Assembly: GCA_020697715.1 (NCBI GenBank) | Contig: JAEHCO010000002.1 | Coordinates: forward strand, 192,001 to 256,000 | Length of the DNA stretch: 64,000 bases | DNA from: Methanobacteriota archaeon | GTDB lineage: Archaea > Thermoplasmatota > Thermoplasmata > SG8-5 > JAGLSY01 | Direction of reading: 5' to 3' | Part shown: in pieces, positions 1 to 64,000 of the stretch | How the letters are laid out: each line of letters begins with the position of its first letter | Position numbering within the stretch: the first letter of the stretch is position 1 | Translations under genes and position numbers: made by a program | The notes under the pieces: generated by a model | What the model was told of the DNA's origin: nothing | Database searches by the model: none | Seen by the model: the letters and a program-made list of their open reading frames with translations, nothing else

Positions 1-62
1 CAGATGAGCCAGTGCTGGAAAATGATGAGCTCAGGATCATCGAGACATTCTCAGGGGGCTGA
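1..62 (+). CDS. 3' end of ubiquitin-like sulfur carrier (SAMP/MoaD/ThiS family), truncated by window start
   Basis: The frame starting at nt 3 reads DEPVLENDELRIIETFSGG*, with a C-terminal di-Gly and TGA at 60-62. It lies next to E1-like and thiolase genes and is absent from the ORF track. Confidence 0.85.
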   Translation, partial: DEPVLENDELRIIETFSGG

Positions 63-64
63 AC

Positions 65-721
65 ATGAGCGATGAACTATCTGGAATGAAAGGCATAATG
101 CTTCTATCCGGGGGGATCGATTCCCCCGTAGCGGCGATGATGATGCTGGATAGAGGCCTTGATCTCATATTATTACATCTGGACAATCGTCCTTTCACGG
201 ATGATCGGGAGTTCGATAAAGTTAAAAGATTAGCAGCCAGACTTTCCGAGCTGGCTGGTCGTGAACTTCCTTTCTATGTCGCCAAGCATGGTCTGCTTGC
301 GCAGGCACCCACTGCAAAGGCCTGCGACAGACATTATCACTGCATCCTTTGCCGAAGGACAATGCTGAGAGTGGCGGAAAGGCTGGCCAAGCAAGAAGGA
401 GCTACATCCATAGTCACTGGAGAATCCATGGGCCAGGTCGCGTCCCAGACCCTGAGGAATCTCGCGGTCGAGGAGAATGTTGTCAGCATACCCATACTTC
501 GACCACTTGTGGGGCTGGACAAGACCGAGATAATAGAGAGGGGCAGGAATTTCGATACCTTTGACATATCCATATCATCTGGCCTGTGTTGTACCATCGT
601 GCCAGAAAAACCATCCACCATGGCGAGATTGGAGAAGATAGAGGGTGAGGAAGCCAAGCTGGATGTGGATGCCATGATAGATTCCTTGATGGATAGCATG
701 GAGCTCATGGAAATTAAGTGA
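65..721 (+). CDS. thiI: ThiI-like tRNA sulfurtransferase, PP-loop catalytic domain only (no THUMP or rhodanese domain)
   Basis: SGGIDS PP-loop, CILC, TGESMGQVASQTL, ILRPL and LCC...P motifs. Only 218 aa. Confidence 0.8.
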   Translation: MSDELSGMKGIMLLSGGIDSPVAAMMMLDRGLDLILLHLDNRPFTDDREFDKVKRLAARLSELAGRELPFYVAKHGLLAQAPTAKACDRHYHCILCRRTMLRVAERLAKQEGATSIVTGESMGQVASQTLRNLAVEENVVSIPILRPLVGLDKTEIIERGRNFDTFDISISSGLCCTIVPEKPSTMARLEKIEGEEAKLDVDAMIDSLMDSMELMEIK

Positions 722-781
722 GTTCGCTCTAAGAACTCAAGTAATTCAATAAACTTTTTAAGCCTCGAACCCATGTTCTGA

Positions 782-1567
782 GTGATGATCATCAGGGACA
801 AGGAAAAGGATCGATACAGTCGCCAGACATTGTATCACAGGGTCGGATGTGATGGCCAGGAAATGCTCCTGAGTTCCAAAGTCATTGTCATAGGTGTCGG
901 AGCATTGGGTGGCAATATCGCGAACCTTCTTGCCAGATCTGGTGTGGGGAATATATTGCTCGTGGACAGGGACAAAGTGGAACTGAACAATCTTCAGCGC
1001 CAGCTTATCTTTGACGAGGCCGATGTTGGCAAACCAAAGGCCGAGGTCGTGGCCAGGGAATTGAAAATGGCCAATACCTCGATCAAGATAGAGGGAAGAG
1101 TTCTGGAAGTTGATGCATCCAATATCCATGATATCATCAAAGGAGTTGACATTGTCCTTGACGGTACGGACAATGTTAAAACTCGATTTCTTATCAATGA
1201 TGCTTGCGTCCAGCTTGGTATCCCGTGGGTGTATGGTGGGGTGGTGAAGGCAGAGGGCATGACCATGACGATAATTCCAAAAACTACGCCATGTTTAAGA
1301 TGCATACTGCCCAAAATACCAGAACCTGGATCGACCCAGACATGCAATGAAGTGGGTATTCTTAACGGAATTGCCGCAGTTGTGGCCTCGCTTCAAGCAA
1401 CAGAAGCCTTGAAGCTTTTGATGGGGAAAGAACCATCAAAAGGACTGGCTCTGATAAATATATGGGACAGGAAGATGGAGGTAGTGGATATCGACAGGAA
1501 TACGAGTTGCCAGGCCTGCGGTGACAATGTATCTGGTCAGACTGGCTCTGATTGTGGAGGGAAATAA
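782..1567 (+). CDS. ThiF/MoeB/UbaA E1-like adenylyltransferase
   Basis: RYSRQ, GVGALG, DRDKVELNNLQRQ, DGTDN, CLRC, active-site TC and C-terminal CQAC. Confidence 0.92.
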   Translation: MMIIRDKEKDRYSRQTLYHRVGCDGQEMLLSSKVIVIGVGALGGNIANLLARSGVGNILLVDRDKVELNNLQRQLIFDEADVGKPKAEVVARELKMANTSIKIEGRVLEVDASNIHDIIKGVDIVLDGTDNVKTRFLINDACVQLGIPWVYGGVVKAEGMTMTIIPKTTPCLRCILPKIPEPGSTQTCNEVGILNGIAAVVASLQATEALKLLMGKEPSKGLALINIWDRKMEVVDIDRNTSCQACGDNVSGQTGSDCGGK

Positions 1568-1845
1568 TGGAGTTCATGATGGTCAAGACCTGCGAGGCAG
1601 ATGCTTATGATGCAATTCCTAAAAACCTGGCCAGGGTGAATATAAAAAAGGCGATCGAGGAATTGACGAGCGCCGGATATGAACTGATAGTGGATGCTGG
1701 GGTCATGTGCGTGATCATGAAGGACGGGCTGGAGTATCAATTATTTTCCAGTGGTAGGATCCTCATGAAAACACCTGATCTGGAAATAGCAGAAGCTGGA
1801 GCCAGCGGCCTCTTTGCCAATATGGAAAAAGCAGTGGTCGGCTAA
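1567..1845 (+). CDS. small hypothetical protein resembling the C-terminal extension of long ThiF/MoeB proteins
   Basis: TAATG stop/start overlap with the E1 gene and GGAGGG upstream. LFSSGRILMK resembles the F.DGR.I motif of the MoeB C-terminal extension (recalled, not searched). Confidence 0.6.
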   Translation: MEFMMVKTCEADAYDAIPKNLARVNIKKAIEELTSAGYELIVDAGVMCVIMKDGLEYQLFSSGRILMKTPDLEIAEAGASGLFANMEKAVVG

Positions 1846-2762
1846 TTCATCCCATCCAATTGCCCGACCAGATCACAAGCTTTACATAATTTTCCCATGC
1901 TCGGTTCTCCGCATTTCTCACAGTCGATCAAGTTAGCTGGCTTGAAAGTGTTCTTGAGCGGAACTTTCAATTTCTCATAGCTGGAAAGAATAGAATGTCG
2001 CGTGCCAGGTGTCACATCCTCCAGGTCCGCCATCAGCTTCACGAACTCGCCACGATGTGCGCGGTAAGCGTATGGACATTCATCGCCCAAGATGTCCATT
2101 TCCTCGATGATCGCGTACAGGGCGCATTCCTCTTCGGGTATCATGCGCAATGGGAGTATTCGGGGTATTAAGCCGGGTTGTGGTCGATCATGCGGCCCAA
2201 GTCTTGCTAGTCTTTCCACATCCCCCCGGCAGATGTTCATCAGAATACTGCCTGCCGTGTCATTAAGATTATGTCCAAAGGCTATCCTTGTTGCTTCGAT
2301 AGCCTTGCTGGCCTTGTTCAGAGCTTGGCGACGGAATACTCCGCAATAAGTGCAAGGGACGGTATCTGGATCCCTGGCAACAGCCTCATCCAGAGTGTAT
2401 CCGAAGAGATCTTTAAAACTGATTATTTCAAGAGGAATGCCCAAAGACTGGCATTCCTTTTTCGTGGCTTCCAATCCCTTCTCACGGTAGCCGACAATTC
2501 CCTCATCCACGATAATGGCGTGGATGAGAATCCCGCTTCTTGGATGGAACATATCGCGAAGCAGGCGAAGCATCACCATGCTGTCCTTACCACCAGATAC
2601 CGCGACGGCCAGCTTGTCGCCAGCCTTCATCTTGCCGCCTGATTTCACCTCTTTGGCCATTCGCTTGACAAAGAATTCCTTGAAGTGAGTGTCGCAAAGA
2701 TGCTGGCTGCTATATCTGACGAATATGACCGATGGCTTTCCGCATCTGGAACAGGGTATCAT
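1842..2762 (-). CDS. ncsA: tRNA 2-thiolation protein NcsA/TtuA/Ctu1 family
   Basis: N-terminal CSRC...HLC..HF zinc finger, SGGKDS PP-loop, CTYC, GHNLND, ECPY and C-terminal CEKC...CKAC. Confidence 0.9.
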   Translation of the reverse strand: MIPCSRCGKPSVIFVRYSSQHLCDTHFKEFFVKRMAKEVKSGGKMKAGDKLAVAVSGGKDSMVMLRLLRDMFHPRSGILIHAIIVDEGIVGYREKGLEATKKECQSLGIPLEIISFKDLFGYTLDEAVARDPDTVPCTYCGVFRRQALNKASKAIEATRIAFGHNLNDTAGSILMNICRGDVERLARLGPHDRPQPGLIPRILPLRMIPEEECALYAIIEEMDILGDECPYAYRAHRGEFVKLMADLEDVTPGTRHSILSSYEKLKVPLKNTFKPANLIDCEKCGEPSMGKLCKACDLVGQLDGMN

Positions 2763-2792
2763 CGGACTTGGATTATGATGTGAGGTTTAAAT

Positions 2793-5558
2793 CTATTGCC
2801 CGGAAGTCCCAGTTTCATCCACCTGCTCTGGTTCTTCTATTTCTTCGGATACTTCCGGGGCTGGCTCCTCAATGGGCTCCTCTTCAGGTGCTTGAGCTTC
2901 TGATCTGGACCCCCTCCTCTTCATCATCCCGACCACCAGGGCCATCATGACCACGGCTATAGCTATGATGATAGAGACTGGTATGGCATCATCGTCATCA
3001 ACATCACTGGTGTCGTCACTATCACCAGTGTCGTCATCATCTGTATTGTCATCGTCATCTAGCAATTCATCATCGATCTCATAAGCAGTGGCATCGGTGA
3101 GAGCTAATTCATTCCCCCAGTCATCGAAGGCCAGTACCTTGTAATATGGAGATGATCCAGGACTTGCATCAGTGAAGGTGCGGGCGCCAGCTGTTACATT
3201 GCCTATCTCCGCGTATGTTCCGTTTTCCGAGTCCGCCCTGTAAATTCTGAAGCCAGCCAGATAAGCATCGCCAATATAGTTCCAATCGACTTGCACCTGC
3301 CCATTATCCAAAGATGTCAGGGTGATATCCGTGACTTGTGAAGGGACCAAAGATTCCTTCACAACAAGGCCAGTCATTATATCCGTGGGAATTGCAGCCA
3401 GTCCACTACCATCGATGGCCGTGAAATAATAGGTATATTCGCCTGCTGGCAGGTTCATCGTATGGCTGTACATTATTGGAACCATGGTATCGACACCGGA
3501 AGTAGTGGACATATTGAAAGGACTATCAATTATCTCATTTCCATCCTTCATAATGTGGAGCTTTGGTTCTCCGGTGGCTGGCAAATGACCATCATCCCAG
3601 TACATGATACTGAATTGATAATCTGTGTTAATATCTCCCACGTTTGGATGCAGTCCGTCTGCATTATCTGTATCCGAGGGCCAGCCAAGTTCTGGAGGTG
3701 TGTTCATACCAAAGAGCACATGAAGCTCGGTGACCATCTCATCCGGTCCGGGATATGCGGGATCGTCCCACGCATACATGTAAAGATCATAGACCCCGGC
3801 AGACCAATTGGTCGTATCCAGAGTGATGGTGAAGTTCTCCACGGATGAGTCCAGTGCATTATCCGCAATACCTGCTATCGAACTTGACCAATTATGCTGG
3901 CCGATCGTGATATTCACACCACCGATATTAGAATTCCCGGTCATATTGTCCAGGACTGTCAATCTATAAGTTAGGCTCGAGCTTGCGCCGAGCTGCTGGC
4001 TCGTCGATATTGGAACGATCTCCGGTGGCACATCATCCAGGATGGTCAATTCCGCATGTTCTGAAGCGGAATTATTGTAATTGAAAGCAGAGTCCCAGCC
4101 ATATACGTGATACTCGAAAAGACCAGCTTCTGTAGGTGCTGGCACACTTCCGCTCAGGCTCTCTTCCGTGCTGGTTGGAAGGTTATCAAGGGCCATATCG
4201 ATAGATGATCCCCAATTGCCCATACCAAGTGTGAAGTTCGCCCCTTCGATGTCCGAATCACCACGTCCAGTATCATTGAGGAAGGCAGACAAAATGATGC
4301 TTGTCTCGGAAACATTGCTCAGCAGGTATGTTGGATCTGCCTGGCCATTGATCAGGATATTGGATATTTCGGGAGCTATCTGATCCGTGGATACCACCAG
4401 TGTTGCTTTGGCCACTGGTGTGGAATTGAAATTGTCGTTTGTATCATTTCCATAGACATAGATATCGAAAGATCCAGGTAGCAATGAGGTAGTGTCAATG
4501 CTGGCTGTCACAGTCTCGGAAGGAGAATCAAAGCCACCATCCAGGCTGGCCATTGGTTGACTACCAGTCCAGTTCTGATATCCTATCGTGTAATTGGCAT
4601 ATTTGATATTGGAATTTCCAGTTGCGGAATCATTGAGCTTGGCAGTCAGTGTCACCGAGGTCCCGGGATAAACTCCCTTGCTTGCCAGTCCATCCAAGAG
4701 CACATCGGAAATATCTGGAGCCACATCATCGATTATCTCCAGGGTGGCGAATTCCTCGGTATTGGTATCATTGTAATTATTGTATTCATCCCAACCGTAG
4801 GGATAATAAGTGTAAATTCCAGCCTCGGTCGGCTTAGCCAACTGGAGTTCGAAGGTTTCGGTGGAGCTGTCCAGTGTATCCAGAGGAGGCAAGGTCGTAC
4901 CCGGCCAATTCAATGGTCCCATGGTGAAGTTCGCTCCTGCTATATTGAAGCCACCAGTTGATACATCCATTAGCACCGCACTCAGCGAAATATCTGGGAT
5001 GGCGGAGAGCATGTATTGTCTAGTGGATTGGCTATTGATATAGGCTCCTGTTATCCACGGTGCTTCATTGTCCGGGATGGATTCTGGAATATCATACGAA
5101 ATGGTATTCCAACCATCAGAAGATCCATCTGAAGCCAAGCCAGCTACATCGATATCGACTGAGTCTGTATGCCTTGAGGGTGCGGTCCAATCGAGGGTCC
5201 AGGTTCGTAGTCCACTTCCTGAATGAGTGGCCTGATCTCCACTTATCTGAACTGAGACTCCTGGATTTGACAAAGTGCCTTGTGACACTTCAAGAGAGAA
5301 ACCACCCATAGTGGTAGCAATCACACTGGCTACTGAGATAGTAAGTGGATATACTTGATCCGGAACATATTCCACTGGCAAGCCAGTGATACTAACACTG
5401 ACACCGGGATCTGAAGCTCCATGGCAGCTTCCACCACCACAACTTGTGGCATTGCCCATTTTACCTGATGTATACGCACTGGCTGGAAGAACCACCATAA
5501 TGCTCAATGCGATGATCACTAAAATTGCCTGGCCCTGTTTCTTACTGATGCTGAACAT
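2793..5558 (-). CDS. secreted membrane-anchored surface protein: Reeler-like N-domain with CX4CH, repeated Ig-like modules, FN3-like domain, acidic linker, C-terminal TM
   Basis: Signal peptide, CGGGSCHG, GGFSL and WTAP motifs. Four D..APxI / GANFT.G..NW / DS..ET modules. D/T-rich linker, then a hydrophobic helix and KRR. Confidence 0.7.
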   Translation of the reverse strand: MFSISKKQGQAILVIIALSIMVVLPASAYTSGKMGNATSCGGGSCHGASDPGVSVSITGLPVEYVPDQVYPLTISVASVIATTMGGFSLEVSQGTLSNPGVSVQISGDQATHSGSGLRTWTLDWTAPSRHTDSVDIDVAGLASDGSSDGWNTISYDIPESIPDNEAPWITGAYINSQSTRQYMLSAIPDISLSAVLMDVSTGGFNIAGANFTMGPLNWPGTTLPPLDTLDSSTETFELQLAKPTEAGIYTYYPYGWDEYNNYNDTNTEEFATLEIIDDVAPDISDVLLDGLASKGVYPGTSVTLTAKLNDSATGNSNIKYANYTIGYQNWTGSQPMASLDGGFDSPSETVTASIDTTSLLPGSFDIYVYGNDTNDNFNSTPVAKATLVVSTDQIAPEISNILINGQADPTYLLSNVSETSIILSAFLNDTGRGDSDIEGANFTLGMGNWGSSIDMALDNLPTSTEESLSGSVPAPTEAGLFEYHVYGWDSAFNYNNSASEHAELTILDDVPPEIVPISTSQQLGASSSLTYRLTVLDNMTGNSNIGGVNITIGQHNWSSSIAGIADNALDSSVENFTITLDTTNWSAGVYDLYMYAWDDPAYPGPDEMVTELHVLFGMNTPPELGWPSDTDNADGLHPNVGDINTDYQFSIMYWDDGHLPATGEPKLHIMKDGNEIIDSPFNMSTTSGVDTMVPIMYSHTMNLPAGEYTYYFTAIDGSGLAAIPTDIMTGLVVKESLVPSQVTDITLTSLDNGQVQVDWNYIGDAYLAGFRIYRADSENGTYAEIGNVTAGARTFTDASPGSSPYYKVLAFDDWGNELALTDATAYEIDDELLDDDDNTDDDDTGDSDDTSDVDDDDAIPVSIIIAIAVVMMALVVGMMKRRGSRSEAQAPEEEPIEEPAPEVSEEIEEPEQVDETGTSGQ

Positions 5559-5648
5559 GAATACCCCTCTTACTACAGAGAAATTGATCTTATGGTAATA
5601 TCCTTTCCCCCATTATTAGGGAGTAGATAGGAGTGATGATCTACCAAT

Positions 5649-8600
5649 TTACTCAATCTCATCTTCGGATTCGACCTGTTCTGGTTCTTCACTGACTTCC
5701 TCCACAGGTTCTTCTGTTTCAGGTTCATCAACAGCTTCGTCCATTGGTTCCTCTGCGGTTTCCTCAGCCACTGGCTCATCCTTGTTGCCCTTGCCCTTCA
5801 TTATCAATAGAAGAGCAATAACGCCGACCACTGCGAGTATGAGGATTATGTAGAGCCAGTTATTAGCAGGCTCATCGCCTGTGTCATCGGTATCGTCATC
5901 ATCTTCCACAATGTCATCTATAACAAGGCCAGTTGTCGAATCTTCTGCCGTGTAGCCCGGATTCCATTCGTCAGGAGCTCCGTCGTCATCAGCGTCAATA
6001 GACGCTGATGGGTCAGTTGGGAATGCATCGGCATTGTCGCCGGTTCCGTCACCATCTGTATCGGTTGTCTCGGTAGCATCACTGGGGAAGGCATCGCTAT
6101 TATCCCCTACACCATCTGAATCTGTATCAACGGTCTCGGTGGCATCATTGGGGAAAGCATCGTCATCATCTGGCACGCCGTCATCATCCGTGTCTGTTTC
6201 TGTAACTATTTCTCCAATTGCAGGGTCCAAAGGATCCTGATCATCAGCATCGTCTACGCCATCACCATCGTCGTCATTATCCGCATTGTTGCCAGTGCCA
6301 TCCCCATCGGTGTCCACTGTCTCTGCATCATCCAATGGGAAATCATCATCCACATCATCGACCCCATCGCCATCGTCATCAGTATCTGCATTGTCGCCAG
6401 TTCCGTCGCCATCGGTATCTGTGTCTTCAGATGGATCTGTTGGGAAATCATCATCAACATCTTCGACACCATCATTATCATCATCACCATCTGAACCATC
6501 AGCAACACCATCACCATCCGTGTCCAGTAAGATCAAGAGCGTGGCATTGGAATAAGCAATGCCGCCATTACCATCACTTACACTGACACTGACATTGTAA
6601 TAGCCAGCGTCTGCATTTTCGGGACTTCCGGTCAACTCTCCTGTGGCTGGATCGATAGACAACCAGGCAGGTCCAGTAATAGACCATGTAAGAGTGTCAC
6701 TCGTGTCACCATCGGTGACTGTGAAGTTTTCAGTGAAATCACTTCCAGTATTGAAAGTGGACTCGGTGAAGCCAGCAGTAATCGCAGGCATATCATTCAC
6801 ACCAGTTATTGTTATTGTCACAGTTGCATTATCGAATCCGCCATTTCCATCATGTATGGTGTAATTGAAAGTATCTGTCGTACTCTCACCAACAGCCAGT
6901 GTTTGATAGGAGGGTTCAGCAATTGTGAGATAGGTGAATATTCCATCTGGGTTCACGGTAATACTGAGGCCATTGGCAGTTAGTGGATCATTGTCAATTA
7001 CCTGGAAGACATCTGTGGTATCTGGATCATTATCATTACCCAGAACATTACCATTCAGAGGTGTATCCTCGTCAATTGAATATACGTCGTCAACTGCAAC
7101 TGGCACATCATTGACATTGGTCACCGTGATAGTGAAATTACTCCAACCTATACCACCATTGCCATCATCAACAGTCACATTCACCCATTGAGTTCCAACA
7201 TCTGCATTGGTGGGTGTGCCGGATAAGTTACCTGTATTATTATCTATACTCAACCAGCCAGCATTGGTATTCAGGCTCCAATTGAGCACATCGCCTTCGA
7301 TATCCGTGGCATTATAATCCACACTGTAAAGCACATCTTCTAGGGTTACGATGACATCTGCTGTGGTAATCACTGGCATATCATTAACATTTGTCACTGT
7401 AACATTGACAATAGCAGCATGAGTTCCTCCATTGCCATCAGAGATAGTGTATGTGAAGAAGTCTGATCCGAACCAATTCGCACTGGGTTCGTAGGTCACA
7501 TTCTTGCCAGCATCTATTATCGCGACTGCTCCATTGACACCCTGGGTCACACTTATTATTGTTAGATAGTCGCCATCTGGATCTGTATCATTGGTCAGTA
7601 CATTGATCGTATTGGCACCACTGTCCTCGATCGCTGTGTATGTATCATCCACTGCGACAGGCGAAGTGTTCATGGTAACATTGCTCGAAACATTATTATT
7701 GCCCATATTTGGATCAAAAATATCTGATACAGAAGTTCCATCCAGATAGAATGCACCGCTTTCATTTGCCACGAGACTGACTTGCATCCAGGCAGTCTCT
7801 CCACTGGCCAAATAGCCTATCAACCATGACAGTCCGCCTTGCCATAATATAGTGTCAGCAGACTGATTATTTCCCTGGTATATCACATCATTACCGCTTC
7901 CCGTCACGGTGACATTGACATTCACTGCATTGTCTGGTCCATCATTTGTGATATTCACGTAAAATATCACAGTTTCTCCTACATTTATGTGAGATGGAAC
8001 TGCATCCACGGTCAGATCAAGGTCTGCTATTGGGGTTGGAGGAGTTGTACCAAATGCCTGAAGGAATGGATAGGTATTTTTCTCGTATATCCCCCACACT
8101 GTGGTAAAGTTCCAGTTCGTGAAGGTAGCTTGGCTCATCATCTCTAATGTATCATTTCCTGTTCCACCATTACTGCTCACTTGTCCAGATGTCTCTATGT
8201 CCCAGAAACAATCATTGTTGGTGCCAGTACCATTATCTCCGATAAAGCCACCAACATCCACGCCTGCTCCGCTGACACTGCCAACACTGTAGCAATTTGT
8301 GATTGTTCCACCTTGATTGTATCCTGCAAAGCCGCCAACGAAATCTGTTCCAAGACTATCCCCTGTGCCATAGCAATCCATGATGGTTCCAGCTTGATGA
8401 TATCCTGCAAAGCCACCAACATACCTATCTCCACTGGCAATTCCCGTGCTGTAGGATATGGAGATGGTACCTGCGAACATCCGCCCTACGAAACCACCTA
8501 TAATATCATCACTGGGTGTGTTCCCTGTGCTGTAGCTGTCGCTGTAACATTGAGTTATGGTTCCGCCAATAACCCATCCTACAAAGCCGCCGACATATCC

Positions 8601-11600
8601 CTCTCCACTGGTGTTTCCAAATGATGTGCAGTTGGTGATGTCTCCACCATTATTTCCTGTAAAACCACCAACATAAAGGTTCATGGCACTTACATTTCCG
8701 ATGGCGGAGCAGTCATTTATCGCGTCCATATTTCGCCCTGCGAAGCCTCCGACATTGATATCAATTCCAGTAGTGTCTCCTGAGCTGTGGCAATTTGTGA
8801 TAGTTCCAGTTTGATGATATCCTACAAAACCACCAATGAATCCATCTCCATATACATCACCATTGGCCGTACTATTTGAGACATCGCCCCAGTTCTCTCC
8901 GACCGATCCACCAACATAGTCACAGTCCACATCGTATCCAGTAACATCACCGTCGGCATGACAGTTCTCGACGGTCCCATCATTTGTTCCAATGAGGCCG
9001 CCAATATAATCGACACTACTTGATACATCACCATAGGCATAGCAATCGATAGCAGAGCCAGTTGGTGGCTGATAACCTATCAGACCGCCTGTGTTGACAT
9101 CCGTATTATTTACATTACCGTAGGCAGAGCTGTTAGTTACTGAACCGTCATTCCTGCCTATCAGGCCACCAACATCATTGTCACTGCCCGTTACATTACC
9201 CTCTGCCAGTGAATCGATCACCGTACCATGGTTCTCACCAACAGAGCCACCTATCGCCCTTGTTCCGTTCACGGTCCCATAAGCTGTGCATGACTCAATA
9301 TAACCGCCTTCTGTGTAACCTACGGCTCCGCCCACGTACAGGATTCCCGAAACATCGCCGTATGAAATTGAATTGGTGACATTGGCCATTATCGAGCTAT
9401 CATCATTGTATCCCACAATACCTCCAATACAGTCGTCAAGTGCATTAATGGAGCCATGGTTGATCCCGTTAACAACATCGCCGTAATTCTCACCGGCGAT
9501 CCCTCCAACGGAGTTCCAGCCATTGATATCTCCATAGTTCTCACAATCATATACGATATTATTATTGAGACCTGCAATACCAGCGTGGCCCCAAGTATTC
9601 AGGGTGGCCGCACTGATATTTCCATAATTGGTGCACATTGTGATATTTCCATCATTCTGGCCGACGATCCCACCTACAGCCATAGCCACTCCTGTGACAG
9701 TTCCAAAGGCCTCGCAATCATATATCAGATTATTATTATCTCCGGCAAAGCCACCTATTTCATTCATTGTCCCCGAGGCATTTCCAAATGCTGTTGAATT
9801 CTCAATGGTGCCAAAGTTATGGGAGGTAAATCCTCCGATGGTTCCGTAGCCAGACACATTTCCATAGGCCTGGCAATCGTATATCAGGCCTGAATTGTAA
9901 CATACAAAACCACCGTTCTCATTTCCACCTGTGACCGTTCCAAAGGCTGAACAATTGGTGATCGTACCGCTGTTCTCGGCAATGAAGCCTGCCATTCCTG
10001 GCTGTGAGCCTCCATCAACGGTTCCAGAGGACCATGAGTCCCTGATAATGCAATTGGCCTGCGACAGACCTGCAAACCCTCCGGATAGGGTTCCACCTAG
10101 CGTCATAGCAATGTCTCCGGTCGAGGTGCTGTTGTGTATGGTACCACTGGACAACATTCTTCCAATTACACCTCCGGTATGGTCCCTGCCAGTCACATCG
10201 CCAGTATTACCACTGTGTGTGACAGATGCCCCATCGGCCTGACCCACGATACCTCCAACAATATCATCGACAGAATATATATCATTATAATTATAGCTGT
10301 AAGATACGCTACCACCGAGCATTTCTCCCACAATACCGCCGGTCATTCCCCCATTTGAATCTATCATTCCATTATTGACACAGTTGAAGATCGTTCCTCC
10401 GTCCGAGATACCTACTATGCCTCCGACTCTATAAGTGGAGAACAAGGTATTGTTCACATAGCCCCAGTTATTACAAATTATGACATCACCATTGGTCGCG
10501 CCCACAACTCCCCCAACATTACCAGCGAGGCCAGTTATGTCTCCATAGGCATCGCAATTGCTAAGTTGGCCACCAGCGAGCATCTGCCCCACCAGGCCAC
10601 CTACAAAGCTCGAACCAGATACAGTACTTGAGGTAAAGGAATTGGTGACACTGGCTTTGCTGTATCCAATAAGTCCACCAGTCCGAGATCCTGCTCCAGT
10701 AACATCGCCTGTCGCATTGCAACGAGTAATTGTATTATCGCTATTACCTGTCAAGCCTCCTGTGTTTATTCCTGAGCCTGTAACATCACATGATGACCAG
10801 CAGTCCGCTATGGGGCCAGAGAGTGAACCTATCAGGCCACCGGTGTCTGTGACTCCCGAAACAACACCATGGGATGAGCAGAATTCCACATTCCCGAAGT
10901 TCCATTTCGCTCCTGCCAGCATACCAACCGAATCTCTTCCAGTAACATCGCCAGATACTGAAACGTCTGTCACGTCTCCAAGGACACCTATAGCTCCGAA
11001 AAGACCCTGGTAGTCCTCAGCTGGCCTGTTGATGTAAAGACCAGTTATCGAGTAACCCTGTCCCTGGAATGTGCTATCAAAGCTGGTTCCCTGGAAGTCT
11101 ACAGTTCCGCTGTCAGTGTCGGGAGCAATGGGCAAGAATCCTTTTCCTCCGTTGGAGGCATTGGTTCCCCACATCTGCGCTGCATCCAGAATATCCATCT
11201 GGACATCATTGCCCAGTTCGTAATCCGCAGTCGTATCCATGGCCATTAATTGAAGTTCATGTGAATTGGTAATTCTGGTATTGTATTCCATCCTGAGGAA
11301 GGGACGGGTCTCGCCTTCGATCATCCACCAGTCATTTGTGAAGTCCCAGCCAGATCCTGTGTATGTTGTCTCTGTCATTGCCTGGGCTGTTGTAAGTCCA
11401 GTCGCTCCACTAGTATTCCCACTTTCTATCCCAGTTGCCATAGCGGAACTGGCTGTGTCCCAGAAAGAATCCATGACAGTCCCTGCATTACTACCCAGGA
11501 ATCCACCAAGGTTTGCGCCTCCGATCACACTTCCTGTTGCATATGAACTGTTGATCCATGCAGTATTATAACCAACTAGACCGCCAATGAACTGGCCATC

Positions 11601-13463
11601 CAAAGTTGTGGCTGATGTTACATCTACAAGGGCATAACAATCATTCACAGCCCCTGCACTGTTGTATCCAACAAGGCCACCTATATTGTCATGGGTTCCA
11701 GTTATGGTTCCCGTGGCATAGGATGTGATCACGCTGCCCTGCCAGTTATAGCCAGCCACTCCGCCCATAGCACTTCTTCCGACCAGGTCTCCATCAAAGT
11801 AAGAGTTCTCGATCAAGCCGCCCTGATTGTATCCAACAAGGCCGCCGGAGTTTATATTACCTTCAACATCCACTGTAGAGAAACAGTTCGATATCGTACC
11901 CTGTATATTGTGTCCAACAAGGCCACCTATCATCTGTGTAACTCCTGATACTTTGCCTGATGCATAGCAATTGGAGATGGTTCCTTGGATCGCAGAGCCA
12001 ACTAAACCACCAACATAATCATTACCAGTTATGTTCAAGTTCACCAGACCGACATTTGAAATCGAACTTCCGGTATCCATTACTCCAAACAAACCCAGAT
12101 TATTAACTCCTGTATTGTATATGTAGAGATCAGATATTGTGTGATTATTGCCATTAAGGGTGCCAGTAAATTCAGCAGTGGCCGATCCAATATGATAAAA
12201 ACCATTTCCTGGCATTGTTGTTGTGGACCACATGCTGGAGGGTTCTGTCGAGTCAACCTTGAAATCCTGCATTATCTGATAATCTGCCGATAAGGTGCCA
12301 GCGTCCATCATTATCAACTGAAGCTGGTGGGAATTGCGAATATTTGTGTTGTATTCTGACTGAAGGAAAGGTCTGGTACGGAAATTGCCCATCCACCAGG
12401 TGGAACCAAAATCCCAGCCAGCATAGTTAGCCTGGGATAATGCTTGGGCGGTTGTAAGGCCAGTTCCCGCTGCACTGGCTCCCAATCCTGAGGTGTCAGA
12501 GTCCCAGAAGCAGTTGGTCACTGTACCGCTTGGTAAGTTACCGATAAATCCACCACTAGTACCTCCGGTCGCAGTGCCAGTACTGTAGCAGTTCTCGATG
12601 GTCGTGCTGCCTGTTTCCTGCATACTTCCCACAAATCCACCAACGAAATTGACACCGGTCTCAGCATCTCCCAGCGCATATGAATCATATATATCGCCAT
12701 AGTTCAAGCCAGCGAACCCACCAACATAGGATGAGGTGCTGTATACACTTCCTGTGGCATAGCATCGGCGGATTTCACCAGTAACCTGATTAAAGCCAAC
12801 AAGACCACCGTTTGCCTGGTCGCTCCCAATGACATCCGCCTGGCTGTAGGAATCAAAAATCTGGTTATGATTGTTGCCAACAAGGCCACCAACATAACCC
12901 CCCGTGCCTTCAACATTTCCTTGAGAGGATGATGACGTTATTGGACCAGCGGATGATTGGCCTATTAGGCCCCCTACATTTTGGACTCCGGAAACCTCTC
13001 CAGAGACCATGCAGTTATTGATAGCCCCATCATTCTTTATACCTACAAGACCCCCTACCCAGTCTTCTCCGGTTATGTCAACATCTATAAGATTGAGGTT
13101 GGAAACAATGGATCCTGTTGTCATGATAGATATCAATCCAACAAAATCCTCTGTTGGCCTATTCATGTAAAGTCCGGATATTGTGTACCCTTGACCATCA
13201 AAGGTACCGCTAAATCCTCCGATGGTATCAAAGCCCAGACCTCCATTCCAGTTCACGGTATCACTGGCATCGATGTCATTCATCAGAATATGATCTTGGT
13301 CTCTGTGGGCATTGATATCCTGCAGATCTGCAAGTGTGAATATCTGGTAGAGGGCTCGTACCTCATCCCCATCATCCTTTGCCTCAACATCGTTCCCGAT
13401 CAAGATGATAAAACTACTGGCTATTAGCATGGCGCATATCAATATAGTGGATATTTTCCTCAT
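5649..13463 (-). CDS. giant GLUG-repeat surface protein/adhesin with DUF11-like, cadherin/Ig-like and thrombospondin type-3-like Ca-binding repeats and C-terminal TM
   Basis: Dozens of G...VGGLVG.N..G.I.N.Y repeats. ADL...NDGPD.A module, PVAVDD...NDTDPDGD and WLSID..TG.L.G.P modules, and DTDGDG.GDN.DAFP repeats. TM near the C-terminus. Confidence 0.85.
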   Translation of the reverse strand: MRKISTILICAMLIASSFIILIGNDVEAKDDGDEVRALYQIFTLADLQDINAHRDQDHILMNDIDASDTVNWNGGLGFDTIGGFSGTFDGQGYTISGLYMNRPTEDFVGLISIMTTGSIVSNLNLIDVDITGEDWVGGLVGIKNDGAINNCMVSGEVSGVQNVGGLIGQSSAGPITSSSSQGNVEGTGGYVGGLVGNNHNQIFDSYSQADVIGSDQANGGLVGFNQVTGEIRRCYATGSVYSTSSYVGGFAGLNYGDIYDSYALGDAETGVNFVGGFVGSMQETGSTTIENCYSTGTATGGTSGGFIGNLPSGTVTNCFWDSDTSGLGASAAGTGLTTAQALSQANYAGWDFGSTWWMGNFRTRPFLQSEYNTNIRNSHQLQLIMMDAGTLSADYQIMQDFKVDSTEPSSMWSTTTMPGNGFYHIGSATAEFTGTLNGNNHTISDLYIYNTGVNNLGLFGVMDTGSSISNVGLVNLNITGNDYVGGLVGSAIQGTISNCYASGKVSGVTQMIGGLVGHNIQGTISNCFSTVDVEGNINSGGLVGYNQGGLIENSYFDGDLVGRSAMGGVAGYNWQGSVITSYATGTITGTHDNIGGLVGYNSAGAVNDCYALVDVTSATTLDGQFIGGLVGYNTAWINSSYATGSVIGGANLGGFLGSNAGTVMDSFWDTASSAMATGIESGNTSGATGLTTAQAMTETTYTGSGWDFTNDWWMIEGETRPFLRMEYNTRITNSHELQLMAMDTTADYELGNDVQMDILDAAQMWGTNASNGGKGFLPIAPDTDSGTVDFQGTSFDSTFQGQGYSITGLYINRPAEDYQGLFGAIGVLGDVTDVSVSGDVTGRDSVGMLAGAKWNFGNVEFCSSHGVVSGVTDTGGLIGSLSGPIADCWSSCDVTGSGINTGGLTGNSDNTITRCNATGDVTGAGSRTGGLIGYSKASVTNSFTSSTVSGSSFVGGLVGQMLAGGQLSNCDAYGDITGLAGNVGGVVGATNGDVIICNNWGYVNNTLFSTYRVGGIVGISDGGTIFNCVNNGMIDSNGGMTGGIVGEMLGGSVSYSYNYNDIYSVDDIVGGIVGQADGASVTHSGNTGDVTGRDHTGGVIGRMLSSGTIHNSTSTGDIAMTLGGTLSGGFAGLSQANCIIRDSWSSGTVDGGSQPGMAGFIAENSGTITNCSAFGTVTGGNENGGFVCYNSGLIYDCQAYGNVSGYGTIGGFTSHNFGTIENSTAFGNASGTMNEIGGFAGDNNNLIYDCEAFGTVTGVAMAVGGIVGQNDGNITMCTNYGNISAATLNTWGHAGIAGLNNNIVYDCENYGDINGWNSVGGIAGENYGDVVNGINHGSINALDDCIGGIVGYNDDSSIMANVTNSISYGDVSGILYVGGAVGYTEGGYIESCTAYGTVNGTRAIGGSVGENHGTVIDSLAEGNVTGSDNDVGGLIGRNDGSVTNSSAYGNVNNTDVNTGGLIGYQPPTGSAIDCYAYGDVSSSVDYIGGLIGTNDGTVENCHADGDVTGYDVDCDYVGGSVGENWGDVSNSTANGDVYGDGFIGGFVGYHQTGTITNCHSSGDTTGIDINVGGFAGRNMDAINDCSAIGNVSAMNLYVGGFTGNNGGDITNCTSFGNTSGEGYVGGFVGWVIGGTITQCYSDSYSTGNTPSDDIIGGFVGRMFAGTISISYSTGIASGDRYVGGFAGYHQAGTIMDCYGTGDSLGTDFVGGFAGYNQGGTITNCYSVGSVSGAGVDVGGFIGDNGTGTNNDCFWDIETSGQVSSNGGTGNDTLEMMSQATFTNWNFTTVWGIYEKNTYPFLQAFGTTPPTPIADLDLTVDAVPSHINVGETVIFYVNITNDGPDNAVNVNVTVTGSGNDVIYQGNNQSADTILWQGGLSWLIGYLASGETAWMQVSLVANESGAFYLDGTSVSDIFDPNMGNNNVSSNVTMNTSPVAVDDTYTAIEDSGANTINVLTNDTDPDGDYLTIISVTQGVNGAVAIIDAGKNVTYEPSANWFGSDFFTYTISDGNGGTHAAIVNVTVTNVNDMPVITTADVIVTLEDVLYSVDYNATDIEGDVLNWSLNTNAGWLSIDNNTGNLSGTPTNADVGTQWVNVTVDDGNGGIGWSNFTITVTNVNDVPVAVDDVYSIDEDTPLNGNVLGNDNDPDTTDVFQVIDNDPLTANGLSITVNPDGIFTYLTIAEPSYQTLAVGESTTDTFNYTIHDGNGGFDNATVTITITGVNDMPAITAGFTESTFNTGSDFTENFTVTDGDTSDTLTWSITGPAWLSIDPATGELTGSPENADAGYYNVSVSVSDGNGGIAYSNATLLILLDTDGDGVADGSDGDDDNDGVEDVDDDFPTDPSEDTDTDGDGTGDNADTDDDGDGVDDVDDDFPLDDAETVDTDGDGTGNNADNDDDGDGVDDADDQDPLDPAIGEIVTETDTDDDGVPDDDDAFPNDATETVDTDSDGVGDNSDAFPSDATETTDTDGDGTGDNADAFPTDPSASIDADDDGAPDEWNPGYTAEDSTTGLVIDDIVEDDDDTDDTGDEPANNWLYIILILAVVGVIALLLIMKGKGNKDEPVAEETAEEPMDEAVDEPETEEPVEEVSEEPEQVESEDEIE

Positions 13464-13549
13464 ATAAATTCCCCAATTTATCCTATGGGGAAGTATATCC
13501 TATTAATGGCATTAATAAATTTGTATAGGGTGGTTAATTCTGACTTATT

Positions 13550-14278
13550 TTATTTGAATCTTATGGTTTCAACATTGAATTCCTTATCTTTGCCAAGAAT
13601 TGTCGGAATGAGCTTGCCCGCATCCTTGATCGCCATTTTCTTGTACTTGCCAGCCAGTGTCTTCATATGAGCTTCCATTCCATCACCGATGACAGCGGCC
13701 GTGAATTCGGCCGCTGTCCCACTCGGATCAATGACAAATAGCCTCGGATGATCGAAGTTAGTGGCAACTAGAAGCCCCACACCCAGTGGTCTTACATCCT
13801 TTTTTATCGTGTGCGACCAATATATTTCCTTTATTGTGTAAAGCATGTCATCCACATTCTTGAAATCCTTGTTCCGAAGCTGATTCAATATCATGGATCC
13901 GTCCATTGCCAGTCCTGCAGTTCCTATCAGGATCTTATTGGATATTCTGTGGATCTTTATCGGGGACATCATTAGCGAATTGCCAGCCTTGGCAGATATG
14001 TCCTCAGATGCCATTAAGATACCATCTGTGCATATTATTCCCATGACACTGGCTCCACGCTTCACACTTTCGCGGGCATATTCGATCTGATGGATGCGAC
14101 CTTCGGGTGAGAAGAAATTGTCGGTGTCATAGCCCTTGGATATCGGGCCTATGGTGTTCAGGAATTGAACTATCGCCGCTCTGGCCAACTCTGCCTTATT
14201 TCCGAACATCCCACTCTTTATCACCATGTCCAGATAGTTATCTACCTCATCTGGAATTACGACCCTTAATTCTGACAT
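13550..14278 (-). CDS. ribbon-helix-helix domain fused to a divergent proteasome alpha-type subunit
   Basis: MSELRVVIPDEV...SGMFGNKAELARAAI (CopG/RHH-like) is followed by GYD...FSPEGRIHQIEYA, RPLGV and DPSG. Start placed at 14278 because GGAGG lies just upstream. Confidence 0.8.
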   Translation of the reverse strand: MSELRVVIPDEVDNYLDMVIKSGMFGNKAELARAAIVQFLNTIGPISKGYDTDNFFSPEGRIHQIEYARESVKRGASVMGIICTDGILMASEDISAKAGNSLMMSPIKIHRISNKILIGTAGLAMDGSMILNQLRNKDFKNVDDMLYTIKEIYWSHTIKKDVRPLGVGLLVATNFDHPRLFVIDPSGTAAEFTAAVIGDGMEAHMKTLAGKYKKMAIKDAGKLIPTILGKDKEFNVETIRFK

Positions 14279-14307
14279 TTTGATTTCCTCCATTACATTT
14301 CGGGAAT

Positions 14308-14338
14308 TTGAATGTTCGAACTGATTTCAAACATTCAA
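14308..14338. promoter_or_regulatory. inverted repeat upstream of RHH-proteasome gene (candidate operator or leader hairpin)
   Basis: TTGAATGTTCGAA-CTGAT-TTCAAACATTCAA, arms match at 12 of 13 positions. Confidence 0.55.
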
Positions 14339-14498
14339 CATCTGCTTTGTTGATTTGCATGAATTATCCGCCAAAACGGACTTTTCAAGTATAATAGGTG
14401 TATGTTCAACGTATTATTTAAGAATTATGCTAAATAATTGTATATTTGGGATTATCAAATAGCTGAATATTGAGGCTCTGTTTGACCAATAAGGATAC

Positions 14499-15818
14499 TC
14501 AGTTCTTTCCAAGCATCTTCTGTATGTTCTTGATGCGTGCATCTTCCTTCTTGACCACATACCAATCCAGAGCATCTATCAGGACATCCTCCGCTTTGGC
14601 CATATCACCCTTCTTGTGATACATCTTCCCCATCTCCTCGCGAGTTATGGCCAAGTAGTCCGGTGAGTTCTCATTGATAACAAAATCTATGCTCTTCTGG
14701 AAATGCATCTCGCTCTCTTGATAGTTCTCGACAGCGGAATAATGCTTACCATACATGCAATGGAGCTTTGAGTGAGCGATAGGATCATTGAAGTTTGCCA
14801 GTATCTTGGACGCTCTGTCCAGATGAGGCAGAGCATCTTCCGCCCTTCTATTCTCGATAAGGGCGCTTGCCAGGTTTGTCATTGTCCAGCCTTCCATTCT
14901 GAGGGATCCGCCTTCTCTGCAATATTTTATGCCTTTCTCGTATCCGTCTATGGCCTTGCTGAAATTCCCCATTTCCTCGTATACTCTGGCCATATTGTTA
15001 TATGTGAGCCCAATGCCAGAATGATCTTCCAATGAAGTGTAAAGTTCGATAGCTTTTTTATTGTGATATATGGACATCTCCATATTCAGGAGATCGAGGC
15101 AAGTATTGCCCAGGCCAGTATGTATCCTGGCCATCGCGCGGTCCTTCTTCTTTTTATCATTCTTTGATGCTGTCGATATTGAAGTAATGACCTTGATAGC
15201 CTCCATATAATGATCCAGAGATGTGCTGTGTTCCCCTTCGCGCCATGATATGATGCCCAGACCATTCCATGCCAGAGCTTTGTCGTAAAGACCATTACTA
15301 CCCAGCTTCATATCGATGACATCATTGTATAGGCTTCGAGCTTCTTCTCTCCCTTCCTTATTGTTTGTAAGGGCTCTTGCCAGCTTCCTTGTTATCATGG
15401 CTTTCAATATCTTATCATCAATATGATTTTTATCATATATTACAAGAGCTTCTCTATAAGCTTCAATGGACTCATCTATCTTTCCAATTTGGATCTTGGC
15501 GGCTCCGATAGTTATCTGAGCCTTGATAGAATCTCTCGGGTCATCTTGTTGTTTCTCAACAGCATTATTGACCATGTCCAGGGCATTTTTATATTGGAGG
15601 ATACCCTTTTTGATGTCATCTGCTTTTTTATCTCCGGTGAAGCTCTTTATAGCCCAATGGATCTGATTTGAAAGCTGCGGCAAGCAATCTGTGTTGATCA
15701 TATCCGGGTCAATGTTCAAATGCTGGCACTGCTTCTGTAAAATGAATTTACCTGTAAATCCTACTTCCCTCTCAAGCAGAGTTTCTAGCTCATCCCTCAA
15801 TTCTAGATTATTGATCAC
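14499..15818 (-). CDS. tetratricopeptide-repeat protein with small N-terminal helical domain
   Basis: Repeated A..YNNMARVY...G....AI..Y-type TPR units. Paralog of the adjacent gene. Confidence 0.8.
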   Translation of the reverse strand: MINNLELRDELETLLEREVGFTGKFILQKQCQHLNIDPDMINTDCLPQLSNQIHWAIKSFTGDKKADDIKKGILQYKNALDMVNNAVEKQQDDPRDSIKAQITIGAAKIQIGKIDESIEAYREALVIYDKNHIDDKILKAMITRKLARALTNNKEGREEARSLYNDVIDMKLGSNGLYDKALAWNGLGIISWREGEHSTSLDHYMEAIKVITSISTASKNDKKKKDRAMARIHTGLGNTCLDLLNMEMSIYHNKKAIELYTSLEDHSGIGLTYNNMARVYEEMGNFSKAIDGYEKGIKYCREGGSLRMEGWTMTNLASALIENRRAEDALPHLDRASKILANFNDPIAHSKLHCMYGKHYSAVENYQESEMHFQKSIDFVINENSPDYLAITREEMGKMYHKKGDMAKAEDVLIDALDWYVVKKEDARIKNIQKMLGKN

Positions 15819-15988
15819 ATCATCCCCGTGGATTATTGTATGTTTAGCCCGAAGAGGATGTTATATAAAATAATGATGATGGCAAATATTAAAATGTTAA
15901 TTGAGAAAGAGATAATTGATGACTATGAGCATTAATGGGATGTCAGCCTATGGAGACGATCTATATTGATCGGATATGGTTATATTCT

Positions 15989-17335
15989 TCATGGTTTCAG
16001 GATCGAAATGCCCAATGGGACATATTGGCTATTATGTATCAGCAGGCCTATCTTCTTTATATTATCTTTATCATCATTCTTCTCATACCATGTCAATGCA
16101 GAATTCAATAGTGGCGTGGCCTTCTCAGATTCCCCGATAATATGATAAAGCGTACCCAGCCCCTCCTGGACCCTTGCCAGACATTCGGGTGAATCCACAT
16201 TGATCATACTCTCCAAACTGGCCTTGAAATGTGTCTCACTGTTCTCCCATTCTCTTAGCTTCTGGTAATATTCACCGTACATGTAATGAAGCCTGGATTG
16301 CGCCTCACAATCATTGAATTTAGAAAGGATCCTTGATGCTCTTGATAGATATTCTTCTGCTTGATCGAACTTGCCTTCATTGATCAGTAGGCTAGCAAGA
16401 TTGATGAGTGTCCAGCCTTCTGTAAGTAATGAACCGCCTTCTTTCGTATTCGAAAGCACTTGCTTATACCCCTCGACCGCCTTCTCATAATCTCTCTTCT
16501 GTTCATATATCTGTGCCATTTTGTCATATAGTTCTCCGACCCTGACATAATTCTCCAATTGAAGATTGAGGTCTATTGCAGATTCGGTCAGGTCTATGGC
16601 AATGTCTACTTCGTTCATGCTCTTGTAAATATCAGCGAGACCTGAGTTTATTATACACTTCACCTTCATTTTTTTGATTCTGTCCAGTTTTGTCTGCTCC
16701 TTCATATTCTCAATTGTGCTTAATGCCTTTTCATAATATTCCAGAGAAAGATGTTCATCGCTGTCTTTGAATGCGATCCACCCAAGACCGCAGTAGGACA
16801 GAGCGGTATCGTAATAATTTCTATGTCTTTTGCCTATCGTGATGACCCCATAATACTCTTTGATCGCCATTTCATGACCCTCGGTCTTTGTGCCGAGCAC
16901 TCTGGCCAATTTTCTTTTTATTTTCATTTTCATCCTTCTGTTTCCAGAATATTGACTGTCCTGAAATAGATCATAAGCATCCCTGTATGCATCCTCGGAA
17001 GCATCATACCTCCGTAGTACCAATCGTTTATCTCCTACTGTGAGAAAGGCATTGATGCAGTCCATGGTCTCACTTGTTTCATCATCCAGGGTTTCCAAGG
17101 CTTTGGAATATTCCAATAAGTTCCTGAATACCAATTTTGATTTTCGATCACCTATGAAGCCACTTATCGCAGTCTTGAGATTCCTGGATAGTTCTCGAAG
17201 GTCTTTTATTTCGATATCTTCCTCAGCACCAATGCCTAAGATATCGCACTGCTTCTGCAATATGAACTTGCCACAGAAACCTATTTCCATCTCGAGCATG
17301 GTGATTAATTCATCCTTAAGATGTGATACATTCAA
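15989..17335 (-). CDS. tetratricopeptide-repeat protein, tandem paralog
   Basis: Shares E.GF.GKFILQKQC, RKLAR.L and EGGSL..EGWT..NLAS.LI with 14499-15818. Confidence 0.8.
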   Translation of the reverse strand: MNVSHLKDELITMLEMEIGFCGKFILQKQCDILGIGAEEDIEIKDLRELSRNLKTAISGFIGDRKSKLVFRNLLEYSKALETLDDETSETMDCINAFLTVGDKRLVLRRYDASEDAYRDAYDLFQDSQYSGNRRMKMKIKRKLARVLGTKTEGHEMAIKEYYGVITIGKRHRNYYDTALSYCGLGWIAFKDSDEHLSLEYYEKALSTIENMKEQTKLDRIKKMKVKCIINSGLADIYKSMNEVDIAIDLTESAIDLNLQLENYVRVGELYDKMAQIYEQKRDYEKAVEGYKQVLSNTKEGGSLLTEGWTLINLASLLINEGKFDQAEEYLSRASRILSKFNDCEAQSRLHYMYGEYYQKLREWENSETHFKASLESMINVDSPECLARVQEGLGTLYHIIGESEKATPLLNSALTWYEKNDDKDNIKKIGLLIHNSQYVPLGISILKP

Positions 17336-17469
17336 ACCTTATTTCCCCCTATAATTAACACAGTTGAAATTAAGATATAAATAGCTTATTATGCCATTTG
17401 CTATTATGTGAATTTAATAACTATGTTTTGAACAATAAATCATATGATTTTGTTTTGCTATCATCGAGT

Positions 17470-19233
17470 TCAATAATCATCACCGATGGCCTCGGGATCG
17501 ACTATCTCAACATCCTTTCTGATGGCTTCATCTTCGAATCCAAGGTCCTGAAGTACATGCCATGCCAGTCTCCTGCCAGCGACATCTTCGGATATGATTA
17601 TATCATTTGCAAATTCACTCAAGGCATCCCTGTCCCTGTCATTGTATGCCCTTGCAACGATATACGCATTCTTATTGTGTTTATGGACCAGCTGTATCGC
17701 GGTCTCCGCATCCATCATATCGGATAGTGCCACAATTACAAGGTCAACTTGCATGACCCCGGCAAGCAATAACACTTCTTCATTGGATGCATCACCAATT
17801 ATGTGTTCGATATTTTGCTCTGCCATAATGTGGGCTTTCCTTGGGCTGAAATCCACTACGAGGAAGTTCTTATTTGCCATCTGTAGACATCTCACTGTGT
17901 CCAGTGCGACCTCTGCGAAACCAAGTATTAGGATATCTGGTTCTCTGTGAATGTGCTTGGGTAGACCGGGGTCATCATCCACAAATGTGGCATCTTCCTT
18001 ATGCCGGGGTAGGAAAAATCGATTGTATATCTTTGGAGAGAGTGACATCGCATAGGGTGTGAAGACCATGCTTATCAGGGCGGTCATCAAGATAACTGAA
18101 TAGTATTCATCACGCAGTATGCCAGCTGTGAATCCCAGGGTTGCTATGATAAAAGAGAATTCGCCTATCTGCATCATGCTCATGCCCACGTTCAGGGAGG
18201 TCTTTGGATGGTATCCCAAGATCCTGGTGGTCATTGTATTGGCAAATCCTTTGCCAATAAAAAGCACTGACAAGACCATGACTATGGATGATATCAATGG
18301 TACGGGGTCTGTCAATAATAGGGACAGATCTATCGCCATACCTGCGGAAACAAAGAAGATTATCAGAAAAATATCCTTTAATGGTCTGATCTGATTCACT
18401 ATGTCAAGATTATGCTCTGATTCTGAAAGTATCATGCCTGCGAGGAAGGCTCCAAGAGCAAGAGAAAGCCCGAAGAACTCGGATATTACTGCGGTGATTA
18501 TACAGAAGCCAAATATTGTCAAAAGAAATAGCTCCTTTGACCTGGTTTTGCTTACCAGATCTATCAGCCGCGGGAAGGTCTTTCTCCCAACTATGAGCAT
18601 GGCAGTAAGGAATATCACACCAATGGCAACAGGTATCAAAGCTTCAAAGCCAAATGTGTCCTCGACCAATATCGAAGTTACAAGTGTGATGACGATTATT
18701 GCTCCGATATCCTCTACCACGAGACGACCGACCAATAGTCTCCCGTGTTCGGTCTCCGTTTGTCCTCTCTCGGCTAGCATCTTTATGATGATTATCGTAC
18801 TGCTGATCATCAATACAGCTCCCAGAAGGATCGCCTCCATGGATGACCATCCCATCAAAAGACCTGCTATGATCCCGAGCACCAGCATGAATACCATTTC
18901 TACAGTTCCACTTATCGCGGATACGCCTATGATCTTTCCAACTCTTTTAGATGAGAATTCCAGTCCCACAGCAAAGAGAAGTAATGATACGCCTAGGTTG
19001 GCAAGAGCCCCTATCTCTCCGATATCGGTTATGAGACCAAATCGAGATCCTTCAATATCTCCGGTCATTATAGCACGCATCAGACCAACACCTGGGCCGA
19101 TAGCGATACCTGCAAAAAGATATCCCAATATAGGTGGCTGGCCAAGTAGCTTATGAGCTATGAATCCAAATACAAGTGCTGCGAACATTATGATTGCAAT
19201 GTCCTTTAACAAGGTGAGTGCTTCTAGTTCCAT
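17470..19233 (-). CDS. CPA2/Kef-type cation:proton antiporter with C-terminal TrkA-N (KTN) domain
   Basis: LLFAVGLEFS, SSTII, LVVEDI, LGAFLAG, FFVSAG and QIGEFSFI motifs, then a soluble IGDAS...L..AG domain. Confidence 0.9.
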   Translation of the reverse strand: MELEALTLLKDIAIIMFAALVFGFIAHKLLGQPPILGYLFAGIAIGPGVGLMRAIMTGDIEGSRFGLITDIGEIGALANLGVSLLLFAVGLEFSSKRVGKIIGVSAISGTVEMVFMLVLGIIAGLLMGWSSMEAILLGAVLMISSTIIIIKMLAERGQTETEHGRLLVGRLVVEDIGAIIVITLVTSILVEDTFGFEALIPVAIGVIFLTAMLIVGRKTFPRLIDLVSKTRSKELFLLTIFGFCIITAVISEFFGLSLALGAFLAGMILSESEHNLDIVNQIRPLKDIFLIIFFVSAGMAIDLSLLLTDPVPLISSIVMVLSVLFIGKGFANTMTTRILGYHPKTSLNVGMSMMQIGEFSFIIATLGFTAGILRDEYYSVILMTALISMVFTPYAMSLSPKIYNRFFLPRHKEDATFVDDDPGLPKHIHREPDILILGFAEVALDTVRCLQMANKNFLVVDFSPRKAHIMAEQNIEHIIGDASNEEVLLLAGVMQVDLVIVALSDMMDAETAIQLVHKHNKNAYIVARAYNDRDRDALSEFANDIIISEDVAGRRLAWHVLQDLGFEDEAIRKDVEIVDPEAIGDDY

Positions 19234-19414
19234 CCCGATGCCCTACCTAGGGTTGTGATCGTGAGATCATCATGGTAGGGTAATGATTCTGAATATTTAA
19301 TATATACTATGAGAAATTTAATTGTGGCACATCGTCACTATTGATGAAATATCCATAATTAGACCTGCAATATCAACCAATAATTTTATATTCACATAGT
19401 TCCAATGTCCTATT

Positions 19415-19930
19415 ATGAAAAATATTACTGAATTGATCCGCAATGTACCAGATTTTCCGATACCAGGCATAATGTTCAAGGACATTACACCGGTACTCAA
19501 TGACCCAGTTGCCTTTGATGCTATTATCAATGAATTGGCTGATAGGAACAAGGACAAGGGAATAGAAGGCATTGTCGGGATAGAGAGCAGAGGATTTATT
19601 CTGGGGGCTCCATTGGCACTGAAGATGGGAATTCCTTTCATACTTATCAGAAAGGAAGGAAAACTTCCATATCACAAGGAGAAAGCCAGTTATGATCTTG
19701 AATATGGCCAGGCCACTATCGAGATCCACAAGGATTCTATCAAACCCGGACAGAAAATTATGATCGTGGATGATCTTCTGGCCACAGGAGGAACTGCGGT
19801 CGCTTCCATAGACCTGGTGGAAAGAGTTGGCGGGGACGTTGTGAATTGCTCATTCGCGATCGAACTGTCCGCCCTGGGCGGAAGGGCCAAGCTGCCTGAT
19901 GGAAAAACAGACAGCCTTATCAAATATTGA
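19415..19930 (+). CDS. apt: adenine phosphoribosyltransferase
   Basis: PDFPIPGIMFKDITP, ESRGF, RKEGKLP, LEYG and VDDLLATGGT. Confidence 0.95.
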   Translation: MKNITELIRNVPDFPIPGIMFKDITPVLNDPVAFDAIINELADRNKDKGIEGIVGIESRGFILGAPLALKMGIPFILIRKEGKLPYHKEKASYDLEYGQATIEIHKDSIKPGQKIMIVDDLLATGGTAVASIDLVERVGGDVVNCSFAIELSALGGRAKLPDGKTDSLIKY

Positions 19931-19948
19931 TCCCCTGGGAGAAGATAT

Positions 19949-20512
19949 ATGGAACTTCTTGAACAGGAGATAAGGAAAGCTCCAATTGCCCGATTCGGAG
20001 ATTATGAGTATTTTATTTCTCCAATATCTGATGGCATACCTCATATCACCCCTGAATTGCTCGAGGAAGTGACCGGGGAGATCATCCAGATAGGCGATCT
20101 CAATTGCGATAAAATAGTCACGATCGAAGCAATGGGGATACATCTGGCAACAGCACTTTCTCTAAGAACAAGACTTCCCTTCAATGTCATCAGAAAGAGA
20201 AAGTATGGTCTGGAGGGTGAGATAGAGTTCCAACAGAGAACAGGATATTCCAAACAAGCCATGTATGTAAATGGCCTGGAAAAGGGCGACAGGGTCGTTA
20301 TGATCGATGATGTCATAAGTACTGGAGGAACACTCCGAGGAATTATCCCCGTTCTCAAAAATGCAGGGGTCGAGATCGTTGATATCATCATCGTTATCAA
20401 TAAAGGGAATGGTAAGGCCGAGATCGAAGAGGAATTTGGCATAAATATCAAGACATTGGTGGATGTCAATATCATCAATGGAAGGATAGAGGTTATGGGT
20501 AGTCGAAATTAG
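19949..20512 (+). CDS. hpt: archaeal hypoxanthine/guanine phosphoribosyltransferase
   Basis: YEYFISPISDGIP, EAMGI, RKRKYGL, TGYSK and IDDVISTGGT. Confidence 0.85.
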   Translation: MELLEQEIRKAPIARFGDYEYFISPISDGIPHITPELLEEVTGEIIQIGDLNCDKIVTIEAMGIHLATALSLRTRLPFNVIRKRKYGLEGEIEFQQRTGYSKQAMYVNGLEKGDRVVMIDDVISTGGTLRGIIPVLKNAGVEIVDIIIVINKGNGKAEIEEEFGINIKTLVDVNIINGRIEVMGSRN

Positions 20513-20663
20513 GGCAGTTGGGGTAATTTCCCCCTCCGCATGCAAATGACTCCAATATTATGGTGATTTTCACCCATAAATTGAACCAATTCTGCGAAAG
20601 GCTTATATTCTTGTGCCAATATAAGATGAGAATATCTAATAGATCTTACTGGAGTGAGTTGAT

Positions 20664-21542
20664 TTGGAGCTAGCAGAGGAATTGGTCGATAAGAGAGAAC
20701 AATGCAATATCGATGCAGAGGCGCATAAAGCGGCAAGGAACCGCTTAAATGACCAGACCAAACATTGGGTCGAAGAGAGGGATAAATACAATGCCCTGAC
20801 CCGAGAGCTTATAGAAGAGGCAAATCAACACAGGACCAATAGAGACGATCTGAATGTCGAGGTCAAGGCCGCGAAGGTGGACCGAGATGTCTGGAATAAG
20901 AAGGTCAATGAATATGCGGAGAAGCTGGCAAAGAAGAAAAGAGAGAAAATGCCAAGGAAAGGGCCTTCCATATCCATGCTAAAGAAGAAGCTGAGAGCTC
21001 TGGAATTCCAGCAGATGACCAGTGTTTTGACCTCAGATAAAGAAAAAACTCTGATCGAAGCTATGTCTGTCGTTATGAAGGAGATCAAGGATCTGGAAGA
21101 TTCCATTGAAGAGGATGAAGAAGTAGTGACCCTCTTGAATGAATCAAAAGAAGCAAGAGATAAGGCCGAGCATTATCACAAGCTCGTCGGAGAACTTGCT
21201 GAAAGCGCCCAGAGAGAGCATGACAGTATGATGGCAATTTATGAGAAATCCGATGCTCTGCGCAAGAAGGCTGACAAGGCACAGGAAGAATTCATCAAGA
21301 CAAAGATGTTGGCTGATGAAGAACACAGGCTTCATATAGAATTCATACGCCAGGTTCATGATTATGATAAGATAGTCACTGGAATAAAACAGAAAGAAGG
21401 TGGCGAAGAAGAAAGTGGCGGCGGATTCTACTCGATCAAGGATGCCAAAGTGGCAGCTGGAGAGATCTACGAGAGGTTCAAGAAGGGTGAGAAGCTCAGC
21501 ACAGAGGATCTCATGCTACTTCAGCAATCTGGCTATTTGTAA
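20664..21542 (+). CDS. conserved archaeal coiled-coil protein (COG1340-like)
   Basis: Long E/K/R heptads, LEFQQMTSVL..KE and C-terminal FKKGEKLSTEDL.LLQ. TTG start after GGAGTGAG. Confidence 0.75.
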   Translation: MELAEELVDKREQCNIDAEAHKAARNRLNDQTKHWVEERDKYNALTRELIEEANQHRTNRDDLNVEVKAAKVDRDVWNKKVNEYAEKLAKKKREKMPRKGPSISMLKKKLRALEFQQMTSVLTSDKEKTLIEAMSVVMKEIKDLEDSIEEDEEVVTLLNESKEARDKAEHYHKLVGELAESAQREHDSMMAIYEKSDALRKKADKAQEEFIKTKMLADEEHRLHIEFIRQVHDYDKIVTGIKQKEGGEEESGGGFYSIKDAKVAAGEIYERFKKGEKLSTEDLMLLQQSGYL

Positions 21543-21587
21543 ATTATCACCTAAACGATTTTAGATAATTGCCCGAACAATGATAAT

Positions 21588-21818
21588 GCAGAGCATATTC
21601 TCAGCAATGTATATTCGGATCCATGTGAGCATGCCCCGTCTGGATAATTTATATAATATTCATTAGGGCGGGGTACTCTCAGTTGTATGCTAACGAGTGA
21701 CAGTTGCGATGTGCCAGCAGAGAAATAAACTCCTCGCTTTCAAATGCGAGGAGTCAAATCAATCCCCGCCAAGAGTTCAACGAAGGGCGGGGTCTTTATC
21801 CATACCAGTTTAACAAAC
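21588..21818. repeat. multi-hairpin intergenic element A, copy 1
   Basis: Shares ordered blocks GCAGAGCAT, AGCATGCCCCGTC, CGGGGTACTCTCAGT, GAGTGACAGTT, AGTCAAATCAA, CCCCGCC, TTATCC and AACAAAC with 22884-23090. Confidence 0.8.
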
Positions 21819-21948
21819 GGACACTACACACTGTCGCACACAGCTTAACAAACAAACCTAAAATGCCTGGGCCTGCTTAACAAATGAACCCAATACACCA
21901 TCAAAACACCATAAAACACAAGCTATCCAAATAGAATATATGAAAAGT

Positions 21949-22071
21949 GGCTGACAGCGTTCTGCGGTTCCCGTGGACTCTCGTACCACAGTACAGCGCA
22001 GAACGCAGGTGGGCTTAACTTCTGGGTTCGGAATGAGACCAGGTGTGGCCCCACCGCTTTGACCGTCAATC
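21949..22071 (-). rRNA. rrf: 5S ribosomal RNA (stand-alone)
   Basis: Minus strand reads GATTGACGGTCAAAGCGG...CTCATTCCGAACCCAGAAGTTAAGCC...GTACTGTGG...GGGAA...CTGTCAGCC. It contains the CCGAAC loop and its termini pair. Confidence 0.95.
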
Positions 22072-22093
22072 CAAGCCATGCATAACGCTTTTC

Positions 22094-22101
22094 TATATAA
22101 A
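22094..22101 (-). promoter_or_regulatory. TATA box of 5S rRNA gene
   Basis: TTTATATA on the minus strand about 23 nt upstream of the mature 5S 5' end. Confidence 0.65.
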
Positions 22102-22278
22102 GATTCCCCATTAACCGTACCGAATCAAACTCATTACCTGCATCAATCAAATACAGATTTGATAAAATAAATGCGCAGGTTCTATGGATTAAGTCGCATT
22201 TAAAACCCTTATCCTAAAATATAGGCCATCTGTTTTGTAAGTCCATAATAATTTATACATCAGACCCAATGAACTATC

Positions 22279-22872
22279 ATGACCCACGATCACTCTCATG
22301 GCGACAAGAAATTCGATCCAGCCGGAAAGAAAAGGCTGGATGACCCAGGCCGTAAGTTGATAATGGACCCGGATAAGATATTGCCGCAGCTGGACATATT
22401 GAAAGGCCAGCTGGTCGCGGACATTGGTGCCGGGACTGGTTATTTCTCAGTCCCGTTCGCTGATTTTGTCGGTCCCAGTGGAAAAGTATATGCGATCGAT
22501 ATCAGCCAGAGTATGCTGGATTCTCTACTGGAAAAAGCAGAGGCCAGGGGCATACGGAACATTGTCCCTGTGCTTTCAGAGGAGGACACAATTCCGATAG
22601 ATGACGGAATTGTGGATATGGCCTTCATGTCCATGGTGCTTCACGAGCTGGACGGTGACGGCACACTTCAGGAGGTGCGCCGGATATTGAGGCCCGGCGG
22701 AAGACTGGCCGTACTGGATTGGAGGAAAAAAGAAACAGAGGACGGTCCTCCATTGTGGCATCGGCTCAGCCAGGAAGAAGCGATTGAAAAATGCGAGAAA
22801 GCCGGCTTTGCTTTCTCAAAAATATTCGATACAAGCCCGGGTATGTATGGGCTTGTCTTTGGGAAGAAATGA
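22279..22872 (+). CDS. class I SAM-dependent methyltransferase
   Basis: VADIGAGTG, YAIDIS..ML, VLHE and RILRPGG. Confidence 0.9.
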   Translation: MTHDHSHGDKKFDPAGKKRLDDPGRKLIMDPDKILPQLDILKGQLVADIGAGTGYFSVPFADFVGPSGKVYAIDISQSMLDSLLEKAEARGIRNIVPVLSEEDTIPIDDGIVDMAFMSMVLHELDGDGTLQEVRRILRPGGRLAVLDWRKKETEDGPPLWHRLSQEEAIEKCEKAGFAFSKIFDTSPGMYGLVFGKK

Positions 22873-22883
22873 GTTACATCAAG

Positions 22884-23090
22884 ATTTGTTAGCAGAGCAT
22901 TTTGTATTCAAGCATGCCCCGTCCCGAGAGACGCAGGGTCGGGGTACTCTCAGTGATGTGCCAGTGAGTGACAGTTACGATGTACTAGCAAAAAAATTAA
23001 CTGCTCGCTTTAAAATAGCGAGCAGTCAAATCAAACCCCGCCCCGATTAAAGCAGGGGCGGAGTCCTTATCCTCACCCAGCTCAACAAAC
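22884..23090. repeat. multi-hairpin intergenic element A, copy 2
   Basis: Same block order as copy 1. Ends ATTTGTTAGC / GCTCAACAAAC form an imperfect inverted repeat. Confidence 0.8.
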
Positions 23091-23105
23091 TATTTTCTCA
23101 GTAAT

Positions 23106-23145
23106 TTATATGAGCTTTCCCCAGGAATGCTCAACATTACATCCC
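23106..23145 (-). repeat. exact 40-bp duplicate of the 3' end (including stop) of the gene at 23254-24384
   Basis: TTATATGAGCTTTCCCCAGGAATGCTCAACATTACATCCC occurs at 23106-23145 and 23254-23293. Confidence 0.97.
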
Positions 23146-23253
23146 TGATACACCCCCACTTTTTTCTTTACCTTCGCTGTGCTGGCTTACCCTCCAAAGA
23201 AAAAAGACGGACAAAATAAGAAACTCGGGTAAGCCTGCTCGCTCAGGATTTGC
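23146..23253 (-). mobile_element. structured ~110-nt element B, copy 1 (putative non-autonomous element or ncRNA)
   Basis: Homologous to 47276-47385, with an identical 34-nt core TCCAAAGAAAAAAGACGGACAAAATAAGAAACTC. Bracketed by the 40-bp direct repeat. The mobile-element label is an inference. Confidence 0.65.
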
Positions 23254-24384
23254 TTATATGAGCTTTCCCCAGGAATGCTCAACATTACATCCCATATGCC
23301 CAAGATCCTCTCTCTGCACAGTGAGGGTTCCATCCAGCTTCCTGAAAGTGAAGTCATCCACTTCTGCCGGATATTCATTGTAATAGAGAATGGACCTCAT
23401 GCCCCATCTTCTGGGCTGTTGGAACCTCCAATAGGCTCTGGCATAGGCCTGTATCTTGATGAACATCTCCTTCTCATCATCCTTGCCAGATACGTAGAAG
23501 ACTGGCAAGCCTCTCTCGACCTCATGCTTGATCTTGATGTCCTTCTTATCGAAAAGGAAGAGCTCCTTTGTGGGGTGGTGATAGAATCTCATGTTCTTTG
23601 ATAATCGAATATCACCCCAGTCCAGCATGGATGTTGGCTTTTCAGTTGTGCGGAATATCTGTGGCCCGAAGAAGGGATTGAAGTATTCGAAATAGCTGCC
23701 ATCCTCACCGTGGCCGATACCCCAGTACCAGGTTGGTGCTGGCGCATTCACGGTCACACGTTGCTCATAGGCGGTTCCTTCAACAGGCTGGCCGTCAATG
23801 GTGCCTTTCATCTTCATGCCGTATATCTTGAGGATATTGTATCCCATCTTTTTGGTGTACTGGCGTTCATTGAAGCGATGCTCCTGCATGTAATCATTCC
23901 AGGGCGTCATCTCGAAATGAAAATCATTCTTGTCGTCCTTGACATTGACCGTGTATTTGTCTGGCCCTCCGAAGAAGCGGTAGTCCGCGCCTTCTACAAG
24001 TGGCTTGAGTTCGCCTTCTTCTCCATCATGGCGAACTTCGAAGTCCATTTCCTTAAGGACCAGAGGGTCGTGCATCTCCTTTCCATCATACCACCAGGCT
24101 GCTGTCATGCCATTGAATCGCATGACACCATCTTCTTTTGTCGTGGGCAGCTGTTTGAGCTTCCATTTCATGTCCATGACCTTGATGTCATCAGTGTATT
24201 TCGTTGACCAGAGTATCATGAACTGCTTTGTCCTGCCAGGATTGTCAGGGTCTTTTATGAAGAATATCCACCACCACCACCACCAGGTGAGATTGGGCAA
24301 CATATTGTCTGTTTTCAATACCCAGATGTTCTCATACGGCTTGTGAGCTTCAGATTCGATTTCATTGACCATTAACATGGACAT
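23254..24384 (-). CDS. hypothetical aromatic-rich beta protein, possibly tocopherol-cyclase/CrtC-like fold
   Basis: 376-aa ORF with WWWWWWIFF near the N-terminus, G.IDG..V.G.AY.Q.V, WYWG and terminal EHSWG. The fold call is an inference. Confidence 0.55.
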   Translation of the reverse strand: MSMLMVNEIESEAHKPYENIWVLKTDNMLPNLTWWWWWWIFFIKDPDNPGRTKQFMILWSTKYTDDIKVMDMKWKLKQLPTTKEDGVMRFNGMTAAWWYDGKEMHDPLVLKEMDFEVRHDGEEGELKPLVEGADYRFFGGPDKYTVNVKDDKNDFHFEMTPWNDYMQEHRFNERQYTKKMGYNILKIYGMKMKGTIDGQPVEGTAYEQRVTVNAPAPTWYWGIGHGEDGSYFEYFNPFFGPQIFRTTEKPTSMLDWGDIRLSKNMRFYHHPTKELFLFDKKDIKIKHEVERGLPVFYVSGKDDEKEMFIKIQAYARAYWRFQQPRRWGMRSILYYNEYPAEVDDFTFRKLDGTLTVQREDLGHMGCNVEHSWGKLI

Positions 24385-24467
24385 AGGGACTGGCTAAATA
24401 AATATTTTCTATGATAAATTATAGTGTTAACATCACATAAATATCAAAAGATGATCGATTAAAATAA

Positions 24468-25478
24468 CTAAGGGGAGACGCCACTATCGCCTATGACGAC
24501 ATTGAAATAAGCTTGATTTATGGTCAATGCCGATATTTTGTCGCTGTTAATTCCTAGACTTACTATCTCGGTTGGATCATCGTCATAAGTGGTATTGATC
24601 CAATTTTTGGTGAGGGTGTATTCCGTTCCATCTGCGAAATTATATTTTGCCATCGTATTATTCAGATACGAATACCACGCGCTTCCATAATGAGTGGTCT
24701 GGTTCACATAGATCCAGCCAGTAAGTGCATCTGTTGGGACTGACGCAGTGCTATCCACATCATCATAAGTGGCAGTGGTTGCAGATCTGAGATAAGTGGT
24801 AATTCCTCTATTGTCAAATCCATTGAAGGTCTGATTATTGCCGATCATGGATATCTGGGTGATGACCATGTTATATCTGCTTCCTTCCTGTCTAAAGGTG
24901 ATCTGAGGGGGTGCTTTAACAAGTTCTCCCTCTTTCTGGCTGAGAATTATCGCATCATTCTCATAAACCATGGTCTGGATAACGAAATACCTGTTTGGAA
25001 CAAGAAGTCTGACCATTCCACTGGAATTGCTCCAGAACATACGGTTGCCATCCTCTGGGCTACTAGCACCAGTTACATTGTACACCCAGTTGATCTCTGA
25101 TTTTGAATCTGCCGGGTCTGGATTGACCGATAATTGTCCCATCGTGGGAGCCGCGAACATTGGTATACCCTGCGCTCCCAGGGTTACTGGTGAATAAAGT
25201 GAGACATCGTACTTCCCCATCATTCCTGCCAGTATCTGAATATTGATACTGTGTTTCAGGGTGGCGAACTCTCCTTCCACATCATTCATGTGTGTTGCCT
25301 CATTATCCTCCATCCAGATGGGGACATATTGGTTCATGAACATTGATAAGAATGTGAGAAATATCATCATCGCCATGATGGTACCTATGGTGGAGGATAC
25401 GCCCTCATCATCCCACGATAAGCGGCGGGTCAATCGCTTTATATTGTGACCCTTATTGTTAGAATTCTTCGATAACAT
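24468..25478 (-). CDS. archaeal type IV pilin-like protein (class III signal peptide)
   Basis: RRLSWDDEG|VSSTIGTIMAMMIFLTFL, VPIW...EATHM and YFVIQTMVYENDAII. ATG at 25478 preferred over the TTG at 25502. Confidence 0.75.
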   Translation of the reverse strand: MLSKNSNNKGHNIKRLTRRLSWDDEGVSSTIGTIMAMMIFLTFLSMFMNQYVPIWMEDNEATHMNDVEGEFATLKHSINIQILAGMMGKYDVSLYSPVTLGAQGIPMFAAPTMGQLSVNPDPADSKSEINWVYNVTGASSPEDGNRMFWSNSSGMVRLLVPNRYFVIQTMVYENDAIILSQKEGELVKAPPQITFRQEGSRYNMVITQISMIGNNQTFNGFDNRGITTYLRSATTATYDDVDSTASVPTDALTGWIYVNQTTHYGSAWYSYLNNTMAKYNFADGTEYTLTKNWINTTYDDDPTEIVSLGINSDKISALTINQAYFNVVIGDSGVSP

Positions 25479-25713
25479 GAGGTAATTCCACCACTTCTTC
25501 AATTAAGCAAATCTGCTATTTATATGTATCGTGGAATATAGATTTCACCATAAGTAATACGCTGTTTTCGAGTACACTGGCATATATTAATTTCAAATAT
25601 TTTATACAGACTAATTATTGATTAAATAATGATTATTATTGGGTTATAACCACTATATTATTATATACTCTGTGCAAGATACACTATACTATAGAGGCAG
25701 AGAAGGTGATTCT

Positions 25714-28700
25714 TTGAAGAGGAGAATAAGCAGAAAATTAGTTTGGGATGATAGAGGTGTCAGCGAGGTTGTAGGTACGATCTTAATGCTGGCCATAACC
25801 GTTGTACTTTTTTCGAGCATAACCATGTGGGTGAGCAGTATGCCAGAGCCACAGGGTCGCATATATCTCGATATCGAAGGCAGAATTGTCCCTGAAGATA
25901 TAAATGACATTACTCAAGGTGCGGAGATACGTCTATTGCATGTGGGTGGTGTAGATCTCGATAATTTTTGGACAACATTGGTCGTGAAGATCGATGGCAC
26001 GCGTACCATACTGGATATGGAAGACAGCACCACTCCTCTTGGTGATTTTTGGGAAGCCACAGAGACATGGACCTATGATATTGCTGCAGGAGTTCTCACC
26101 AATAACTCTGATGTAAGTGTCTCCATAGTCGATAGGGACGTGGATACCCAGGTATGGGAAGGTTCCCTGATGGGAGAGAACACATGGTTCGAGCCAATAA
26201 TCATGAATGTCTGGATAGACTCAGACCTTGTAAGTGAATTCCCGGATCCTGGTCCTATACTATATTCACCGACTGAATTCATGATATTTGCTCAAATAAT
26301 CGATCCAGAGGGCGACCATCCCGATCATGGATTGAACATAACCAATGTGTGGGTCAATATGACGCCAATTGGTAGAGGCTATGTCCAGTTAACCGATGGT
26401 GATTCCGATAATGTATTTACTGGCACTATACAGGGACCAACTGGTGACTTTGGTATAGGTTACTATGAATTTGTGGTCAATGCCACTGATTATGATGGTA
26501 AGTATGTGGAACAGACATTCAAATTCTCTGTAGGTGGCGATGTTGGGCAGAATCCTCAAATAATCGTTGGTAAGAACAACATTACCTCGGGCGAGAAATA
26601 TATTTGGACTGTGCCAGAGAATCCACTTCATGGAGATACGGTCCAGCTATATGCCAAGATCAGGAACCGCGGGGGAGCTGGAGCCATGGTGGATATAAAT
26701 TTCTGGGATAATACAACTGGAACGAATATCAGCACGGTCCAGGCTTTGATCAACTTTGGAGATTACATTGTGTCCACGCCTTGGCTGGCAAGCCCTGGTG
26801 GATTGCATAATATCACAGTGAATGCCACCGTGAATGAGACCTGGTCCATAAAAAATGGAATATCTGAATTAATTGTCATTGATAATCAAAATAGTACTGA
26901 GGTCATAGTTCTACCGACCATCCTTCTGGTGGATGATGATGCGCATATGAACGATGGCAGTCTGGCGGATACGTCCGCATTCATGCGCGCCTCTCTTGAA
27001 GCCTCTGATTTCAATTATGATTTCACTGTTGTGAGCACAGGTGGGGATGGTCCTGCCTATAATGAAGGTGATTATCGTTTGGAGGAATACGATATCGTGA
27101 TCTGGATGACGGGCTATGAAAAGTCCTATACCTTGAAGGTCAGTGATATGGAGAATATCTGGGCATTCCTGAACAATAGTGGAAGTCTCTGGGTCATCGG
27201 AGAAGGGATATTCGAGGATCCCGTTGTGACAGACCTATTCCTTAGCGACCTTCATGCCACAAGAAAAACAGGTCCCAATCCTAATCCTGTAGATGTATAT
27301 GATCTTAAAGATAGGGACATTTGGGGAATGGCTGGGCATAATGTGACTGATTATTTCTCAGTTAAGAATATCACATTGAGAGAGAGGATAGATGGCTTCT
27401 CAGATGGATATGACCTCGGTTGGGGCTCTGGAGAATTTGCCCTTTTGAACAATGATACAGCTGCTGACATAATACTGGCTACTAATTACAGTGATGATGC
27501 AGGCTTAGGAATGAGAATATTCACCCAATCCTTTGAATTCTCCATGATAGAGACCACGGCGGATATGGCTCAACTTTCATACAAGGTCATCACCTGGCTT
27601 GGAAGGATAGATATGAAGTTCGGAAGGGATCTTGCGGTCTCGGAGCAATTCATATCACCATCCACCGTGTTCTATCAACAGCCAGTTACCATAACTGGTG
27701 TGATACGTAACAATGGTTTTGCCATAGAACCATCTGTCAATTGGTCACTGACCATTACAGAGCCTGATGGGACTGAATGGAACTTCAAAAGCACAGACCC
27801 AACCGATGAAGACGGTAATGTGTCTTTGGGCATTGGGCAGGATAATTCATACACTATAATCAGGGAATGGACACCCCGTTTAGTTGGTATTCACACTATT
27901 GTCTTTGAGGTCGATCCAGATAATCAGATAATCGAGACCAATGAGGATAATAATGTGTTATCTGACCTGCTTGAGTCTGGTGAGATTAATGTTCAATACA
28001 TTGTACTGGTTGTGAACGATGAATCAATTGGTGGGATAAATGAAACTGGGAATATTACAAGCGCTCTTGATTCATTGAACTATGATTATGACCTTATCAA
28101 TGGGACTGAGGCCAATGATACCACACTCACGAAATACAATGCCATCATCTGGGTCGGAGGAGATACTTTTGATCCATTGTCTACTGAGCAACAGGAGAAT
28201 ATCACTCTTTATCTTAATGCAAATGGTCGATTCTGGCTGACTGGCAGGGATTGTGTTGGCGATGACATAGATACCGATTTAGAGATAGATTATTTCCAAT
28301 TGAATACCATAACGACAAATGTGGCAATGCCATCAACATTACAAGGTTTGGACACAAACCCCTTGGCTCCAAACCCGATCACACATGGTATGAAATACGA
28401 ATCGAATGGAACTCATGATTGTGACTCGATAACTGGATCATCGGCAGATAATGTGACTGGTATATTATATCAAGATAAAACTGCTGGGATCAATGGAACA
28501 TTCAATGGCATCAGTTATGACAGCGGGACATACCGAACCGTGGTAACGACCTTTGCCATTAACTCGCTCAATTCCACTGATGACAGAGAGGAACTGGTCT
28601 TCATGATCCTCCACTGGTTCGATAAGCCAGATGAGAGAACCGAGCTCAGAATAACCGATTCAGATATCAAGATAAGGGATTCTGTGGGTATAATGACACA

Positions 28701-31188
28701 CCCACAGATAGGGGATGCATACATCCTCCAGGCAACAGTGCATAATCCTGGAGGCGCCGATGCCAATTTCCTTGTAAGGTTCATGGATGGCACGACCCAG
28801 ATAGGAGCAGACTCTGTGTCCATATCCGCGAATGGAAGGACAACGTCTGAAATAGTCTGGATACCTCTCTTTGCAGGACAAAGGAATATCAATGTCTTCA
28901 TAGATCCGCTCAATGAGGCCGATGAGATATTCGAGACATCCAATAATCTGGCGACCAAGCCCATTTACGTTTACTTCTTCTGGGATGACATGGAGAATGG
29001 AACATACAGATGGCAGCACTCCAGTACCGTGATGCTAATAAACGGAGAAACACCATTGGATTATTTCTCCGAGACCGCACTGTACACGGATATCGCGACA
29101 GAGTGGAATGAGACCGTGAATGTATCCGAATGTACTGATCCAGGCTTCTTCAATTCCTATGATAAATCCTTCTGGATGCAGGAGCCACCAGGTAATCTGA
29201 CCGCTCAGTCGGTGACGAGGGCAGTAATGGAGCCCGAGATTAATGCTATCTTGAATGAAACACGATACATGGACGATGATAATGTTGTGGTGAATGGTGC
29301 AGATGCTAATGACCTTACACTTACTCAGACTGCTGGTAGTGAATTCACTGAATCGCCTCTTGTAGGAACTGGAACTACAATATATACAGGCATGATGGTC
29401 TATATACGCAATCCTCAGGGTGTAAAAACATTGATATCTGGAGGAGTTGTCGGAACCGTTGCAAGGGCATGGGCAAATAATGCTGGTGGCCTCCAAAGCA
29501 CAACCTGGACGCCCCCTTCGACAGCTATGGTTGCCAATGAATCAATAGAGATTGAGATATATCAGTCTATGAACGTTGATCCACCAGTAGATTTTGCAAC
29601 CAATTTCACAACAGAGCAACTTGGAGCAAATAATCTAGAAAATGTTTCCTGGACCATCTATTATTACACACATGGGGCTAAATCAGGTGGTTCGGAGAGA
29701 GGTCGTTTCTACTATGGTGACGCAACTTACAATTCCCGAATAGAGAATTTCCAGTATAATTTAGCAAATCTGCCACCTACAATAGGCACTCCAAGTCCTG
29801 CCAATGTTACAGTTGGAAATCCAACTAACGTGAACCTAACATGGATGTCTGGTGATGCAGATAATGATACAGTATACTTCGATGTCTATCTTGGTTATCT
29901 TGGAGATGATATTGGAGATATGACCCTCATTGCTAATGACATCACAAACAATTATTTCGAGGTCACTGGTCTTGATGAAGATGTCATATATTCCTGGATC
30001 GTGGAGTGTGATGATACCTTTAACCCTGTTGTTAGTAGCCCGACCTGGGTATTTGCCACAGCAGGTATAGAAAGTGGAGGTAGTGGAGCATTCTGGGGTC
30101 TAACACCAAATGGAACTGCCAATATCAATAAAACAGCGATCACTGAAAGTGTTGACCTGAGCAATACTGAATCATCCACCTTGTCATTCTGGCACAAATA
30201 CAATATGATATCCGGAGTGAATGGCGGTGTGCTGATGGTGGGTTATAAGGAATCTGCTGGAAGTGATTTCAAATACAAATATGTCATTCCATCAAATGCC
30301 TATACTGGCAGTCTTTTAACCAATGACACTGCTAGGCAAGATGACTTCGGAACCTGGATGAGATGGGCCTGGAATGGTGTCAGCACCCGCGGAACATTTG
30401 GCTGGGAAAAGGTCACCTTAGATGTTCTGCCATATGTGCCCAATACGACCAATGCCACATACAATTACCGATCAGATGTGCGCATCCAGTTCGCTTATTA
30501 CCAGTATGGTAGCGGTAGTGGCTATGGATGGTACATAGATGATGTCCGAATTGAAGCATCTAGATCTGATTATGTGGCCCCTAATTCAAATGTCGCAGAT
30601 GTCTGGAACCTTACCGATGAGGACTCTCATAGTGGCGACTGGTCATGGAGCAATTATGATCCTGATGATCAAGATGGTATGAAGCCCGGTATAGACAATT
30701 CCTTGATGACAAATCCGATCGATCTTACGAATGCCAGATGGGCCGAGTTCAGCGCTTACTTCAAGTTCAATATAAACACAGAGAATGGTGCGCCACCAGA
30801 TGGTTTCAGAATTGAAGTGACCTCGGACAATGGTGTCACATGGAAGGATATGACCCTTGGTGTTAGATCTGCCTGGGGTGTTTCTGGTACTGGTACTGAT
30901 CTGGATGACAATAATTCTGATGATAAGTCTTACACTGGAATTCCAGATTCTGGTGAGGGAAATGCTGTAGTGGATGGTTATTGGGTGGAAGCTGGAACCC
31001 TGACACGTCTCAATATCGATCTCACACCATACTCAGGCAAGGCCATACAGATAAGGTTCAGGGTGGTAACCACTCTGACCGTTCCTGCCACTGCATATGA
31101 TCATTATGCAGATGATACAGTGGGCTTTGGAGGATTCTGGGTAGATGATGTGATAGTGCGTGGAGAGACCACGAATGTATACGGATAG
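25714..31188 (+). CDS. giant type IV pilin-like adhesin with CARDB-type Ig domains (paralog 1)
   Basis: WDDRG|VSEVVGTILMLAITVVLFS, VDPDNQIIETNEDNN and LLVDDD modules, GFWVDDV. TTG start at 25714 after GGTGA. Confidence 0.8.
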   Translation: MKRRISRKLVWDDRGVSEVVGTILMLAITVVLFSSITMWVSSMPEPQGRIYLDIEGRIVPEDINDITQGAEIRLLHVGGVDLDNFWTTLVVKIDGTRTILDMEDSTTPLGDFWEATETWTYDIAAGVLTNNSDVSVSIVDRDVDTQVWEGSLMGENTWFEPIIMNVWIDSDLVSEFPDPGPILYSPTEFMIFAQIIDPEGDHPDHGLNITNVWVNMTPIGRGYVQLTDGDSDNVFTGTIQGPTGDFGIGYYEFVVNATDYDGKYVEQTFKFSVGGDVGQNPQIIVGKNNITSGEKYIWTVPENPLHGDTVQLYAKIRNRGGAGAMVDINFWDNTTGTNISTVQALINFGDYIVSTPWLASPGGLHNITVNATVNETWSIKNGISELIVIDNQNSTEVIVLPTILLVDDDAHMNDGSLADTSAFMRASLEASDFNYDFTVVSTGGDGPAYNEGDYRLEEYDIVIWMTGYEKSYTLKVSDMENIWAFLNNSGSLWVIGEGIFEDPVVTDLFLSDLHATRKTGPNPNPVDVYDLKDRDIWGMAGHNVTDYFSVKNITLRERIDGFSDGYDLGWGSGEFALLNNDTAADIILATNYSDDAGLGMRIFTQSFEFSMIETTADMAQLSYKVITWLGRIDMKFGRDLAVSEQFISPSTVFYQQPVTITGVIRNNGFAIEPSVNWSLTITEPDGTEWNFKSTDPTDEDGNVSLGIGQDNSYTIIREWTPRLVGIHTIVFEVDPDNQIIETNEDNNVLSDLLESGEINVQYIVLVVNDESIGGINETGNITSALDSLNYDYDLINGTEANDTTLTKYNAIIWVGGDTFDPLSTEQQENITLYLNANGRFWLTGRDCVGDDIDTDLEIDYFQLNTITTNVAMPSTLQGLDTNPLAPNPITHGMKYESNGTHDCDSITGSSADNVTGILYQDKTAGINGTFNGISYDSGTYRTVVTTFAINSLNSTDDREELVFMILHWFDKPDERTELRITDSDIKIRDSVGIMTHPQIGDAYILQATVHNPGGADANFLVRFMDGTTQIGADSVSISANGRTTSEIVWIPLFAGQRNINVFIDPLNEADEIFETSNNLATKPIYVYFFWDDMENGTYRWQHSSTVMLINGETPLDYFSETALYTDIATEWNETVNVSECTDPGFFNSYDKSFWMQEPPGNLTAQSVTRAVMEPEINAILNETRYMDDDNVVVNGADANDLTLTQTAGSEFTESPLVGTGTTIYTGMMVYIRNPQGVKTLISGGVVGTVARAWANNAGGLQSTTWTPPSTAMVANESIEIEIYQSMNVDPPVDFATNFTTEQLGANNLENVSWTIYYYTHGAKSGGSERGRFYYGDATYNSRIENFQYNLANLPPTIGTPSPANVTVGNPTNVNLTWMSGDADNDTVYFDVYLGYLGDDIGDMTLIANDITNNYFEVTGLDEDVIYSWIVECDDTFNPVVSSPTWVFATAGIESGGSGAFWGLTPNGTANINKTAITESVDLSNTESSTLSFWHKYNMISGVNGGVLMVGYKESAGSDFKYKYVIPSNAYTGSLLTNDTARQDDFGTWMRWAWNGVSTRGTFGWEKVTLDVLPYVPNTTNATYNYRSDVRIQFAYYQYGSGSGYGWYIDDVRIEASRSDYVAPNSNVADVWNLTDEDSHSGDWSWSNYDPDDQDGMKPGIDNSLMTNPIDLTNARWAEFSAYFKFNINTENGAPPDGFRIEVTSDNGVTWKDMTLGVRSAWGVSGTGTDLDDNNSDDKSYTGIPDSGEGNAVVDGYWVEAGTLTRLNIDLTPYSGKAIQIRFRVVTTLTVPATAYDHYADDTVGFGGFWVDDVIVRGETTNVYG

Positions 31189-31199
31189 GAGGTAAAATA

Positions 31200-34100
31200 A
31201 TGGATTTCGAAAGAAGAATGAAAAGGAAGATCGCCTGGGACAATAGGGGTGTGTCAGAGGTCATTGGAACCATTCTTACGATGAGCATTACCGTCGTCCT
31301 TTTTTCCAGCATCATCTTGATGGTGGGACGATTTCCAGCACCTGGAAGTAATGCATTTGTAACTCTATCTGGAACCGTGGATCCACAGAATGATTGGGCT
31401 GATGGGGCGTATATCAATCTCACCAATACGGGCGGGATTACCTTGACAAGCCTTTTTACCCAGATATACATGAAAATAGATGGCACATCTTATAGCCTTG
31501 AAACAAGAGGAGTAGATAGTGGCATGCCTTATGGTCTGATAGGGACCAATGTCGATTGGGAGGTCGGTGATACGTGGTCTATCAAGATCCCTGCGGGCGA
31601 TATCTCAGCGCTATCGAAGATCGATGTAGCTATCATTGATGTCAATAAGGATACAGTTGTATGGACCCATGAACTATTTGGTGGTGGCCAGTCTCTTTCT
31701 CCTGTGGTTATAGAAGGATGGGTGGATTCGGATACGAAAACACCAAGGCAGGACCCCATAAGGTTCAATCATCCCTTTACTTTCTTTGTCAAGATAATGG
31801 ATCCTAATAATGATCTAGATCCTAATTCTGTCTATGTGGATATGTCTGATATTGGTCTTAGCTCAAGCAAGCTGATGATCGATGATGATAATGATGGTAC
31901 TTTTGTGAATGTCAGCATGATGGGCGGGCACATAACTGTCGGATACTACAAGTTCATAGTCTATGTCAGTGACATGTCGGGAAATAAAATATCCAGTACT
32001 ATAACTGTTCCTCTGGGTCAGGATATCGGAAATGTGGTGAATTTGGCAGTTCTTAATGACACGATGTTATTCAGCATTGATAATCCCAAGCATGGTGACA
32101 TAGTTACCATATCCGCCGTGATCAGGAATACTGGATTGGATTATTCCTGGGTGGATGTATACTTCTACGACGGGAATATGTCAACCGCCCCTATCGGACA
32201 TAATGAGATATTGATCTCCGGTGTTGATTCACAAACTGCTTTCATAGACTGGAGAGCGGCCCCTGGAGGTATACATCAGATATATGTGGAAGCTGTTGTA
32301 AGAGCACCAAAGGAAGATTTCGATCCAACTGATAATTTCAATTGGACCAAGCTATCTGTTCTACCTACTATATTGTTAGTGGATGATGATAATCATGACA
32401 ATGACAGGTCGGATGCAGATACTGTAAGTTTCATGCGTTCATCCCTTGAATCAGGTTCATTCCAGTATGATTATCTGAAAGTGGGCCAGAACCTGAATGG
32501 ACCCGGTTATAATTATGGAAGTTACAGATTGCAGAATTATGACATCGTGATATGGATGACCGGGTATGAAAGCACAAGCACACTTACAATGGATGACCAG
32601 GCCAATCTAAAGAGATACCTGACCGATACATCCAATGATAGGAACAATACTGGAAGTCTTTGGCTCATTGGGAATAACTGGTTGGAGGATCCCAACCTTG
32701 ATGAGGCCTTCTCCAATTCAACATTCTTAAGGGATTATCTTCACATTGATTCTTCGGCTGCCATTGTATCGCCTGGCAATACAATGGCAGGCCTGAATTC
32801 TCATATCATATCCAAAGAATGGACAACTACTGGCTCCAGTAAGCCTTTTGATATCATTAAGAGAGATGGAGGCGATGACACTCTTTACAATATAACTCGT
32901 GCTCCTGTCGCTACTGGCTATGTGGAGGATATGCTTGTGGTGGGCAATGATACCACTGCCATAAATTATGAGAACAATATCCTGGATGAAAGAATTGTGG
33001 TGTTCCCTTGGGAATTCTCCAGAATAGATGATCCTTCGATACAGACACAGATGGCCTTCAAGGTCATTAGATGGCTGGGTGGTATCGATGAGACCCTTGG
33101 GAAGGATCTTGCCATATCCAGCCAGAAAATGTCTCTATCATATATCTTCTATCAACAAGAGGTCATGATAAGTGCCACGGTACGAAATAATGGCGAGGAG
33201 GCTCTTACCGGTGTCAAAGTTTTGATGTTCGTTGATGGTGAGGCACAACCAGACAGTGAGCGTATAATCTCACTTGAAGGAGATGGTGGAAGTCGTAGGG
33301 TATTTTTCAATTGGACTGCAAATGTTGTAGGACCACACACGATCAAATGGAAGGTTGACCCACTCGACATAATTCATGAGACCAATGAGAACAATAATGA
33401 GGTGTCGGATTATCTGACCACTGGCGAGCTTATCGTGGAGTTCAGGATATTGGTGGTAGATGATGATGATAGCTCGAACAATGGAGGGGGAGAATACAAT
33501 GAGACCAAGGTCATAAAAAATATCATGGACGATCTTGGATATGTCTATGAGAATCATACTGTCACCAATACCGGTATCAATGGTCCTGGCGCGGAAACAC
33601 TGGATGATTACAGTGCGGTCATATGGGTCACAGGTAATGCCAGTACGGATACTTTGACATTGGTGGACGAGGTCAATATCAAAGACTATATGAGAAATCA
33701 TAATGGCAGGCTCTGGCTAGTAGGTGCGAATTGCCTAGGAGATAGTGTGACCCCTGGATTCGAAGATATTGTATTTGGTATAGATGGCATAAATGATAAT
33801 GAACAACTGCCAGAAATTCTGAATGGGGTGGAGGACGATCCGATCACTCATGGTATGGAAATACAGATATCTGATGGCGACGGAGCCGATGCGGACACCA
33901 TAACTACAGGAACTGGGGCAAATGGCTTCCTGGCAGATGGTAATGAGTATTATGGAATAAGGTACTATTCCAATGTTTCTTCTTCTTTCAGTGCTGTTAT
34001 GACCATGTCCTTTATGAACATCGCTGGAAATACCCCGGGTTACATCAGTGGCAGTAATGCCAGATCTGAATTATTGTACATGATATTCCACTGGTTCCAG

Positions 34101-36566
34101 AAACCAGATATGAGAACTGAATTGAGAATAACCAACACAGATCTTTCAGTATCTGATCAAAATCCTGTATTGGGGGATGCGTATATCCTCCAGGCTACAG
34201 TGCATAATGCAGGATACGTTGAAGGAAATGCACTTATTCGCTTCATGGATGGCAATACCCAGATAGGATCTGACTCCATCAGCATAAGCCCAGATGATAC
34301 TACGACTGCCGAGGTAATATGGAGACCACTCTTTGCAGGAAATAGGAACATAACCGTCATGGTAGACCCATTCATTCCAGTATCTGAAGTACCGGAGATC
34401 TTCGAGTGGTTCAATAATAATATCACCATGCCCATTTACGTATACTTCTTCTGGGATGATATGGAGGACACGGCCAGTAGCTTGAATAAATGGAACCATT
34501 ACTCCACTATTGTCAATATCAATGGAGAGAATCCTATAGACTACTTCACGACCACCACAAATATGGACACGGATGTCATTTCGAATTGGGATGCCACAGC
34601 CAGCTATGGTGTGGATGTAGTCACGGACGAGTTCCATACTTACGACACTTCTTTCTTCATGGAGGAACCCACAGGGGCCTTTGGAGAGAAGGCGGATGTG
34701 CTGGTGGGTATAGTCATAGATAATTCACCTTCCATGGTTAACAGATTTTGTCCAGATGGCTCTGGCAGAACCTATCTCAGGGTGGCTATGGATGCTGCTA
34801 TCGGTATGGTCAATGAATTCACGGATGAATCCGCTGTAGGTGTTTACATATTCAAAGGTGCGAATGAAGAACAGCTTATCCAAATAACAGATCTAGCAGG
34901 AAATGGCAGGCAAACTGTCATAGATAAAATTAATACGATAAAGACCGAACAGGGAAACACCAATACAGCTATCTGGGATGCAATCGGATTCCAGTATGAT
35001 GAGGTGTGGCTGGCCAAGGCTCTGCCTAAATATGAAAAACATTATGCAGCTGTAGTATCATTGGGAGATGGAGCAGATTACCAGGCTTCTGATGATTCTG
35101 CCTACAAATTGCAGAGTATTGAATCTGGAAGCGATGTATGGGCTCCGTGGGGAGATATGGATGCCGAAGGTGGTTATCCAACCCAGAATTATCCAAATCA
35201 TCAAGGAAAATACTGGTTCTTTGAAGACGAACTACCTGGCATCTGGGAGACTGCTGGCAGTGGAGCATACAAACCAAACAGGAAAGGATTAATCAACTCA
35301 AATGTTCCGATCTACACCATAGGTCTTGCTTTGGAACACTATGATACACCTTATGAGAGTGCCCTGCCAGCATTCCCTGGTGACGGAACACAGGATACAA
35401 ATACCCATGTATTCGATACTGATTTTACAGAATCTGGTACAGTCGAGTACAATTTCTGGCGCATAGCCAATACCTCAGAGGCCGAGTACTTCTACTCGGA
35501 GGACGGCTCGGATCTCGAAGATATCTTCACCCAGATTGGCCAGATTATCGGAGCAACTGGTTTCAATCAAACAAGAGCTGTCGATGATGAGAATATAGAC
35601 AAGAGAGCGGTCACCGAGACCTTTAGCTTGACAGATATGGAGAGCGCGCAACTCAGTTTCTGGCATAAATACAACCTGATCCAGGGCGGTAATGGAGGTT
35701 TCCTCGAGGTCGCCTACAAGGACGACGCTGTGGATGGCAATGGCGACGGTGATCCTACCAATGACTGGGATTTCAAATACGTGGTCCCACCAGGCCAGTA
35801 TTCTGGTGGTTTGTATTACAATTACAATGTATCTGATGATTTCAACACCACGATAAAATGGTGCTGGAATGGTATCAGCGGAGGCGGGGCATTTACGTGG
35901 GATTACGTAAATGTTGATATATTATCTTACATCCCTGTTGGTTACAGGGACGAGGTCAGAATAGTCTTCAATTACACCCAATGGGGTGGCGGAATGGGTG
36001 AGGGATGGTGGATAGACGATGTCCAACTGAAGGTATCCCGATCGGATTCCGTATCCCCGATAGACCACAAAGATGTATGGGATCTTGTGAATATGACAGC
36101 TATGGGCAATACATCCCATAGTGGCGACTTCTGCTGGAGCAATATGGATCCCACAACTGGCTTTATGATGTCTGGTATTGACAATTCACTTCAGACCATG
36201 CCAATTGACCTTACTGGTGCCAAGAGTGCTTATCTTTCTGCCTATGTCAAGTTCAATATCAATACAGATGATGGCTACCCACCAGATGGCTTCAGGGTGG
36301 AGATCTCCAATAATGGAGGCATGACCTGGGATGCTATCAATCAAGGATACAGGACAGCCAGTGGAACAATGGATTGGACCTCGATAGGTGATCTTACCGA
36401 GATAAATGTTGACCTGACCAGTTGGCGTGGCTACCAGATAGTGATAAGGTTCAGAGTGTGTACGAATACCGATCCAGGATATGCTCACTATGCTGATGCC
36501 AGTTCTGATGGTGGATTCTATGTGGATGATGTCCAGGTCAAGGGCGAGTCCATTCATGGTGGCTGA
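31200..36566 (+). CDS. giant type IV pilin-like adhesin with CARDB domains and vWA insert (paralog 2)
   Basis: WDNRG|VSEVIGTILTMSITVVLFS. Collinear with paralog 1. MIDAS motif DNSPS, plus T.IWDAI, LGDG and IYTIGL. Confidence 0.82.
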   Translation: MDFERRMKRKIAWDNRGVSEVIGTILTMSITVVLFSSIILMVGRFPAPGSNAFVTLSGTVDPQNDWADGAYINLTNTGGITLTSLFTQIYMKIDGTSYSLETRGVDSGMPYGLIGTNVDWEVGDTWSIKIPAGDISALSKIDVAIIDVNKDTVVWTHELFGGGQSLSPVVIEGWVDSDTKTPRQDPIRFNHPFTFFVKIMDPNNDLDPNSVYVDMSDIGLSSSKLMIDDDNDGTFVNVSMMGGHITVGYYKFIVYVSDMSGNKISSTITVPLGQDIGNVVNLAVLNDTMLFSIDNPKHGDIVTISAVIRNTGLDYSWVDVYFYDGNMSTAPIGHNEILISGVDSQTAFIDWRAAPGGIHQIYVEAVVRAPKEDFDPTDNFNWTKLSVLPTILLVDDDNHDNDRSDADTVSFMRSSLESGSFQYDYLKVGQNLNGPGYNYGSYRLQNYDIVIWMTGYESTSTLTMDDQANLKRYLTDTSNDRNNTGSLWLIGNNWLEDPNLDEAFSNSTFLRDYLHIDSSAAIVSPGNTMAGLNSHIISKEWTTTGSSKPFDIIKRDGGDDTLYNITRAPVATGYVEDMLVVGNDTTAINYENNILDERIVVFPWEFSRIDDPSIQTQMAFKVIRWLGGIDETLGKDLAISSQKMSLSYIFYQQEVMISATVRNNGEEALTGVKVLMFVDGEAQPDSERIISLEGDGGSRRVFFNWTANVVGPHTIKWKVDPLDIIHETNENNNEVSDYLTTGELIVEFRILVVDDDDSSNNGGGEYNETKVIKNIMDDLGYVYENHTVTNTGINGPGAETLDDYSAVIWVTGNASTDTLTLVDEVNIKDYMRNHNGRLWLVGANCLGDSVTPGFEDIVFGIDGINDNEQLPEILNGVEDDPITHGMEIQISDGDGADADTITTGTGANGFLADGNEYYGIRYYSNVSSSFSAVMTMSFMNIAGNTPGYISGSNARSELLYMIFHWFQKPDMRTELRITNTDLSVSDQNPVLGDAYILQATVHNAGYVEGNALIRFMDGNTQIGSDSISISPDDTTTAEVIWRPLFAGNRNITVMVDPFIPVSEVPEIFEWFNNNITMPIYVYFFWDDMEDTASSLNKWNHYSTIVNINGENPIDYFTTTTNMDTDVISNWDATASYGVDVVTDEFHTYDTSFFMEEPTGAFGEKADVLVGIVIDNSPSMVNRFCPDGSGRTYLRVAMDAAIGMVNEFTDESAVGVYIFKGANEEQLIQITDLAGNGRQTVIDKINTIKTEQGNTNTAIWDAIGFQYDEVWLAKALPKYEKHYAAVVSLGDGADYQASDDSAYKLQSIESGSDVWAPWGDMDAEGGYPTQNYPNHQGKYWFFEDELPGIWETAGSGAYKPNRKGLINSNVPIYTIGLALEHYDTPYESALPAFPGDGTQDTNTHVFDTDFTESGTVEYNFWRIANTSEAEYFYSEDGSDLEDIFTQIGQIIGATGFNQTRAVDDENIDKRAVTETFSLTDMESAQLSFWHKYNLIQGGNGGFLEVAYKDDAVDGNGDGDPTNDWDFKYVVPPGQYSGGLYYNYNVSDDFNTTIKWCWNGISGGGAFTWDYVNVDILSYIPVGYRDEVRIVFNYTQWGGGMGEGWWIDDVQLKVSRSDSVSPIDHKDVWDLVNMTAMGNTSHSGDFCWSNMDPTTGFMMSGIDNSLQTMPIDLTGAKSAYLSAYVKFNINTDDGYPPDGFRVEISNNGGMTWDAINQGYRTASGTMDWTSIGDLTEINVDLTSWRGYQIVIRFRVCTNTDPGYAHYADASSDGGFYVDDVQVKGESIHGG

Positions 36567-36581
36567 AAGGTTGGATAATGA

Positions 36582-39500
36582 ATGAAAAGGAATTATCATG
36601 TCCAGATAGTGATAGTAATACTGCTTCTATCCAGCCTGGGTACTGGTCTCTGGAATGGTCAGGGGACTGATGATGCCGGCCATGCTCCAGATACTTATCC
36701 GGATCAATTCCCCGAAGTAGAAAATGATGTGATATCCGATCCTGATAGCCTGGGGAAAGAAGGAACTAGACAGACCACTTTCAATTCCTATCATAATTAT
36801 AATGAGACTGTCAGTCTTCTTCAAGAGCTTGTAAATGAACATCGAAATATAGCAAGTCTGCATGATCTAGGAGATACATCTCAGGGCAGGGATATACTCG
36901 CTGTCAAGGTTTCGGATGATGTCGGAACAGATGATCCCAATGAGCCAGATATCCTTTACATGGGCGCACATCATGGCAATGAGCCCATTTCTGCCGAGGT
37001 TCCCCTGTATATTCTGGATTTCCTGCTTTCCAATTACCTGGACAATGGAACTGTCAGGAAGTGGATCGACACCAGGGAGATATGGTTCATACCCATGGTG
37101 AATCCCGACGGGATCGAGGCCGGAACCAGGAAGAATGCGAATCTTACTGGTGTGGACCTGAATAGAAATTATGGCTGGGAGTGGGGCACCCAGGGAGCAA
37201 GTGATGATCCTTATGATATCACATACCGTGGAGAGTATTCATTCTCCGAGTCTGAGACCAGGGCCATTCGTGATCTGGCCTTGGAAAAGCAATTTACACT
37301 TTCCATGTCCTTTCACAGCTATGGTCAGTTGGTCTATTACCCCTGGGGTAATTCCATAGATACCATATCTCCGCAAAGACGATTGCTGGAAAATATCAGT
37401 TCCGAGATCGGCGAGAGGAATGGCTATATGCCTGTGGAAGCGAACATGGATGGAACTTATATCACATCCGGAGATAGCGATGACTGGCTATATTCCGAAG
37501 GTGTTCTTCCCTTTACCATTGAACTTTCTACCGTGTATGAGCCTCCAGAACATGAGATACTTGGCATATGTGAGAATAATCTGGCATCATCTCTTTATCT
37601 TCTGGATATTGCGGATGATCCAAAAAGATCCCAGGAGGATGACTGGACCTTCATGGTCTACATGGCCGGAGACAATTCATTAAATTCGGAAGCTCTGGAT
37701 GATCTCAATGAGATGGAGGTCGGGGGGTCGACCCAGGATGTCAATATCATAGCACTCTTCGATGGTACGACCGGGGGAGATTCCAGGATATTTCAGATCA
37801 CCAAGGATCCTGGTGGTAATAATATCGGCATAGTCAGTCAGGTCATCGATGATCAGGGCGCGGTAATAGATCCTCTCACCAATGAGGTGGATATGAGCTC
37901 ATATTTGGTTTTGGATGACTTTGTTGATTGGACCATGGAAAACTATCCGGCTCAAAGAACCGCATTGATAATCTGGGATCATGGAAATGGTATCTTCGGA
38001 GGTCTGGCTCAGGATGGGATCAATCTGATGCCAACATGGGATATGAGGCAGGCACTAATTGGACATGACCTTGATATTGTGGGTATGGACCTATGCTGGC
38101 ATGGATGTGTGGAGACAGCCTATGAATTGGTAGGAATAGCGGATTTCTTTATCGGCTCCATAGCGGAGGAACCGTCAGATGGCTGGGACTACTCTGCCAT
38201 ATCCGAATTCCTGATAGGTGATCCGAATTCAGATGCCGAAGCACTATCTCGGGAGATCGTAGATAGCTATCGCATCTCTACATCCACGATACCCTGGGCA
38301 ACCTTGTCTGCGATGGATATGTATCTGTTCGAGAAGGACTTGATCCCCGATCTGAATGCTTTTTCAATAAGACTTCATGATCTGATGTACAATGAACAGG
38401 CCAGTATAAGGGCAGCACGGTCTCGATGCTCGGTCTTTGATATTAACAAACAATATTATGCAGATATAGGGGAATTCATCGATCAATTGTTGATAGAGAA
38501 TATTTCCACAAACCTGCAAGAATATGCTGTCAGTTTAAAATTCGATCTGGATAGAGCCACAATTGCTAGTTATTCAGGCCTCGCCTATCCGAACATAATG
38601 GGTCTGGGAATATACTTTCCAGAACAGAATTATAATAATTACTACAGCACGGAATTCCAGTTCTCGGATTCCGATTGGGTAGGTTTCCTTCCTGTGTTCA
38701 GGTCACCAGTTCAGACCCCGGTCTTGGAACATGATGGTATCTTGGATGTGGCGGAGATCGTTGGCACATTAATGTTCAATGTGACCATAATCGATGATAA
38801 CCTGGATACAGATGAACTATTCATCAATTATCGAACAGGAGGCAGTCTCTGGGAGAAGGAGGCCCTGGTAGGTTCTGGAAGCTCTTACTCGGCAAATATT
38901 ACCAGCTGGGGCATATACGGGATCGATTATTATTTCTCGGCCACTGACCTTACTGGAAATACGATCACCTATCCATATGGCATCAATCTCGGAAGCTCAG
39001 AATTCTTAACATATGAAATGACAGAAAGACCCACACTATCCATCAAGGCAATCGAGCATTCATCCAGCAATAGCACTTTGTCTGGAGATAATTTCACAAT
39101 ACGGGTGCAGATAGAGAATCAAGGAAGTACATTATTTACTGGAGTGAACGTGACACTTTTCATTCTGAATAATGGTAGCAGAAGATACCTGGATGATAGG
39201 ATATTGTCCATCCAGGCATGGGGGATGGCCAATGCCACCTTTGTCTGGGTTGCCGAATCCGGCGATCACACTCTACTAATGGATCTGTCCTTCCGCTTGG
39301 AAAGTCTTGATAATGTCACTCTCGATGTCCAAATCTCCGATCCCGTCATCACTGATGAGTTCATCACGGTGGAGGAGCTTGAGAATGAGCTGGATAGACT
39401 CTGGTTTGGAGTTATAATAGTGGTTGTCATGGCCATGATGATCTCTATGGGGACCCTGATGTGGGGCAAGCAGAATGTGAAAAAGAAGAAGAAGGTATTG

Positions 39501-39722
39501 GCTTTCAAGGCCATAGACAATGCCACGTATTATGTTAACAGCTTTGCTGATTTTGGAGCTGATATAAGCGATGCCTCCTGGAAGCTGGAAAAGGCCAGGG
39601 AGGCATTGTCTGAGAATAAATATGACAGTGCTTACAAACTGGCCCTGGAAGCAAAGAGATCTGTCGATCTTGATGAAATGAGAAATAAAGATGAGGTGCT
39701 GGGAGGGCTGGGTCATGAATGA
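36582..39722 (+). CDS. membrane-anchored extracellular peptidase: M14 zinc carboxypeptidase fused to C11 clostripain domain
   Basis: M14 motifs HHGNE, NPDG, RKN, GVDLNRNY, FHSY and TIEL. C11 motifs WTFMVYMAGDNSL, WDHG and DLC. Signal peptide and C-terminal TM. Confidence 0.88.
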   Translation: MKRNYHVQIVIVILLLSSLGTGLWNGQGTDDAGHAPDTYPDQFPEVENDVISDPDSLGKEGTRQTTFNSYHNYNETVSLLQELVNEHRNIASLHDLGDTSQGRDILAVKVSDDVGTDDPNEPDILYMGAHHGNEPISAEVPLYILDFLLSNYLDNGTVRKWIDTREIWFIPMVNPDGIEAGTRKNANLTGVDLNRNYGWEWGTQGASDDPYDITYRGEYSFSESETRAIRDLALEKQFTLSMSFHSYGQLVYYPWGNSIDTISPQRRLLENISSEIGERNGYMPVEANMDGTYITSGDSDDWLYSEGVLPFTIELSTVYEPPEHEILGICENNLASSLYLLDIADDPKRSQEDDWTFMVYMAGDNSLNSEALDDLNEMEVGGSTQDVNIIALFDGTTGGDSRIFQITKDPGGNNIGIVSQVIDDQGAVIDPLTNEVDMSSYLVLDDFVDWTMENYPAQRTALIIWDHGNGIFGGLAQDGINLMPTWDMRQALIGHDLDIVGMDLCWHGCVETAYELVGIADFFIGSIAEEPSDGWDYSAISEFLIGDPNSDAEALSREIVDSYRISTSTIPWATLSAMDMYLFEKDLIPDLNAFSIRLHDLMYNEQASIRAARSRCSVFDINKQYYADIGEFIDQLLIENISTNLQEYAVSLKFDLDRATIASYSGLAYPNIMGLGIYFPEQNYNNYYSTEFQFSDSDWVGFLPVFRSPVQTPVLEHDGILDVAEIVGTLMFNVTIIDDNLDTDELFINYRTGGSLWEKEALVGSGSSYSANITSWGIYGIDYYFSATDLTGNTITYPYGINLGSSEFLTYEMTERPTLSIKAIEHSSSNSTLSGDNFTIRVQIENQGSTLFTGVNVTLFILNNGSRRYLDDRILSIQAWGMANATFVWVAESGDHTLLMDLSFRLESLDNVTLDVQISDPVITDEFITVEELENELDRLWFGVIIVVVMAMMISMGTLMWGKQNVKKKKKVLAFKAIDNATYYVNSFADFGADISDASWKLEKAREALSENKYDSAYKLALEAKRSVDLDEMRNKDEVLGGLGHE

Positions 39723-39890
39723 TGAACTTCCAACTCATTTTACAAATTATACAAATTACAACGATATTTTAGTTAATATGGGTAATATTACTAATAACAT
39801 ATATATACAATCAATGGTTACTATAAGTAATAACACACCAAACTTAAATTCTCTAATTATAGATTTAGAGAAAATACCAATCGGGGTGAC

Positions 39891-42800
39891 TTGATGAGAA
39901 GGGGAACACAGAATAGTGTGAATTTCGCAGGAAAATGTATGAGCATCATCATCGTGTGGTGCATGGTCTTGAGTGGTTTCATGGGCCTGTTCTTGGTCAA
40001 TGTGGGAACTGCCAGTGAGATCAATCCAAACACGATCAAGGAAGATCTGGTTGTTGACTCAGGTGACTTTGTCATAGAGAGTTTTCCCTGGGATCCACAA
40101 GGGAGCTGGATATATGATCTAGATGGCAGTGTAACTGTAACTGGAGCAAACTCATTGATATTGAAGAATTCTACATTGAACATACTTCAACTAGGCGCCT
40201 ACAGTCTGGATGTTTCAGCTGGTGGAACCATTAAAATGACAAATTCCACTATCACCACAGATTCTCTTGAATTCCTAAATGCCAGTTTTATTACAGGCTC
40301 AAATTTGATAATGGATGATAACTCGGCTCTTCTTTTCCCAGGAAACTTAACTTTTGATACCTCATCTGTTAATATAAAGGATTCTCAAATTATTAACCCG
40401 GTCATATATTTTGATACATGTACTGATGTGACCATTGCTGACTCTAAGATAGTGGTTCCAGGAAATGCTAATGGCTCATTCTATTTGGATAGCACAGAAA
40501 TGTCTATTATCAACACAGACATAAATTTTGATTATACTCTTGATAACAATACTAATTGCCAGATGAATCTAACTGCTGGCTCATATTTGTATGCCTATAA
40601 CATGACTGTTGGAGACCTTACAGAACCAATTTTTATCTTCGCTGATGCCGTCTCTGAAGTTTACTACTACAAATGGGCAGAGTTCTCAGTTGTTGACTCA
40701 AATAATAATCCAATATTCGGGGCTGGATTGAGTTGTGATTACCATCACACAGATGCCGCAGCCATCACCTATGTGGATAATATGAATAATCTGGCATTAG
40801 CTCCACATACAAATGCAGATGATCGGATGATAGATTATTTGAATAGAATATCACCAGACACCATCACCTCTGCAAACTATGATGTGACTAACAGTGATGG
40901 TATGGCTCTGATTCCTCTATTTACTACCCTTCATTCACAGGCTGAACAGGCAATAGATGTAGACGGACACCATTATGGAGAATATAATGTTGATGTCACT
41001 TATTCGGCAGAAACAGGCTACACCTATGTTGACTTTTCACCATATCCGGAAATTAAGTTGATAAATAATACTGTTGAGGCCCCGCCAGTTCAGATGACAG
41101 GTGTTACATTGACAAGGCCAGATCTCACACTCGTGCCAGGCGATATCACTTTCAATCCAGCTATGGATATCATGATCGGTGATTCTGTTGAGATCAATGT
41201 TACAATTAATAATGAAGAGATCACCAATGCACTGGATGTTTTCGTTCAGATATTTGATTATGATGATCTGTCTGGTATACCAACAGAGATATACAACACG
41301 ACCATAGCTTCAGTACCTGGTAATGATGATGTGTATTTTTTGATAGATTATATCTTCCTAGTGGGAGGCCTGCACGATATCATGGTGGTCATAGATTACA
41401 ATAATACAGTAATAGAAGAGAATGAGATGAATAACTCAGCTATTGCTTCTATCTATGTAACTCCAGACCTGCCCGAATTATCCATCGAGACCGCAAATAT
41501 TGGATTTTCACAGGAGAACGTCTCCTTTGATAATGAGATCACAATAACTGCCAGGGTTCGTAATAATGGAACATTGAATGGAACCAATGTGTTCGTATCT
41601 TTCTTTGATTCAGATCCAGACATGAATGGCGATGGAATCGTGGATAATAATGATGATGAACATTTCACTGTTATAGGCACAACTAATATTCCAAATATAA
41701 TGCCTGGTGAACTCATAACTACTTCGGTCAATTGGATACCTGAGATAGATGGAACATATACGATCTATGTTTGGGCGGATCCAAGCAATAGCTTCACCGA
41801 GTATTATGAGGATAATAACCTTGCATCCAGAGATATCATCATAACACCGAAACCAAACCCAACAATAACCAACTTCGCCTTTGATGATGATACTCCAATA
41901 ACTGGACAGACCGTTGAATTGTCATTGGATCTTATCAATATTGGAAACATCAATGCAACTGGAAATATCACAGTTGAATTCTATGATTATGATATGTACG
42001 GCAACCCTCTTGGACTGATCGGAACAGCACATATGAAAAGGGATCTGAACATGACCGAGACACACGTGATCTTGCAGGATTGGACACCAGTGAACATCGA
42101 TTATCATATGATACAGGTGATCGTGACCTCGGACAATGATGTTGATGAGGGAGACCTTACAGATAATGTATTCTACTTTGACATACTCGTATATGATGAT
42201 GGGTTCCAGGATCTTATAGTCAATAACACATTGCCTTTGTATTCTCCAATGGATCTTGAGATCATAGGAGACTACGGGCTGGATGGATATGCCCTTGTTG
42301 AAGAAAATGGCGTATTGACCATAGATTCCTCTACTTTCACCGTTAAGCAGGACTTTTCGTTCCAATTCAATATGATCGTCAAGGATAATGCGGTATTGAA
42401 TATTCTGGACACTTCGTTTTTGACAGCTGGTAGTTTCATGGAGCTTAATATCATGGATAATGCAGTTGTCAATATAGTTGGATCAAATCTGCCAACAACT
42501 CTCAATATCATCGCAGATGATTCTTCAACTGTGAATATCATTGGTTCAGTTATTGGTGGAATATTCAGCGCACCTGCTTCGGATGCGGATGTCACCCTCT
42601 ATGTGGAGAACTCCACCTTCTACAAACCTATGAATAATTTCGGTGGAACATCCACTGCACAACTTGTCGCATTGACAATGGCAATACCATCAATATTGGC
42701 ACAGGAATCCGCAAAGATAGAAATATACAGATGGCTGGATGTTCAGATATTGGACGCCAATGGATATCCATTGCCTGGAGCTGATGTTGATCTACATTAT

Positions 42801-45755
42801 CAGGTCGGAGACATATTCCAGGATACTCAGACAACTGATATGGATGGAAAAGTCCTGTTCATGGCTCTTAGTGATACTATCGTATATTCCGTACACCCAA
42901 GCGCGGCATCTACCAGTAATTACAGATTGACTTCTAGCTTCCTTACATATCAGGACCACATCAACATAACACTGCCTTACTATCCTGTCATGACATTGGC
43001 ATCAAATTACATTGTGAAGGATGCCAATGGTGTAGATCTATTGATCACCATGGATGGCGTCAGACCTGATCTTGATCCACCAATATATGTATCACCAAGT
43101 GAATTGGGTAGGAATGAGATATTGGAGATCTCGACAGTAATCAATAATCTTGGTAATGTCACAGCACACGATATCGTTGTAAGATTCTATGATGAGACCT
43201 TTGATGAGATCATCGCGGAAGTTCCAATGGAGCCATTGGCTGTCGGAGAGAGCCGAAGCGTCAATATCACTCACAGTTGGAGTAGCGAGATGTACCTGGG
43301 AGTACACAATATCTCGGTCACAGTGGATTGGGGTAACCTTGTCAAAGAACTGGATGAAACAAATAATCATGCATACACCAATGTGACTGTGGTCGGAAGA
43401 GCTGATCTCACCATTGGTGATTACGGCATTTCGATCGTTCAAGAAAGCGTTGTGAATCATCCGATCAGCATAGGTGTTATAGTGGATAATATTGGAGATA
43501 TTAACACAGCCGATGTCACTGTTAGTGCTTATTATGATGATGATGTTGACGGAACCTATAGTAATCTCACTGGAAGGAACATGACCTTCATTGGTGAGAC
43601 CACCATAGCTCTCATAATGCAGGGTAGCTCAGCTAGTATCGAGCCAATTGTATGGGTCCCGGACATGATCCAGACCTATAATATCACAATCATTGTTGAT
43701 GAAGGACTCGCCATCACCGAGGTCGATGAGGACAATAATATTGGTACTGACTCCATTACGGTAAATGATTACTCCGATATCTATGTTGGACAGGTACTCT
43801 TTATTGTTGATGGACAGGCTGTCACAGAGGTGAACAACAGAACCTTGGTCACAATAAGGGCTCTTGTTAACAATACTGGTGGGACTGCCAATACCGGTAT
43901 CGCCCGCTTCTATGACCATTATGACAATGAGATCGGTAATTACATATTGCCAGTCATCGGCACAGGTCCGGATGATGGTGTCATCGTCGATATGGATTGG
44001 TTCCCAATGGAAGACATGAATGGAAATTCGGTCACCAGGAATGTCGAGGTCAGGGTCACAGATATTGGAATGGGAGAGAACATGGGAGGACAGAGCAATA
44101 CCCTCACCGAATCTATAACCATCAATGATCCTCGCGCGGATCTTACCGCTGCAGTTGATGATCTCAATGTCATTACTGCGGATATCTTCGTATCTAGTGG
44201 ATTTGATGTTAATATCACTGTTTACAATAATGGTGATGACCCGGCTCAGAACTTCACTATTGAAGTGTTCTATGATGATATCATGGATGGGAACCGCATC
44301 GGAAGCATGATCGTGCAGACCCTTGCTGGAGATGCTAATGTCAGCGTGGACATGACCTGCATGGGAATACCAACCGATGGAGAACATTTCCTTTTGGTAT
44401 CAATTGACAGGGATGTTACAGATGATAACTTCACCGCGAATGGTATCAATTACAATATTACGGGTAATGTGGAAGAGTTCAATGAGATGAACAATGATCT
44501 GATCAATGTAACTATCGATGTTAGTATCCCTGAATATATCATCACTCTTGACTCACCTTCCCCTGATATCAGCTATGAATTGGGATCGGACATCAATAAT
44601 ACATTTGTGAGTGGACGGTTGGCAACAGCGACTGATGATGTTGGTGTTCCTGGAGTGACTATCACGATAACCCTTGGCACAAATACGGTGACAACGGAAA
44701 CAGATAATTATGGTAGCTTTGGAATCTCCATACCTCTGCCAACAGTTGTTGGACAGTACCAAGTGACAGCAAGTGCAGATAATTCCGAGGACACGACAAC
44801 ACAGATCAACATGGATGCAGAACCAGAAGATCCTATCTTGTTCTATATTATCATCATCATAATTGTTATTGTTGCAGTGATAGTGGGTATCACTCTATTC
44901 TACTTCAAGGGTCTTGGGAAGACCGTGGAGTGTGGAGAGTGTGGTGCTTTCATACCGGAATCAGCTTCCAAGTGTCCAAAGTGTAATGTCGAGTTCGAGA
45001 CAGACACAGCCAAGTGCAGTGTTTGCGGTGCATGGGTGGAAATGAATAGCAAAACATGTCCTGAATGTAGCTCGGAGTTCACCATTGGGGATGAGGAGAT
45101 CGATGATTACAAGGCCCAGATGAAGAAACAGTACAATGAAGTTGTCAATGGATTTAGAACAGAAGCTAAGAAAGAACTTGGCAGCTCATTCTCAGAAGAA
45201 GACTTCCAGGCCTGGTGGGCGACACAGGCCACCTTCATAACCTTCGATCAGTGGCTGAAGGAAGACGAGGAGATGAAACGCCTCGGATCCAAGCCATGTC
45301 CGAACTGTGCGACACCAAACAGCGTGACAGCAACCATCTGCCATAAGTGCGGAACTGTTATGGACGAGGAAAAGAAGAAGGCGGCACCAGCTGTTGCAGC
45401 AGCACCAGTGGCGGTTAAGAAGAAGGCAGAACCAGAAGTGGCAAAACCTGAAGCAAAACCAACACCTGCAGCTGAACCAGCAAAGGCAGCTGAAGAGGCA
45501 CCAGCCGAGGAAAAACCTGCTGAGGAACCAGCAGGGGATGAGAAGAAGAAATGTCCATCCTGTGGCATGGAACTCGGAGCCCATGAGAAGTCCTGTCCGA
45601 TATGCGCCTATGAATTCGACAAGGGTGATGAGAAACCTCCAGAAACTGGTGGCAGCCCGCCAGAAGGTGGAGCCGCACCAACCAAGAAGGTCGTTAGAAA
45701 ACCTGTCAAGAAGGTTGTAAGAAGGCCTGTACAAAAGACTGGTGGCGGCGAATAA
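39891..45755 (+). CDS. large CARDB-repeat surface protein with TM and cytoplasmic zinc-ribbon tail
   Basis: Multiple PDL/ADL...N.G...E..E.NN CARDB units and a TM helix (ILFYIIIIIIVIVAVIVG), then eight CxxC motifs and a K/A/P/E-rich linker. Confidence 0.8.
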   Translation: MMRRGTQNSVNFAGKCMSIIIVWCMVLSGFMGLFLVNVGTASEINPNTIKEDLVVDSGDFVIESFPWDPQGSWIYDLDGSVTVTGANSLILKNSTLNILQLGAYSLDVSAGGTIKMTNSTITTDSLEFLNASFITGSNLIMDDNSALLFPGNLTFDTSSVNIKDSQIINPVIYFDTCTDVTIADSKIVVPGNANGSFYLDSTEMSIINTDINFDYTLDNNTNCQMNLTAGSYLYAYNMTVGDLTEPIFIFADAVSEVYYYKWAEFSVVDSNNNPIFGAGLSCDYHHTDAAAITYVDNMNNLALAPHTNADDRMIDYLNRISPDTITSANYDVTNSDGMALIPLFTTLHSQAEQAIDVDGHHYGEYNVDVTYSAETGYTYVDFSPYPEIKLINNTVEAPPVQMTGVTLTRPDLTLVPGDITFNPAMDIMIGDSVEINVTINNEEITNALDVFVQIFDYDDLSGIPTEIYNTTIASVPGNDDVYFLIDYIFLVGGLHDIMVVIDYNNTVIEENEMNNSAIASIYVTPDLPELSIETANIGFSQENVSFDNEITITARVRNNGTLNGTNVFVSFFDSDPDMNGDGIVDNNDDEHFTVIGTTNIPNIMPGELITTSVNWIPEIDGTYTIYVWADPSNSFTEYYEDNNLASRDIIITPKPNPTITNFAFDDDTPITGQTVELSLDLINIGNINATGNITVEFYDYDMYGNPLGLIGTAHMKRDLNMTETHVILQDWTPVNIDYHMIQVIVTSDNDVDEGDLTDNVFYFDILVYDDGFQDLIVNNTLPLYSPMDLEIIGDYGLDGYALVEENGVLTIDSSTFTVKQDFSFQFNMIVKDNAVLNILDTSFLTAGSFMELNIMDNAVVNIVGSNLPTTLNIIADDSSTVNIIGSVIGGIFSAPASDADVTLYVENSTFYKPMNNFGGTSTAQLVALTMAIPSILAQESAKIEIYRWLDVQILDANGYPLPGADVDLHYQVGDIFQDTQTTDMDGKVLFMALSDTIVYSVHPSAASTSNYRLTSSFLTYQDHINITLPYYPVMTLASNYIVKDANGVDLLITMDGVRPDLDPPIYVSPSELGRNEILEISTVINNLGNVTAHDIVVRFYDETFDEIIAEVPMEPLAVGESRSVNITHSWSSEMYLGVHNISVTVDWGNLVKELDETNNHAYTNVTVVGRADLTIGDYGISIVQESVVNHPISIGVIVDNIGDINTADVTVSAYYDDDVDGTYSNLTGRNMTFIGETTIALIMQGSSASIEPIVWVPDMIQTYNITIIVDEGLAITEVDEDNNIGTDSITVNDYSDIYVGQVLFIVDGQAVTEVNNRTLVTIRALVNNTGGTANTGIARFYDHYDNEIGNYILPVIGTGPDDGVIVDMDWFPMEDMNGNSVTRNVEVRVTDIGMGENMGGQSNTLTESITINDPRADLTAAVDDLNVITADIFVSSGFDVNITVYNNGDDPAQNFTIEVFYDDIMDGNRIGSMIVQTLAGDANVSVDMTCMGIPTDGEHFLLVSIDRDVTDDNFTANGINYNITGNVEEFNEMNNDLINVTIDVSIPEYIITLDSPSPDISYELGSDINNTFVSGRLATATDDVGVPGVTITITLGTNTVTTETDNYGSFGISIPLPTVVGQYQVTASADNSEDTTTQINMDAEPEDPILFYIIIIIIVIVAVIVGITLFYFKGLGKTVECGECGAFIPESASKCPKCNVEFETDTAKCSVCGAWVEMNSKTCPECSSEFTIGDEEIDDYKAQMKKQYNEVVNGFRTEAKKELGSSFSEEDFQAWWATQATFITFDQWLKEDEEMKRLGSKPCPNCATPNSVTATICHKCGTVMDEEKKKAAPAVAAAPVAVKKKAEPEVAKPEAKPTPAAEPAKAAEEAPAEEKPAEEPAGDEKKKCPSCGMELGAHEKSCPICAYEFDKGDEKPPETGGSPPEGGAAPTKKVVRKPVKKVVRRPVQKTGGGE

Positions 45756-45768
45756 TCATCAAAATAAG

Positions 45769-45792
45769 GAGGGTCGGTGCAATACGACCCTC
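45769..45792 (+). terminator. hairpin followed by pyrimidine tract downstream of CARDB gene
   Basis: GAGGGTCG-GTGCAATA-CGACCCTC followed by TTTCCTCTTTC. Confidence 0.5.
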
Positions 45793-45847
45793 TTTCCTCT
45801 TTCATTAATATAGTTCATAACTCGGTGAATGTTCACACGGTGATACC

Positions 45848-46252
45848 ATGTCAGAAAGAAAGACGAGAATATTGATCGCAAAGCCTGGCTTAGATGGCCA
45901 TGATAGAGGCGCTAAGATAGTAGCCAGAGCTTTGAGGGATGCTGGTTTTGAGGTGATCTACACGGGTTTGCATCAAACACCTGAACAGATAGTGGAGACT
46001 GCCATACAGGAAGATGTGGATGCCATTGGCCTCAGTTGTTTGTCCGGAGCACACATGACCCTTTTTCCCAAGGTGACTCGATTATTGAAGGAAAGAGGTA
46101 TTGATGATATACTGGTGACAGGTGGCGGAATTGTTCCTGAGGAAGATATTCCCGCGCTCAAGGAAGCAGGTATCGACAAGGTCTTTGGACCCGGCACACC
46201 TTTGCAAGATATCATTGATTATCACAATGATAAATGTGGTACTGGGAAGTAA
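45848..46252 (+). CDS. methylmalonyl-CoA mutase cobalamin-binding subunit
   Basis: [12 protein letters not shown] (DxHxxG), [27 protein letters not shown] and FGPGT. Confidence 0.93.
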
Positions 46253-46256
46253 TTAA

Positions 46257-47204
46257 ATGGATCTTGCAGAAAGAGTTCTGTCTGGTGACAAGAGGGGCGT
46301 TGCAAGACTTATAAGCCTCATCGAGTCAGAGGATGAGGACGCGTATGTTCAACTTGGAAAACTACATTCTCATACAGGCAATGCTCACATCATTGGTATA
46401 ACCGGGCCACCCGGATCTGGAAAGAGCACTATTGTTGACAAATTGGCAAAAGCATTCAGAGGTATGGACAAGACCGTGGGTATCATCGCGGTCGATCCAA
46501 CAAGTCCATTCACTGGAGGCGCGATCCTGGGAGATCGGATAAGAATGACCGACCTCACACTTGATCCTGGAATTTTCATAAGAAGCATGGGGACACGCGG
46601 ACATCTTGGCGGACTTTCCAGAGCCGCATCCGGAGCTGTCAGGGTGATGGATGCCTATGGCATGGATATTATAATTCTGGAAACTGTAGGGGCAGGTCAA
46701 TCCGAAGTCGAGATAGTCAGCCACGCCCACACCACGATCATCGTTGAAATGCCAGGTCTGGGGGATGAGATCCAGACCATCAAGGCCGGCATAATGGAGA
46801 TCGGAGATATTTTCATAATCAATAAATCCGATAGGGAAGGAGCGGACAAAACATCGATGGAGATACAAGCGATGTTGGGTCTGAACCCGAACAAACCCGA
46901 ATGGGTGCCACCAATAATCCAGACGATCGCCAGAAAAGGAAAGGGAGTGGATGCGGTTATTGAGAAAATAGAAGACCACTATCAATACCTGAAAGATAGT
47001 GGTATGTACGAGAAGATGATCGAGCAGGGAATAAGGGAAGAGCTGGACGTGCAGATAAAGAGCCAGCTCGGAAGGATCATCAAAAACATCATCAATGAGG
47101 AAAAGCTCGAAGACCTTGTAAAGGATATCGTGGACAAGAATATCGATCCTCACACTGCTGCAAGGCTTCTATTGAAAGATATTGAAGATAAGTTAAGTGA
47201 GTGA
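46257..47204 (+). CDS. meaB: methylmalonyl-CoA mutase-associated GTPase MeaB
   Basis: GPPGSGKST, AVDPTSPFTGGAILGDRIRM, ETVGAGQSE and NKSD. Confidence 0.93.
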   Translation: MDLAERVLSGDKRGVARLISLIESEDEDAYVQLGKLHSHTGNAHIIGITGPPGSGKSTIVDKLAKAFRGMDKTVGIIAVDPTSPFTGGAILGDRIRMTDLTLDPGIFIRSMGTRGHLGGLSRAASGAVRVMDAYGMDIIILETVGAGQSEVEIVSHAHTTIIVEMPGLGDEIQTIKAGIMEIGDIFIINKSDREGADKTSMEIQAMLGLNPNKPEWVPPIIQTIARKGKGVDAVIEKIEDHYQYLKDSGMYEKMIEQGIREELDVQIKSQLGRIIKNIINEEKLEDLVKDIVDKNIDPHTAARLLLKDIEDKLSE

Positions 47205-47230
47205 AAATATATCACTCGCTCGGTTGCCAC

Positions 47231-47275
47231 TTATTTCTTGTACTTAGCACAGATCTTAATGAAATTCTTAAAAAT
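47231..47275 (-). repeat. exact 45-bp duplicate of the 3' end (including stop) of the GMP synthase subunit A gene
   Basis: TTATTTCTTGTACTTAGCACAGATCTTAATGAAATTCTTAAAAAT occurs at 47231-47275 and 47386-47430. Confidence 0.97.
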
Positions 47276-47385
47276 CTCTTCCCCACCACTTTTTTCTTTA
47301 AACCTCGCTGTGCTGTATCGGGCTCCAAAGAAAAAAGACGGACAAAATAAGAAACTCGCCCGACCCTGCTCGCTCGGTATATGAT
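47276..47385 (-). mobile_element. structured ~110-nt element B, copy 2
   Basis: CCACTTTTTTCTTTA...TCGCTGTGCTG...34-nt identical core...CCTGCTCGCTC, as in 23146-23253. Bracketed by the 45-bp direct repeat. Confidence 0.65.
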
Positions 47386-47958
47386 TTATTTCTTGTACTT
47401 AGCACAGATCTTAATGAAATTCTTAAAAATATCCTCGCCGTACTCAGTATGCTCGACCTCTGGGTGGAATTGCACACCATAGAATGGTTTTTCCTTGTGC
47501 GCGAAAGCCTGGTGCGCACAATCTTTTGAATGCGCGAAGTTCTTGAAAGTGTCCGGTAGAATTTTGACCTCATCATTATGCGATTCCCATACTTGGAAAG
47601 GGTTTGTCACACCTTCGAAGAGTTCATTCTCCTCTTCGATGATGACCGATGTCTTTCCGAACTCCGGAATGCTGGCAGGCCCGGCGGTTCCACCATAATA
47701 AAGGGCCATGAACTGTGCGCCGACACATATTCCCATGATCGGAAACTTCGCTTTGTCAAGATAGTCGCCGCTGTTTCCCAGCATAAGTGCTTCCTCACCT
47801 ATTCTTGGTGCTCCACCAGATAGGATAAGACCATCGACATCCAGGTCCTCGAAGGGTGTGGTATTTGGAATTATCTCTGTTTCCACATCCAGATATTTCA
47901 AAACCCTCCACTCTCTATGGGTCCACTGTCCGCCATTGTCTACAACGAAGATCTTCAT
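47386..47958 (-). CDS. guaAA: GMP synthase subunit A (glutamine amidotransferase)
   Basis: MKIFVVDNGGQWTHRE, LSGG, GICVGAQ, SHNDEV and QFHPEV.HT. Start set at 47958. Confidence 0.92.
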   Translation of the reverse strand: MKIFVVDNGGQWTHREWRVLKYLDVETEIIPNTTPFEDLDVDGLILSGGAPRIGEEALMLGNSGDYLDKAKFPIMGICVGAQFMALYYGGTAGPASIPEFGKTSVIIEEENELFEGVTNPFQVWESHNDEVKILPDTFKNFAHSKDCAHQAFAHKEKPFYGVQFHPEVEHTEYGEDIFKNFIKICAKYKK

Positions 47959-48156
47959 TGACGGGTACATGATGAGATGGGATAAAATGGTTGTGGAAAT
48001 CACCTTATGTTCATTGATATTTTCCAAGTCTTGCTAGAGATATCTAAAATCTGGCAATTAACAATGTTTAGATGTGTTTGCCAGCACACAATCTGGATAG
48101 CTAACCAACAGTAACTATTAATAAGAAATAATTGTATGCAGTTAATGAGGATTAAA

Positions 48157-51100
48157 ATGAAGATAAAAGGTATTTCTATTATTCTTGTTATGATAATGAT
48201 CACTAGCACCATAGTGATAGGTGCGGATGTAGAGGATGATACTCTATATGTGCCCCACGGTGCTATAAGGATCAACAGTGATGGGGAATTCGCAATACAG
48301 GCTGGCATAAATGGATGGCCTGGTGATGGCTCCGAAGGTGCGCCTTATGTCATCTTCGATTACGAGATAACTGGGGTCGGGCCCGGCATCTATATTGGAA
48401 ATACATCTGTGCATTTTATCATTGACAGCAATTATATCCATAGCATAACAGGAACTTCTGGTATGGAGCTGTTCAATGTTGAGAATGGCATCGTTCTCAA
48501 CAACATCATTGATGGGGTCACAGCCCCAAATTCTGCTGTGCCAGGCGGGGATGGAGGCACAGCTTCTGGAATCTTTATCGATGCAGGTATTGGCCTGACC
48601 ATAGCCAATAATTCAATAGCAAACATAACAGGCGGCAATGGAGGTGACGGAAGCCATGGCTCAGGAGGGGCACCTCCTACCGATGGTAGTCCAGGAGGAG
48701 ACGGAGGTGGCTCTTTCGGTATTTATGTTTATGATTCTCCCTTTGGAACCATTGCCAACAATGACATCAGCCTCCTTCTTGCCGGAAACGGTGGCCTTGG
48801 TGGTAATGGAGGAGAAGGAGATTACGAGTCCGGATCTGATGGGGCGTTCGGAGGAGACGGCGGCATGGGAGGAGCTGCCGCCGGTATATTCTTAGCCACT
48901 TCAGAGCAAGAGGTCACAGGAAATCAAATTGCCCAATTGGCTGCAGCCGATGGTGGAAGCGGCGGCGCTGGCGGAACAGGCGCCGGTACTATGTTCGGCA
49001 CACCAGGTAATGGTGGCTTCGGAGGCTATGCAGGAGATGGAGGCTTAGCTGCTGGTATCCTGATATCCAATCAACCTTCAACCTTACAGAACAATTATCT
49101 AGATTTGAACACAATCAGCCAGATAAATGGCGGTGATGGCGGATGGGGTGGACCCGGCGGAGATGGTGGGACAAAAGATTTTGGAACTGGTGGCAATGGC
49201 GGTGATGGCGGCTGGGGCGGCAATGCCGGAGAGGCTGCTGGCTCCTACTGTGAAATTGCAACTGGCATAATTTATGATGATAATGATATTCATGATATAT
49301 TTGCAGGCAGCATTGGTTTTGCTGGTACCGGTGGCTTTGGGGGAGGAATGATCGCCGGACTTGACGGGTCCAATGGCCAGGATGGATGGCCTGCGATTCC
49401 GGCTGGCATCAAGATGGTGTCTGTAGGCAATACCGAGATAACCAGGAATCACATCCATGACATAGTTGGTTATTATGTCCATCTGGATACTGTTGACAAT
49501 TCCTTCATTTATTACAACTCATTCATTAACTGTGCGAATGGCGAATACGAGACTCATTTCAATCCATCAAACAACCAGTGGGACAATGGATATCCAAATG
49601 GAGGAAATTACTGGTTCGACTATGGTGGCGTGGACTTTTTCGAGGGTGTTAACCAAGATATACTTGGAGAGGATGGCTTTGGTGATACACCGAGAGCCAT
49701 CAATGAAGATTTCGCGGTGGCCCAGGACAGATATCCATTGATATGGGACCCTGCCGGTACAGCGAACATCGATGTGCTGGAAACGGTTCCAGCCGATGAG
49801 GAAGTTGGTGTTGTGGAGGACACGATGATCCAGGTCACATTCGACCCTAGGATTAATTCCATCCCCACTTTGACCCAAACATCAGGAACTCCTGTGACCT
49901 ACACATTCGCCGGATTAATAACGGTGTATCAGACAGATGACACTGCCACATGGACACATCCAGATTGGGTCAGTGGAGAGGATATCACCCTTGAGGTCAA
50001 CAATATCAGGAGTTATCCAGTTGCCGAATATGCCCTCCCATACTCATGGTCATTCACAGTTGGTGATACAAAGGCACCAACTGTTCTCTCGACAACACCA
50101 GCAGATGGATCAACAGGGGCCGGACTCACAGATAGTGTGGTCGCTGTCTTCAATGAGACACTGAACACATTGGTAACACCTGCATTGGCTCAGCTGGTAG
50201 GTGATGATCCAGGCTACACATTCACTGGCTTCAGCACCACGAATGTGCCTGATGACACGTTGACATGGACGCATCCAGCATGGACAGATGAGGATGCGGT
50301 AACACTTGAAATATCATTAACAGAAGACATGGCGGGCAATGCCATGACACCATATTCCTGGTCATTCGATACTGAGGATATCACCGACCCTAATGTGCTT
50401 TCGACCATTCCTGTTATAGCAGCAACATCAGTGCCCAAGGGCCAGAATGTGGTCGTAGTTTTCACAGAGACCATGGACACAGGAGCAATACCCTTCATAA
50501 CAATGGATGCTGGAACAAACCCCGGAGGCTGGACCTTCCTCGGATGGAGCACGACCAATGTGGCCGATGATACAGCCACATGGAGTCACAATGACTGGCT
50601 TGATGGAGAGATGATCAGCATGCGCGTTCAGAGCTATCGCGACCTAGAGATGAACTGGGGGCCGCCCGTGAACTGGGCCTTCTGGATAGAAGATACTGTC
50701 TCACCAGATGTGGACAATACCAGTCCTGCTGATGGAGCTACTGATGTCTTTGAGACCTTCAATAATGTGAACATTTACTTCAGTGAATCCATGAATGGTA
50801 GCATAACCCCGACCCTGACCCAGATCACTGGCGATGTAGTGGGCTACACCTTCCTAGGATGGTTCACGACCTATGTGGAAAATGACACGGCCGCTTGGAA
50901 TCATGCAGCACAGTGGAGCTCCAATGACCTTATTACATTGAATGTGACCGGGCAGAAGGATCTGGCCGGGAACACTGGCGCCCCCTACGAGTGGTCATTC
51001 ACGATACGCGATTACGATGACCCGTACATTCTTGAGACCACACCGCCGGACGGCGCAACAGGTGTGGCACTGGACACCACCATAGTGGTCGTGTTCTCAG

Positions 51101-54100
51101 AGCCAATGCTGTACGAAGGGAACCTTGTGGTCACCACTGGCTTTGAAGGAGAGGTCTACACCTTCCAGGGATTGACACAGACCTATGTCGAGAACGATAC
51201 CGCGACATGGACGCACACTGGCTGGAATGAAGGCCGGTTCAAACAGATCACACTTCAGAACTTCCAGGATATGAACAGCCATATCGTGACAGAATCATTC
51301 TCCTTCACGACCGTGGATCCAACTCCGCCCACGGTCGAATGGATCCAGCCGCAGGACGGCCAGTTCTTCATACCCTATGATAGGACCGTGATAGTTCGCT
51401 TCAATGAATCAATGAACACATCACAAATTCCAACACTCACACAAACACAAGGTGATGTTGTCGCCTATACCTTTGCAGGCTGGAGCACAACAGATGTTGC
51501 GGACGACACCGCATCATGGACACATCCGAACTGGAGCGATGGAGACCAAATAACTCTGAATATCTCTGATTACAAGGATCTTTCCGATAATACTGGAGAT
51601 CCTTATGACTGGACATTTACAATTACTGACACAATAGACCCCTGGATCACATCCACATCACCTGCAGATGGAGATATGATGGTGCCGACTGGAACCACAC
51701 CTATTGTGATCGATTTCTCAGAGGATATGAACACTGCCCTGACACCAGTCATAAACTACCTGCAGTATGATTTCACCAACCCTGCCATCACCTTCTCGCA
51801 TTGGCAGACCGACAGCTCGGTCGTCTTCGATGTTGCGGCGCCTTTCACTGAGCAGGACCATATCTGGCTTGAGGTGTCTGGCGGAATGGAGGACCTTTAT
51901 GGAAAGGCTGTTCCCTCTTATAACTGGCAGTTCCACATAGAGGATTACACCAACCCAGGAATTAGCCACACCATGCCCTTCGACGGCGATTTCGGAATTC
52001 TTCCGGATACCATGTTGGAGGTATATTTCACAGAAAGATTGAACCATTCTGTTGAGCCAACTCTCACACAGACCCTTGATGATCCAGGAGGCTGGGCATT
52101 CGGCGGATTCGGCACATGGGAGACTGGTGAGCAAACCTGCAGCATGGCCTACTGGACCCACAATAACTGGACAAGCGAGGAGGTAGAGCTTACGGTTTCC
52201 GGATACCAGGACTTCTCTGACAACTCAGGAGCCCCGTACAATTGGACATTCAGCATCTTTACCGAGCCTATTGGTATGCCCCACCCTCCAATAAGGATCA
52301 ACAGCAATGCGGATATGGACATGATGGCCACAGCCGAGGGCTGGGACGGAGATGGTAGTGCTGGCTGGCCTTATATTATCGAGAACTATGATATAGCTGG
52401 CGACAGCTGGCCTTATGAAGGCTGGTGTATCTACATCGGCAATACGACCTATCATTTCGAAATTGTGAACAATCTGCTTCATTATGTCTGGACCCCCACC
52501 CCTGTAGAGCCCTGGGTTCCTAACTCGGCCATCGTCCTGTATAATGTTATCAATGGAGTGATCGGTGAGAACCAAATAGAGGATGTGTACTCTGATTACG
52601 GCATATATCTGGATACTGTCCAAGACACGGCCATCTACGGTAATTTCATAAACAAGACATTCAACAATGGCATCTTCATGACCAACTGCAACTTCCTGTA
52701 TATAGAGAACAATACGATAGAGGGCGACCCTGAGAACATCATGGGCACCGGCATCTATGCATTGGATTCTCCATTCAATCAGATGGTGGACAATAAGATC
52801 TACTATATGTCCAATGGTATCTTGCTGGAGAATTCCGGTGATGGAGAACTGCACTGGAACGAGATATTCATGTGTGAGTGGGGTATCACTCTGGACCCCA
52901 GCAGCGACACGGATTCTGACAATATATTGATAGAGAACAATACCATGCTTGGTTGTGGTCTCTTTGTGTGGGGCTGGGAAATTAGACATTGGGACAGCCA
53001 TACCGTTGTGAACAATATGGTGAATGGCGGAGAACTGGTCTACCTAATGGGTGAGTTCATGTACGACCTGCCTCCAGAAACAAGGGCAGGGCAGATATTC
53101 ATTGTAGATTCGCAGTTCATAAACATAGATTATCAAGTCTTCCAGCAGGCCACTGTGGGAATTCAGGCATTTAGTTCATCTGATATTACAATTAATAACT
53201 GTACATTCGTAGATAATATGTGGGGCATATTCTTGGGAGCGACACAGGTACTGGCATATCACAATACTTTCATTGGAAATGACGTTCATGTCAATGACGA
53301 CTGGGGTGCTAGTGATTGGGATAATGGCTATCCGATAAGTGGGAACTTCTGGGATGATTATATCGGCGTGGACAACTTTTGGGGACCAGACCAGAACATA
53401 CCTGGCTTCAGTGATGGTGTTGGAGATACTCAGTATGACTTCTTTGATGGAGCTGGTGGTACCGACAATTATCCTCTGATGGATCCACTCAACTACACTA
53501 CCTTTGATATTCCTATGGACGAGGGATGGAATTTCATCTCACTTCCTCTATTGCCTGCAGACTTCCTTTACTACACCAACACAACAATAGACAATGTATT
53601 GGAATCTCTAAATTACAATTGGGATATGATAATGGTCTATGATCCAATGAGTCCTGGCAGCCCATGGAGAACATTCAATAGCGACATACCAGATCAATTG
53701 AACGACCTGTGGAACCTGACCCATATCCAGGGCATCTGGATAAATGTGACACAGACTGGCCAGACCCTGTCGATATCAGGATATATGTCAGCTTACATAG
53801 ATATAGATCTATATGCAGGCTGGAATCTTATTGGATATCCCGCGATAGATGATACTACCTACTCTATCGGTGATATGAAGCTTGATACTGGTGCGACCAT
53901 TGTGGAAGGCTTCAATGCCTCAGCACCCTATGATATCAGTGTGCTGGCTGATGCTTATATCATGAAGAAGGGTGAGGCCTACTGGGTCTATGTTCCTGCT
54001 GATACGACATGGACCGTGAACATATTGGGCCATGTGACACCTCCAGATGACCTTCTGAGTGAAAGAACTGAATATATTCGGGATCATCCAGATCAAATAT

Positions 54101-54258
54101 CAGACACTATGGGAAATGAGGATGGCATTCCTTTGGATGTAGGTAATGACTTGATATTAGTTACAAAGGCAATTACCATACCAGTTGCTCTGCTATCACT
54201 TATTGTGTTCATGTTTGTTCTTCTTACGAGAAGAAGAACAACTGGCCGTAAGCAATGA
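48157..54258 (+). CDS. large surface protein with two NosD-like beta-helix domains, Gly-rich segment and tandem Ig-like repeats
   Basis: PH..IRINS...GW.GDGS...PY.I and WDNGYP..GN.W.DY each occur twice. GG.GG.GG runs, eight P.V..T.P.DG / F.E.MN / Y.W.F units, GWN.ISLP module and C-terminal TM. Confidence 0.8.
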   Translation: MKIKGISIILVMIMITSTIVIGADVEDDTLYVPHGAIRINSDGEFAIQAGINGWPGDGSEGAPYVIFDYEITGVGPGIYIGNTSVHFIIDSNYIHSITGTSGMELFNVENGIVLNNIIDGVTAPNSAVPGGDGGTASGIFIDAGIGLTIANNSIANITGGNGGDGSHGSGGAPPTDGSPGGDGGGSFGIYVYDSPFGTIANNDISLLLAGNGGLGGNGGEGDYESGSDGAFGGDGGMGGAAAGIFLATSEQEVTGNQIAQLAAADGGSGGAGGTGAGTMFGTPGNGGFGGYAGDGGLAAGILISNQPSTLQNNYLDLNTISQINGGDGGWGGPGGDGGTKDFGTGGNGGDGGWGGNAGEAAGSYCEIATGIIYDDNDIHDIFAGSIGFAGTGGFGGGMIAGLDGSNGQDGWPAIPAGIKMVSVGNTEITRNHIHDIVGYYVHLDTVDNSFIYYNSFINCANGEYETHFNPSNNQWDNGYPNGGNYWFDYGGVDFFEGVNQDILGEDGFGDTPRAINEDFAVAQDRYPLIWDPAGTANIDVLETVPADEEVGVVEDTMIQVTFDPRINSIPTLTQTSGTPVTYTFAGLITVYQTDDTATWTHPDWVSGEDITLEVNNIRSYPVAEYALPYSWSFTVGDTKAPTVLSTTPADGSTGAGLTDSVVAVFNETLNTLVTPALAQLVGDDPGYTFTGFSTTNVPDDTLTWTHPAWTDEDAVTLEISLTEDMAGNAMTPYSWSFDTEDITDPNVLSTIPVIAATSVPKGQNVVVVFTETMDTGAIPFITMDAGTNPGGWTFLGWSTTNVADDTATWSHNDWLDGEMISMRVQSYRDLEMNWGPPVNWAFWIEDTVSPDVDNTSPADGATDVFETFNNVNIYFSESMNGSITPTLTQITGDVVGYTFLGWFTTYVENDTAAWNHAAQWSSNDLITLNVTGQKDLAGNTGAPYEWSFTIRDYDDPYILETTPPDGATGVALDTTIVVVFSEPMLYEGNLVVTTGFEGEVYTFQGLTQTYVENDTATWTHTGWNEGRFKQITLQNFQDMNSHIVTESFSFTTVDPTPPTVEWIQPQDGQFFIPYDRTVIVRFNESMNTSQIPTLTQTQGDVVAYTFAGWSTTDVADDTASWTHPNWSDGDQITLNISDYKDLSDNTGDPYDWTFTITDTIDPWITSTSPADGDMMVPTGTTPIVIDFSEDMNTALTPVINYLQYDFTNPAITFSHWQTDSSVVFDVAAPFTEQDHIWLEVSGGMEDLYGKAVPSYNWQFHIEDYTNPGISHTMPFDGDFGILPDTMLEVYFTERLNHSVEPTLTQTLDDPGGWAFGGFGTWETGEQTCSMAYWTHNNWTSEEVELTVSGYQDFSDNSGAPYNWTFSIFTEPIGMPHPPIRINSNADMDMMATAEGWDGDGSAGWPYIIENYDIAGDSWPYEGWCIYIGNTTYHFEIVNNLLHYVWTPTPVEPWVPNSAIVLYNVINGVIGENQIEDVYSDYGIYLDTVQDTAIYGNFINKTFNNGIFMTNCNFLYIENNTIEGDPENIMGTGIYALDSPFNQMVDNKIYYMSNGILLENSGDGELHWNEIFMCEWGITLDPSSDTDSDNILIENNTMLGCGLFVWGWEIRHWDSHTVVNNMVNGGELVYLMGEFMYDLPPETRAGQIFIVDSQFINIDYQVFQQATVGIQAFSSSDITINNCTFVDNMWGIFLGATQVLAYHNTFIGNDVHVNDDWGASDWDNGYPISGNFWDDYIGVDNFWGPDQNIPGFSDGVGDTQYDFFDGAGGTDNYPLMDPLNYTTFDIPMDEGWNFISLPLLPADFLYYTNTTIDNVLESLNYNWDMIMVYDPMSPGSPWRTFNSDIPDQLNDLWNLTHIQGIWINVTQTGQTLSISGYMSAYIDIDLYAGWNLIGYPAIDDTTYSIGDMKLDTGATIVEGFNASAPYDISVLADAYIMKKGEAYWVYVPADTTWTVNILGHVTPPDDLLSERTEYIRDHPDQISDTMGNEDGIPLDVGNDLILVTKAITIPVALLSLIVFMFVLLTRRRTTGRKQ

Positions 54259-54442
54259 TCTGCCAGATGTCTGATATATAGCTCAAGTAAAGCACTGTGT
54301 CCAGCAATGTCCAATCAAGTCACATCTCAAGGCTCAGCAATGCACGTACCAAAATTATTTTAATGACCCTGGATTTTACCCTGAAAGAGCATTGTTTTAG
54401 AGTTTCCAGCTCCAAAAACCAGGAAACTATGGAGGTATATGC

Positions 54443-55141
54443 ATGGTTTCGGAAAAAGGAATTGAACATATTCAGGATGAGGAATACGCGACAGTTGATA
54501 ACATCCAGGCCAAGTCCGAAGAGTGGATGATCGAACTGGAAAGATATTGCAGGGCGAAGAAGAGATTCGCCCTGGATCCAGCCACCTCGGTCCTTCTAGT
54601 GATAGATTGCCAGTCCTTCTTTATGGATGAGAAAAGTCATGCCTTTGTTCCGACCTCTAAGGCAATTTTGCCTAATATCTCTCAACTCATCAGGACAGCC
54701 AGGCAGAACAACATACCGGTGATATACACCCGGCATGCTCTCGCGGATGATGACCATGCTGGCATAATGAGCCGCTGGTGGGGGGACGTGCTCAGGGACA
54801 CAGATCCGATGAGTCAGATACATCCCGACCTTAGGCCTTCCGATATCGAGATAGTTATCAGGAAGACAAGATACAGTGCCTTCAAAGTAACGGCGCTGGC
54901 ATCCGTGCTGGCCGGCATGGGTCTGGAGTCGATGATCGTTGCTGGTGTTCAGACCCATCTCTGTGTGGAGAGCACTGCCAGAGATGCCTTCATGCACAAT
55001 CTGGAAGTGTATGCGGTCATTGATGCGACCGCATCCGACACAGAGGAACTGCACTTGTCAGCTCTTCGAACAATGGCAGATGGCTTCGCTGTGCCAGTGA
55101 CAACGTCCGAGATCATAGGGAAGTTGGAGGGCGATGAATGA
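54443..55141 (+). CDS. isochorismatase-family cysteine hydrolase
   Basis: Asp-Lys-Cys triad in LLVIDCQ, RKTRYSAF and THLCVESTARDAF. Confidence 0.9.
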   Translation: MVSEKGIEHIQDEEYATVDNIQAKSEEWMIELERYCRAKKRFALDPATSVLLVIDCQSFFMDEKSHAFVPTSKAILPNISQLIRTARQNNIPVIYTRHALADDDHAGIMSRWWGDVLRDTDPMSQIHPDLRPSDIEIVIRKTRYSAFKVTALASVLAGMGLESMIVAGVQTHLCVESTARDAFMHNLEVYAVIDATASDTEELHLSALRTMADGFAVPVTTSEIIGKLEGDE

Positions 55142-56028
55142 GCTCGGATGATAACGTATTAGACGCCATCATAGTTGGTGCTGGCCCGGCAGGAATATCT
55201 GCCGCGGTATATCTAAAACGCGCTGGTATTAACTTCAAGATATTCGAAAGAAAGCGAACAGGTGGACTTCTTCACAATGCCCACCTTGTCGAGAACTATC
55301 CAGGCTTTGATGGTCTGCCAGGCAAGAGATTGGTGGAAGAGATGGAAGGCCAGCTTGCCAAATGGGACATCCTGGTGGAACTGGCGGAGGTGACCAGCAT
55401 CGCATCCAGTGATCCTGGTTTTCGAATTAGTTTGCTGGATCCCGAACCTAAGGAGATGGAAGCTCGCACGGTCATTATTGCCACTGGCACAAGACCTATC
55501 AAATTAGACCTCGATGGCTCAGATATCATCGAGGGGAAGCATCTCTTCTATGAAATTACCGATATGCCTGATAATATTTCCAGAAAGGAAGTGGTGATCA
55601 TTGGAGGCGGTGACGCGGCCTTCGACTATGCTTTAAATATCTCGAAGAGGGGAGCCAGTGCTCGGATCGCGATGAGATCCGACAGGACTAGATGCCTGCC
55701 CTTGCTCTATGAAAGGGCAGAGAATGATCCACATATTCAGATATATCCAGATTGCAGCCCGGCCTCCTTCGAGATCCAAGGAGACCGTTTGGTGCTCGGA
55801 TGCCCTCACATGCAGATAAAAGCTGATATCATGCTGGTCGCCATTGGAAGGCGGCCATCGGATGAGCTTATCGTGCCCTTGCAGCGCGATACGGGCGCGA
55901 ACACACTCCCAGGTCTCTACATGGCAGGGGATGTACAACAGGGCAGTTATCGCCAAATGGGCATAGCTGTCGGGGATGGTATCAAGTCCGCGATGGGCGT
56001 CATTGAATTTCTGGAGGAAATTCAATGA
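55138..56028 (+). CDS. thioredoxin-reductase-like FAD/NAD(P) oxidoreductase lacking CxxC
   Basis: GAGPAG, ENYPG, IATG, GGGDAA and AGDV. LFYEITD stands where CxxC normally is. ATGA overlap with the upstream gene. Confidence 0.85.
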   Translation: MSSDDNVLDAIIVGAGPAGISAAVYLKRAGINFKIFERKRTGGLLHNAHLVENYPGFDGLPGKRLVEEMEGQLAKWDILVELAEVTSIASSDPGFRISLLDPEPKEMEARTVIIATGTRPIKLDLDGSDIIEGKHLFYEITDMPDNISRKEVVIIGGGDAAFDYALNISKRGASARIAMRSDRTRCLPLLYERAENDPHIQIYPDCSPASFEIQGDRLVLGCPHMQIKADIMLVAIGRRPSDELIVPLQRDTGANTLPGLYMAGDVQQGSYRQMGIAVGDGIKSAMGVIEFLEEIQ

Positions 56029-56954
56029 AAATAATATCCGAGCACGGCAATGAGGAACTGGCCAAGGTGTATATTGCGAGATTCCGCGAGGACGAGGATA
56101 CCACGGGTTCAAATGTGAAGGACCCGTATCTTGTTGAATTCGCAGAGTCCATCCAGCCACCAGTTCCAAGGGAGGAGAAATGGGTGATAATAATTTCTTC
56201 GCTTTTCGGATGCCCTGTCAGATGCAGGATGTGCGACGCAGGTGGCAATTACAGCGGTAAACTGGAGGCGGAGGAAATGCTAGCCCAAATGGATTATCTC
56301 ATCAAAACACGATTTCCGGATGGTAAGGTTCCAGTTCCGAAGTTCAAAGTTCAATTTGCCCGAATGGGCGAGCCAGCACTGAATAATAATGTGCTCCAAA
56401 CCCTCAGAATGATGCCGGAGCGTTTGGAAGCTCCGGGACTTTTGCCATGTGTTTCCAGTGTGGCGCCTGCGGGTGCCTGGCCTTTCTTCGAAGAACTTCT
56501 CGAGATCAAGGACGAGCTTTATCCTGACGGAAAATTCCAACTACAATTCTCCATCCACACGACCGATGACGAGAAACGCGACGAGCTAATGCCGATAAAC
56601 AAGATGACCCTGGAACAGATATCGGACTTCGGGCAAAGGTTCTGCAAAGAGGGGGATCGCAAAGTGACACTTAACTTCGCGATGGCCAGAGGCTATCCCG
56701 TCAACCCGATGAAGTTGGCGGATATATTCCCGACAGACAAGTTCCTGATCAAGCTGACGCCCATCAACCCGACGAACAATTCCAAGGCCAATCAACTGAA
56801 AAGTCTGATAGATGAAGAATATCATTCTCAACAAGAAGATCTAAAGAAATTGATCGCAGACCTCGAATCATTGGGCTTCGAGGTTGTGCTGAGCATCGGA
56901 GAGGTCGAAGAAAATCAGATCAAAAGTAATTGTGGGATGTACATTTCGCATTGA
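56025..56954 (+). CDS. RlmN/Cfr-like radical SAM protein
   Basis: SSLFGCPVRCRMC, RMGEP, LQFSIH...R..LMP and C-terminal SNCG. ATGA overlap with the upstream gene. Confidence 0.85.
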   Translation: MKIISEHGNEELAKVYIARFREDEDTTGSNVKDPYLVEFAESIQPPVPREEKWVIIISSLFGCPVRCRMCDAGGNYSGKLEAEEMLAQMDYLIKTRFPDGKVPVPKFKVQFARMGEPALNNNVLQTLRMMPERLEAPGLLPCVSSVAPAGAWPFFEELLEIKDELYPDGKFQLQFSIHTTDDEKRDELMPINKMTLEQISDFGQRFCKEGDRKVTLNFAMARGYPVNPMKLADIFPTDKFLIKLTPINPTNNSKANQLKSLIDEEYHSQQEDLKKLIADLESLGFEVVLSIGEVEENQIKSNCGMYISH

Positions 56955-57018
56955 GTTGATAAGATCATATTTTGTATGGCTCATTAAAGAAAGTGTTCGG
57001 GTCGTGGGTAAATTATAA

Positions 57019-57801
57019 TTACAATTTGATGTCCCATTTCTTCCCACTGGCCTTGGCCTTCGCATCATTCTCCTTTATCTCATGCTGTATCTCTTCAGGC
57101 AATGACTTGGGAATGATGTTCGTATATACTTCGTAGTAAATTATCAATGTGATCGGAGTTGCCAGAAGTAGCGAATACCAAATAACATCATAATAGAACC
57201 AAGGGAACATCATCGCATTGAAGATCATATGCGGGGCCAGACCCCACAGGATACCTCTCATCCCCTCATTCTTGGCTGTGCTGACACCGAGCACCGCTCC
57301 CACCGATGCGTGTATCAATGCTGTATTTAGTGATAGTAATGCTAAAGAAGAAAGGATGGCCGCGCTTCCGGCTCCACCCTCAACAGTTAGCTGGATATAA
57401 CTGAAGCCAACTATCCAGGTTGCGGATATCCCCGCGCCCAATGACACACCATAGAATTGAGAATCTATCCTTCCCTGTATGCTGGGGAAGTTCAATATCA
57501 CAAACTTAGAAAGCGTGTGGACAAGTCCCAGTGCTACTACATAGAATATAAAGAACAAGGTCGGGCTAAAACCGATATCACCATTATCGCCAACTACCTT
57601 GAAGAGCGGGTAAACCAGCCTTTCCATCATGAGAAGGATGGTTCCAGCCACCATTCCCAGGGCAAGAAGGAAAAACACCCTGCGGTCATCAAAGCAGGTT
57701 CCTTTCACATAGGGGTGGTCGTACTTCCTGAGACTGAACCATACCACGCCAAGGGCCGGAGCGAATCCTATAATTGATACCAGAAACAATAGGCTGTCCA
57801 T
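57019..57801 (-). CDS. PrsW-like multi-pass membrane protein (degenerate)
   Basis: About 7 TM helices, YG..LGAG, LIHAS and PHMIFN. HTLSK stands where EExxK is expected. Confidence 0.55.
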   Translation of the reverse strand: MDSLLFLVSIIGFAPALGVVWFSLRKYDHPYVKGTCFDDRRVFFLLALGMVAGTILLMMERLVYPLFKVVGDNGDIGFSPTLFFIFYVVALGLVHTLSKFVILNFPSIQGRIDSQFYGVSLGAGISATWIVGFSYIQLTVEGGAGSAAILSSLALLSLNTALIHASVGAVLGVSTAKNEGMRGILWGLAPHMIFNAMMFPWFYYDVIWYSLLLATPITLIIYYEVYTNIIPKSLPEEIQHEIKENDAKAKASGKKWDIKL

Positions 57802-57907
57802 CTGATCGGTTGTAGAATTGGTGGTATAAAAAGATATGTTCATTATGATATAGTCTAGCTTATAGCCTATACATGGGAATTTTCAGATCATTTAGGGACA
57901 GATAGTT

Positions 57908-60900
57908 CTAAACCAGAGATTCATCGCAGATCGGACATATGATATCAGAAGATCCGACTATGGCACCGCAAGCGGGACATTCCTTCTTTTCTTCTTCGAC
58001 AGTTCCAACCATTGCACCACACAGGAAACATTCTGTGGAATCAGCATCAAGACTTGCTCCACATTCGGAGCAATCCACATGTTCTTCCTCGGATGGCTCT
58101 TCCGTGACAACTGAATCCTCAATATCTATATCGGGTTCAGCCTCTATCATTGGAACTTCAACACCATTCTCTTGTGGTATGTCTGCCCCGTCGAATAATG
58201 TGTCACACACTGGACATTCTCCTGCATCCAAGTCCACGAATATACCGCATCCTGGACATTTCTTGTGATCTTCATGCTCGGTTGGAAGCTCGGCTCCAAG
58301 ATCATCCTCTTCTGGAATATCCGTATCTGGTGAAGCCAATTCCGGTTCTGCTATCTCTTCTGTATCTGGCTCGGCTTCTATTTGCGTATCAATGGGAGTA
58401 ATGACCTCTCCGCAAAGGAAACATTCTGTTGAACCCGCTTCGAGGGATGCACCACAGCTTCCACAATCGACATGTTCTTCTTCTACGGCCACAGCTGTGG
58501 TCTCCACGATGGTCTCGGCTTCCAGAGCTTCTGTTTCCACTGGTTCTTCGATCTCTGTCTCTATGGATTCAGGCTCTGCCTCCAAAGTCTCTGTTTCCAC
58601 AGGTTCTATTTCAGCATCGACCTCTTCTGCCTCAGGTTCGGTCTCTATCGGATCATCGGTCTCAAATGGAGCTGCCAGATCATCCTCGGTAAGAGCTTCT
58701 TCGATAGTAGCTGGAGTTTCTTCTTCCATCAGTGGTTCTTCAATAATTGGTTCAGTGCTGATAGCTTCTGCCTCGTCTAGATCATTCAAATTAAGATCAT
58801 CTTCAATTTCCTCTTCAGGTAATTCAAGCTCAGAAACCTCTTCAATTTCAGGTTCATCAAGAACAGGTTCATCCTCCACTTCCTCGGGTATGTCCAATCC
58901 TAGATCTTCCTCTATGACATCGAGATCATCTGCCTCTGATATCTCTAAATGTGTTTCCTCAAAGACTTCCTCTTCGAGAATTTCCTCCTCATCGACCTCA
59001 TCAGCAAGGATCTGTTCAGATAATGCCTCTATATCGGCATCTTCAGGCATGGCGGAATCATCGATCAACTCGTCTTCTTCTCCATACTCTTTCTCTTCTT
59101 CTTCAATAAGAGTTAGGTTGCAGTTTATACAGTTGGTCATATCTTCTGAGACCTCGACACTGCACTGAGGACATTCTATGAGTTCCTGGCCGATCCTGTA
59201 TGATATGAACCAGAATGCGAATCCAATCAATACCAATACCCATCCTGCAAGGCTGGCAACAACATCAAATGGCGGAGCACTTCCTCCTACTGACTGACTT
59301 TCCACGCTTATTCCTCTAAGCCATACTGAAAATGAAGTAAAGAATATTCCTATGAATATGGTAATGATACCTCTGTAGAACCATGTGTCCTCATTGACCT
59401 TTCTAGGTGTACGATCAAGCCCAATGACCTTCTCCCCACAACTGGGGCAGATATGTGCTGTTGGCTGTACAAGGGTTTCGAGCCCATCCCATTCTTTCTC
59501 TGGCTCTATCTCCTCGGCTATTTCAATGCCATACTCGACACCACATATTGGACAATGTTCTTCATCATCTGGACCAAAATGAGCTCCACAGACAAGACAT
59601 TCCTTGTCATCTTCGTCTTCCTGATCGAGAATGGACATTTCTTTTTCCAATTCTTCTGTGACTCCAGCATCATCTATATCTATGTCCATGAGAGCATCTA
59701 CCTCTGGTATGGCCTCATAACTCACTTCTTCCGTGGTCTCTTTTATAAGTTCGACCACTGCGAAACAATTTGGACATGTGTCTGTATCAACTGGCAGGGG
59801 GCAATCGCATGATCCACATTTAATATATAATGATAGGTCCGCCCAGCATTCGGTACATTTCTCAACGTCTCTCTTGATCGTGCTTGAACATGATGGGCAC
59901 TTCATCTCATCATCTGCGAGTTGCGGAACCTCTTCTTCTATTATGCCATCAACCACATCTTCCATCTCTTCACTAAGATCTTCTGGCGTGGATGTTTCAA
60001 GTGGAGGTAGATCATCATCTTCTGGAGTGAGAACCTCTATGGTCTCCTCTTCTGTGATGATGGTCTCTTCAATGACCTCAGTCTCGTCAGTGACACCCTC
60101 TAGTTCCTCTTCAGATATTGCATCTTCAATTGGCTGAGCTCCATCTGCAATGACCACTGTGCCACAAAGGAAACAATCCTTCGCATCAGCGTCAAGCGAG
60201 GCTCCACAGTCATGACATTCGATGTGAGCTTCCTCTGTTTGTTCTGCAATGGTCTCAGTTTCCATGACTTCGGCCTCTACAGGTTCTTCCACCTCTGCCT
60301 CTACTGGCTCTGCTTCCACAGTTTCTTCTACATCGGCCATTTCTTCTTCAATAGGAGATCCATCTGGTTCCATCTCGGGTTCAGCTTCTGGAACTTCCTC
60401 TTCAGAGATATCTGCATCAGGCGACATATCTTCGTCACCTGGCTCTTCCACGGTCTCTGTTATTTTCTCTGTTGAAATTGAAGCTGTTTTGATGATGGAA
60501 GCACCGCATAGGAAGCATTCATCAGAGCCATTATCTTGTAGAGCACCACATTCCGGGCACTCATTATGAACTTCTTGCTCTGCTTCAACCTCTTCTGATG
60601 GTTCTTCATCAATTGTATCTGGAGTAATTATTGGTATGGCCGCACCGCATAGGAAGCATTCATCACCACCATTCTCCTGTAGAGCACCACATTCTGGGCA
60701 CTCGCTGTGAGCTTCTTCTTCTATTTCGGGAGCAATATCTACTTTGAGATCAACTACTTCACCGCAAACAGGGCAGTTATCTGAATCAATTGCTATCTGT
60801 GCGCCACATTCTGGGCAGTCTGCTTCAGCCTCTGGTTCAATAACAGCTTGAGGTGCATTGAACTCTTCCTCTATCTGCGCACCACAGATCGAGCACGATG

Positions 60901-60964
60901 TGTCATGCTGGTCAACAAAAGCTCCGCATGCTGGACATACCTTTGATTCTATTTCTTCAGCCAT
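57908..60964 (-). CDS. acidic multi-zinc-ribbon membrane protein
   Basis: About 27 CxxC motifs in E-rich linkers around a central two-TM hairpin. Confidence 0.8.
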   Translation of the reverse strand: MAEEIESKVCPACGAFVDQHDTSCSICGAQIEEEFNAPQAVIEPEAEADCPECGAQIAIDSDNCPVCGEVVDLKVDIAPEIEEEAHSECPECGALQENGGDECFLCGAAIPIITPDTIDEEPSEEVEAEQEVHNECPECGALQDNGSDECFLCGASIIKTASISTEKITETVEEPGDEDMSPDADISEEEVPEAEPEMEPDGSPIEEEMADVEETVEAEPVEAEVEEPVEAEVMETETIAEQTEEAHIECHDCGASLDADAKDCFLCGTVVIADGAQPIEDAISEEELEGVTDETEVIEETIITEEETIEVLTPEDDDLPPLETSTPEDLSEEMEDVVDGIIEEEVPQLADDEMKCPSCSSTIKRDVEKCTECWADLSLYIKCGSCDCPLPVDTDTCPNCFAVVELIKETTEEVSYEAIPEVDALMDIDIDDAGVTEELEKEMSILDQEDEDDKECLVCGAHFGPDDEEHCPICGVEYGIEIAEEIEPEKEWDGLETLVQPTAHICPSCGEKVIGLDRTPRKVNEDTWFYRGIITIFIGIFFTSFSVWLRGISVESQSVGGSAPPFDVVASLAGWVLVLIGFAFWFISYRIGQELIECPQCSVEVSEDMTNCINCNLTLIEEEEKEYGEEDELIDDSAMPEDADIEALSEQILADEVDEEEILEEEVFEETHLEISEADDLDVIEEDLGLDIPEEVEDEPVLDEPEIEEVSELELPEEEIEDDLNLNDLDEAEAISTEPIIEEPLMEEETPATIEEALTEDDLAAPFETDDPIETEPEAEEVDAEIEPVETETLEAEPESIETEIEEPVETEALEAETIVETTAVAVEEEHVDCGSCGASLEAGSTECFLCGEVITPIDTQIEAEPDTEEIAEPELASPDTDIPEEDDLGAELPTEHEDHKKCPGCGIFVDLDAGECPVCDTLFDGADIPQENGVEVPMIEAEPDIDIEDSVVTEEPSEEEHVDCSECGASLDADSTECFLCGAMVGTVEEEKKECPACGAIVGSSDIICPICDESLV

Positions 60965-60968
60965 GCGA

Positions 60969-62309
60969 TCACTCTCCTCCTGCTATTGCATTACCGCATA
61001 CTGGACATTCTTTTGCACCATGATCTATAATTGAAGCACATTCTGGGCATTCGAATCCACTGTCTAAGTTGAGTTCATCTTCATCTTCCAATTCAAGTTC
61101 GGATTCCATTGCCTCGAGGACCTCAAGACTTTTTCCATTGAGCGGAGCTTCCATCTCCGCCTCTGGCTCGACATCTTTGAGCTCCAAACTATCAATGATA
61201 ATTTGATCTTCACTGAGTTCCTCTATCTCTATGACCTCTTCTTCTATTATTTCAGAGGTTTCCTCTCCTATGAACTCATCATCGATGATCTCCTCTTCGA
61301 ACTCTTCCGTGTCAAACAATGCTCCACAGTCACTGCATTCGATATCAAATATGGTAGTTGGAGATCCGCATTCTGGGCATTCGGCAACATCCTCTATCTC
61401 GCCCATCACATCAGACAATCTTATCTCTTCTTCAGGCTCGAACTCATCTTCGTCTGGCACAGGAAGAAGATCGCTCTCATTTATGTGAACACCACAGCTT
61501 GGGCAATCGACCTCTCTGTCTCTCTTGAAGGACCAGCCAAATAATACAAGTCCAACTATGAATATGACGACACCAACTCCTCCGAGCATGGAATCCATCC
61601 ATCCATATCCCAGATACATTTCGCCCAATGGCGACCACTGAACGACATTATGTAAATATGATGCTAAAGCAAATCCAAAGTCTCCCACAAGGATGAACAC
61701 AAGTCCAAGCCAGAACTTCCATTTCCAACTTGTATCTGGCCCATCTATTTTGATCTCATGGACATAAACATTACCGCAATTATCACATGATACTAGATCT
61801 CCTTGCTGGGATGTATGATCCATGCTACCACAGCTTGGACATCCCTCTGAAGATTCGTCAATACCTTCTCCACATTTCTCACAGGCTTTGTCATCTGGCC
61901 CCATTGATGCGCCACAGCCATTGCAGACCTGTTCATCGATATAATCGACAGGTAGTTCACCCAGATCATCTTCTGAGAACTCTGTGTCGTCTTCTGATAA
62001 TTCTGTGTCGTCTTCTGGTAATTGATCATCATCTTCTGGTATCTCGAGACTATCATCCATATCATCAACAGGGAGCTGTTCAATTTCGGATGTTTCCTCT
62101 ACAATAATCTCTTCTGATAATTCAGAGTCATCTTCAAGGTCGGCCAACTCATCATCTATTGCAGAAGCGTCTGCCTCAAAGTCATCCTCGCTTGATCCCT
62201 CAATGCTATCTCCTGTGTTACCATTTGTAGCGAAGCTCTCACCACAGCTGGCGCATTCTGTAGCGTCTCCACTGACACCTGCACCGCACACTGGACATGC
62301 ATATTCCAT
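60969..62309 (-). CDS. acidic multi-zinc-ribbon membrane protein
   Basis: 11 CxxC motifs, a two-TM hairpin and EDDTE.S tandem repeats. Ends 4 nt before the next gene. Confidence 0.8.
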   Translation of the reverse strand: MEYACPVCGAGVSGDATECASCGESFATNGNTGDSIEGSSEDDFEADASAIDDELADLEDDSELSEEIIVEETSEIEQLPVDDMDDSLEIPEDDDQLPEDDTELSEDDTEFSEDDLGELPVDYIDEQVCNGCGASMGPDDKACEKCGEGIDESSEGCPSCGSMDHTSQQGDLVSCDNCGNVYVHEIKIDGPDTSWKWKFWLGLVFILVGDFGFALASYLHNVVQWSPLGEMYLGYGWMDSMLGGVGVVIFIVGLVLFGWSFKRDREVDCPSCGVHINESDLLPVPDEDEFEPEEEIRLSDVMGEIEDVAECPECGSPTTIFDIECSDCGALFDTEEFEEEIIDDEFIGEETSEIIEEEVIEIEELSEDQIIIDSLELKDVEPEAEMEAPLNGKSLEVLEAMESELELEDEDELNLDSGFECPECASIIDHGAKECPVCGNAIAGGE

Positions 62310-62345
62310 TTCACTCGTCTCGTCTTCTGGAATAATAACCTCTCC

Positions 62346-62804
62346 CTAGTTTCCTCCGTAGAGCTCTTGATCCTCTACGAAATCCTCAGGCCTCTCCCTG
62401 GATATAGATAATATCAGTAGTATAATACCAATCACTAATATAACTATTCCGACAGTGGCAACTGTTTTATTGACCCATCCAAAGGTTTCCCAGGCATCAT
62501 ACCCGGAAGGGAATGGGATCTTCAGAAGATCATGCAACCATGACCCGAATGATACTCCAGGGCCGCCTATTAGAACAAGTATCACGCCTAATAGGAATAA
62601 TTTCTTATTGCCTTTCTTCTTCTTTTCTGCATCAGGGTCTATTTGGAAGGCATCTGGAGAAAAAGGCTCTCCACATTCCGGGCATTCTATCGCATCTATA
62701 GATAGATCAGCTCCACACATGGGGCATAATGACTGATCGTCATCTGTTTCTATCTTCTCCGATAAAATTGCATTCTCTTCCTCTGATGAGATACTTACCA
62801 CCAA
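62346..62804 (-). CDS. zinc-ribbon plus two-TM membrane protein
   Basis: CPMC...CPEC followed by two hydrophobic helices with SWLHD and FGW. Confidence 0.7.
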   Translation of the reverse strand: MVVSISSEEENAILSEKIETDDDQSLCPMCGADLSIDAIECPECGEPFSPDAFQIDPDAEKKKKGNKKLFLLGVILVLIGGPGVSFGSWLHDLLKIPFPSGYDAWETFGWVNKTVATVGIVILVIGIILLILSISRERPEDFVEDQELYGGN

Positions 62805-62956
62805 TACTCAGTAATATACTACTCTATTATATTCTTTTCTAATGCGCGAGCAATGTTCCACACACCTTGCAGAAAGGTTTAAACATGGTATGACATTACG
62901 CACCCGTTCAGTAAGGTCCCCATAGGGGACAATCAATAAACCTGAAGGTATGTAAT

Positions 62957-64000
62957 ATGGTACAACTACACGATCAGACACTGAGGGATGCGCACCAATC
63001 TATTTTGGCAACGAGAATGAGAACAGAAGACATGCTTCCAATAGCACAGAAAATGGATGAGATAGGATTCTGGTCCATGGAAGTATGGGGCGGAGCAACA
63101 TATGATGTTCCGATAAGGTTCCTTAATGAGGATCCCTGGGAGCGCCTGAGAGCTCTCAGAGAAGCCATGCCAAATACAAAACTGCAGATGCTTGAAAGAG
63201 CCATGAACATCGTGGCATATTGGAATTTCCCTGATGAAGTTGTTCATAAATTCATAGGACTGGCCAAGAAGAACGGTTGTGATTATTTCCGTATCTTCGA
63301 CGCTCTTAATGATCTTAGGAACATGAAGACACCGATAGAGGCCACATTGGAGGCTGGAGGTCATGCACAGGGTTGTGTCAGTTACACTATCTCCCCGGTT
63401 CATACTGTGGAGAGATATGTTTCAGATCTTATTCAATTGGAAAAATGGGGTTGCCAGAGTGTTTGTATAAAGGACATGGCTGGAATGATCGCTCCACAGG
63501 TTGCATATGATATTATCAAGGGTTACAAGGACTCTGGAGCAAAGGCACCTATCGATCTGCACAGCCACTATACCAGTGGAATGACTGGCATGGCATACTG
63601 GGCAGCTTGTGAGGCTGGCGTTGATGTGCTCGACACGTCCATGTCACCTATATCTGGCGGTACTGGCGGAGTTCCAACAGAAAGTGTTGTGGCCGCATTA
63701 AAAGGCACAAAATACGATACTGGGTACGACATGCACCAGCTTATCGAGATCAGAAAATACTTCATGGAAGTATGGCACAAATACAGACATCTGATTCGTC
63801 AGGAAGCTATGAAGGTCGATCCATCTGTCATGGTTCATCAGATACCTGGTGGAATGCTTTCCAATCTGGTCAGCCAGCTGGAAATGCAGGGAGCTACTGA
63901 CAAATATTATGATGTTCTTGATGAGACAGCCCGCGTTCGTGAAGAAATGGGATACCCACCACTTGTTACTCCAACGAGTCAGGTTGTTGGAGTCCAGTCT
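62957..64000 (+). CDS. pyruvate/oxaloacetate carboxyltransferase (PycB/OadA/transcarboxylase 5S family), truncated by window end
   Basis: ATG at 62957 gives MVQLHDQTLRDAHQSILATRM, SMEVWGGATYD, EDPWERL, FRIFDALND, IKDMAG, HSHYTSG, HQIPGGMLSNL and GYPPLVTPTSQ. Absent from the ORF track. Confidence 0.93.
   Translation, partial: MVQLHDQTLRDAHQSILATRMRTEDMLPIAQKMDEIGFWSMEVWGGATYDVPIRFLNEDPWERLRALREAMPNTKLQMLERAMNIVAYWNFPDEVVHKFIGLAKKNGCDYFRIFDALNDLRNMKTPIEATLEAGGHAQGCVSYTISPVHTVERYVSDLIQLEKWGCQSVCIKDMAGMIAPQVAYDIIKGYKDSGAKAPIDLHSHYTSGMTGMAYWAACEAGVDVLDTSMSPISGGTGGVPTESVVAALKGTKYDTGYDMHQLIEIRKYFMEVWHKYRHLIRQEAMKVDPSVMVHQIPGGMLSNLVSQLEMQGATDKYYDVLDETARVREEMGYPPLVTPTSQVVGVQS

Follow-up and report, generated by a model that had tools for sequence, protein, structure and literature searches.

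Ribbon-helix-helix (RHH) domains are dimers that read the DNA major groove with a two-stranded ribbon. In the RHH repressors PutA and NikR the domain is fused to a large one: the N-terminal RHH part autoregulates, and the C-terminal domain oligomerises and possibly brings a second function or signal input. The box recognised by MetJ is AGACGTCT, and its ACGT core is shared with the boxes of the gene described here. The regulation of the archaeal proteasome is known mainly via ATPase and HbYX activators. In this paper we describe an archaeal gene family that joins an RHH domain to a proteasome alpha-type subunit. We found no description of such an RHH-alpha fusion family in the literature, nor, in the searchable literature, any transcription factor based on a proteasome subunit. 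In word searches, the accessible main text of Fuchs, Alva and Lupas 2021 (PMC8665760) showed no mention of DNA-binding or fused proteasome homologues, of transcription, or of ribbon or helix-turn-helix domains.

The gene lies in a window of 64,000 nucleotides, by which we mean the whole stretch of DNA that was analysed, and its features are collected in table 1. The original prediction was that of an RHH domain joined in frame to a proteasome alpha-type subunit, and this architecture holds, on the minus strand, which had not been given before. The enclosing open reading frame spans positions 13550-14293. We place the start at the ATG at 14278 because a GGAGG precedes it and because the starts of the homologues, which all begin with M-[AS]-E-[LI]-R, agree with it. 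The concern that the true start might lie downstream of the RHH part is thereby removed. No toxin gene is found beside the fusion gene, whose neighbours encode TPR proteins and a 2604-aa protein, and its C-terminal part has an alpha fold, so that the locus does not have the make-up of a type II toxin-antitoxin (ParD-ParE) system. The TPR neighbours were considered as partners and rejected, as in G003, a genome of the same genus, they are not seen adjoining the gene.

Table 1. Coordinates of the fusion gene, its parts and its upstream elements in the window
Feature	Position	Strand	Basis
RHH-alpha fusion gene, 242 aa, stop codon included	13550..14278	-	ORF and translation
RHH domain, residues 1-45 (strand ~2-9, helix 10-21, G23 turn, helix 28-43)	14144..14278	-	AF2, ParD profile matches, Foldseek, stand-alone relatives
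Linker, residues 46-49	14132..14143	-	Model pLDDT <50 over residues 44-51
Alpha N-terminal signature, residues 50-70 (YD...FSPEGR..Q.EYA)	14069..14131	-	PF10584, 33.3 bits
Proteasome-fold domain, residues 72-228, short H1-H2, without C-terminal helix	13595..14065	-	PF00227, 78.4 bits
GGAGG, ribosome-binding-like (Shine-Dalgarno-like) site, 8 nt 5' of the ATG	14287..14291	-	Sequence reading
Palindrome TTGAATGTTCGAA / TTCAAACATTCAA, 13-nt arms with 92% complementarity around a 5-nt spacer, within the putative 5' leader	14308..14338	.	
Three 11-nt-phased boxes, candidate operator: TACG 14413-14410, TACA 14402-14399, TACT 14391-14388	14384..14416	-	
TTAAATAA, TATA-box-like element abutting the first box, putative promoter	14414..14421	-	Sequence reading

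The N-terminus models as an RHH domain, in line with what had been proposed, and profile matches to ParD, the AF2 fold, Foldseek and stand-alone relatives agree on this. In the AF2 model an extended segment (residues 1-9) is followed by helices at residues 10-21 and 28-43, with a pLDDT of 85, and both AF2 and Foldseek thus give a strand-helix-helix fold for the roughly 45 N-terminal residues. Nine of the ten chains ranked best by Foldseek have ParD, PrpA or RHH titles (TMq 0.71-0.78, E 0.63-4.7). A PDB search with a profile of 19 N-domains found the ParD antitoxins 7b22 (E 0.026, rank 1) and 3kxe (E 0.17, rank 3), and the two matches share one register. The NCBIfam ParD model TIGR02606 matches the fused N-domain marginally (E 0.058), and residues 1-45 have no direct RHH match in Pfam, where the cut-offs are not reached. 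Searching with the 50-aa N-domain as a single sequence was not useful, and gave only GpsB (E 0.28) in the PDB. In our alignment of 59 full-length homologues R5, D13, G23, K28, A29, E30, R33 and A35 are invariant and E3 is kept in 58 sequences. From its fold family the N-domain would be expected to dimerise.

The stand-alone relatives connect the domain to known RHH families. Our exhaustive profile search with the N-domain returned 76 cluster representatives among 1.84 billion proteins; 27 of these read as fused forms of 226-301 aa and the remainder are mostly short. Looking for short stand-alone homologues by word index, in contrast, gave only a truncated fusion fragment. The ten short relatives that we looked up all have recorded lengths of 52-74 aa; four come from contigs 36-65 kb long, and one is named an Arc/MetJ-type RHH regulator by its source. 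Pfam cut-offs are passed by four of the ten that were scanned, for RHH_1 by P0150, P0142 and P0160 and for ParD by P0148, and the N-domain profile recovers these four at E 5e-6 to 5e-4. No conserved neighbour family was seen at 80 metagenome loci with a stand-alone RHH gene. A split form of the fusion, with a stand-alone RHH gene beside an alpha-like gene, was also looked for among these 80 loci and rejected: an alpha-like ORF was nearby in one case only (L121), about 1.2 kb away and on the opposite strand.

The C-terminal part scores above the Pfam gathering cut-offs for both the alpha signature (PF10584, 33.3 against 27.7 bits) and the proteasome fold (PF00227, 78.4 against 22.4 bits), and the best Foldseek matches of the alpha domain are all 20S alpha chains (E ~1e-17, TM ~0.66). 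The motifs that had been read from the sequence are indeed retained, namely the alpha signature, RP.GV (RPLGV, residues 163-167) and DPSG (residues 184-187). The shortened H1-H2 region and truncated C-terminus can likewise be confirmed, since compared with canonical alphas 9 residues are lost from H1-H2 and the C-terminal helix is missing. The equivalog cut-offs for PsmA are far from reached (TIGR03633, 105 against 287.35; NF003075, 111.2 against 219). The suggestion of an extra alpha paralogue next to a canonical psmA elsewhere in the genome was correct. A separate gene of the same genome scores 203.7 bits with PF00227 and its translation starts like a canonical alpha subunit. Both psmA and psmB are present, and the fusion is therefore a third paralogue; in this genome (G000) psmA runs from C11:162806 onward, psmB occupies C11:104694-105236 and a PAC2 paralogue C11:871521-872321. 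In a tree of alpha domains a branch separates the fused proteins from the canonical alphas, with an SH-aLRT of only 77.

The investigation of the phylogenetic spread shows that the fusion is neither a singleton nor decaying. It is far beyond chance because it is conserved across the 59 aligned homologues. We find it in 18 of the 22 genomes of its order and, in a patchy manner, in 6 of 401 genomes elsewhere in the phylum. One copy is labelled Hodarchaeota, and records titled Aciduliprofundum sp. include the fusion as well. The family includes a clade of long members, at 276-301 aa. Both domains are under purifying selection: in four ortholog pairs pN is 0.07-0.13 and pS 0.59-0.79 for the N-domain, and 0.26-0.34 and 0.72-0.85 for the alpha domain. 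Conservation is higher in the N-domain (entropy 0.77 bits) than in the alpha domain.

We then turn to the region upstream of the gene. Within 160 nt upstream at 17 loci from six genome families, TAC(A/G) boxes are found at all 17 loci and are phased by 11 nt at 14 of them. We counted 29 TAC[AG] pairs exactly 11 nt apart over these 14 loci and 0-2 pairs for each of the other spacings between 5 and 19 nt; the mean over 2000 shuffles was 0.23 pairs spaced by 11 nt, with at most 3 in any one shuffle, and 1288 control windows averaged 0.025, although these statistics overstate independence because the 17 loci share kinship. No exact 11-nt pair is seen at the remaining three loci (L009, L020, L024). 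By sequence reading, A/T-rich TATA-like stretches lie directly 5' of the first box at L004, L006 and L023. A triple-phased position-weight matrix made from the family boxes finds three places above 18 bits in the 2.12-Mb genome, including this promoter. No phased boxes are found upstream of psmA, psmB and the three PAC2 genes of the genome, and a regulon among proteasome genes was rejected for this reason. The palindrome of the window is missing from a same-genus genome (L024). A scan for sigma-70-type promoters and terminators, which is unsuited to archaea, gave no more than chance. Repeated boxes in its own promoter, as in an autoregulated RHH repressor, are a feature of the fusion gene, and their family-wide conservation and phasing lend strong indirect support to the earlier claim that the protein is a transcription regulator.

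We also modelled the self-association of the alpha domain. Four copies of residues 48-242 reach a score of 0.72 (runs 0.54, 0.76 and 0.72) against 0.00 for the best control, a value which may reflect likeness to, or memory of, solved alpha rings. In the calibration, for which two copies were used where the alpha-domain model used four, 20 of 30 proteins with structures solved as pairs attained the score mark, compared with 1 of 23 whose structures are of single chains. The runs agree to at least 88% and the partner pLDDT is at least 84. The modelled interface is heterologous and corresponds to the canonical head-to-tail ring contact, with Y67 facing P58 of the neighbour. Interface residues have lower entropy than the rest of the alpha domain (1.15 against 1.78 bits, p 1e-5), and this is also found without residues 48-76 (1.46 against 1.82, p 0.018).

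With the domain architecture and its conservation established, together with the purifying selection and the phased boxes conserved in the family, the reading that we favour, and consider fairly probable, is that of an autorepressor which is bound to its own promoter through the RHH domain and oligomerises through the alpha-like domain. RHH dimers would most likely bind the TAC(A/G)T-like boxes, which are one helical turn (11 nt) apart, and their binding between the TATA-like element and the coding region would most likely repress the gene's own promoter. Judging from the model and from conservation, the alpha-like domain most likely keeps the lateral head-to-tail contact between alphas as an oligomerisation module, and oligomerisation of this kind would most likely make binding at neighbouring boxes cooperative. 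In the sister family f4 the same promoter would drive a PAC2/HbYX gene, and there the protein would control how much is made of a factor of the type that docks to alpha rings. The boxes in the window (TACG, TACA and TACT) count against an autorepressor, as they are weaker than those of the relatives and are separated from the ATG by 110-135 nt, a stretch that includes the palindrome. There is also a symmetry mismatch between seven-fold rings and two-fold RHH dimers, which we counted on the same side. To it also belong the missing Pfam RHH match and the marginal PDB and NCBIfam matches of the N-domain, the three loci that lack an exact 11-nt pair, the restriction of the PAC2 linkage to one family, the upstream regions of psmA, psmB and the three PAC2 genes with their lack of boxes, and the variable Lys66 equivalent described below.

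A possible but doubtful alternative is that the protein is an accessory subunit in alpha rings, either homo-heptameric or mixed with PsmA, on the 20S proteasome. The RHH domain would then lie over the pore as a cap, a gate or a DNA tether, and binding to its own promoter would be autogenous control by the unassembled pool, much as PutA and ribosomal proteins control the genes that encode them. The residues Y50, D51, P58 and Y67, whose equivalents we take to be the inter-subunit gate cluster of T. acidophilum, are retained (in 58, 59, 59 and 58 of the 59 members, respectively), and conservation within the alpha domain peaks at the alpha signature. Both findings fit such a subunit, as do the ring-type lateral contact of our model and an operator found almost exclusively at the gene's own promoter. 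Furthermore, the linker between the RHH and alpha parts of the AF2 model is only about 6 residues long, and the RHH domain must therefore sit beside the pore end. The shortened H1-H2, which in an alpha subunit faces the beta ring, and the absent C-terminal helix speak against it, as do the scores far below the PsmA cut-offs. According to the accessible text of PMC8665760, the flanking helices H1-H4 contribute to inter-subunit contacts. Moreover, the equivalent of Lys66 of the HbYX pocket is a Lys in only 29 of 59 members, and the seven RHH monomers of one ring cannot all pair.

The f4 operon also favours an accessory subunit. At 10 of 10 loci of this family the next gene downstream, in the same orientation, is a PAC2 gene (PF09754, E 1.7e-43), and these operon-type PAC2 proteins end in MYG, an HbYX motif. 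PbaB attaches to the 20S proteasome via such a motif, as stated in the accessible text of PMC3605417. PAC2 was rejected as a general partner, as the adjacency is confined to f4 and was seen at none of 15 distinct loci read from other families. The operon-type PAC2 paralogue is restricted to f4 and the genus of the window, and five genomes that carry the fusion (G004, G006, G008, G033 and G040) were searched for it with a negative result. Only three things tie the fusion to the proteasome: its retained ring-contact and gate-cluster residues, the modelled self-contact and the PAC2/HbYX operon of f4. A link between the fusion protein and proteasome assembly is plausible. We would put forward only tentatively that assembly is linked to expression, with the protein joining alpha rings, alone or with PsmA, with its RHH domain over the pore, and only the unassembled pool binding the boxes. 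If this were true, transcription of the gene would report free alpha-type subunits or alpha-ring sites, and in some lineages transcription of a PAC2/HbYX gene or a DUF2378-like gene would do the same. A proteasome subunit would then double as a transcription factor in archaea, including Asgard relatives.

It is improbable that the N-domain is an RHH fold without DNA binding, serving as a dimerisation or partner module as in some antitoxins, with the boxes belonging to another regulator. The sequence and fold matches, which are weak and only to ParD-type antitoxins, would suit this explanation. But the DNA-facing ribbon and the start of helix 2 (E3, R5, K28, E30 and R33) are the most conserved parts, and across six genome families the phased boxes go with the gene regardless of its neighbours. 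Stand-alone relatives of 50-80 aa, too small for much else, also have repeats, either inverted or phased, in the interval from a TATA-like box to their start. An annotation artefact or decaying pseudogene, with a downstream start or an accidental fusion, can be practically dismissed, since the in-frame TGA within the copy of the same-genus genome G002 and the mere 'hypothetical protein' names of some members in NCBI records stand against an intact frame, a ribosome-binding-like site at the RHH start, an N-domain better conserved than the alpha domain, and the number and spread of the homologues.

A conserved alpha-type paralogue with a DNA-binding domain and a recognisable operator is a directly testable case. 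It could show how a ring-forming subunit comes to be re-used as an oligomerisation module, or how assembly state feeds back on expression. If cultured Aciduliprofundum members also carry the fusion, work in a laboratory organism may become feasible.

Compared with known systems, PsmA (TIGR03633 / NF003075; solved for example in 1j2p, 6he7 and 8f6a) has in common with the fusion the alpha signature, the proteasome fold, the gate-cluster equivalents, the RPxG and GxxxD motifs and the modelled lateral ring-type contact. Unlike PsmA, the fusion carries a 45-aa RHH domain in place of the gate tail, has an H1-H2 region shorter by 9 residues, lacks the C-terminal helix and remains far below the equivalog cut-offs. 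Anbu, BPH, connectase and the new groups in the accessible text of Fuchs, Alva and Lupas 2021 (PMC8665760) are also divergent proteasome-fold proteins with altered helices and quaternary structure, but in contrast to the groups described there the fusion family is clearly of the alpha type. The ParD, CopG and Arc-MetJ repressors (PF03693, PF01402; 7b22, 3kxe, 7ycv) likewise have an N-terminal strand-helix-helix of about 45 aa, and they share with the fusion the G-x-x-x-[NS]-K-A-E turn before helix 2 and repeated short boxes in their own promoters. Their C-terminal partner is a toxin-binding tail or small-ligand domain, whereas that of the fusion is a whole proteasome alpha-type fold. PutA and NikR share the logic of the fusion, whose C-terminal domain is instead a non-catalytic, ring-forming subunit of a protease complex from which no ligand binding or enzymatic activity would be expected.

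The fusion gene of the window joins an N-terminal domain (residues 1-45, the N-domain) to a proteasome alpha-type fold. The original prediction of this architecture is confirmed by the Pfam alpha-subunit signature and proteasome domain in the larger part, and by family-level evidence that the N-domain is a ribbon-helix-helix (RHH) domain. The sequence details it had named are all present in our alignment to canonical alphas: the YD...FSPEGR..Q.EYA signature, RPLG and DPSG are retained, the H1-H2 region is shorter by 9 residues, and the C-terminus is truncated, with the C-terminal helix absent. Matches to the NCBI archaeal alpha models fall far under their cut-offs (111 vs 219 and 105 vs 287). 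On sequence grounds the true start is the second ATG of the ORF called by the ORF finder (13550-14293, 247 aa), because a GGAGG lies just upstream and every homologue starts with M-[AS]-E-[LI]-R; the start is thus not downstream of the RHH part.

Features of the fusion gene and its surroundings (the raw Pfam match of the protein is numbered on the 247-aa ORF form)
Feature	Position	Strand	Basis	Remark
2604-aa protein	5649-13463	minus		directly downstream of fusion gene
Fusion gene	13550-14278	minus		start ATG 14278; product 242 aa (P0001)
PF10584, alpha-subunit N-terminal signature	residues 50-70		Pfam	33.3 bits vs cut-off 27.7
PF00227, proteasome domain	residues 72-228		Pfam	78.4 bits vs cut-off 22.4
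GGAGG	14287-14291	minus		precedes ATG 14278
Palindrome	14308-14338			13-nt arms, 92% complementary, 5-nt spacer; between box array and start codon
TACT box	14391-14388	minus	sequence read	
TACA box	14402-14399	minus	sequence read	
TACG box	14413-14410	minus	sequence read	
TTAAATAA	14414-14421	minus	sequence read	abutting boxes
TPR protein, 439 aa	14499-15818	minus		paralogous pair, directly upstream of fusion gene
TPR protein, 448 aa	15989-17335	minus		paralogous pair, directly upstream of fusion gene

We accept the N-domain as an RHH from converging evidence at the level of the family. As a single sequence it matches no Pfam family, and it finds GpsB in the PDB (E 0.28) and, weakly, ParD in NCBIfam (E 0.058). 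A profile of 19 N-domains (A3) places the ParD antitoxins 7b22 (E 0.026) and 3kxe (E 0.17) at PDB ranks 1 and 3, with profile positions 6-36 aligned to the RHH part of ParD in both. AlphaFold2 predicts an extended stretch (1-9) followed by helices 10-21 and 28-43, alike in the full-length model (pLDDT 85.6) and for the N-domain alone (85.0). For the 45-aa model, the titles of nine of the ten top-ranking Foldseek chains name ParD, PrpA or RHH (TMq 0.71-0.78 for those nine), with poor E-values (0.63-4.7) that are expected because the domain is so small. R5, P9, D13, G23, K28, A29, E30, R33 and A35 are invariant in 59/59 fused members and E3 is kept in 58/59. E3 and R5 occupy alternate positions on the N-terminal strand, and G23...K28-A29-E30 covers the turn and the first part of helix 2.

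Stand-alone relatives of the N-domain also exist. An exhaustive search of 1.84 billion cluster representatives, with a profile built from DNA references only (A4), retrieved 76 proteins with E no higher than 1e-3; 27 read as fused forms (226-301 aa) and most others are short (43-155 aa). All ten short relatives looked up are 52-74 aa on record, and for four the contig is 36-65 kb long. Three of ten stand-alone relatives scanned lie above the Pfam RHH_1 cut-off and one above the ParD cut-off, and one carries the source name Arc/MetJ-type RHH regulator. Profile matches, the strand-helix-helix model, Foldseek and these relatives together indicate that the N-terminus models as RHH, as had been proposed. 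Stand-alone RHH proteins of 50-80 aa, close to the N-domain (MPELRVTV...SKAE..R), were also read at 78/80 metagenome loci (L051-L130), where no conserved neighbour accompanies their genes. At many stand-alone loci TATCC-N7-GGATA, followed 11 nt on by another GGATA, stands after a TATA-like box and before the start, and these repeats suggest that the whole RHH family may be autoregulatory, with a related half-site.

We infer that the predicted RHH domain of the fusion protein binds DNA, and a candidate operator is found in the gene's own promoter. TAC(A/G) boxes occur upstream of the fusion gene in 17/17 loci from six genome families (f1, f2, f3, f4, f11 and f16). They keep an 11-nt phase in 14/17, the exact 11-nt pair being absent in L009, L020 and L024. 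The 160 nt upstream contain 29 box pairs exactly 11 nt apart and 0-2 pairs at any other spacing of 5-19 nt, against a mean of 0.23 (maximum 3) in 2000 shuffles and of 0.025 in 1288 control windows drawn from these loci, figures that overstate independence because the 17 loci are akin to one another. The sequence between the boxes varies from locus to locus. The consensus of the box unit is AAATACATTAA, and in several loci of the sister family f4 the array ends in two half-sites arranged as an inverted repeat of type TACGTTAAAACGTA. The array begins right after an A/T-rich TATA-like stretch in L004, L006 and L023, and most loci have 20-60 nt between the final box and the start codon; in the window about 100 nt separate the boxes from the ATG. 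The palindrome within this interval is absent from the same-genus genome and might serve as a further operator, as the site of a different regulator or as a leader RNA hairpin. The array itself is the predicted operator of an autoregulated RHH repressor, and the presence of phased boxes in the fusion gene's own promoter across the family indirectly supports the earlier suggestion of a transcription regulator.

A matrix built on 43 boxes and applied as three phased copies exceeds 18 bits at only three places of the genome, the fusion promoter among them at 22.4 bits. Neither psmA nor psmB nor any of the three PAC2-family genes of the window's genome has boxes upstream. The best match (27.8 bits) lies outside the window, at C22:128162-128210 of the same genome (G000; L028/L131), contains ATACGTTTAAACGTAT and stands 60-110 nt upstream of a 184-aa gene (C22:128272-128826). 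The product of this gene matches no Pfam family, and its nearest protein-atlas clusters are DUF2378/TIGR02265-like (0.94-0.95). The ortholog in the same-genus G003 has five boxes in 11-nt phase and a terminal TACGTA, that in G001 one or two boxes, and the boxes are absent at the f4 homologues (58-65% identical). The C22 site is possibly another target, specific to the genus, or else what remains of a copied promoter.

The reading that we consider probable is that the fusion protein is an autorepressor. Its RHH dimers would bind the phased boxes and repress its own promoter, and lateral, ring-type contacts of the alpha-like domain would let them assemble cooperatively. Dimerisation of the RHH part is expected from its fold family, and a complex model of four copies of residues 48-242 served to test whether the alpha part associates with itself. 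Binding is supported, with a score of 0.72 (runs 0.54, 0.76 and 0.72) vs 0.00 for the best control, contact agreement between runs of at least 88% and partner pLDDT of at least 84. The score mark is reached by 20/30 proteins solved as pairs and 1/23 solved as single chains, a calibration from which our model departs in its four copies and custom alignment, and the pass may show only likeness because alpha rings have been solved many times over. The modelled interface is heterologous, or head to tail (50-62, 147-161, 186-195 and 205-212 against 51-53, 64-74, 101-106, 123-132 and 156-166 of the neighbour), with Y67 against the neighbour's P58, and we read it as the canonical lateral ring contact. 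Interface residues are more conserved than the rest of the alpha domain (entropy 1.15 vs 1.78 bits, p 1e-5; 1.46 vs 1.82, p 0.018, once the signature region is left out), which is weak support for the ring contact because the residue set includes core-fold motifs.

The main rival, which we regard as possible, if rather unlikely, makes the protein a genuine accessory alpha subunit of 20S particles, with the free pool acting back on the promoter of its gene. Several observations bear on both readings. Y50 (58/59), D51 (59/59), P58 (59/59) and Y67 (58/59) are kept, the equivalents of the gate cluster of the alpha ring, which acts between subunits in T. acidophilum. Seven-fold rings and two-fold RHH dimers are mismatched in symmetry. 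The protein might close a heptamer, mix with PsmA, dock on beta or lie as an open arc on DNA, and the earlier ideas of assembly sensing and gate capping are hypothetical. At the position that receives the C-terminal HbYX motif, Lys is found in only 29/59 members, the others having Cys, Gly, Gln, Ser, Arg or Glu. A PAC2-family gene (PF09754, E 1.7e-43) lies directly downstream on the same strand in 10/10 f4 loci read, its start overlapping or abutting the fusion-gene stop (as in L005-L013, e.g. L006:2226-3011), and contig C1 pieces of genome G013 show the same adjacency. The f4 proteins end in ...MYG, an HbYX-type tail. In P. furiosus, according to PMC3605417, PbaB binds and activates 20S via its HbYX tail and the receiving lysine is Lys68. 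On the autorepressor reading preferred above, the fusion protein would in f4 thereby control the HbYX-bearing PAC2 gene too. The PAC2 linkage is lineage-restricted: adjacency was seen in 0/15 distinct loci read outside f4, and the operon-type paralogue (at least 61% identity) is found only in f4 and the window's genus. The window genome's ortholog is unlinked to the fusion gene (C11:871521-872321); of its two other PAC2 paralogues, one ends MYS and the other YIG.

The neighbours of the fusion gene in the window give no hint of a proteasome link. The two TPR proteins are alike over some 70 N-terminal aa and have weak RPN7 proteasome-lid TPR matches (E 1.9e-4 and 5.1e-7); their genes were not seen beside the fusion gene in G003. 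The 2604-aa protein, with hydrophobic N- and C-terminal stretches, many G-G-[LFI]-[VIA]-G-type repeats and acidic D-rich repeats, is probably a giant surface protein.

Three genes with a proteasome fold are present in the window's genome (2.12 Mb, 34 contigs). Two of them, scoring about 203 bits against PF00227, are read as canonical alpha and beta, and the fusion gene scores 78.8 bits in the same genome scan, in line with the expected extra alpha paralogue beside a canonical psmA; the L001 translation begins as canonical alpha type. A word-index search found 92 relatives of the fusion protein, about 60 of which cover 98-100% of the query including the N-domain (identity 33-83%); canonical alphas cover just 64-79%. 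An alignment of 59 full-length fused members served as profile for a genome survey, the fused form being counted where the match starts at position 1. It is present in 18/22 genomes of the window's order, not being found in G005 (94% complete), G009 (92%), G017 (70%) and G019 (61%), in 2/19 genomes from other orders of the class, and in 6/401 genomes of an even phylum sample (the window's own, 3/4 in family f16 and 2/9 in f13). The same-genus G002 copy (G002:C137:3931-4647) has one in-frame TGA, due to faulty assembly or to local loss, and in G013 a contig end truncates the gene. Scanning 185,579 species genomes for the pattern yielded 22 loci; the record titles of 21 name Thermoplasmata, Methanomassiliicoccales, Methanobacteriota, Thermoplasmatota or Aciduliprofundum sp.; one 287-aa member is Asgard-labelled, with the NCBI name 'proteasome subunit alpha [Candidatus Hodarchaeota archaeon]'. 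In a tree built on the alpha domains only, from 38 fused and 15 canonical proteins with the genome's own beta as outgroup, the fused proteins make up one side of a branch with SH-aLRT support of only 77, and a single origin is no more than possible. Within the tree the long forms of 276-301 aa are a clade (96), and the window's protein belongs to a short-form group (84).

Non-synonymous differences lie far below synonymous ones in both domains: in four ortholog pairs, pN is 0.07-0.13 vs pS 0.59-0.79 for the N-domain, and 0.26-0.34 vs 0.72-0.85 for the alpha domain. An RHH that has lost its DNA binding would share the fold evidence; given the conserved residues of the strand and of helix 2, and the phased boxes, we find it improbable. 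An annotation artefact or pseudogene can be dismissed, as the fusion is neither a singleton nor decaying, with its 59 full-length members, its presence through most of the order and pN far below pS.

We found no description of a fusion between an RHH or DNA-binding domain and a proteasome alpha in full-text searches of the literature on archaeal alpha-type proteasome proteins. The main text of a 2021 survey of proteasome homologues (PMC8665760) contains no instance of 'ribbon', 'DNA-binding', 'fused', 'transcription' or 'helix-turn-helix'; its supplements might list the family. The boxes of the window match the layout that is classic for autoregulated RHH repressors, in which several dimers would sit on one helix face, over the core promoter.

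Follow-up and report, generated by a model that had tools for sequence, protein, structure and literature searches.

The question raised by this locus is why the end of a gene should be present twice, with a short non-coding stretch between the two copies. The window, that is, the whole 64,000-nt stretch of DNA that was analyzed, lies on contig C22 of the genome under study (G000). Direct reading of the + strand showed that positions 23106-23145 and 23254-23293 were identical at 40/40 nt (TTATATGAGC...ACATCCC), and that the bases bordering the two copies were unlike each other both before (T vs. C) and after (T vs. A) them, which agreed with the exact copy and the differing next base given in the preliminary description. 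Read on the minus strand, the TTA at 23254-23256 gives the TAA stop codon of an ORF of 376 aa (23254..24384); the repeat begins at this TAA, and the two repeats bracket an element of 108 nt (23146-23253), for which a single exact occurrence was found within the window. As set out below, the 40-nt copy of the gene end is the footprint of the insertion of this element beside the gene, and the element is probably a copy of a small (∼95-115 nt), structured, non-coding mobile-element family that has no transposase gene of its own. The parts of the locus were as follows:

23106..23145, minus strand: pseudo-copy X', the last 40 nt (including TAA) of ORF 23254-24384; duplication arm on the T-run side, identical to 23254-23293
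23146..23159, minus strand: variable G/C-rich element end, TGATACACCCCCAC on the + strand, unconserved among copies except for ...CCAC just before the T-run
23160..23169, minus strand: tract T1, TTTTTTCTTT on the + strand and A-rich AAAGAAAAAA on the minus strand, the exact complement of A1
23170..23192, minus strand: 5' arm (+ orientation) of a long imperfect hairpin, ACCTTCGCTGTGCTGG plus the variable 7 nt CTTACCC, from RNAalifold and pair counts
23193..23226, minus strand: hairpin loop with the mirror-repeat purine tracts A1 and A2 around GACGGAC; two U-rich tracts on the minus strand
23196-23205: tract A1, AAAGAAAAAA, in the hairpin loop
23213-23223: tract A2, AAAATAAGAAA, in the hairpin loop
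23227..23247, minus strand: 3' arm of the hairpin, GGGTAAG plus CCTGCTCGCTCAGG (the R motif), from pair counts
23248..23253, minus strand: short A/T-rich spacer from the gene stop to the hairpin, ATTTGC on the + strand
23254..24384, minus strand: host gene of 376 aa, whose last 40 nt (23254-23293) are the other duplication arm (X)

Among the copies of the element, the spacer between the gene stop and the hairpin was 0-63 nt long and also varied in sequence. The G/C-rich end at 23146..23159 bore, by eye, a weak likeness to the gene sequence past X. The host protein matched no Pfam family; its nearest clusters in the Atlas were Thermoplasmatota proteins, one of them auto-named AttH domain-containing. 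No tRNA was found in a tRNA scan of the window, only 5S rRNA passed the gathering score in the Rfam scan of the window, with nothing for the element, and a loose Rfam scan around locus 1 (E up to 10) gave nothing relevant.

The same architecture, with a 45-nt copy of the end of a GATase gene, had been reported at a second locus of the window, and this was borne out. Positions 47231-47275 equal 47386-47430 (45 nt), and the TTA at 47386-47388 is the stop codon of ORF 47386..48027 (Pfam GATase class I, 4.4e-40). The elements of the two loci shared 79-82% identity. The parts of locus 2, together with a further site of the window at which the element is missing, were as follows:

47231..47275, minus strand: pseudo-copy, the last 45 nt (including TAA) of the GATase gene
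47276..47385, minus strand: element copy, model match C22:239285-239380, E 3.4e-25
47276-47289, variable end; 47290-47299, T-run; 47300-47323, arm
47324-47357, loop; 47358-47377, arm; 47378-47385, spacer
47386..48027, minus strand: host gene of 213 aa, glutamine amidotransferase class I, whose last 45 nt are the other duplication arm
13549..13588, no strand assigned: empty target site (locus L081), at which the congener G003 has the element between two copies of the 40-nt segment

The 40-nt segment at L081 spans the stop codon of a minus-strand ORF (C22:205550-206293). An assembly artefact was considered and is unlikely, given that the two orthologous loci of G003, from the same genus, are built in the same way.

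A family search across the genome and its relatives, which had been suggested as a check, was carried out with blastn and a covariance model (R1). It gave 21 element matches in G000, 35 in G003, and matches in 25 of the 41 related genomes searched, among them 21 of the 22 genomes of the order (G000 counted). Solo fragments with the R motif also occurred, as did one copy with a 66-nt insert in the loop. The literature searched yielded no account of an archaeal element of this kind; the family is spread through a whole archaeal order and appears to be undescribed. With regard to an autonomous version, two hairpin halves (with at most 2 mismatches) were never found bracketing any gene, and no multi-copy ORF family was found in G000.

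The mobility of the element was evident from the comparison of 20 of the 23 G003 matches listed by place (35 in all) with G000. Eleven of these sites were empty in G000, nine with a flank overlap of 26-203 nt and two with flanks that did not overlap; two were filled in both genomes, and seven had no clear assignment. At one of the two sites filled in both, an additional G003 insert was accompanied by a 20-nt duplicated tRNA end. Ten G003 insertions stand at sites where G000 holds a single copy of the repeat (20-203 nt); empty-site orthologs, a search for which had been suggested as a check, do exist. The insertion at L081 is clean, consisting of the element alone (∼97-99 nt). The locus-1 element occurs in G000 and G003 but in neither G001 nor G002, and the locus-2 site is empty in G001, where the genes are ∼22 nt apart and no duplication is seen. 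The sites that lack the element in one genome show that insertion duplicates the target and so creates the second copy; the direct repeats of the element are target duplications. Flanking direct repeats scoring at least 15 were detected at 31 of 65 element loci, vs. 2 of 300 random positions in G000, and were 17-85 nt and more in length within genomes. These counts, with the empty sites, support the earlier suggestion of a non-autonomous element with long, variable duplications. No repeat of this score flanked the other 34 loci; duplication may not accompany every insertion, or it may decay.

Where repeats were seen, they nearly always included a gene end, namely the 3' end of a protein gene or tRNA and, less often, a gene start. 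All ten target segments in the empty genome had one boundary at about −13 to +31 nt from a gene terminus (six protein 3' ends, three starts and one tRNA), a tie that may be overstated because the alignment ends used for sizing the duplications may be shortened where the intergenic DNA has diverged. The arrangement was polar: the copy on the R-motif side ran into an open frame of >500 nt at 18 of the 29 repeat-bearing loci and the copy on the T-run side at 0 of 29, so that the gene is left intact on the R-motif side and the useless copy lies on the T-run side. With respect to a replication-strand bias, the GC skew of the G000 contigs gave no usable polarity.

The two arms of locus 1 showed no differences within G000 and none within G003, vs. 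8 of 40 positions between the species, which points to gene conversion between the arms. At locus 2 in G003, four of the 45 positions differed between copy and gene (by eye). The repeats had identical centers and degenerate edges; gene conversion would keep the centers of both copies identical while the edges decay, and with eroded edges around a conserved center the repeat would appear to end at the stop codon. The variable segment at 23146..23159 may represent a distal portion of the duplication that has eroded. The precise end at TAA given in the preliminary description is real, although it may at least in part reflect uneven decay of an older, longer duplication.

A long imperfect hairpin is the probable fold of the element, which most likely adopts it on the gene-sense (minus) strand. 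In the alignment of the hairpin, 93.5% of cells were paired, vs. 73.3% in shuffles and 26-52% in slid controls, and 12 of 16 pairs had changed on both sides, a count that, like the permutations given below, rests on related copies with kinship left uncorrected. Compensatory differences were seen, for instance, between the arms of locus 1 (CTTACCC/GGGTAAG) and those of its G003 ortholog (ATCACCC/GGGTGAT). A.C mismatches, which equal G.U on the minus strand, occupied 28 cells vs. 4 for G.T. The fold energy was unlike that of shuffles in neither strand (z −1.2 to +0.18, both strands of both window copies).

Moreover, the registers of the three homopurine/homopyrimidine tracts covaried as a triple helix would require, the position of the C in T1 changing with that of the G in A1 and of the G in A2. 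Registers were measured by script, the model alignment being out of register at the T-run/A-run helix. Among 30 distinct haplotypes, all three tracts agreed in 14, T1 and A1 in 22, and A1 and A2 in 17; these counts were reached by 0, 0 and 32 of 10000 permutations, respectively. The two U/T-rich tracts of the loop may thus clamp the A-rich tract that lies downstream, giving a triple helix (U.A-U / C+.G-C) of the MALAT1 or ENE+A type, and this putative triplex could form in RNA or in single-stranded DNA. A mirror repeat could not be maintained by templated copying, which would point to selection on the triplex. Archaeal RNA polymerase would be expected to terminate at the T-runs within the element, and such a stop sits badly with a full-length RNA.

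The absence of a reverse transcriptase or integrase from the window, as first described, fits the genome searches: RVT_1 had no match in G000 or G003 (both ∼94% complete), the single Phage_integrase match of G000 (a tyrosine recombinase) is on contig C29, and its single Y1_Tnp match is on contig C1, both outside the window and the latter unlinked to the element. Mobilization in trans by a dedicated enzyme with cuts 20-200 nt apart, whether the single IS200-type Y1 (HUH) protein acting in a REPIN/RAYT-like partnership or an unrecognized enzyme, is a rather unlikely explanation. It would draw on the one Y1_Tnp gene of G000, where no TnpB zinc-ribbon motif (PF07282) was matched, and on the occurrence of Y1_Tnp in 17 of 25 element-bearing vs. 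5 of 16 element-free genomes and, mostly as one match, in all genomes of the order with a completeness of 84% or more. Like REPINs, as far as the source texts on them go, the element is a hairpin-forming, intergenic, multi-copy repeat persisting at orthologous sites, and the sections of PMC2266710 on IS1634 and IS1549 provide a precedent for long variable repeats produced by a transposase. However, by NCBIfam the Y1 protein of G000 scored as an IS200/IS605 transposase (115 bits, cut-off 55) and not as a REP-associated one (22.9 bits, cut-off 80), and DDE_Tnp_1 (PF01609) had no match in G000 (93.8% complete). IS200/IS605 transposition is not known to make a target duplication. No element match was found in the eight loci searched around enzyme genes (seven Y1, one integrase), and G029 and G032, which are 91-94% complete, carry the element but no Y1.

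The remaining explanations fared worse. Target-primed reverse transcription of a SINE-like retroelement, which the preliminary description had proposed, would accommodate the A-rich tract near one end, an end that is precisely joined, 0-9 nt from the duplication in most repeat-bearing loci, the varying repeat lengths and the solo fragments of one end (R motif). Nevertheless, these fragments belong to the end opposite the A-rich tract, and RVT_1 was matched in only 4 of the 25 element-bearing genomes and in neither G000 nor G003, between which insertions differ; duplications by this route are typically 7-20 bp, far shorter than those of the element, and the explanation is highly improbable. The other earlier proposal, a constant scaffold with a variable guide in which the gene-end copy acts as a functional guide or antisense RNA matched to the target gene, can scarcely be upheld. 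The arms identical within a species and different at 8/40 positions between species would suit it, as would the antisense orientation of the + strand copy to the gene, with a T-run directly after it that could end a short transcript; the identity is equally explained by gene conversion, and the empty sites show that the copy arises by target duplication at insertion. Moreover, 34 of 65 loci lack a repeat scoring at least 15, repeat lengths range over 17-85 nt and more, the duplication may involve the start of a gene, in sense and not in antisense orientation, or the end of a tRNA, the locus-2 copy in G003 departs from its gene, and no guide-using nuclease or recombinase of a known kind was found in the PF07282 search of G000. 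Equally hard to credit is a remnant of integrase-mediated integration, in which att duplications at gene or tRNA 3' ends would have outlasted a larger element. tRNA 3' ends are among the targets, and other inserts of G000 are bracketed by tRNA-end repeats; but a conserved element of ∼100 nt is found at numerous unrelated targets, with a separate repeat at each, the L081 insertion consists of the element alone, and the only tyrosine recombinase gene is on a different contig. Apart from the family, these other small inserts of G000 have tRNA-end repeats of 29-59 nt.

Long target duplications have been described elsewhere, and the earlier statement that nothing known makes them does not hold. IS1634 and IS1549 have terminal inverted repeats. 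The passages on these elements in PMC2266710 and PMC2853133 give long direct repeats of variable length, 8-514 bp for these two and 19-26 bp for IS1630, for which no mechanism has been agreed. They are autonomous DDE elements, whereas the present element has no ORF, no inverted termini and, in G000, no PF01609 transposase gene of the IS4/IS1634 kind. Bacterial restriction-modification units, according to Furuta et al. (2010, PMC2853133), who cite earlier Helicobacter pylori work, are inserted without a transposase and are flanked by direct repeats, tens to hundreds of bp long, whose sequence occurs once in the empty genome; some of these repeats overlap gene 3' ends. Archaea were included in the repeat-flank screen of that article, and no archaeal system passed the selection. 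Such inserts are multi-kb gene units from single events, in contrast to a repeated, conserved, non-coding insert of 100 nt in archaea. Like a MITE, the element is small, non-coding, multi-copy and non-autonomous; however, the termini at L081 (GGAAGCC... and ...CATTCGC) are not inverted repeats, and instead of a short fixed-length target duplication, 17-85 nt were found within genomes and 20-203 nt between filled and empty sites.

RAYT genes are flanked by their REPs, and REPINs are not known to leave a long duplication. In the source texts, REPINs are hairpin-forming, non-coding, intergenic sequences in tens of copies that persist for long beside a single-copy Y1 transposase. The hairpin and its compensatory changes agree with such a system, in which the hairpin consists of two inverted REP units, but the Y1 gene of G000 is IS200-type and unflanked by the element, and the element has a triplex-type mirror repeat, unlike REPINs. 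For ENE+A and MALAT1, the sections of the review PMC13541005 that bear on them describe two U-rich tracts on a stem and a downstream A-rich tract, with U.A-U triples and one C+.G-C, and also ENEs in plant and fungal transposon RNAs; for prokaryotes the same sections name triple helices in riboswitches only. The tracts of the element are likewise borne by a mobile element, and U-rich 1, U-rich 2 and the A-rich tract are in matching register, but the U tracts lie in a terminal loop, joined by 7 nt, instead of flanking an upper stem. None of the ENE or MALAT1 models of Rfam matched, either at the gathering score or in the loose local scan.

The explanation that we favor, tentatively, is copy-choice during replication, with an enzyme making widely staggered cuts as its main alternative. 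A growing strand would stall when leaving a gene, would copy an element located elsewhere from the A/T-rich leader to the structured end, and would then re-anneal some tens of bases behind the stall. A bolder version of copy-choice is unlikely: a transposase-free archaeal element whose own hairpin-plus-triple-helix fold would cause a stall of replication or transcription-coupled repair and a template switch at gene ends, thereby copying itself with long target duplications, while the same fold in RNA would cap the 3' end of the upstream transcript in a MALAT1-like manner. If true, this would be the first prokaryotic element of such a kind.

Little is known about small non-coding mobile elements in archaea, and the present family occupies tens of sites per genome in a whole order, inserting beside gene ends without breaking the genes and with duplications ten times longer than those of ordinary transposons. 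In this family, insertion with long target duplication is seen repeatedly and with a defined sequence, and the covarying mirror repeat with a third complementary tract can hardly be explained by anything other than a triple helix. For genome annotation, the duplicated gene ends resemble pseudogene fragments or assembly errors. Neighboring genes very likely obtain terminators from the elements and, in some cases, A/T-rich leaders that resemble promoters.

Element B is a non-coding repeat of ~95-115 nt with two copies in the window. Direct reading of the + strand at locus 1 showed that the 40 nt at 23106-23145 are identical to those at 23254-23293, with different bordering bases. Read in gene sense, the ORF ends in TAA and is followed by 108 nt (positions 23253 to 23146) and a repeat of its final 40 nt. 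An identical layout was observed ~24 kb away at locus 2 (47231-47275 equal to 47386-47430, 45 nt), and the elements of the two loci shared 79-82% identity. The preliminary description of element B, coordinates included, was confirmed by this reading at both loci.

Host genes and neighbouring repeats of the window loci
23254..24384, minus strand: host ORF of locus 1, 376 aa, with TTA at 23254 as its TAA stop
Stop at 47386 (TTA), minus strand: host gene of locus 2, 213 aa, class-I glutamine amidotransferase
22903-23089 and 21666-21800: copies of Element A

Element A represents a distinct family of repeats (~150-190 nt; ~15-20 partial or full copies in G000, the genome holding the window), and 21666-21800 lies beside the 5S rRNA gene (21949-22070, minus strand). 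The copy adjoining locus 1 was missing at the orthologous site of G003, a genome of the same genus, which makes Element A, too, polymorphic between G000 and G003.

The proposed search of the genome and its relatives revealed a family rather than two copies of element B. About 20 copies were found by blastn in the 2.12-Mb G000, and a covariance model (R1, alignment A1) made from 17 of them gave 21 matches there. At E <= 0.001, R1 matched in 25 of the 41 genomes searched, with up to 36 matches per genome: within the order of G000, 21 of 22 genomes including G000 itself (the sole matchless one is 61% complete), and 4 of 19 further genomes of the class outside the order. Rfam contains no model for element B, and no description of such an archaeal element was found in the literature searched.

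Empty-site orthologs, whose existence had been posed as a check, were found by comparing G003 with G000. Of the 35 element matches in G003, 23 were listed by place, and 20 of these sites were fetched. Nine were empty in G000 with flanks overlapping by 26, 40, 49, 62, 63, 64, 90, 90 and ~203 nt (the last depending on a flank of only 74% identity), and two were empty without overlap; two were filled in both genomes, and in one of them a 20-nt tRNA end brackets an additional insert of G003; the other seven gave no call. The empty genome thus has the target segment once, and the filled genome has it on both sides of element B, that is, the repeat is a target duplication. This upheld the proposal of a non-autonomous element with long duplications and led us to discard the alternative of a guide RNA whose guide is the neighbouring gene's 3' end. 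One empty site lies inside the window (13549-13588), where G003 carries element B and a duplicated 40-nt gene-end segment. At this G003 locus (L081), the insert consisted of element B alone, with no inverted repeats at its termini. The locus 1 element was present in G000 and G003 and absent from two other related genomes, in one of which (G001) locus 2 showed convergent genes ~22 nt apart and no duplication. Among loci with full flanks, a flanking repeat scoring at least 15 (17 to 85 nt) was detected at 31 of 65, against 2 of 300 random positions.

The suggested link to gene ends proved real, although it was not limited to stop codons. When read in the empty genome, all ten target segments had one boundary close to a gene terminus (~-13 to +31 nt), which was a protein-gene 3' end in six cases, a gene start in three (one segment beginning exactly at ATG) and a tRNA 3' end in one; genes for tRNA-Ser, tRNA-Leu and tRNA-Pro adjoin element copies. 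The insertions were also polar: of the 29 loci with repeats, 18 had a repeat on the side of the R motif (the 3' hairpin-arm sequence) that ran into an open frame > 500 nt, and none had such a frame on the T-run side (longest 421 nt), where the repeat lay 0-9 nt from element B at most loci. Within G000 contigs, copy orientation was mostly uniform (C22, 4/4; C29, 4/4; C11, 5/7), and GC skew of these contigs gave no replication polarity to set against it. In a second tRNA association, the T-run directly follows a tRNA 3' end without duplication (G000 C11:637305-637389, tRNA-Leu; C11:675791-675802; L025:1426-1501, tRNA-Pro); here element B seems to supply the tRNA's terminator.

The arms, i.e., the two copies of the flanking repeat, were identical at locus 1 within G000 and within G003, and differed between the species at 8 of 40 positions, only one of which alters an amino acid; divergence was ~10% in the element and 13% over the next 300 nt of the gene. 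This pattern indicates that the locus 1 insertion is old and that its arms have evolved in concert. Several repeats had an identical centre and degenerate edges, as in one of 72 nt whose 5 mismatches all fall in the distal 22 nt, and by eye a weak likeness continues past both window repeats. At some filled sites, the last four codons of the functional copy were non-native, with the length unchanged and the residues alike (TLFE* to TLYQ*, HKVKK* to HKAKV*), and the native codons were kept in the pseudo-copy (the arm outside the intact gene) and in the empty genome. At four loci, a spacer and then the element's first 7-25 nt came after the pseudo-copy. We infer that the arms undergo gene conversion with occasional overshoot. 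Selection on the protein would hold one arm while non-coding parts diverge, and an older, longer duplication would thereby appear to end at the stop codon.

Anatomy of element B in model orientation (window + strand)
Variable end: G/C-rich, often ...CCAC
Tract T1: T-run with a single C interruption, TTTTTTCTTT
Hairpin arm 1: CCTCGCTGTGCTGG plus 7 variable nt
Loop, ~34 nt: tract A1 (A-run with a single G, AAAGAAAAAA), GACGGAC, tract A2 (A-rich, AAAATAAGAAA)
Hairpin arm 2: 7 nt plus CCTGCTCGCTCGG, the R motif
Spacer: A/T-rich, 0-63 nt

Some copies share a nested loop insert of ~66 nt, AATCGAATCAAGCC...GTCGCATTTAAAAA (G000 C11:637387-637544; G003 locus 2, L055, ~2563-2750), and the G003 locus 2 copy has an additional insert of ~45 nt.

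Across 71 distinct copies, standard pairs occupied 93.5% of hairpin cells versus 73.3% after shuffling, and both-sided changes occurred at 12 of 16 pairs; pairing fell to 26-52% when the partner was slid by 1-3 columns, and the orthologous locus 1 copies of G000 and G003 differed by two compensated pairs. Fold energies were no better than those of shuffles (z -1.2 to +0.18), so the case for structure stands on covariation. T1 is the exact complement of A1, the C/G interruption shifts jointly in both tracts, and A2 has its G at the mirror-image offset. Sixty-four of the 71 copies were parsable into 30 distinct tract haplotypes, and with 10000 permutations per comparison, which ignore kinship of copies, offsets agreed for all three tracts in 14/30 (reached by 0/10000), for T1 with A1 in 22/30 (0/10000) and for A1 with A2 in 17/30 (32/10000). 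Since templated copying cannot keep a mirror repeat, this points to selection on a triple-stranded fold. The minus strand has two U/T-rich loop runs and a downstream A-rich run, of a polarity and register that, judged from sequence, fit U.A-U triples with one C+.G-C; the geometry would also allow a purine-motif triplex on the plus strand. Among hairpin mismatches, 28 cells are A.C, which on the minus strand is G.U, against 4 G.T cells, and this favours the minus strand. We take this tract arrangement to resemble MALAT1 / ENE+A, with U.A-U triples and one C+.G-C. These triple helices are the nearest to the fold proposed for element B from covariation. PMC13541005 backs the likeness and describes such triple helices in plant and fungal transposon RNAs.

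As for mobilization, no RVT_1, DDE_Tnp_1 or TnpB zinc-ribbon match was found in G000 (93.8% complete), nor any ORF family in multiple copies; the genome encodes a single tyrosine recombinase and a single Y1 transposase. RVT_1 occurred in only 4 of the 25 element-bearing genomes, which makes a retroelement unlikely, and the earlier retro reading was rejected. The evidence for Y1 as the mobiliser is mixed. Y1 was present in 17/25 element-bearing genomes versus 5/16 others, and in all genomes of the order at least 84% complete. The protein's score places it among IS200/IS605 transposases and not among REP-associated ones, no element lay near Y1 at 7 Y1 loci, and two fairly complete element-bearing genomes were without it. 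The G000 Y1 ORF (C1:16359-16709; 223 aa, N-terminal extension of ~85 aa) lies 1.2 kb from a third repeat family, with 16-18 copies at ~1-kb intervals (C1:18219-22686 and contig C4).

The route we prefer, tentatively and at less than even odds, is that element B might be inserted by copy-choice during strand growth. The growing strand would stall on exit from a gene, copy an element from leader to structured end and re-anneal behind the stall. Copy-choice would give, with no enzyme, long, variable duplications and polarity, with the A/T-rich leader at the junction by the gene end and the G/C-rich junction within the gene, as well as partial second passes and tandem arrays; arrays of element and repeat in tandem were found in several genomes. 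Near-tandem exact duplications (33-53 nt, 1-14 nt apart) with no element between, at G000 C11:391680-391776, C11:551797-551915 and C31:35072-35151, might have been left by loss of an element or by simple slippage.

Element B failed the defining tests of a MITE, a REPIN/RAYT system, an IS1634-type element, a TPRT retroelement, an integrase att remnant and known guide-RNA systems. The closest precedents for its insertion signature are restriction-modification units, which show 'insertion with long target duplication' (PMC2853133), and IS1634 and IS1549 with their long variable repeats (PMC2266710); REPINs are nearest in life-style. In G000, tRNA 3' ends are also duplicated (38, 59 and 29 nt) around short inserts (63, 66 and 107 nt; C28:52304-52442, C30:10550-10733, C11:413235-413399). 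These inserts bear no relation to element B; a second copy of the 63-nt one, 92% identical, lies at C22:278846-278908. That unrelated inserts are likewise bracketed by tRNA-end repeats of 29-59 nt is a hint of some general process of the host. Element B itself is an order-wide, seemingly undescribed family of structured mobile elements.

Follow-up and report, generated by a model that had tools for sequence, protein, structure and literature searches.

In the reading that we favor, Element B would be one copy of a non-coding, mobile interspersed element of ~97–100 nt that occurs in a subset of Thermoplasmata archaea, and one of its strands would take either of two folds, a long interrupted hairpin or a pseudoknotted state in which a three-stranded helix caps a single-stranded copy of the element. 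We put the probability of this whole reading, with the mobile element, the two folds, and the triplex cap taken jointly, at roughly 45%. Of its parts, the sequences themselves show the family, the hairpin, the crossing helix, the common register of the three tracts, the duplications, and one empty site, and the triplex, the choice of strand and of RNA or DNA, and the capping are inferred. That Element B is a small structured interspersed element with an unusual tertiary design is well supported, and as far as our literature searches show, its fold has not been described before for an archaeal repeat, given that no paper was found describing either Element B or ENE-like triplexes in archaea.

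Layout of the Two Copies

The window, that is, the whole stretch of 64,000 nucleotides that was analyzed, contains two copies of Element B. In copy 1, the T-tract (23159–23169), which is the 5′ strand of the crossing helix and the 3′ A-rich tract on the minus strand, is complementary to the loop tract A1 (23196–23206), which is in turn the U-tract b of the minus strand. Between these two tracts lie the 5′ strands of the hairpin, namely those of the outer helix P0 (23171–23177, pairing with 23241–23247 and holding a tandem T·C/C·T mismatch), of the near-invariant P0b (23179–23183, pairing with 23236–23240), and of the variable stem S1 (23184–23192, with its 3′ arm at 23227–23235), and the alignment also places beside the P0 strand a bulged T (23178) that reads A on the minus strand. 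The second loop tract, A2 (23213–23223), mirrors A1 and is the candidate third strand, being the U-tract a of the minus strand, parallel to the A-tract, while the 3′ strand of P0 (23241–23247) forms the right end of the element. All the coordinates that an earlier note on this DNA had given for the arms, the A-tract, and the T-tract of copy 1 proved correct when checked letter by letter. Copy 2 (47289–47378, with an extent of ~47282–47381) has its T-tract at 47289–47299, its P0 strands, as aligned, at 47302–47308/47372–47378, its S1 arms at 47315–47323/47358–47366, and its loop tracts A1 and A2 at 47327–47337 and 47344–47354, respectively.

Each copy is flanked by perfect direct repeats that equal the last 40 nt (copy 1) or the last 45 nt (copy 2) of the minus-strand gene on its right. 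To the left of copy 1, 23106–23145 (minus strand) is an orphan of the final 40 nt of the gene 23254–24384 that includes the stop codon and is 100% identical to 23254–23293, where this intact gene has its true 3′ end and stop codon. Likewise, to the left of copy 2, at 47231–47275 (minus strand), there is an orphan of the last 45 nt, also including the stop codon, of the gene 47386–48027, and the 3′ end of this intact gene (47386–47430, minus strand) constitutes the right repeat.

When the two copies are compared, S1 pairs 5–8 of the nine differ on both sides with the pairing retained, just as the earlier note had read them as four consecutive compensatory changes, and the loop that it had described as identical indeed contains an exact 32-nt core match (23194–23225 vs. 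47325–47356), with none of 100 shuffles giving two matches. The accompanying statement that the residual mismatches become G–U pairs on the minus strand holds for one of the two mismatches of copy 2, where A·C turns into G·U, but not for the other, where T·C turns into G·A.

Family Size and Distribution

By means of BLAST, nhmmer, and a covariance model, ~22 copies of Element B were found in its own 2.1-Mb genome, with the covariance model being built on 18 of these 22, since the 4 copies with nested insertions were excluded. Matches are present in 5 of the 5 genomes of the family, in 20 of the 22 of the order, and in 31 of the 151 sampled genomes of the class, in certain families only. A strict pattern search through 185,579 species genomes returned 103 matching stretches; among the 80 of these that were listed, 78 have titles of archaeal MAGs (such as Thermoplasmata and Methanomassiliicoccales), and the 2 bacterial ones are probably chance matches. 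One exact match to the pattern was also seen in an 8.1-kb viral contig of IMG/VR, at 138–208. An Rfam cmscan search of 22000–24500, with E-values up to 10, assigned no family to Element B, its sole real match being a 5S rRNA gene (22000–22070, minus strand, 56.7 bits) that is cut by the edge of the searched stretch, and this search gave nothing in favor of the ribozyme that the earlier note had listed among its options.

For the comparative work, 120 copies from relatives and 20 copies from other families of the class were aligned to the covariance model, and 156 distinct full-length sequences were obtained from the 22 genomes of the order together with other families of the class. Rows cut at contig ends were dropped, leaving 138 of 143 rows, with 136 distinct sequences.

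The Long Hairpin

The covarying stem that was first noticed from two copies is sustained by the family, given that S1 has 102 distinct arm haplotypes among 136 sequences, 32 of them perfectly Watson–Crick. The outer helix P0 (7 bp, with conserved mismatches), P0b, and S1 together make a hairpin of ~22 bp, and in 103 distinct copies, 83.3% of its cells are paired vs. 63.9% in shuffles, 15 of its 19 pairs change on both sides, and its covariation score is 0.434 vs. 0.126, a value reached by 0 of 500 shuffles, keeping in mind that the copies are related, and that shuffle controls therefore overstate the significance. In controls in which the arms were slid, 26.5–49.9% of the cells are paired.

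P0 also covaries strongly, with 57 haplotypes, 702 Watson–Crick cells, and 215 “other” cells that are mainly the tandem mismatch. It occurs in versions such as CCTCGC/GCTCGG, ATTTTC/GAAAAT, GATTTC/GAAATC, CCGAGC/GCTCGG, and CCTCAC/GTTCGG, and its outermost pair is found as all four Watson–Crick types. P0b, which together with the first S1 pair (G23184–C23235) reads G–C, T·T, C–G, G–C, T·T, G–C, is near-invariant and has no covariation, and its pairing is neither supported nor refuted. The folding energies of single sequences are not significantly different from those of shuffles (z from −0.27 to −1.74), and the evidence for the fold is therefore comparative. In this comparative sense, the covarying hairpin and the crossing helix described below uphold the view of the earlier note that selection acts on a single-stranded fold.

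The Crossing Helix and Its Coexistence with the Hairpin

Covariation also supports the pseudoknot topology that had been proposed, with the loop of the hairpin pairing with a tract outside it. The crossing helix is real, as judged from its pairing per position and from its covariation in a distant set of copies, and what had to be corrected was its length, which is ~15 bp instead of 11 bp. When the best ungapped pairing of the 5′ flank with the loop is taken for each copy, the crossing helix shows 87 distinct haplotypes and a mean length of 14.2 bp (range 9–19). In the table of pairing per position, which covers 126 of the 136 copies because the 10 having their best duplex on A2 were left out, positions 1–15 are paired in 76–100% of the copies, and the background (33–49%) begins at position 16. 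Anchoring on the best duplex favors pairing, and hence the count was repeated on the distant alignment, which was fitted to the hairpin only and is thus blind to the crossing helix; in these 20 copies, the 14 crossing pairs are formed in 84.9% of the cells, 6 of them show changes on both sides, and one is U–A in 10 copies and C–G in 8. The crossing-helix score is 12.25 for cognate tracts, 9.59 for non-cognate tracts, and 6.98 for shuffled loops, and compensation is also found outside the T/A runs, as in GGAA/TTCC vs. GTAA/TTAC, CTCTTTC/GAAAGAG, and TCCTTT/AAAGGA.

The linkers constrain how both helices could coexist. Only 0–3 nt separate the end of the crossing helix from the base of P0, and 2–4 nt separate its loop partner from the tip of S1, and because these linkers are so short, a straight 22-bp hairpin excludes the crossing helix. 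S1 and the crossing helix together are feasible, whereas P0 and the crossing helix can form at once only when the hairpin bends back on itself in the mismatch-rich P0b, and otherwise they have to alternate. In structural terms, either P0 and P0b may open to give a classical H-type knot made of S1 and the triplex, with the freed 3′ strands as a third loop, or P0b may be the point at which the hairpin bends back. Since P0 covaries, it must form at some stage, and two alternating states seem more likely than simultaneous helices. The minimum-energy fold of the minus strand of copy 2 contains the crossing helix in place of S1.

The Third Tract and a Candidate Triple Helix

The apical loop is a mirror repeat, that is, its 3′ half A2 reverses its 5′ half A1 and is in register with the T-tract. 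In classes with runs of 3, 4, 5, 6, and 7, the T-tract, A1, and A2 agree in how far the A-run extends from the stem before the first G. Over 132 copies, the run lengths of the T-tract and A1 are equal in 115, those of A1 and A2 in 89, and those of the T-tract and A2 in 84, the latter vs. 44.5 expected, with 0 of 10,000 permutations reaching 84, and in 25 further copies, a flanking C that has become A is the sole difference. A third strand that runs parallel to the purine strand has to be a mirror copy and not an inverted one, whereas a second Watson–Crick partner would be an inverted copy. In 97 of 156 sequences, A2 is nearer to the reversed purine tract than to the direct one (29 are ties, and 30 are farther), and in the distant set, it is nearer to the reversed tract in 20 of 20 copies, with mean runs of 10 vs. 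7.6.

In the distant set, the three tracts vary in concert at position +4, where 10 of the 20 copies have T:A*A, 9 have C:G*G, and 1 has another combination, and nine consecutive positions follow the triple rule, four of which (−3 to 0) are fixed by the anchoring. In the element’s own clade, the rule extends over ~7 positions, breaks at one “reset” position (38% canonical), and then resumes (79% and 66%). A Hoogsteen score with free shift did not discriminate between models (parallel 7.8, antiparallel Watson–Crick 7.4, and non-cognate 7.3) because the core AAAGAAA is symmetric, and for the same reason, the case for a third strand rests on the register and on the asymmetric tracts. The interruptions of the three tracts match the Hoogsteen plus Watson–Crick rules of triplexes of the ENE/MALAT1 type, both in register and at position +4, and judging from these comparative patterns, the loop and the T-tract probably form a three-stranded helix. 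The linker between the two loop tracts accepts nested inserts in 3 of the 22 own copies, one of them, by eye, of ~70 nt.

The Folding Strand

Most likely, the strand that folds is the minus, or gene-sense, strand, as had already been suggested, and the types of mismatches in S1 and P0 point in this direction. Counted on the plus strand as distinct haplotype cells, A·C outnumbers G·T among the transition mismatches by 26 to 6 in S1 and by 20 to 6 in P0, whereas in the crossing helix the ratio is reversed, with 48 G·T vs. 32 A·C cells, which speaks against the minus strand. On the minus strand, the conserved tandem mismatch is 5′-GA/3′-AG (74 of 100 rows in P0 and ~30 of 100 in S1), and the P0b mismatches and the bulge are A·A and A, respectively, vs. 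pyrimidine mismatches on the plus strand. A transcription-linked mutation bias could mimic the mismatch bias of the hairpin. On the minus strand, the triplex would be of the pyrimidine motif (U·A–U and C+·G–C), in the order Hoogsteen tract, Watson–Crick tract, and 3′ A-tract. The same three-tract pattern fits a purine-motif triplex on the plus strand of DNA, a motif that in this case is plausible only for DNA.

Mobility and Genomic Setting

Element B is mobile, with its copies sitting behind gene ends between duplications of 17–126 nt, and one empty site is at hand. Flank repeats with a score of at least 16, and lengths of 17–126 nt, are present in 63 of 137 copies; the null distribution has its 95th percentile at 9.5 and a maximum of 48, the latter because other repeats are common to the flanks, and hence the cut-off at 16. 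The empty site is the orthologous site of copy 2 in the same-genus genome G004, which contains neither the element nor the duplicate, and in another genome of the same genus (G002), the ortholog of copy 2 carries nested insertions that split its loop and 3′ arm. The flank repeats, that is, the orphan gene ends, decay with age.

According to the ORF and ARAGORN predictions, 10 of the 22 own copies have, no more than 25 nt from their right end, the 3′ end of a gene or tRNA that runs in the direction of the minus strand, and in 4 of the 22, a gene or tRNA of the plus strand ends no more than 30 nt from the T-tract. Two own copies start right after the 3′ end of plus-strand tRNA genes, and several lie between convergent genes. 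ARAGORN found no tRNA in the whole window, and a scan for stop codons in the 150-nt flanks of the relatives’ copies was uninformative on gene orientation.

Several side observations concern the sites themselves. A 10–12-nt copy of the element’s own 3′ end (CTCGCTCGG-like) is found at 47211–47222 in the window, left of the orphan repeat of copy 2, and genome G002 carries another, older orphan of this gene end, which together suggest repeated insertion at one gene end. Nested inserts are seen in three copies of the own genome (G000:C11:637382–637545, C29:70245–70478, and C12:89–315) and in the copy-2 ortholog of G002, located between the two loop tracts and once also just past the 5′ arm, and by eye, they look like a third small element of ~70 nt with two hairpins. 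A separate small hairpin insert splits the 5′ side at C29:70500–70651. In two relatives (G017:C48:1330–1583 and G019:C11:32–286), two identical copies stand in tandem ~160 nt apart, with a 79-nt repeat between them, which looks like local amplification of the element plus a spacer. The window also contains parts of a separate repeat of ~190 nt, called “Element A”, which starts with a GC-rich hairpin (21666–21770 and 22903–23095), is matched by BLAST 23 times in the own genome and many times in another genome of the genus, and adjoins in part several Element B copies. Three very long plus-strand ORFs (25639–31188, 39891–45755, and 48136–54258) of 1849, 1954, and 2040 aa, respectively, are also present in the window.

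Several candidate mobilizing enzymes were considered and set aside. The reverse transcriptase domain RVT_1 is found in 2 of the 22 genomes of the order and not in the own genome, which disfavors a SINE-like retroposition; the own genome, which is 94% complete, has no match to DDE_Tnp_1 (PF01609), the one DDE family that was searched, which covers mobilizers of the IS4/IS1634 type, and no match to PF07282, which stands for TnpB with an omega-RNA. This genome contains one tyrosine recombinase, which is located on another contig.

Proposed Explanation and Its Alternatives

We propose that one strand of Element B, probably the minus strand, which is gene-sense for the preceding gene, takes one of two folds. 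The first would be the long interrupted hairpin, running from P0 over the mismatch-rich P0b to the variable stem S1. The second would have the tract outside the hairpin paired over ~15 bp with one half of the apical loop, and the mirror-image half of the loop lying along this helix as a third strand, giving U·A–U and C+·G–C triples on the minus strand in the order U-tract, U-tract, and 3′ A-tract. This second fold would cap the single-stranded copy of the element by burying its A-rich 3′ end in the triplex, and the capped copy, either a read-through transcript or a single-stranded DNA intermediate, would be recognized while being copied to new gene ends. We infer this capping and marking of a single-stranded copy because the boundaries of the element match those of the fold. 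The T-runs on both strands would then be incidental archaeal terminator signals for the flanking genes, as a side benefit to the host. Among the points against this explanation are the following: the loop U-runs of the minus-strand RNA reach 6–7 U, and since they precede the A-tract, archaeal transcription should terminate before the A-tract is made, and furthermore, the copies behind plus-strand tRNA genes would need their own promoter for a minus-strand RNA. We also consider a bolder version, which is unlikely as it stands, where Element B would carry the first ENE-like 3′-end triple helix outside eukaryotes and their viruses, on an archaeal mobile element, and where the triplex would cap the A-rich 3′ end of a single-stranded intermediate and then set it free to anneal to gene ends rich in T, in an undescribed transposition route that leaves duplications of 17–126 nt. 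If this were true, the Element B fold would be part of a new transposition mechanism.

Two alternatives place the function of the T-runs in the host or in transcription. In one of them, which we consider unlikely, Element B is a host 3′-end module, namely, a bidirectional oligo-T terminator for converging genes, whose hairpin and triplex stabilize the 3′ ends of read-through mRNA against 3′–5′ decay in an ENE-like manner, with the fold being selected in place. The T-runs on both strands, the genes in minus-strand orientation that end no more than 25 nt away in 10 of 22 copies, the several copies between convergent genes, and the two copies directly after a tRNA 3′ end are all in line with such a module, and ENE-type triplexes do stabilize RNA 3′ ends according to the excerpts used of a review (PMC13541005). 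Nevertheless, the nested insertions that split the loop and 3′ arm of the copy-2 ortholog in G002 argue against selection at the locus, one sub-family keeps the pairing with T-runs of only 3+3, and as the A-tract comes after the U-runs, it may be missing from most transcripts. That same sub-family bears on the switch suggested in the earlier note, where the crossing helix would sequester or free the U-tract and thereby gate termination and read-through into the duplicated segment. The competition between the hairpin and the crossing helix, with the latter used instead of S1 in the minimum-energy fold of the copy-2 minus strand, and a linker geometry that points to two states speak for such a switch; however, we consider this gating very unlikely because the U-tract is transcribed before its partner on either strand, and the helix cannot exist at the moment when the polymerase meets the U-tract. 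Moreover, the run of at least 5 T behind the gene on the coding strand that characterizes an archaeal oligo-T terminator is present on both strands of copies 1 and 2 and absent in the sub-family with 3+3 T, which keeps its pairing, and the orphan gene ends decay, so that reading into the duplicated segment is without evident use.

The other two alternatives assign the mobility to a known class of transposase. It is distinctly unlikely, in our opinion, that Element B is a REPIN/RAYT-like hairpin repeat handled as single-stranded DNA by a single-copy Y1 (HUH) transposase, with the crossing helix and the third strand providing recognition at the DNA level, even though the fold is strand-specific and the size, extragenic position, and inverted-repeat build of Element B are as in REPINs, as these are described in the parts used of a preprint by Bertels and Rainey. 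Y1_Tnp is found in 16 of the 22 genomes of the order, and in 7 of the 7 high-quality ones, mostly as one copy, a pattern reminiscent of domesticated RAYTs, for which no archaeal example is reported, and the own genome has a single IS200-type Y1 gene (G000:C1:16359–16709). Against this, an Element B copy is near the Y1 gene in only 1 of 12 loci (where “Element A” gave no BLAST match at any of the 12), Y1 is present in two genomes with no Element B match (G008 and G009), and it was not found in six genomes that carry the element, all of which are 59–83% complete. Besides, REPINs and IS200/IS605 elements are not known to leave long target duplications such as those of Element B. Very unlikely, finally, is a double-stranded MITE, in which the hairpin arms would be the terminal inverted repeats of a DDE-type element similar to IS1634/IS1549, the tracts would be protein-binding or bending sites, and the single-stranded fold would be irrelevant. 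IS1634 and IS1549 do make long and variable target duplications, and those flanking Element B are also long and variable, but ends bound by a transposase should keep their sequence, whereas S1 has 102 arm haplotypes that change on both sides; in addition, the mismatch types are strand-asymmetric, the T-tract lies outside the supposed inverted repeat and covaries with the loop, and DDE_Tnp_1 has no match in the 94%-complete own genome.

Comparison with Known Systems

Element B resembles the REP and REPIN sequences in being an extragenic hairpin repeat of ~100 nt near gene ends that persists vertically, and in having a single-copy Y1 transposase alongside it in most genomes. It is unlike the REPIN/RAYT systems in that the Y1 gene is not flanked by Element B (1 of 12 loci) and in having long target duplications, which REPINs are not known to have. 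REP systems have GTAG/CGTC tags, as named in the abstract of PMC3733652, and none was seen at the ends of Element B in the alignments read by eye, while REPINs are reported as not detected in archaea in the portion used of the Bertels and Rainey preprint.

With the IS1634/IS1549 elements and with restriction-modification units, Element B shares the long and variable target duplications at gene 3′ ends. For these units, the sections used of Furuta et al. 2010 (PMC2853133) describe, for a gene-less kind of insertion, direct repeats of tens to >100 bases that vary in length and often overlap the 3′ end of a gene, and within these sections, no archaeal case of long-duplication insertion survived the screen. 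Unlike these kilobase-sized coding units, the insert of Element B is a structured non-coding sequence of 100 nt, and it offers a handle on small structured elements that duplicate gene ends. The comparison with a MITE of DDE transposons was discarded since the arms covary instead of being conserved and the duplications are of 17–126 nt instead of a short fixed length. An integron attC site was discarded as well, given that the copies are dispersed, solitary, and located behind unrelated genes, and that the sole tyrosine recombinase is on another contig; the R-box consensus of attC was not seen in Element B.

As to the fold, Element B is similar to the triplex-containing H-type pseudoknots of telomerase RNA and of the SAM-II and preQ1-II riboswitches, where a helix also crosses the hairpin loop and a U-rich loop strand runs parallel to the purine strand of the second stem. 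It differs from them in its far longer helix (~15 bp), in the extra outer helix P0, which is unable to coexist coaxially with the crossing helix, and in having many genomic copies, variable stems, and no ligand or enzyme context.

A further comparison is with ENE-type triplexes, including KSHV PAN, MALAT1/MEN-beta, and the dENEs of transposable elements in plants and fungi. Their features, tract order included, are dealt with in part in the excerpts used of PMC13541005, where prokaryotic major-groove RNA triplexes are placed in riboswitches and group II introns, and triplexes capping 3′ ends in viruses and eukaryotes. Element B differs from an ENE in that its U-tracts share one apical loop with a linker of 5–12 nt, instead of forming an internal loop between two stems, and in that its A-tract abuts the base of a 22-bp hairpin. 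Poly(A)-dependent decay of that kind is absent from its archaeal host, and no curated Rfam model matches Element B. On the other side of the balance, the minus-strand tract order of Element B is that of the ENE plus A-rich tract triplexes, a single C+·G–C position would stand among the U·A–U positions as it does there, and most copies have a non-triple “reset” after ~6–7 positions, as ENE triplexes do. Like the dENEs of plant and fungal transposable-element RNAs, moreover, Element B is tied to mobile elements. With more than 150 natural variants showing three-way covariation, it provides a comparative data set for the rules of triplex formation, and if its fold were to act on DNA, it would enlarge what is known of how the structure of single-stranded DNA guides mobility in archaea.

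Follow-up and report, generated by a model that had tools for sequence, protein, structure and literature searches.

A non-coding hairpin element of about 100 nt, called E in the following, has probably inserted at the 3′ end of the gene guaAA (positions 47285-47385 of the window, i.e. of the entire 64,000-nt stretch of archaeal DNA analyzed here), with the 45-nt repeat around it as its target-site duplication. The original prediction described a duplication of the guaAA gene end that terminates exactly on the stop codon, with 110 nt between the copies, and this description proved accurate. Pairwise comparison of 47231-47275 with 47386-47430 displays 45/45 identity at a spacing of 155 nt, the 110 nt of 47276-47385 lie between the two copies, and the second copy has its first base at 47386, where the TAA stop codon of a minus-strand open reading frame (ORF; 47386..48027) ends. 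This ORF encodes GMP synthase subunit A (NF001975, 246.6 bits), the profile being matched to its last positions. The neighboring gene meaB (TIGR00750, 346.3 bits) is located on the plus strand and ends at 47204, so that the two genes are convergent, as had been stated. An exact 45-nt repeat at this spacing is far beyond chance. If mismatches are allowed, the repeat measures 54 nt at 94% identity (three mismatches), and the segment 47276-47284 (6/9 match) is probably a diverged continuation of the outer repeat copy, as far as the sequence alone permits a judgment. The motif CTCGCTCGGT, which had been noticed outside both repeat copies, is indeed present at 47215-47224 and 47369-47378, 6 and 7 nt ahead of the copies. 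The parts of the locus are as follows.

46257..47204, plus strand: meaB, methylmalonyl-CoA mutase-associated GTPase (TIGR00750); stop codon TGA at 47202-47204
47215..47230, plus strand: putative relic, right end of an earlier E (CTCGCTCGGT and a 6-nt tail); abuts the left repeat copy and matches the conserved right box
47231..47275, minus strand: R′, outer duplication copy, i.e. the last 42 nt of guaAA and the stop codon, non-coding; single copy in the unoccupied site of G001
47285..47385, plus strand: element E, guaAA copy (family HMM matches, 31-copy alignment, covariation)
47286-47299: CCAC and T-run of E
47303-47315: left box of E, CCTCGCTGTGCTG
47316-47323: inner stem of E, pairing with 47358-47363
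47327-47337: A-run of E
47366-47377: right box of E, CTGCTCGCTCGG
47378-47385: 8-nt tail of E
47386..47430, minus strand: R, inner duplication copy, the functional 3′ end of guaAA; stop codon 47386-47388
47386..48027, minus strand: guaAA ORF, with a TTG start; the NF001975 match begins at residue 24

The same arrangement is found at a second place in the window, here called locus 1, where 23106-23145 equals 23254-23293 (40/40) at a spacing of 148 nt, and 23254 marks the stop of the minus-strand ORF 23254..24384. The elements at guaAA and at locus 1 share 79% identity over 96 nt in the same orientation and hence belong to one family, in agreement with the earlier statement that both loci carry an equally oriented element together with a repeated gene end.

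23106..23145, minus strand: R′ of locus 1, a copy of the last 37 nt and the stop codon of a 376-aa gene
23146..23253, plus strand: element E of locus 1, in the same orientation as the guaAA copy
23254..23293, minus strand: R of locus 1, the functional 3′ end of ORF 23254..24384 (no NCBIfam match for the ORF)

Occupied and unoccupied sites

The window is part of a 2.12-Mb genome (G000; 34 contigs, 93.8% complete), and two further genomes, G001 and G003, belong to the same genus. It had been proposed to reconstruct the pre-insertion site from the region between meaB and guaAA in relatives, and G001 provides such a site: it lacks E and has a single gene end, with 11 nt between the two stop codons. 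At guaAA of G003, a long-loop E is accompanied by three copies of the gene end, namely an older diverged one, one before E and one after it. The flanks of the G003 copies of E were further mapped onto G000, and an overlap of the two flanks was found at seven loci:

L146: flank overlap of 26 nt in G000
L137: flank overlap of 47 nt in G000
L151: flank overlap of 49 nt in G000
L138: flank overlap of 63 nt in G000
L134: flank overlap of 90 nt in G000
L149: flank overlap of 116 nt in G000
L145: flank overlap of 203 nt in G000

Inspected at base level, all seven loci display one copy of the overlapping stretch in the empty G000 site and two copies around E in G003, with the left copy running into the same upstream sequence as the empty G000 site. 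The converse case is provided by C32, a copy of E in G000 which is absent from G003, where a single copy of the flanking stretch is present. Together these are eight occupied/unoccupied orthologous pairs in sister genomes (seven filled in G003 and empty in G000, one filled in G000 and empty in G003), besides guaAA in G001. The earlier interpretation as an insertion that duplicates its target is supported by the unoccupied sites with one copy and the filled sites with two. The repeat architecture is not an artefact of assembly, because relatives whose genomes were assembled independently, and whose sequence has diverged, display it as well.

The length of the duplication varies from 18 nt (middle copy at L134) to about 225-235 nt (L145). 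Flanking repeats are present at 13 of the 19 copies of E in G000 and absent from the other six (6/19), and in distant genomes they were found at 7 of the 40 E loci taken. Old age is one possible reason why copies lack a duplication, and an origin that involved none is another. Some of the sites regarded as empty may be secondary losses, and a CTCGG-like remnant is found at guaAA of G001 and at C22 of G000 near 83250. At the sites of C32 and C29:104755, E is found in genomes from two families (L047 and L178, respectively). Erosion of an originally longer duplication was considered and rejected, as the copies at C32 are 44/45 identical and yet the bases adjoining them are unrelated.

Structure, distribution and turnover of the element family

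A profile built from first matches detects 19 copies of E in G000 at E < 1e-5, plus fragments. By BLAST, E is present in 20 of 41 related genomes (G000 counted), with 17/22 in the order and 3/19 in the wider class. Among the matches listed, public records with true copies of E are metagenome-assembled genomes (MAGs) assigned to Thermoplasmata, Thermoplasmatota, Methanobacteriota or "euryarchaeote". A pattern scan of public contigs picked up genuine archaeal copies along with random matches from GC-rich bacteria and was left out of the counts. Viral contigs were considered as carriers of E and dismissed: none of three pattern matches was recognized by the E profile, and they are taken as chance matches. 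In metagenome contigs, the pattern of the guaAA end had no match, and a 20-nt core pattern matched 35 loci, one of them with E. A search of window positions 20000-50000 against Rfam 15 (E-value up to 1) returned no family for E, the sole match being 5S rRNA. Copies of E differ by 7-27%, and no truly recent insertion is found among the copies examined; the state of an insertion at birth is therefore only inferred.

Alignment of 31 copies from G000 and G003 (about 103 columns) displays a conserved order of parts. The C-rich end CCAC is followed by a T-run (CTTTTTTCTTT), the left box (CCTCGCTGTGCTGG), a variable stem arm, an A-run (AAAGAAAAAAG), a loop of variable length, the second stem arm, the right box (CCTGCTCGCTCGG) and a short variable tail. 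Variants with a long loop also exist. The boundaries of E are constant over more than 60 copies. Terminal inverted repeats are missing in the 31-copy alignment, where the ends (CCAC-T6 versus CTCGG and tail) are not inverted copies of each other.

According to RNAalifold, the two boxes and the variable arms pair into one long imperfect hairpin of 16 pairs, 11 of which are changed on both sides (compensatory changes), with 91% of cells paired over the 31 copies. For the helix formed by T-run and A-run the corresponding values are 11 pairs, 4 changed on both sides and 84% paired. Covariation of the whole structure amounts to 0.317 versus 0.146 in shuffled alignments, none of which (0/500) reaches 0.317, and slid controls are at most 64% paired. 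The element at locus 1 and its ortholog in G003 differ in two compensatory base pairs of the stem. The two helices cross each other, and their simultaneous formation as a pseudoknot appears unlikely on steric grounds (4-nt linker, helix of 16-21 bp). T-runs of at least five bases occur on both strands in 23/31 copies. Oligo-T is the terminator signal of archaea.

The motif CTCGCTCGGT had been proposed to be either a target motif or the trace of an earlier insertion round. The 31-copy alignment identifies it as the conserved right box of E itself, and the segment 47215-47230 is best read as the putative relic of an earlier copy of E. The motif is missing from five of the seven unoccupied sites inspected, so it is not a target motif; the second part of the proposal is retained, in line with relics and arrays elsewhere. 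Seven solitary right boxes (CTGCTCGCTCGG) are located outside full copies in G000, where uniform base use predicts about 0.25, and five of the seven lie 10-38 nt before the stop of an ORF that meets the tail side. Tandem units of E and flank, with near-identical copies of E, are found at L142, L180, L189 and L134. At locus 1 of G003, the 21 nt preceding the left copy are identical to E's right end with its tail, which extends the repeat to 60/60. The gene-end copies of locus 1 are identical (40/40) within G000 and within G003, and differ between the two genomes at 8/40 positions; this pattern argues for what may be an ongoing homogenization by recombination between the copies, a process inferred from the sequences only. 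Such recombination would account for the tandem arrays, for the relics, for clean loss and for the fact that the two copies are identical.

Polarity and anchoring at gene ends

With E oriented as in the window, it is always the right box (CTGCTCGCTCGG) with its tail that lies toward the outer edge of the duplication, and the CCAC/T-run end faces the inner edge, a variable, C-rich point inside the gene. An anchor table was compiled for 16 sites at which the right-hand neighbor gene ends toward E (tail-on sites), with alignments and rough ORF predictions evaluated by eye. The edge of the duplication coincides with the stop codon (within 1 nt) at 9/16 sites, each of the three stop codons (TAA, TAG, TGA) being represented:

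Edge on the stop codon: guaAA, locus 1, C29:127566, C29:104755 (ortholog L178), C32, L137, L149, L145, L183
Arguably on the stop codon (2/16): C15 (3-nt indel), L142 (identity continues into a relic)
Off the stop codon (5/16): C11:474583 (+2), C11:818064 (+9), L196 (about +22), L146, C30

Several of these sites have peculiarities of their own. The two duplication copies at C32 carry TGA and TAA, and the outer 41 nt of the repeat at L183 are 22/41 identical in a hand alignment. At L196, the duplication spans most of the gene for ribosomal protein L40e. At L146 and C30, the aligned repeat does not reach the stop codon, which is 13 and 24 nt further out.

The original prediction held the site to be set by position rather than by sequence. 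This applies to 9/16 (arguably 11) of the tail-on sites, but not to the 5/16 where the edge misses the stop codon by 2 to about 24 nt. The binomial probability of the stop-codon anchor is 4e-10 at a chance of 3 in 91 per site and 0.007 at a generous 0.25. The counter-hypothesis named in advance was that the edges are random relative to stop codons, the exact ones being coincidence or survival bias. Chance edges are opposed by the binomial test, and survival bias as source of the anchor was rejected by this test together with reasoning: any edge at or beyond the stop codon keeps both genes intact, so that selection alone would spread the edges over tens of positions. This judgment rests on a table of only 16 sites. 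No DNA-level feature which is able to mark a stop codon and common to the anchored sites was found.

Targets other than gene 3′ ends facing the tail are listed below.

L151: duplication starts exactly at an ATG start codon
L138: 12 nt before a start codon
L134: promoter and 5′ end
C11:558619: 3′ end of tRNA-Ser and 4 nt
C11:46005: tRNA-like end, not called by ARAGORN
L002: end of another repeat family

At the inner edge, 10 of 21 duplications end in CC, versus about 5% expected (junctions by our own reading), and the edge sometimes overlaps the left end of E, e.g. by 8 nt at C11:818064. The distance from the right box to the duplication is mostly 2-10 nt, with 20-54 nt of unique filler at some sites. 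No second copy of eight right-end spacers (20-138 nt) was found in G000 or in the collected loci, and none of the L151 spacer in four genomes of the family. An origin of the filler from the donor flank of E was considered and rejected, there being no source sequence in the genomes searched.

A co-oriented gene or tRNA on the left may also end, with its stop codon or 3′ terminus, directly at the left end of E. This is the case at C22:37804 and for tRNA-Leu at C11:637305-637389, and further cases were judged by eye. A census of neighbor orientation based on crude ORFs is noisy and indicates a trend at most. In the large contigs, GC skew is not pronounced enough for origins to be located, which an analysis of replication-strand bias would require.

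Possible mechanisms and related systems

The observations favor a mobile unit with defined ends whose insertion produced a long staggered duplication, had a polarity and was anchored at gene ends. We hypothesize that the two ends of E would be joined to the two opposite strands of the target at points 18-230 nt apart, one of them at the gene boundary and the other chosen via a short match to the C-rich left end of E. Fill-in would leave the intervening stretch on both sides of E. The gene would keep an intact 3′ end, its convergent neighbor would keep the old downstream sequence, and E would place oligo-T runs on both strands between the two genes. Later recombination between copies could give rise to arrays of E and gene end, to relics such as 47215-47230, to clean loss and to concerted evolution. 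The enzyme would be supplied in trans, and its identity is unknown.

In G000 (93.8% complete) there is no match to RVT_1, TnpB zinc ribbon, DDE_Tnp_1 or Cas1. With respect to DDE transposases this means the absence of a PF01609 match, the only DDE family searched, and self-comparison of G000 displays no multi-copy insertion sequence (IS). One gene for a tyrosine recombinase, at C29:40807-41310, and one for a Y1 transposase, at C1:16359-16709, are present. The Y1 protein scores 116.3 bits with the IS200 model and 23.9 bits with the RAYT model (cut-off 80). The Y1 (HUH) gene is single-copy in most host genomes, it is not syntenic across families, and it is also present in two genomes of family f3 without E. 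E is located within 5-7 kb around the Y1 gene at one of six loci (in G003), and the ends of the IS200 copy contain no E-like sequence. A dedicated enzyme for E is not found, and the anchoring to stop codons is unexplained.

The lack of a transposase would be accommodated by an explanation without transposition, which appears unlikely to us. A resident hairpin would stall replication, the repeats would be local tandem duplications formed by slippage or template switching at short matches, and new sites would arise where a growing strand takes a distant E as template and then resumes behind the position that it had left. The C-rich matches at the inner junction, the tandem arrays of E and flank with near-identical E, and the wide variation in duplication length are all compatible with such events, and clusters of bacterial REPINs are likewise described as tandem repeats that include their flanks, in the part of the source available (PMC3116915). 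However, a simple slip to the left end of E predicts the order E-R′-E-R, whereas L137, L149, L151 and C32 have no E to the left of the left copy, which runs instead into the same flank as the unoccupied site. Boundaries that are constant over more than 60 copies also fit a defined mobile unit better than copy-choice from random templates, and the stop-codon anchor would be unexplained here, too.

Boundaries at stop and start codons are meaningful only at the level of RNA, and this is the attraction of an RNA-mediated, SINE-like insertion by target-primed reverse transcription. It would yield variable duplications, a short match, filler and a boundary related to translation, and it would suit the polar architecture, the variable length, the short match at the left junction and filler at the right junction only. 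We nevertheless consider it improbable, for G000 has no (0) RVT_1 match, RVT_1 is found in 2/22 genomes of the order (G000 among the 22) versus E in 17/22, and an A-tail is missing. Integrative elements of archaea duplicate 40-50 nt of the 3′ ends of genes or tRNAs, and the variable repeat of a diversity-generating retroelement (DGR) sits at a gene 3′ end, with a hairpin after it. The repeats might accordingly be taken as attL/attR cores of a nearly deleted site-specific integrative element, or as a DGR-like pair of template and variable repeat. This is hardly tenable, since the repeat sequence differs from locus to locus while the approximately 100 nt between the copies are of the same family, and a site-specific recombinase needs the same core everywhere. 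There is one tyrosine recombinase gene and no reverse transcriptase, and the 45/45 identity of the copies (40/40 at locus 1) leaves no room for the adenine-specific differences of a DGR. A more speculative idea, which we put forward tentatively and do not expect to hold, is that E is an undescribed gene-end-homing element which finds the end of a coding sequence (the stop codon, sometimes the start codon or the end of a tRNA) by a cue other than DNA, for instance by coupling to translation termination or to RNA ends, and which employs enzymes of host replication and repair alone. If this were true, the duplication of gene ends would avoid harm, and overlapping convergent genes would become separated units with a two-way terminator.

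Returning to E as an inserted mobile unit, we regard it as a small non-autonomous hairpin repeat similar to REPINs and MITEs, with two unusual traits that are both well supported, namely long variable duplications and the anchor at gene ends. It fails defining tests of REPIN/RAYT systems (a cognate RAYT gene and the GTAG/CGTC tag), MITEs, IS1634, SINEs, DGRs and remnants of att sites. MITEs share with E that they are short, non-coding, non-autonomous, multi-copy, structured and flanked by target duplications, but E lacks all three traits of a MITE: terminal inverted repeats, a short duplication of fixed length, and a parent IS, none having been found. LINEs and SINEs resemble E in their variable duplications, in one precise and one variable junction with a short match at the latter, and in extra bases at the junction. 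They differ by the reverse transcriptase, which 20/22 genomes of the order lack, by the A-tail and by the host, which is prokaryotic in the case of E. The attC sites of integrons are folded imperfect hairpins with conserved boxes directly after stop codons, and integrative elements and casposons duplicate a gene or tRNA 3′ end and keep the gene intact. In contrast, there is neither an integron integrase array nor Cas1 in the case of E, and its duplicated sequence differs at each site and is not fixed in length. Unlike in elements with att sites, only about 100 non-coding nt lie between the repeats.

With REPINs, E has in common, in outline, an extragenic hairpin of about 100 nt built from two conserved inverted boxes, and further a number of copies in the tens, vertical persistence over an order, relics with one box, and a single-copy Y1 (HUH) gene in most host genomes. 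Ordered clusters are a further likeness, as REPIN clusters are tandem repeats with flanks according to the part of the source at hand (PMC3116915). On the other hand, inspection of the 31-copy alignment indicates that the boxes of E are not palindromic on their own and contain no GTAG/CGTC tag, and a GTAG or CGTC tag at the 5′ end belongs to the definition of a REP, as given in the accessible part of the source (PMC3733652). The host is an archaeon, and the Y1 protein scores as IS200 and not as RAYT and is not flanked by E at 5/6 loci. No target-site duplication is described for REPINs in the accessible sections (PMC3116915), whereas single copies of E carry duplications of 18-230 nt at gene ends.

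For IS1634 and IS1549 (IS1634 family, DDE), direct repeats of variable length, 8-514 bp, are documented at the insertion without a mechanistic model, again as far as the source was accessible (PMC2266710). It states in the same part that the family occurs preferentially among Euryarchaeota (PMC2266710). The likeness to E is confined to the long variable direct repeats. IS1634 and IS1549 are autonomous IS of 1.5-2 kb with terminal inverted repeats and a DDE transposase, whereas E has no terminal inverted repeats and G000 no DDE_Tnp_1 match, and an anchoring at gene ends is not reported in the part of the source consulted (PMC2266710).

In the literature searched (supplementary files not covered), no description of the E family or of long duplications anchored at stop codons was found, and the only vertically persisting small hairpin repeats described there (REP/REPIN) are those of bacteria. 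E may thus be the first archaeal counterpart of REPINs, spread over a whole order of uncultured Thermoplasmata. Long variable duplications with an outer edge exactly on stop codons are unusual. Judging from the available part of one source, two IS elements are the only known cases of long variable duplications, and there is no mechanistic model for them (PMC2266710). The pattern across many genes points to an insertion mechanism not yet described, and in the E family dozens of clearly polar natural insertions are available from which the mechanism of long duplications could be worked out. An insertion of E keeps both convergent genes intact and adds terminator-like T-runs, and would represent a harmless landing in a genome that is about 90% coding. 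It would also be a route by which the 3′ ends of genes can be rebuilt. For annotation, the duplications linked to E create false short ORFs and pseudo-3′-ends.

The meaB transcript and the guaAA mRNA
The non-coding copy of the guaAA 3' end (window 47231-47275) is directly followed by the T-run (47289-47299) of E, the hairpin-forming mobile repeat of about 100 nt. Because this T-run comes immediately after the copy, the transcript of meaB, the convergent left neighbour, may end in 45 nt that complement the guaAA mRNA end without a mismatch. It is conceivable that the two transcripts pair with a regulatory effect.

E copies and expression signals
In the same-genus genome G003, a unique filler of 38 nt (locus L151:1644-1681) lies between E and a duplicated membrane-protein gene start. 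Two motifs of this filler are correctly spaced from the ATG: one resembles a TATA box, the other, GGAGGT, a Shine-Dalgarno sequence. The displaced gene seems to have been given new expression signals by inserted DNA. In the genome of the window (G000), a series of partial E copies at contig C29:70249-70875 is interleaved with repeated occurrences of TTTATATATTACACAAAA, a sequence that resembles a promoter. This sequence also occurs at C11:483449, where it lies to the right of E.

Element A and the transposase gene
Element A is a second repeat family, about 150-240 nt in length, with at least 10 copies in G000 as counted from sequence matches, and E often has one of these as a neighbour. Inside Element A there is a perfect hairpin, CTGCTCGCT...AGCGAGCAG, the motif of which is that of the conserved right box of E. 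One protein may act on both families.

Features related to Element A and to the Y1 transposase gene
Window 21666-21745 and 22873-23105: Element A
Window 21949-22070, minus strand: 5S rRNA gene (RF00001, 96.1 bits), flanked by two Element A copies
G000 C11:483193-483349, C15, and L002:1253-1487: Element A
G000 C1:16359-16709 versus G003 C50:2010-2357 (L225, L220): single IS200-type Y1 transposase gene

The same tRNA gene pair adjoins the Y1 gene in both genomes, with the Y1 gene in opposite orientation between them. About 450 nt away in G003 there is a copy of E preceded by 28 nt that duplicate the 3' end of the Y1 gene, and the tRNA genes lie between that gene and this site.

Assembly and other regions of the window
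Contig C3 matches C11:335213-348877 of the same assembly over about 13.5 kb at 83% identity, which probably represents a second strain or close relative binned into the G000 assembly.

Further features of the window
39891-45755, plus strand: very large ORF, 1954 aa
48136-54258, plus strand: very large ORF, 2040 aa
57900-62300: region of Cys-rich internal repeats
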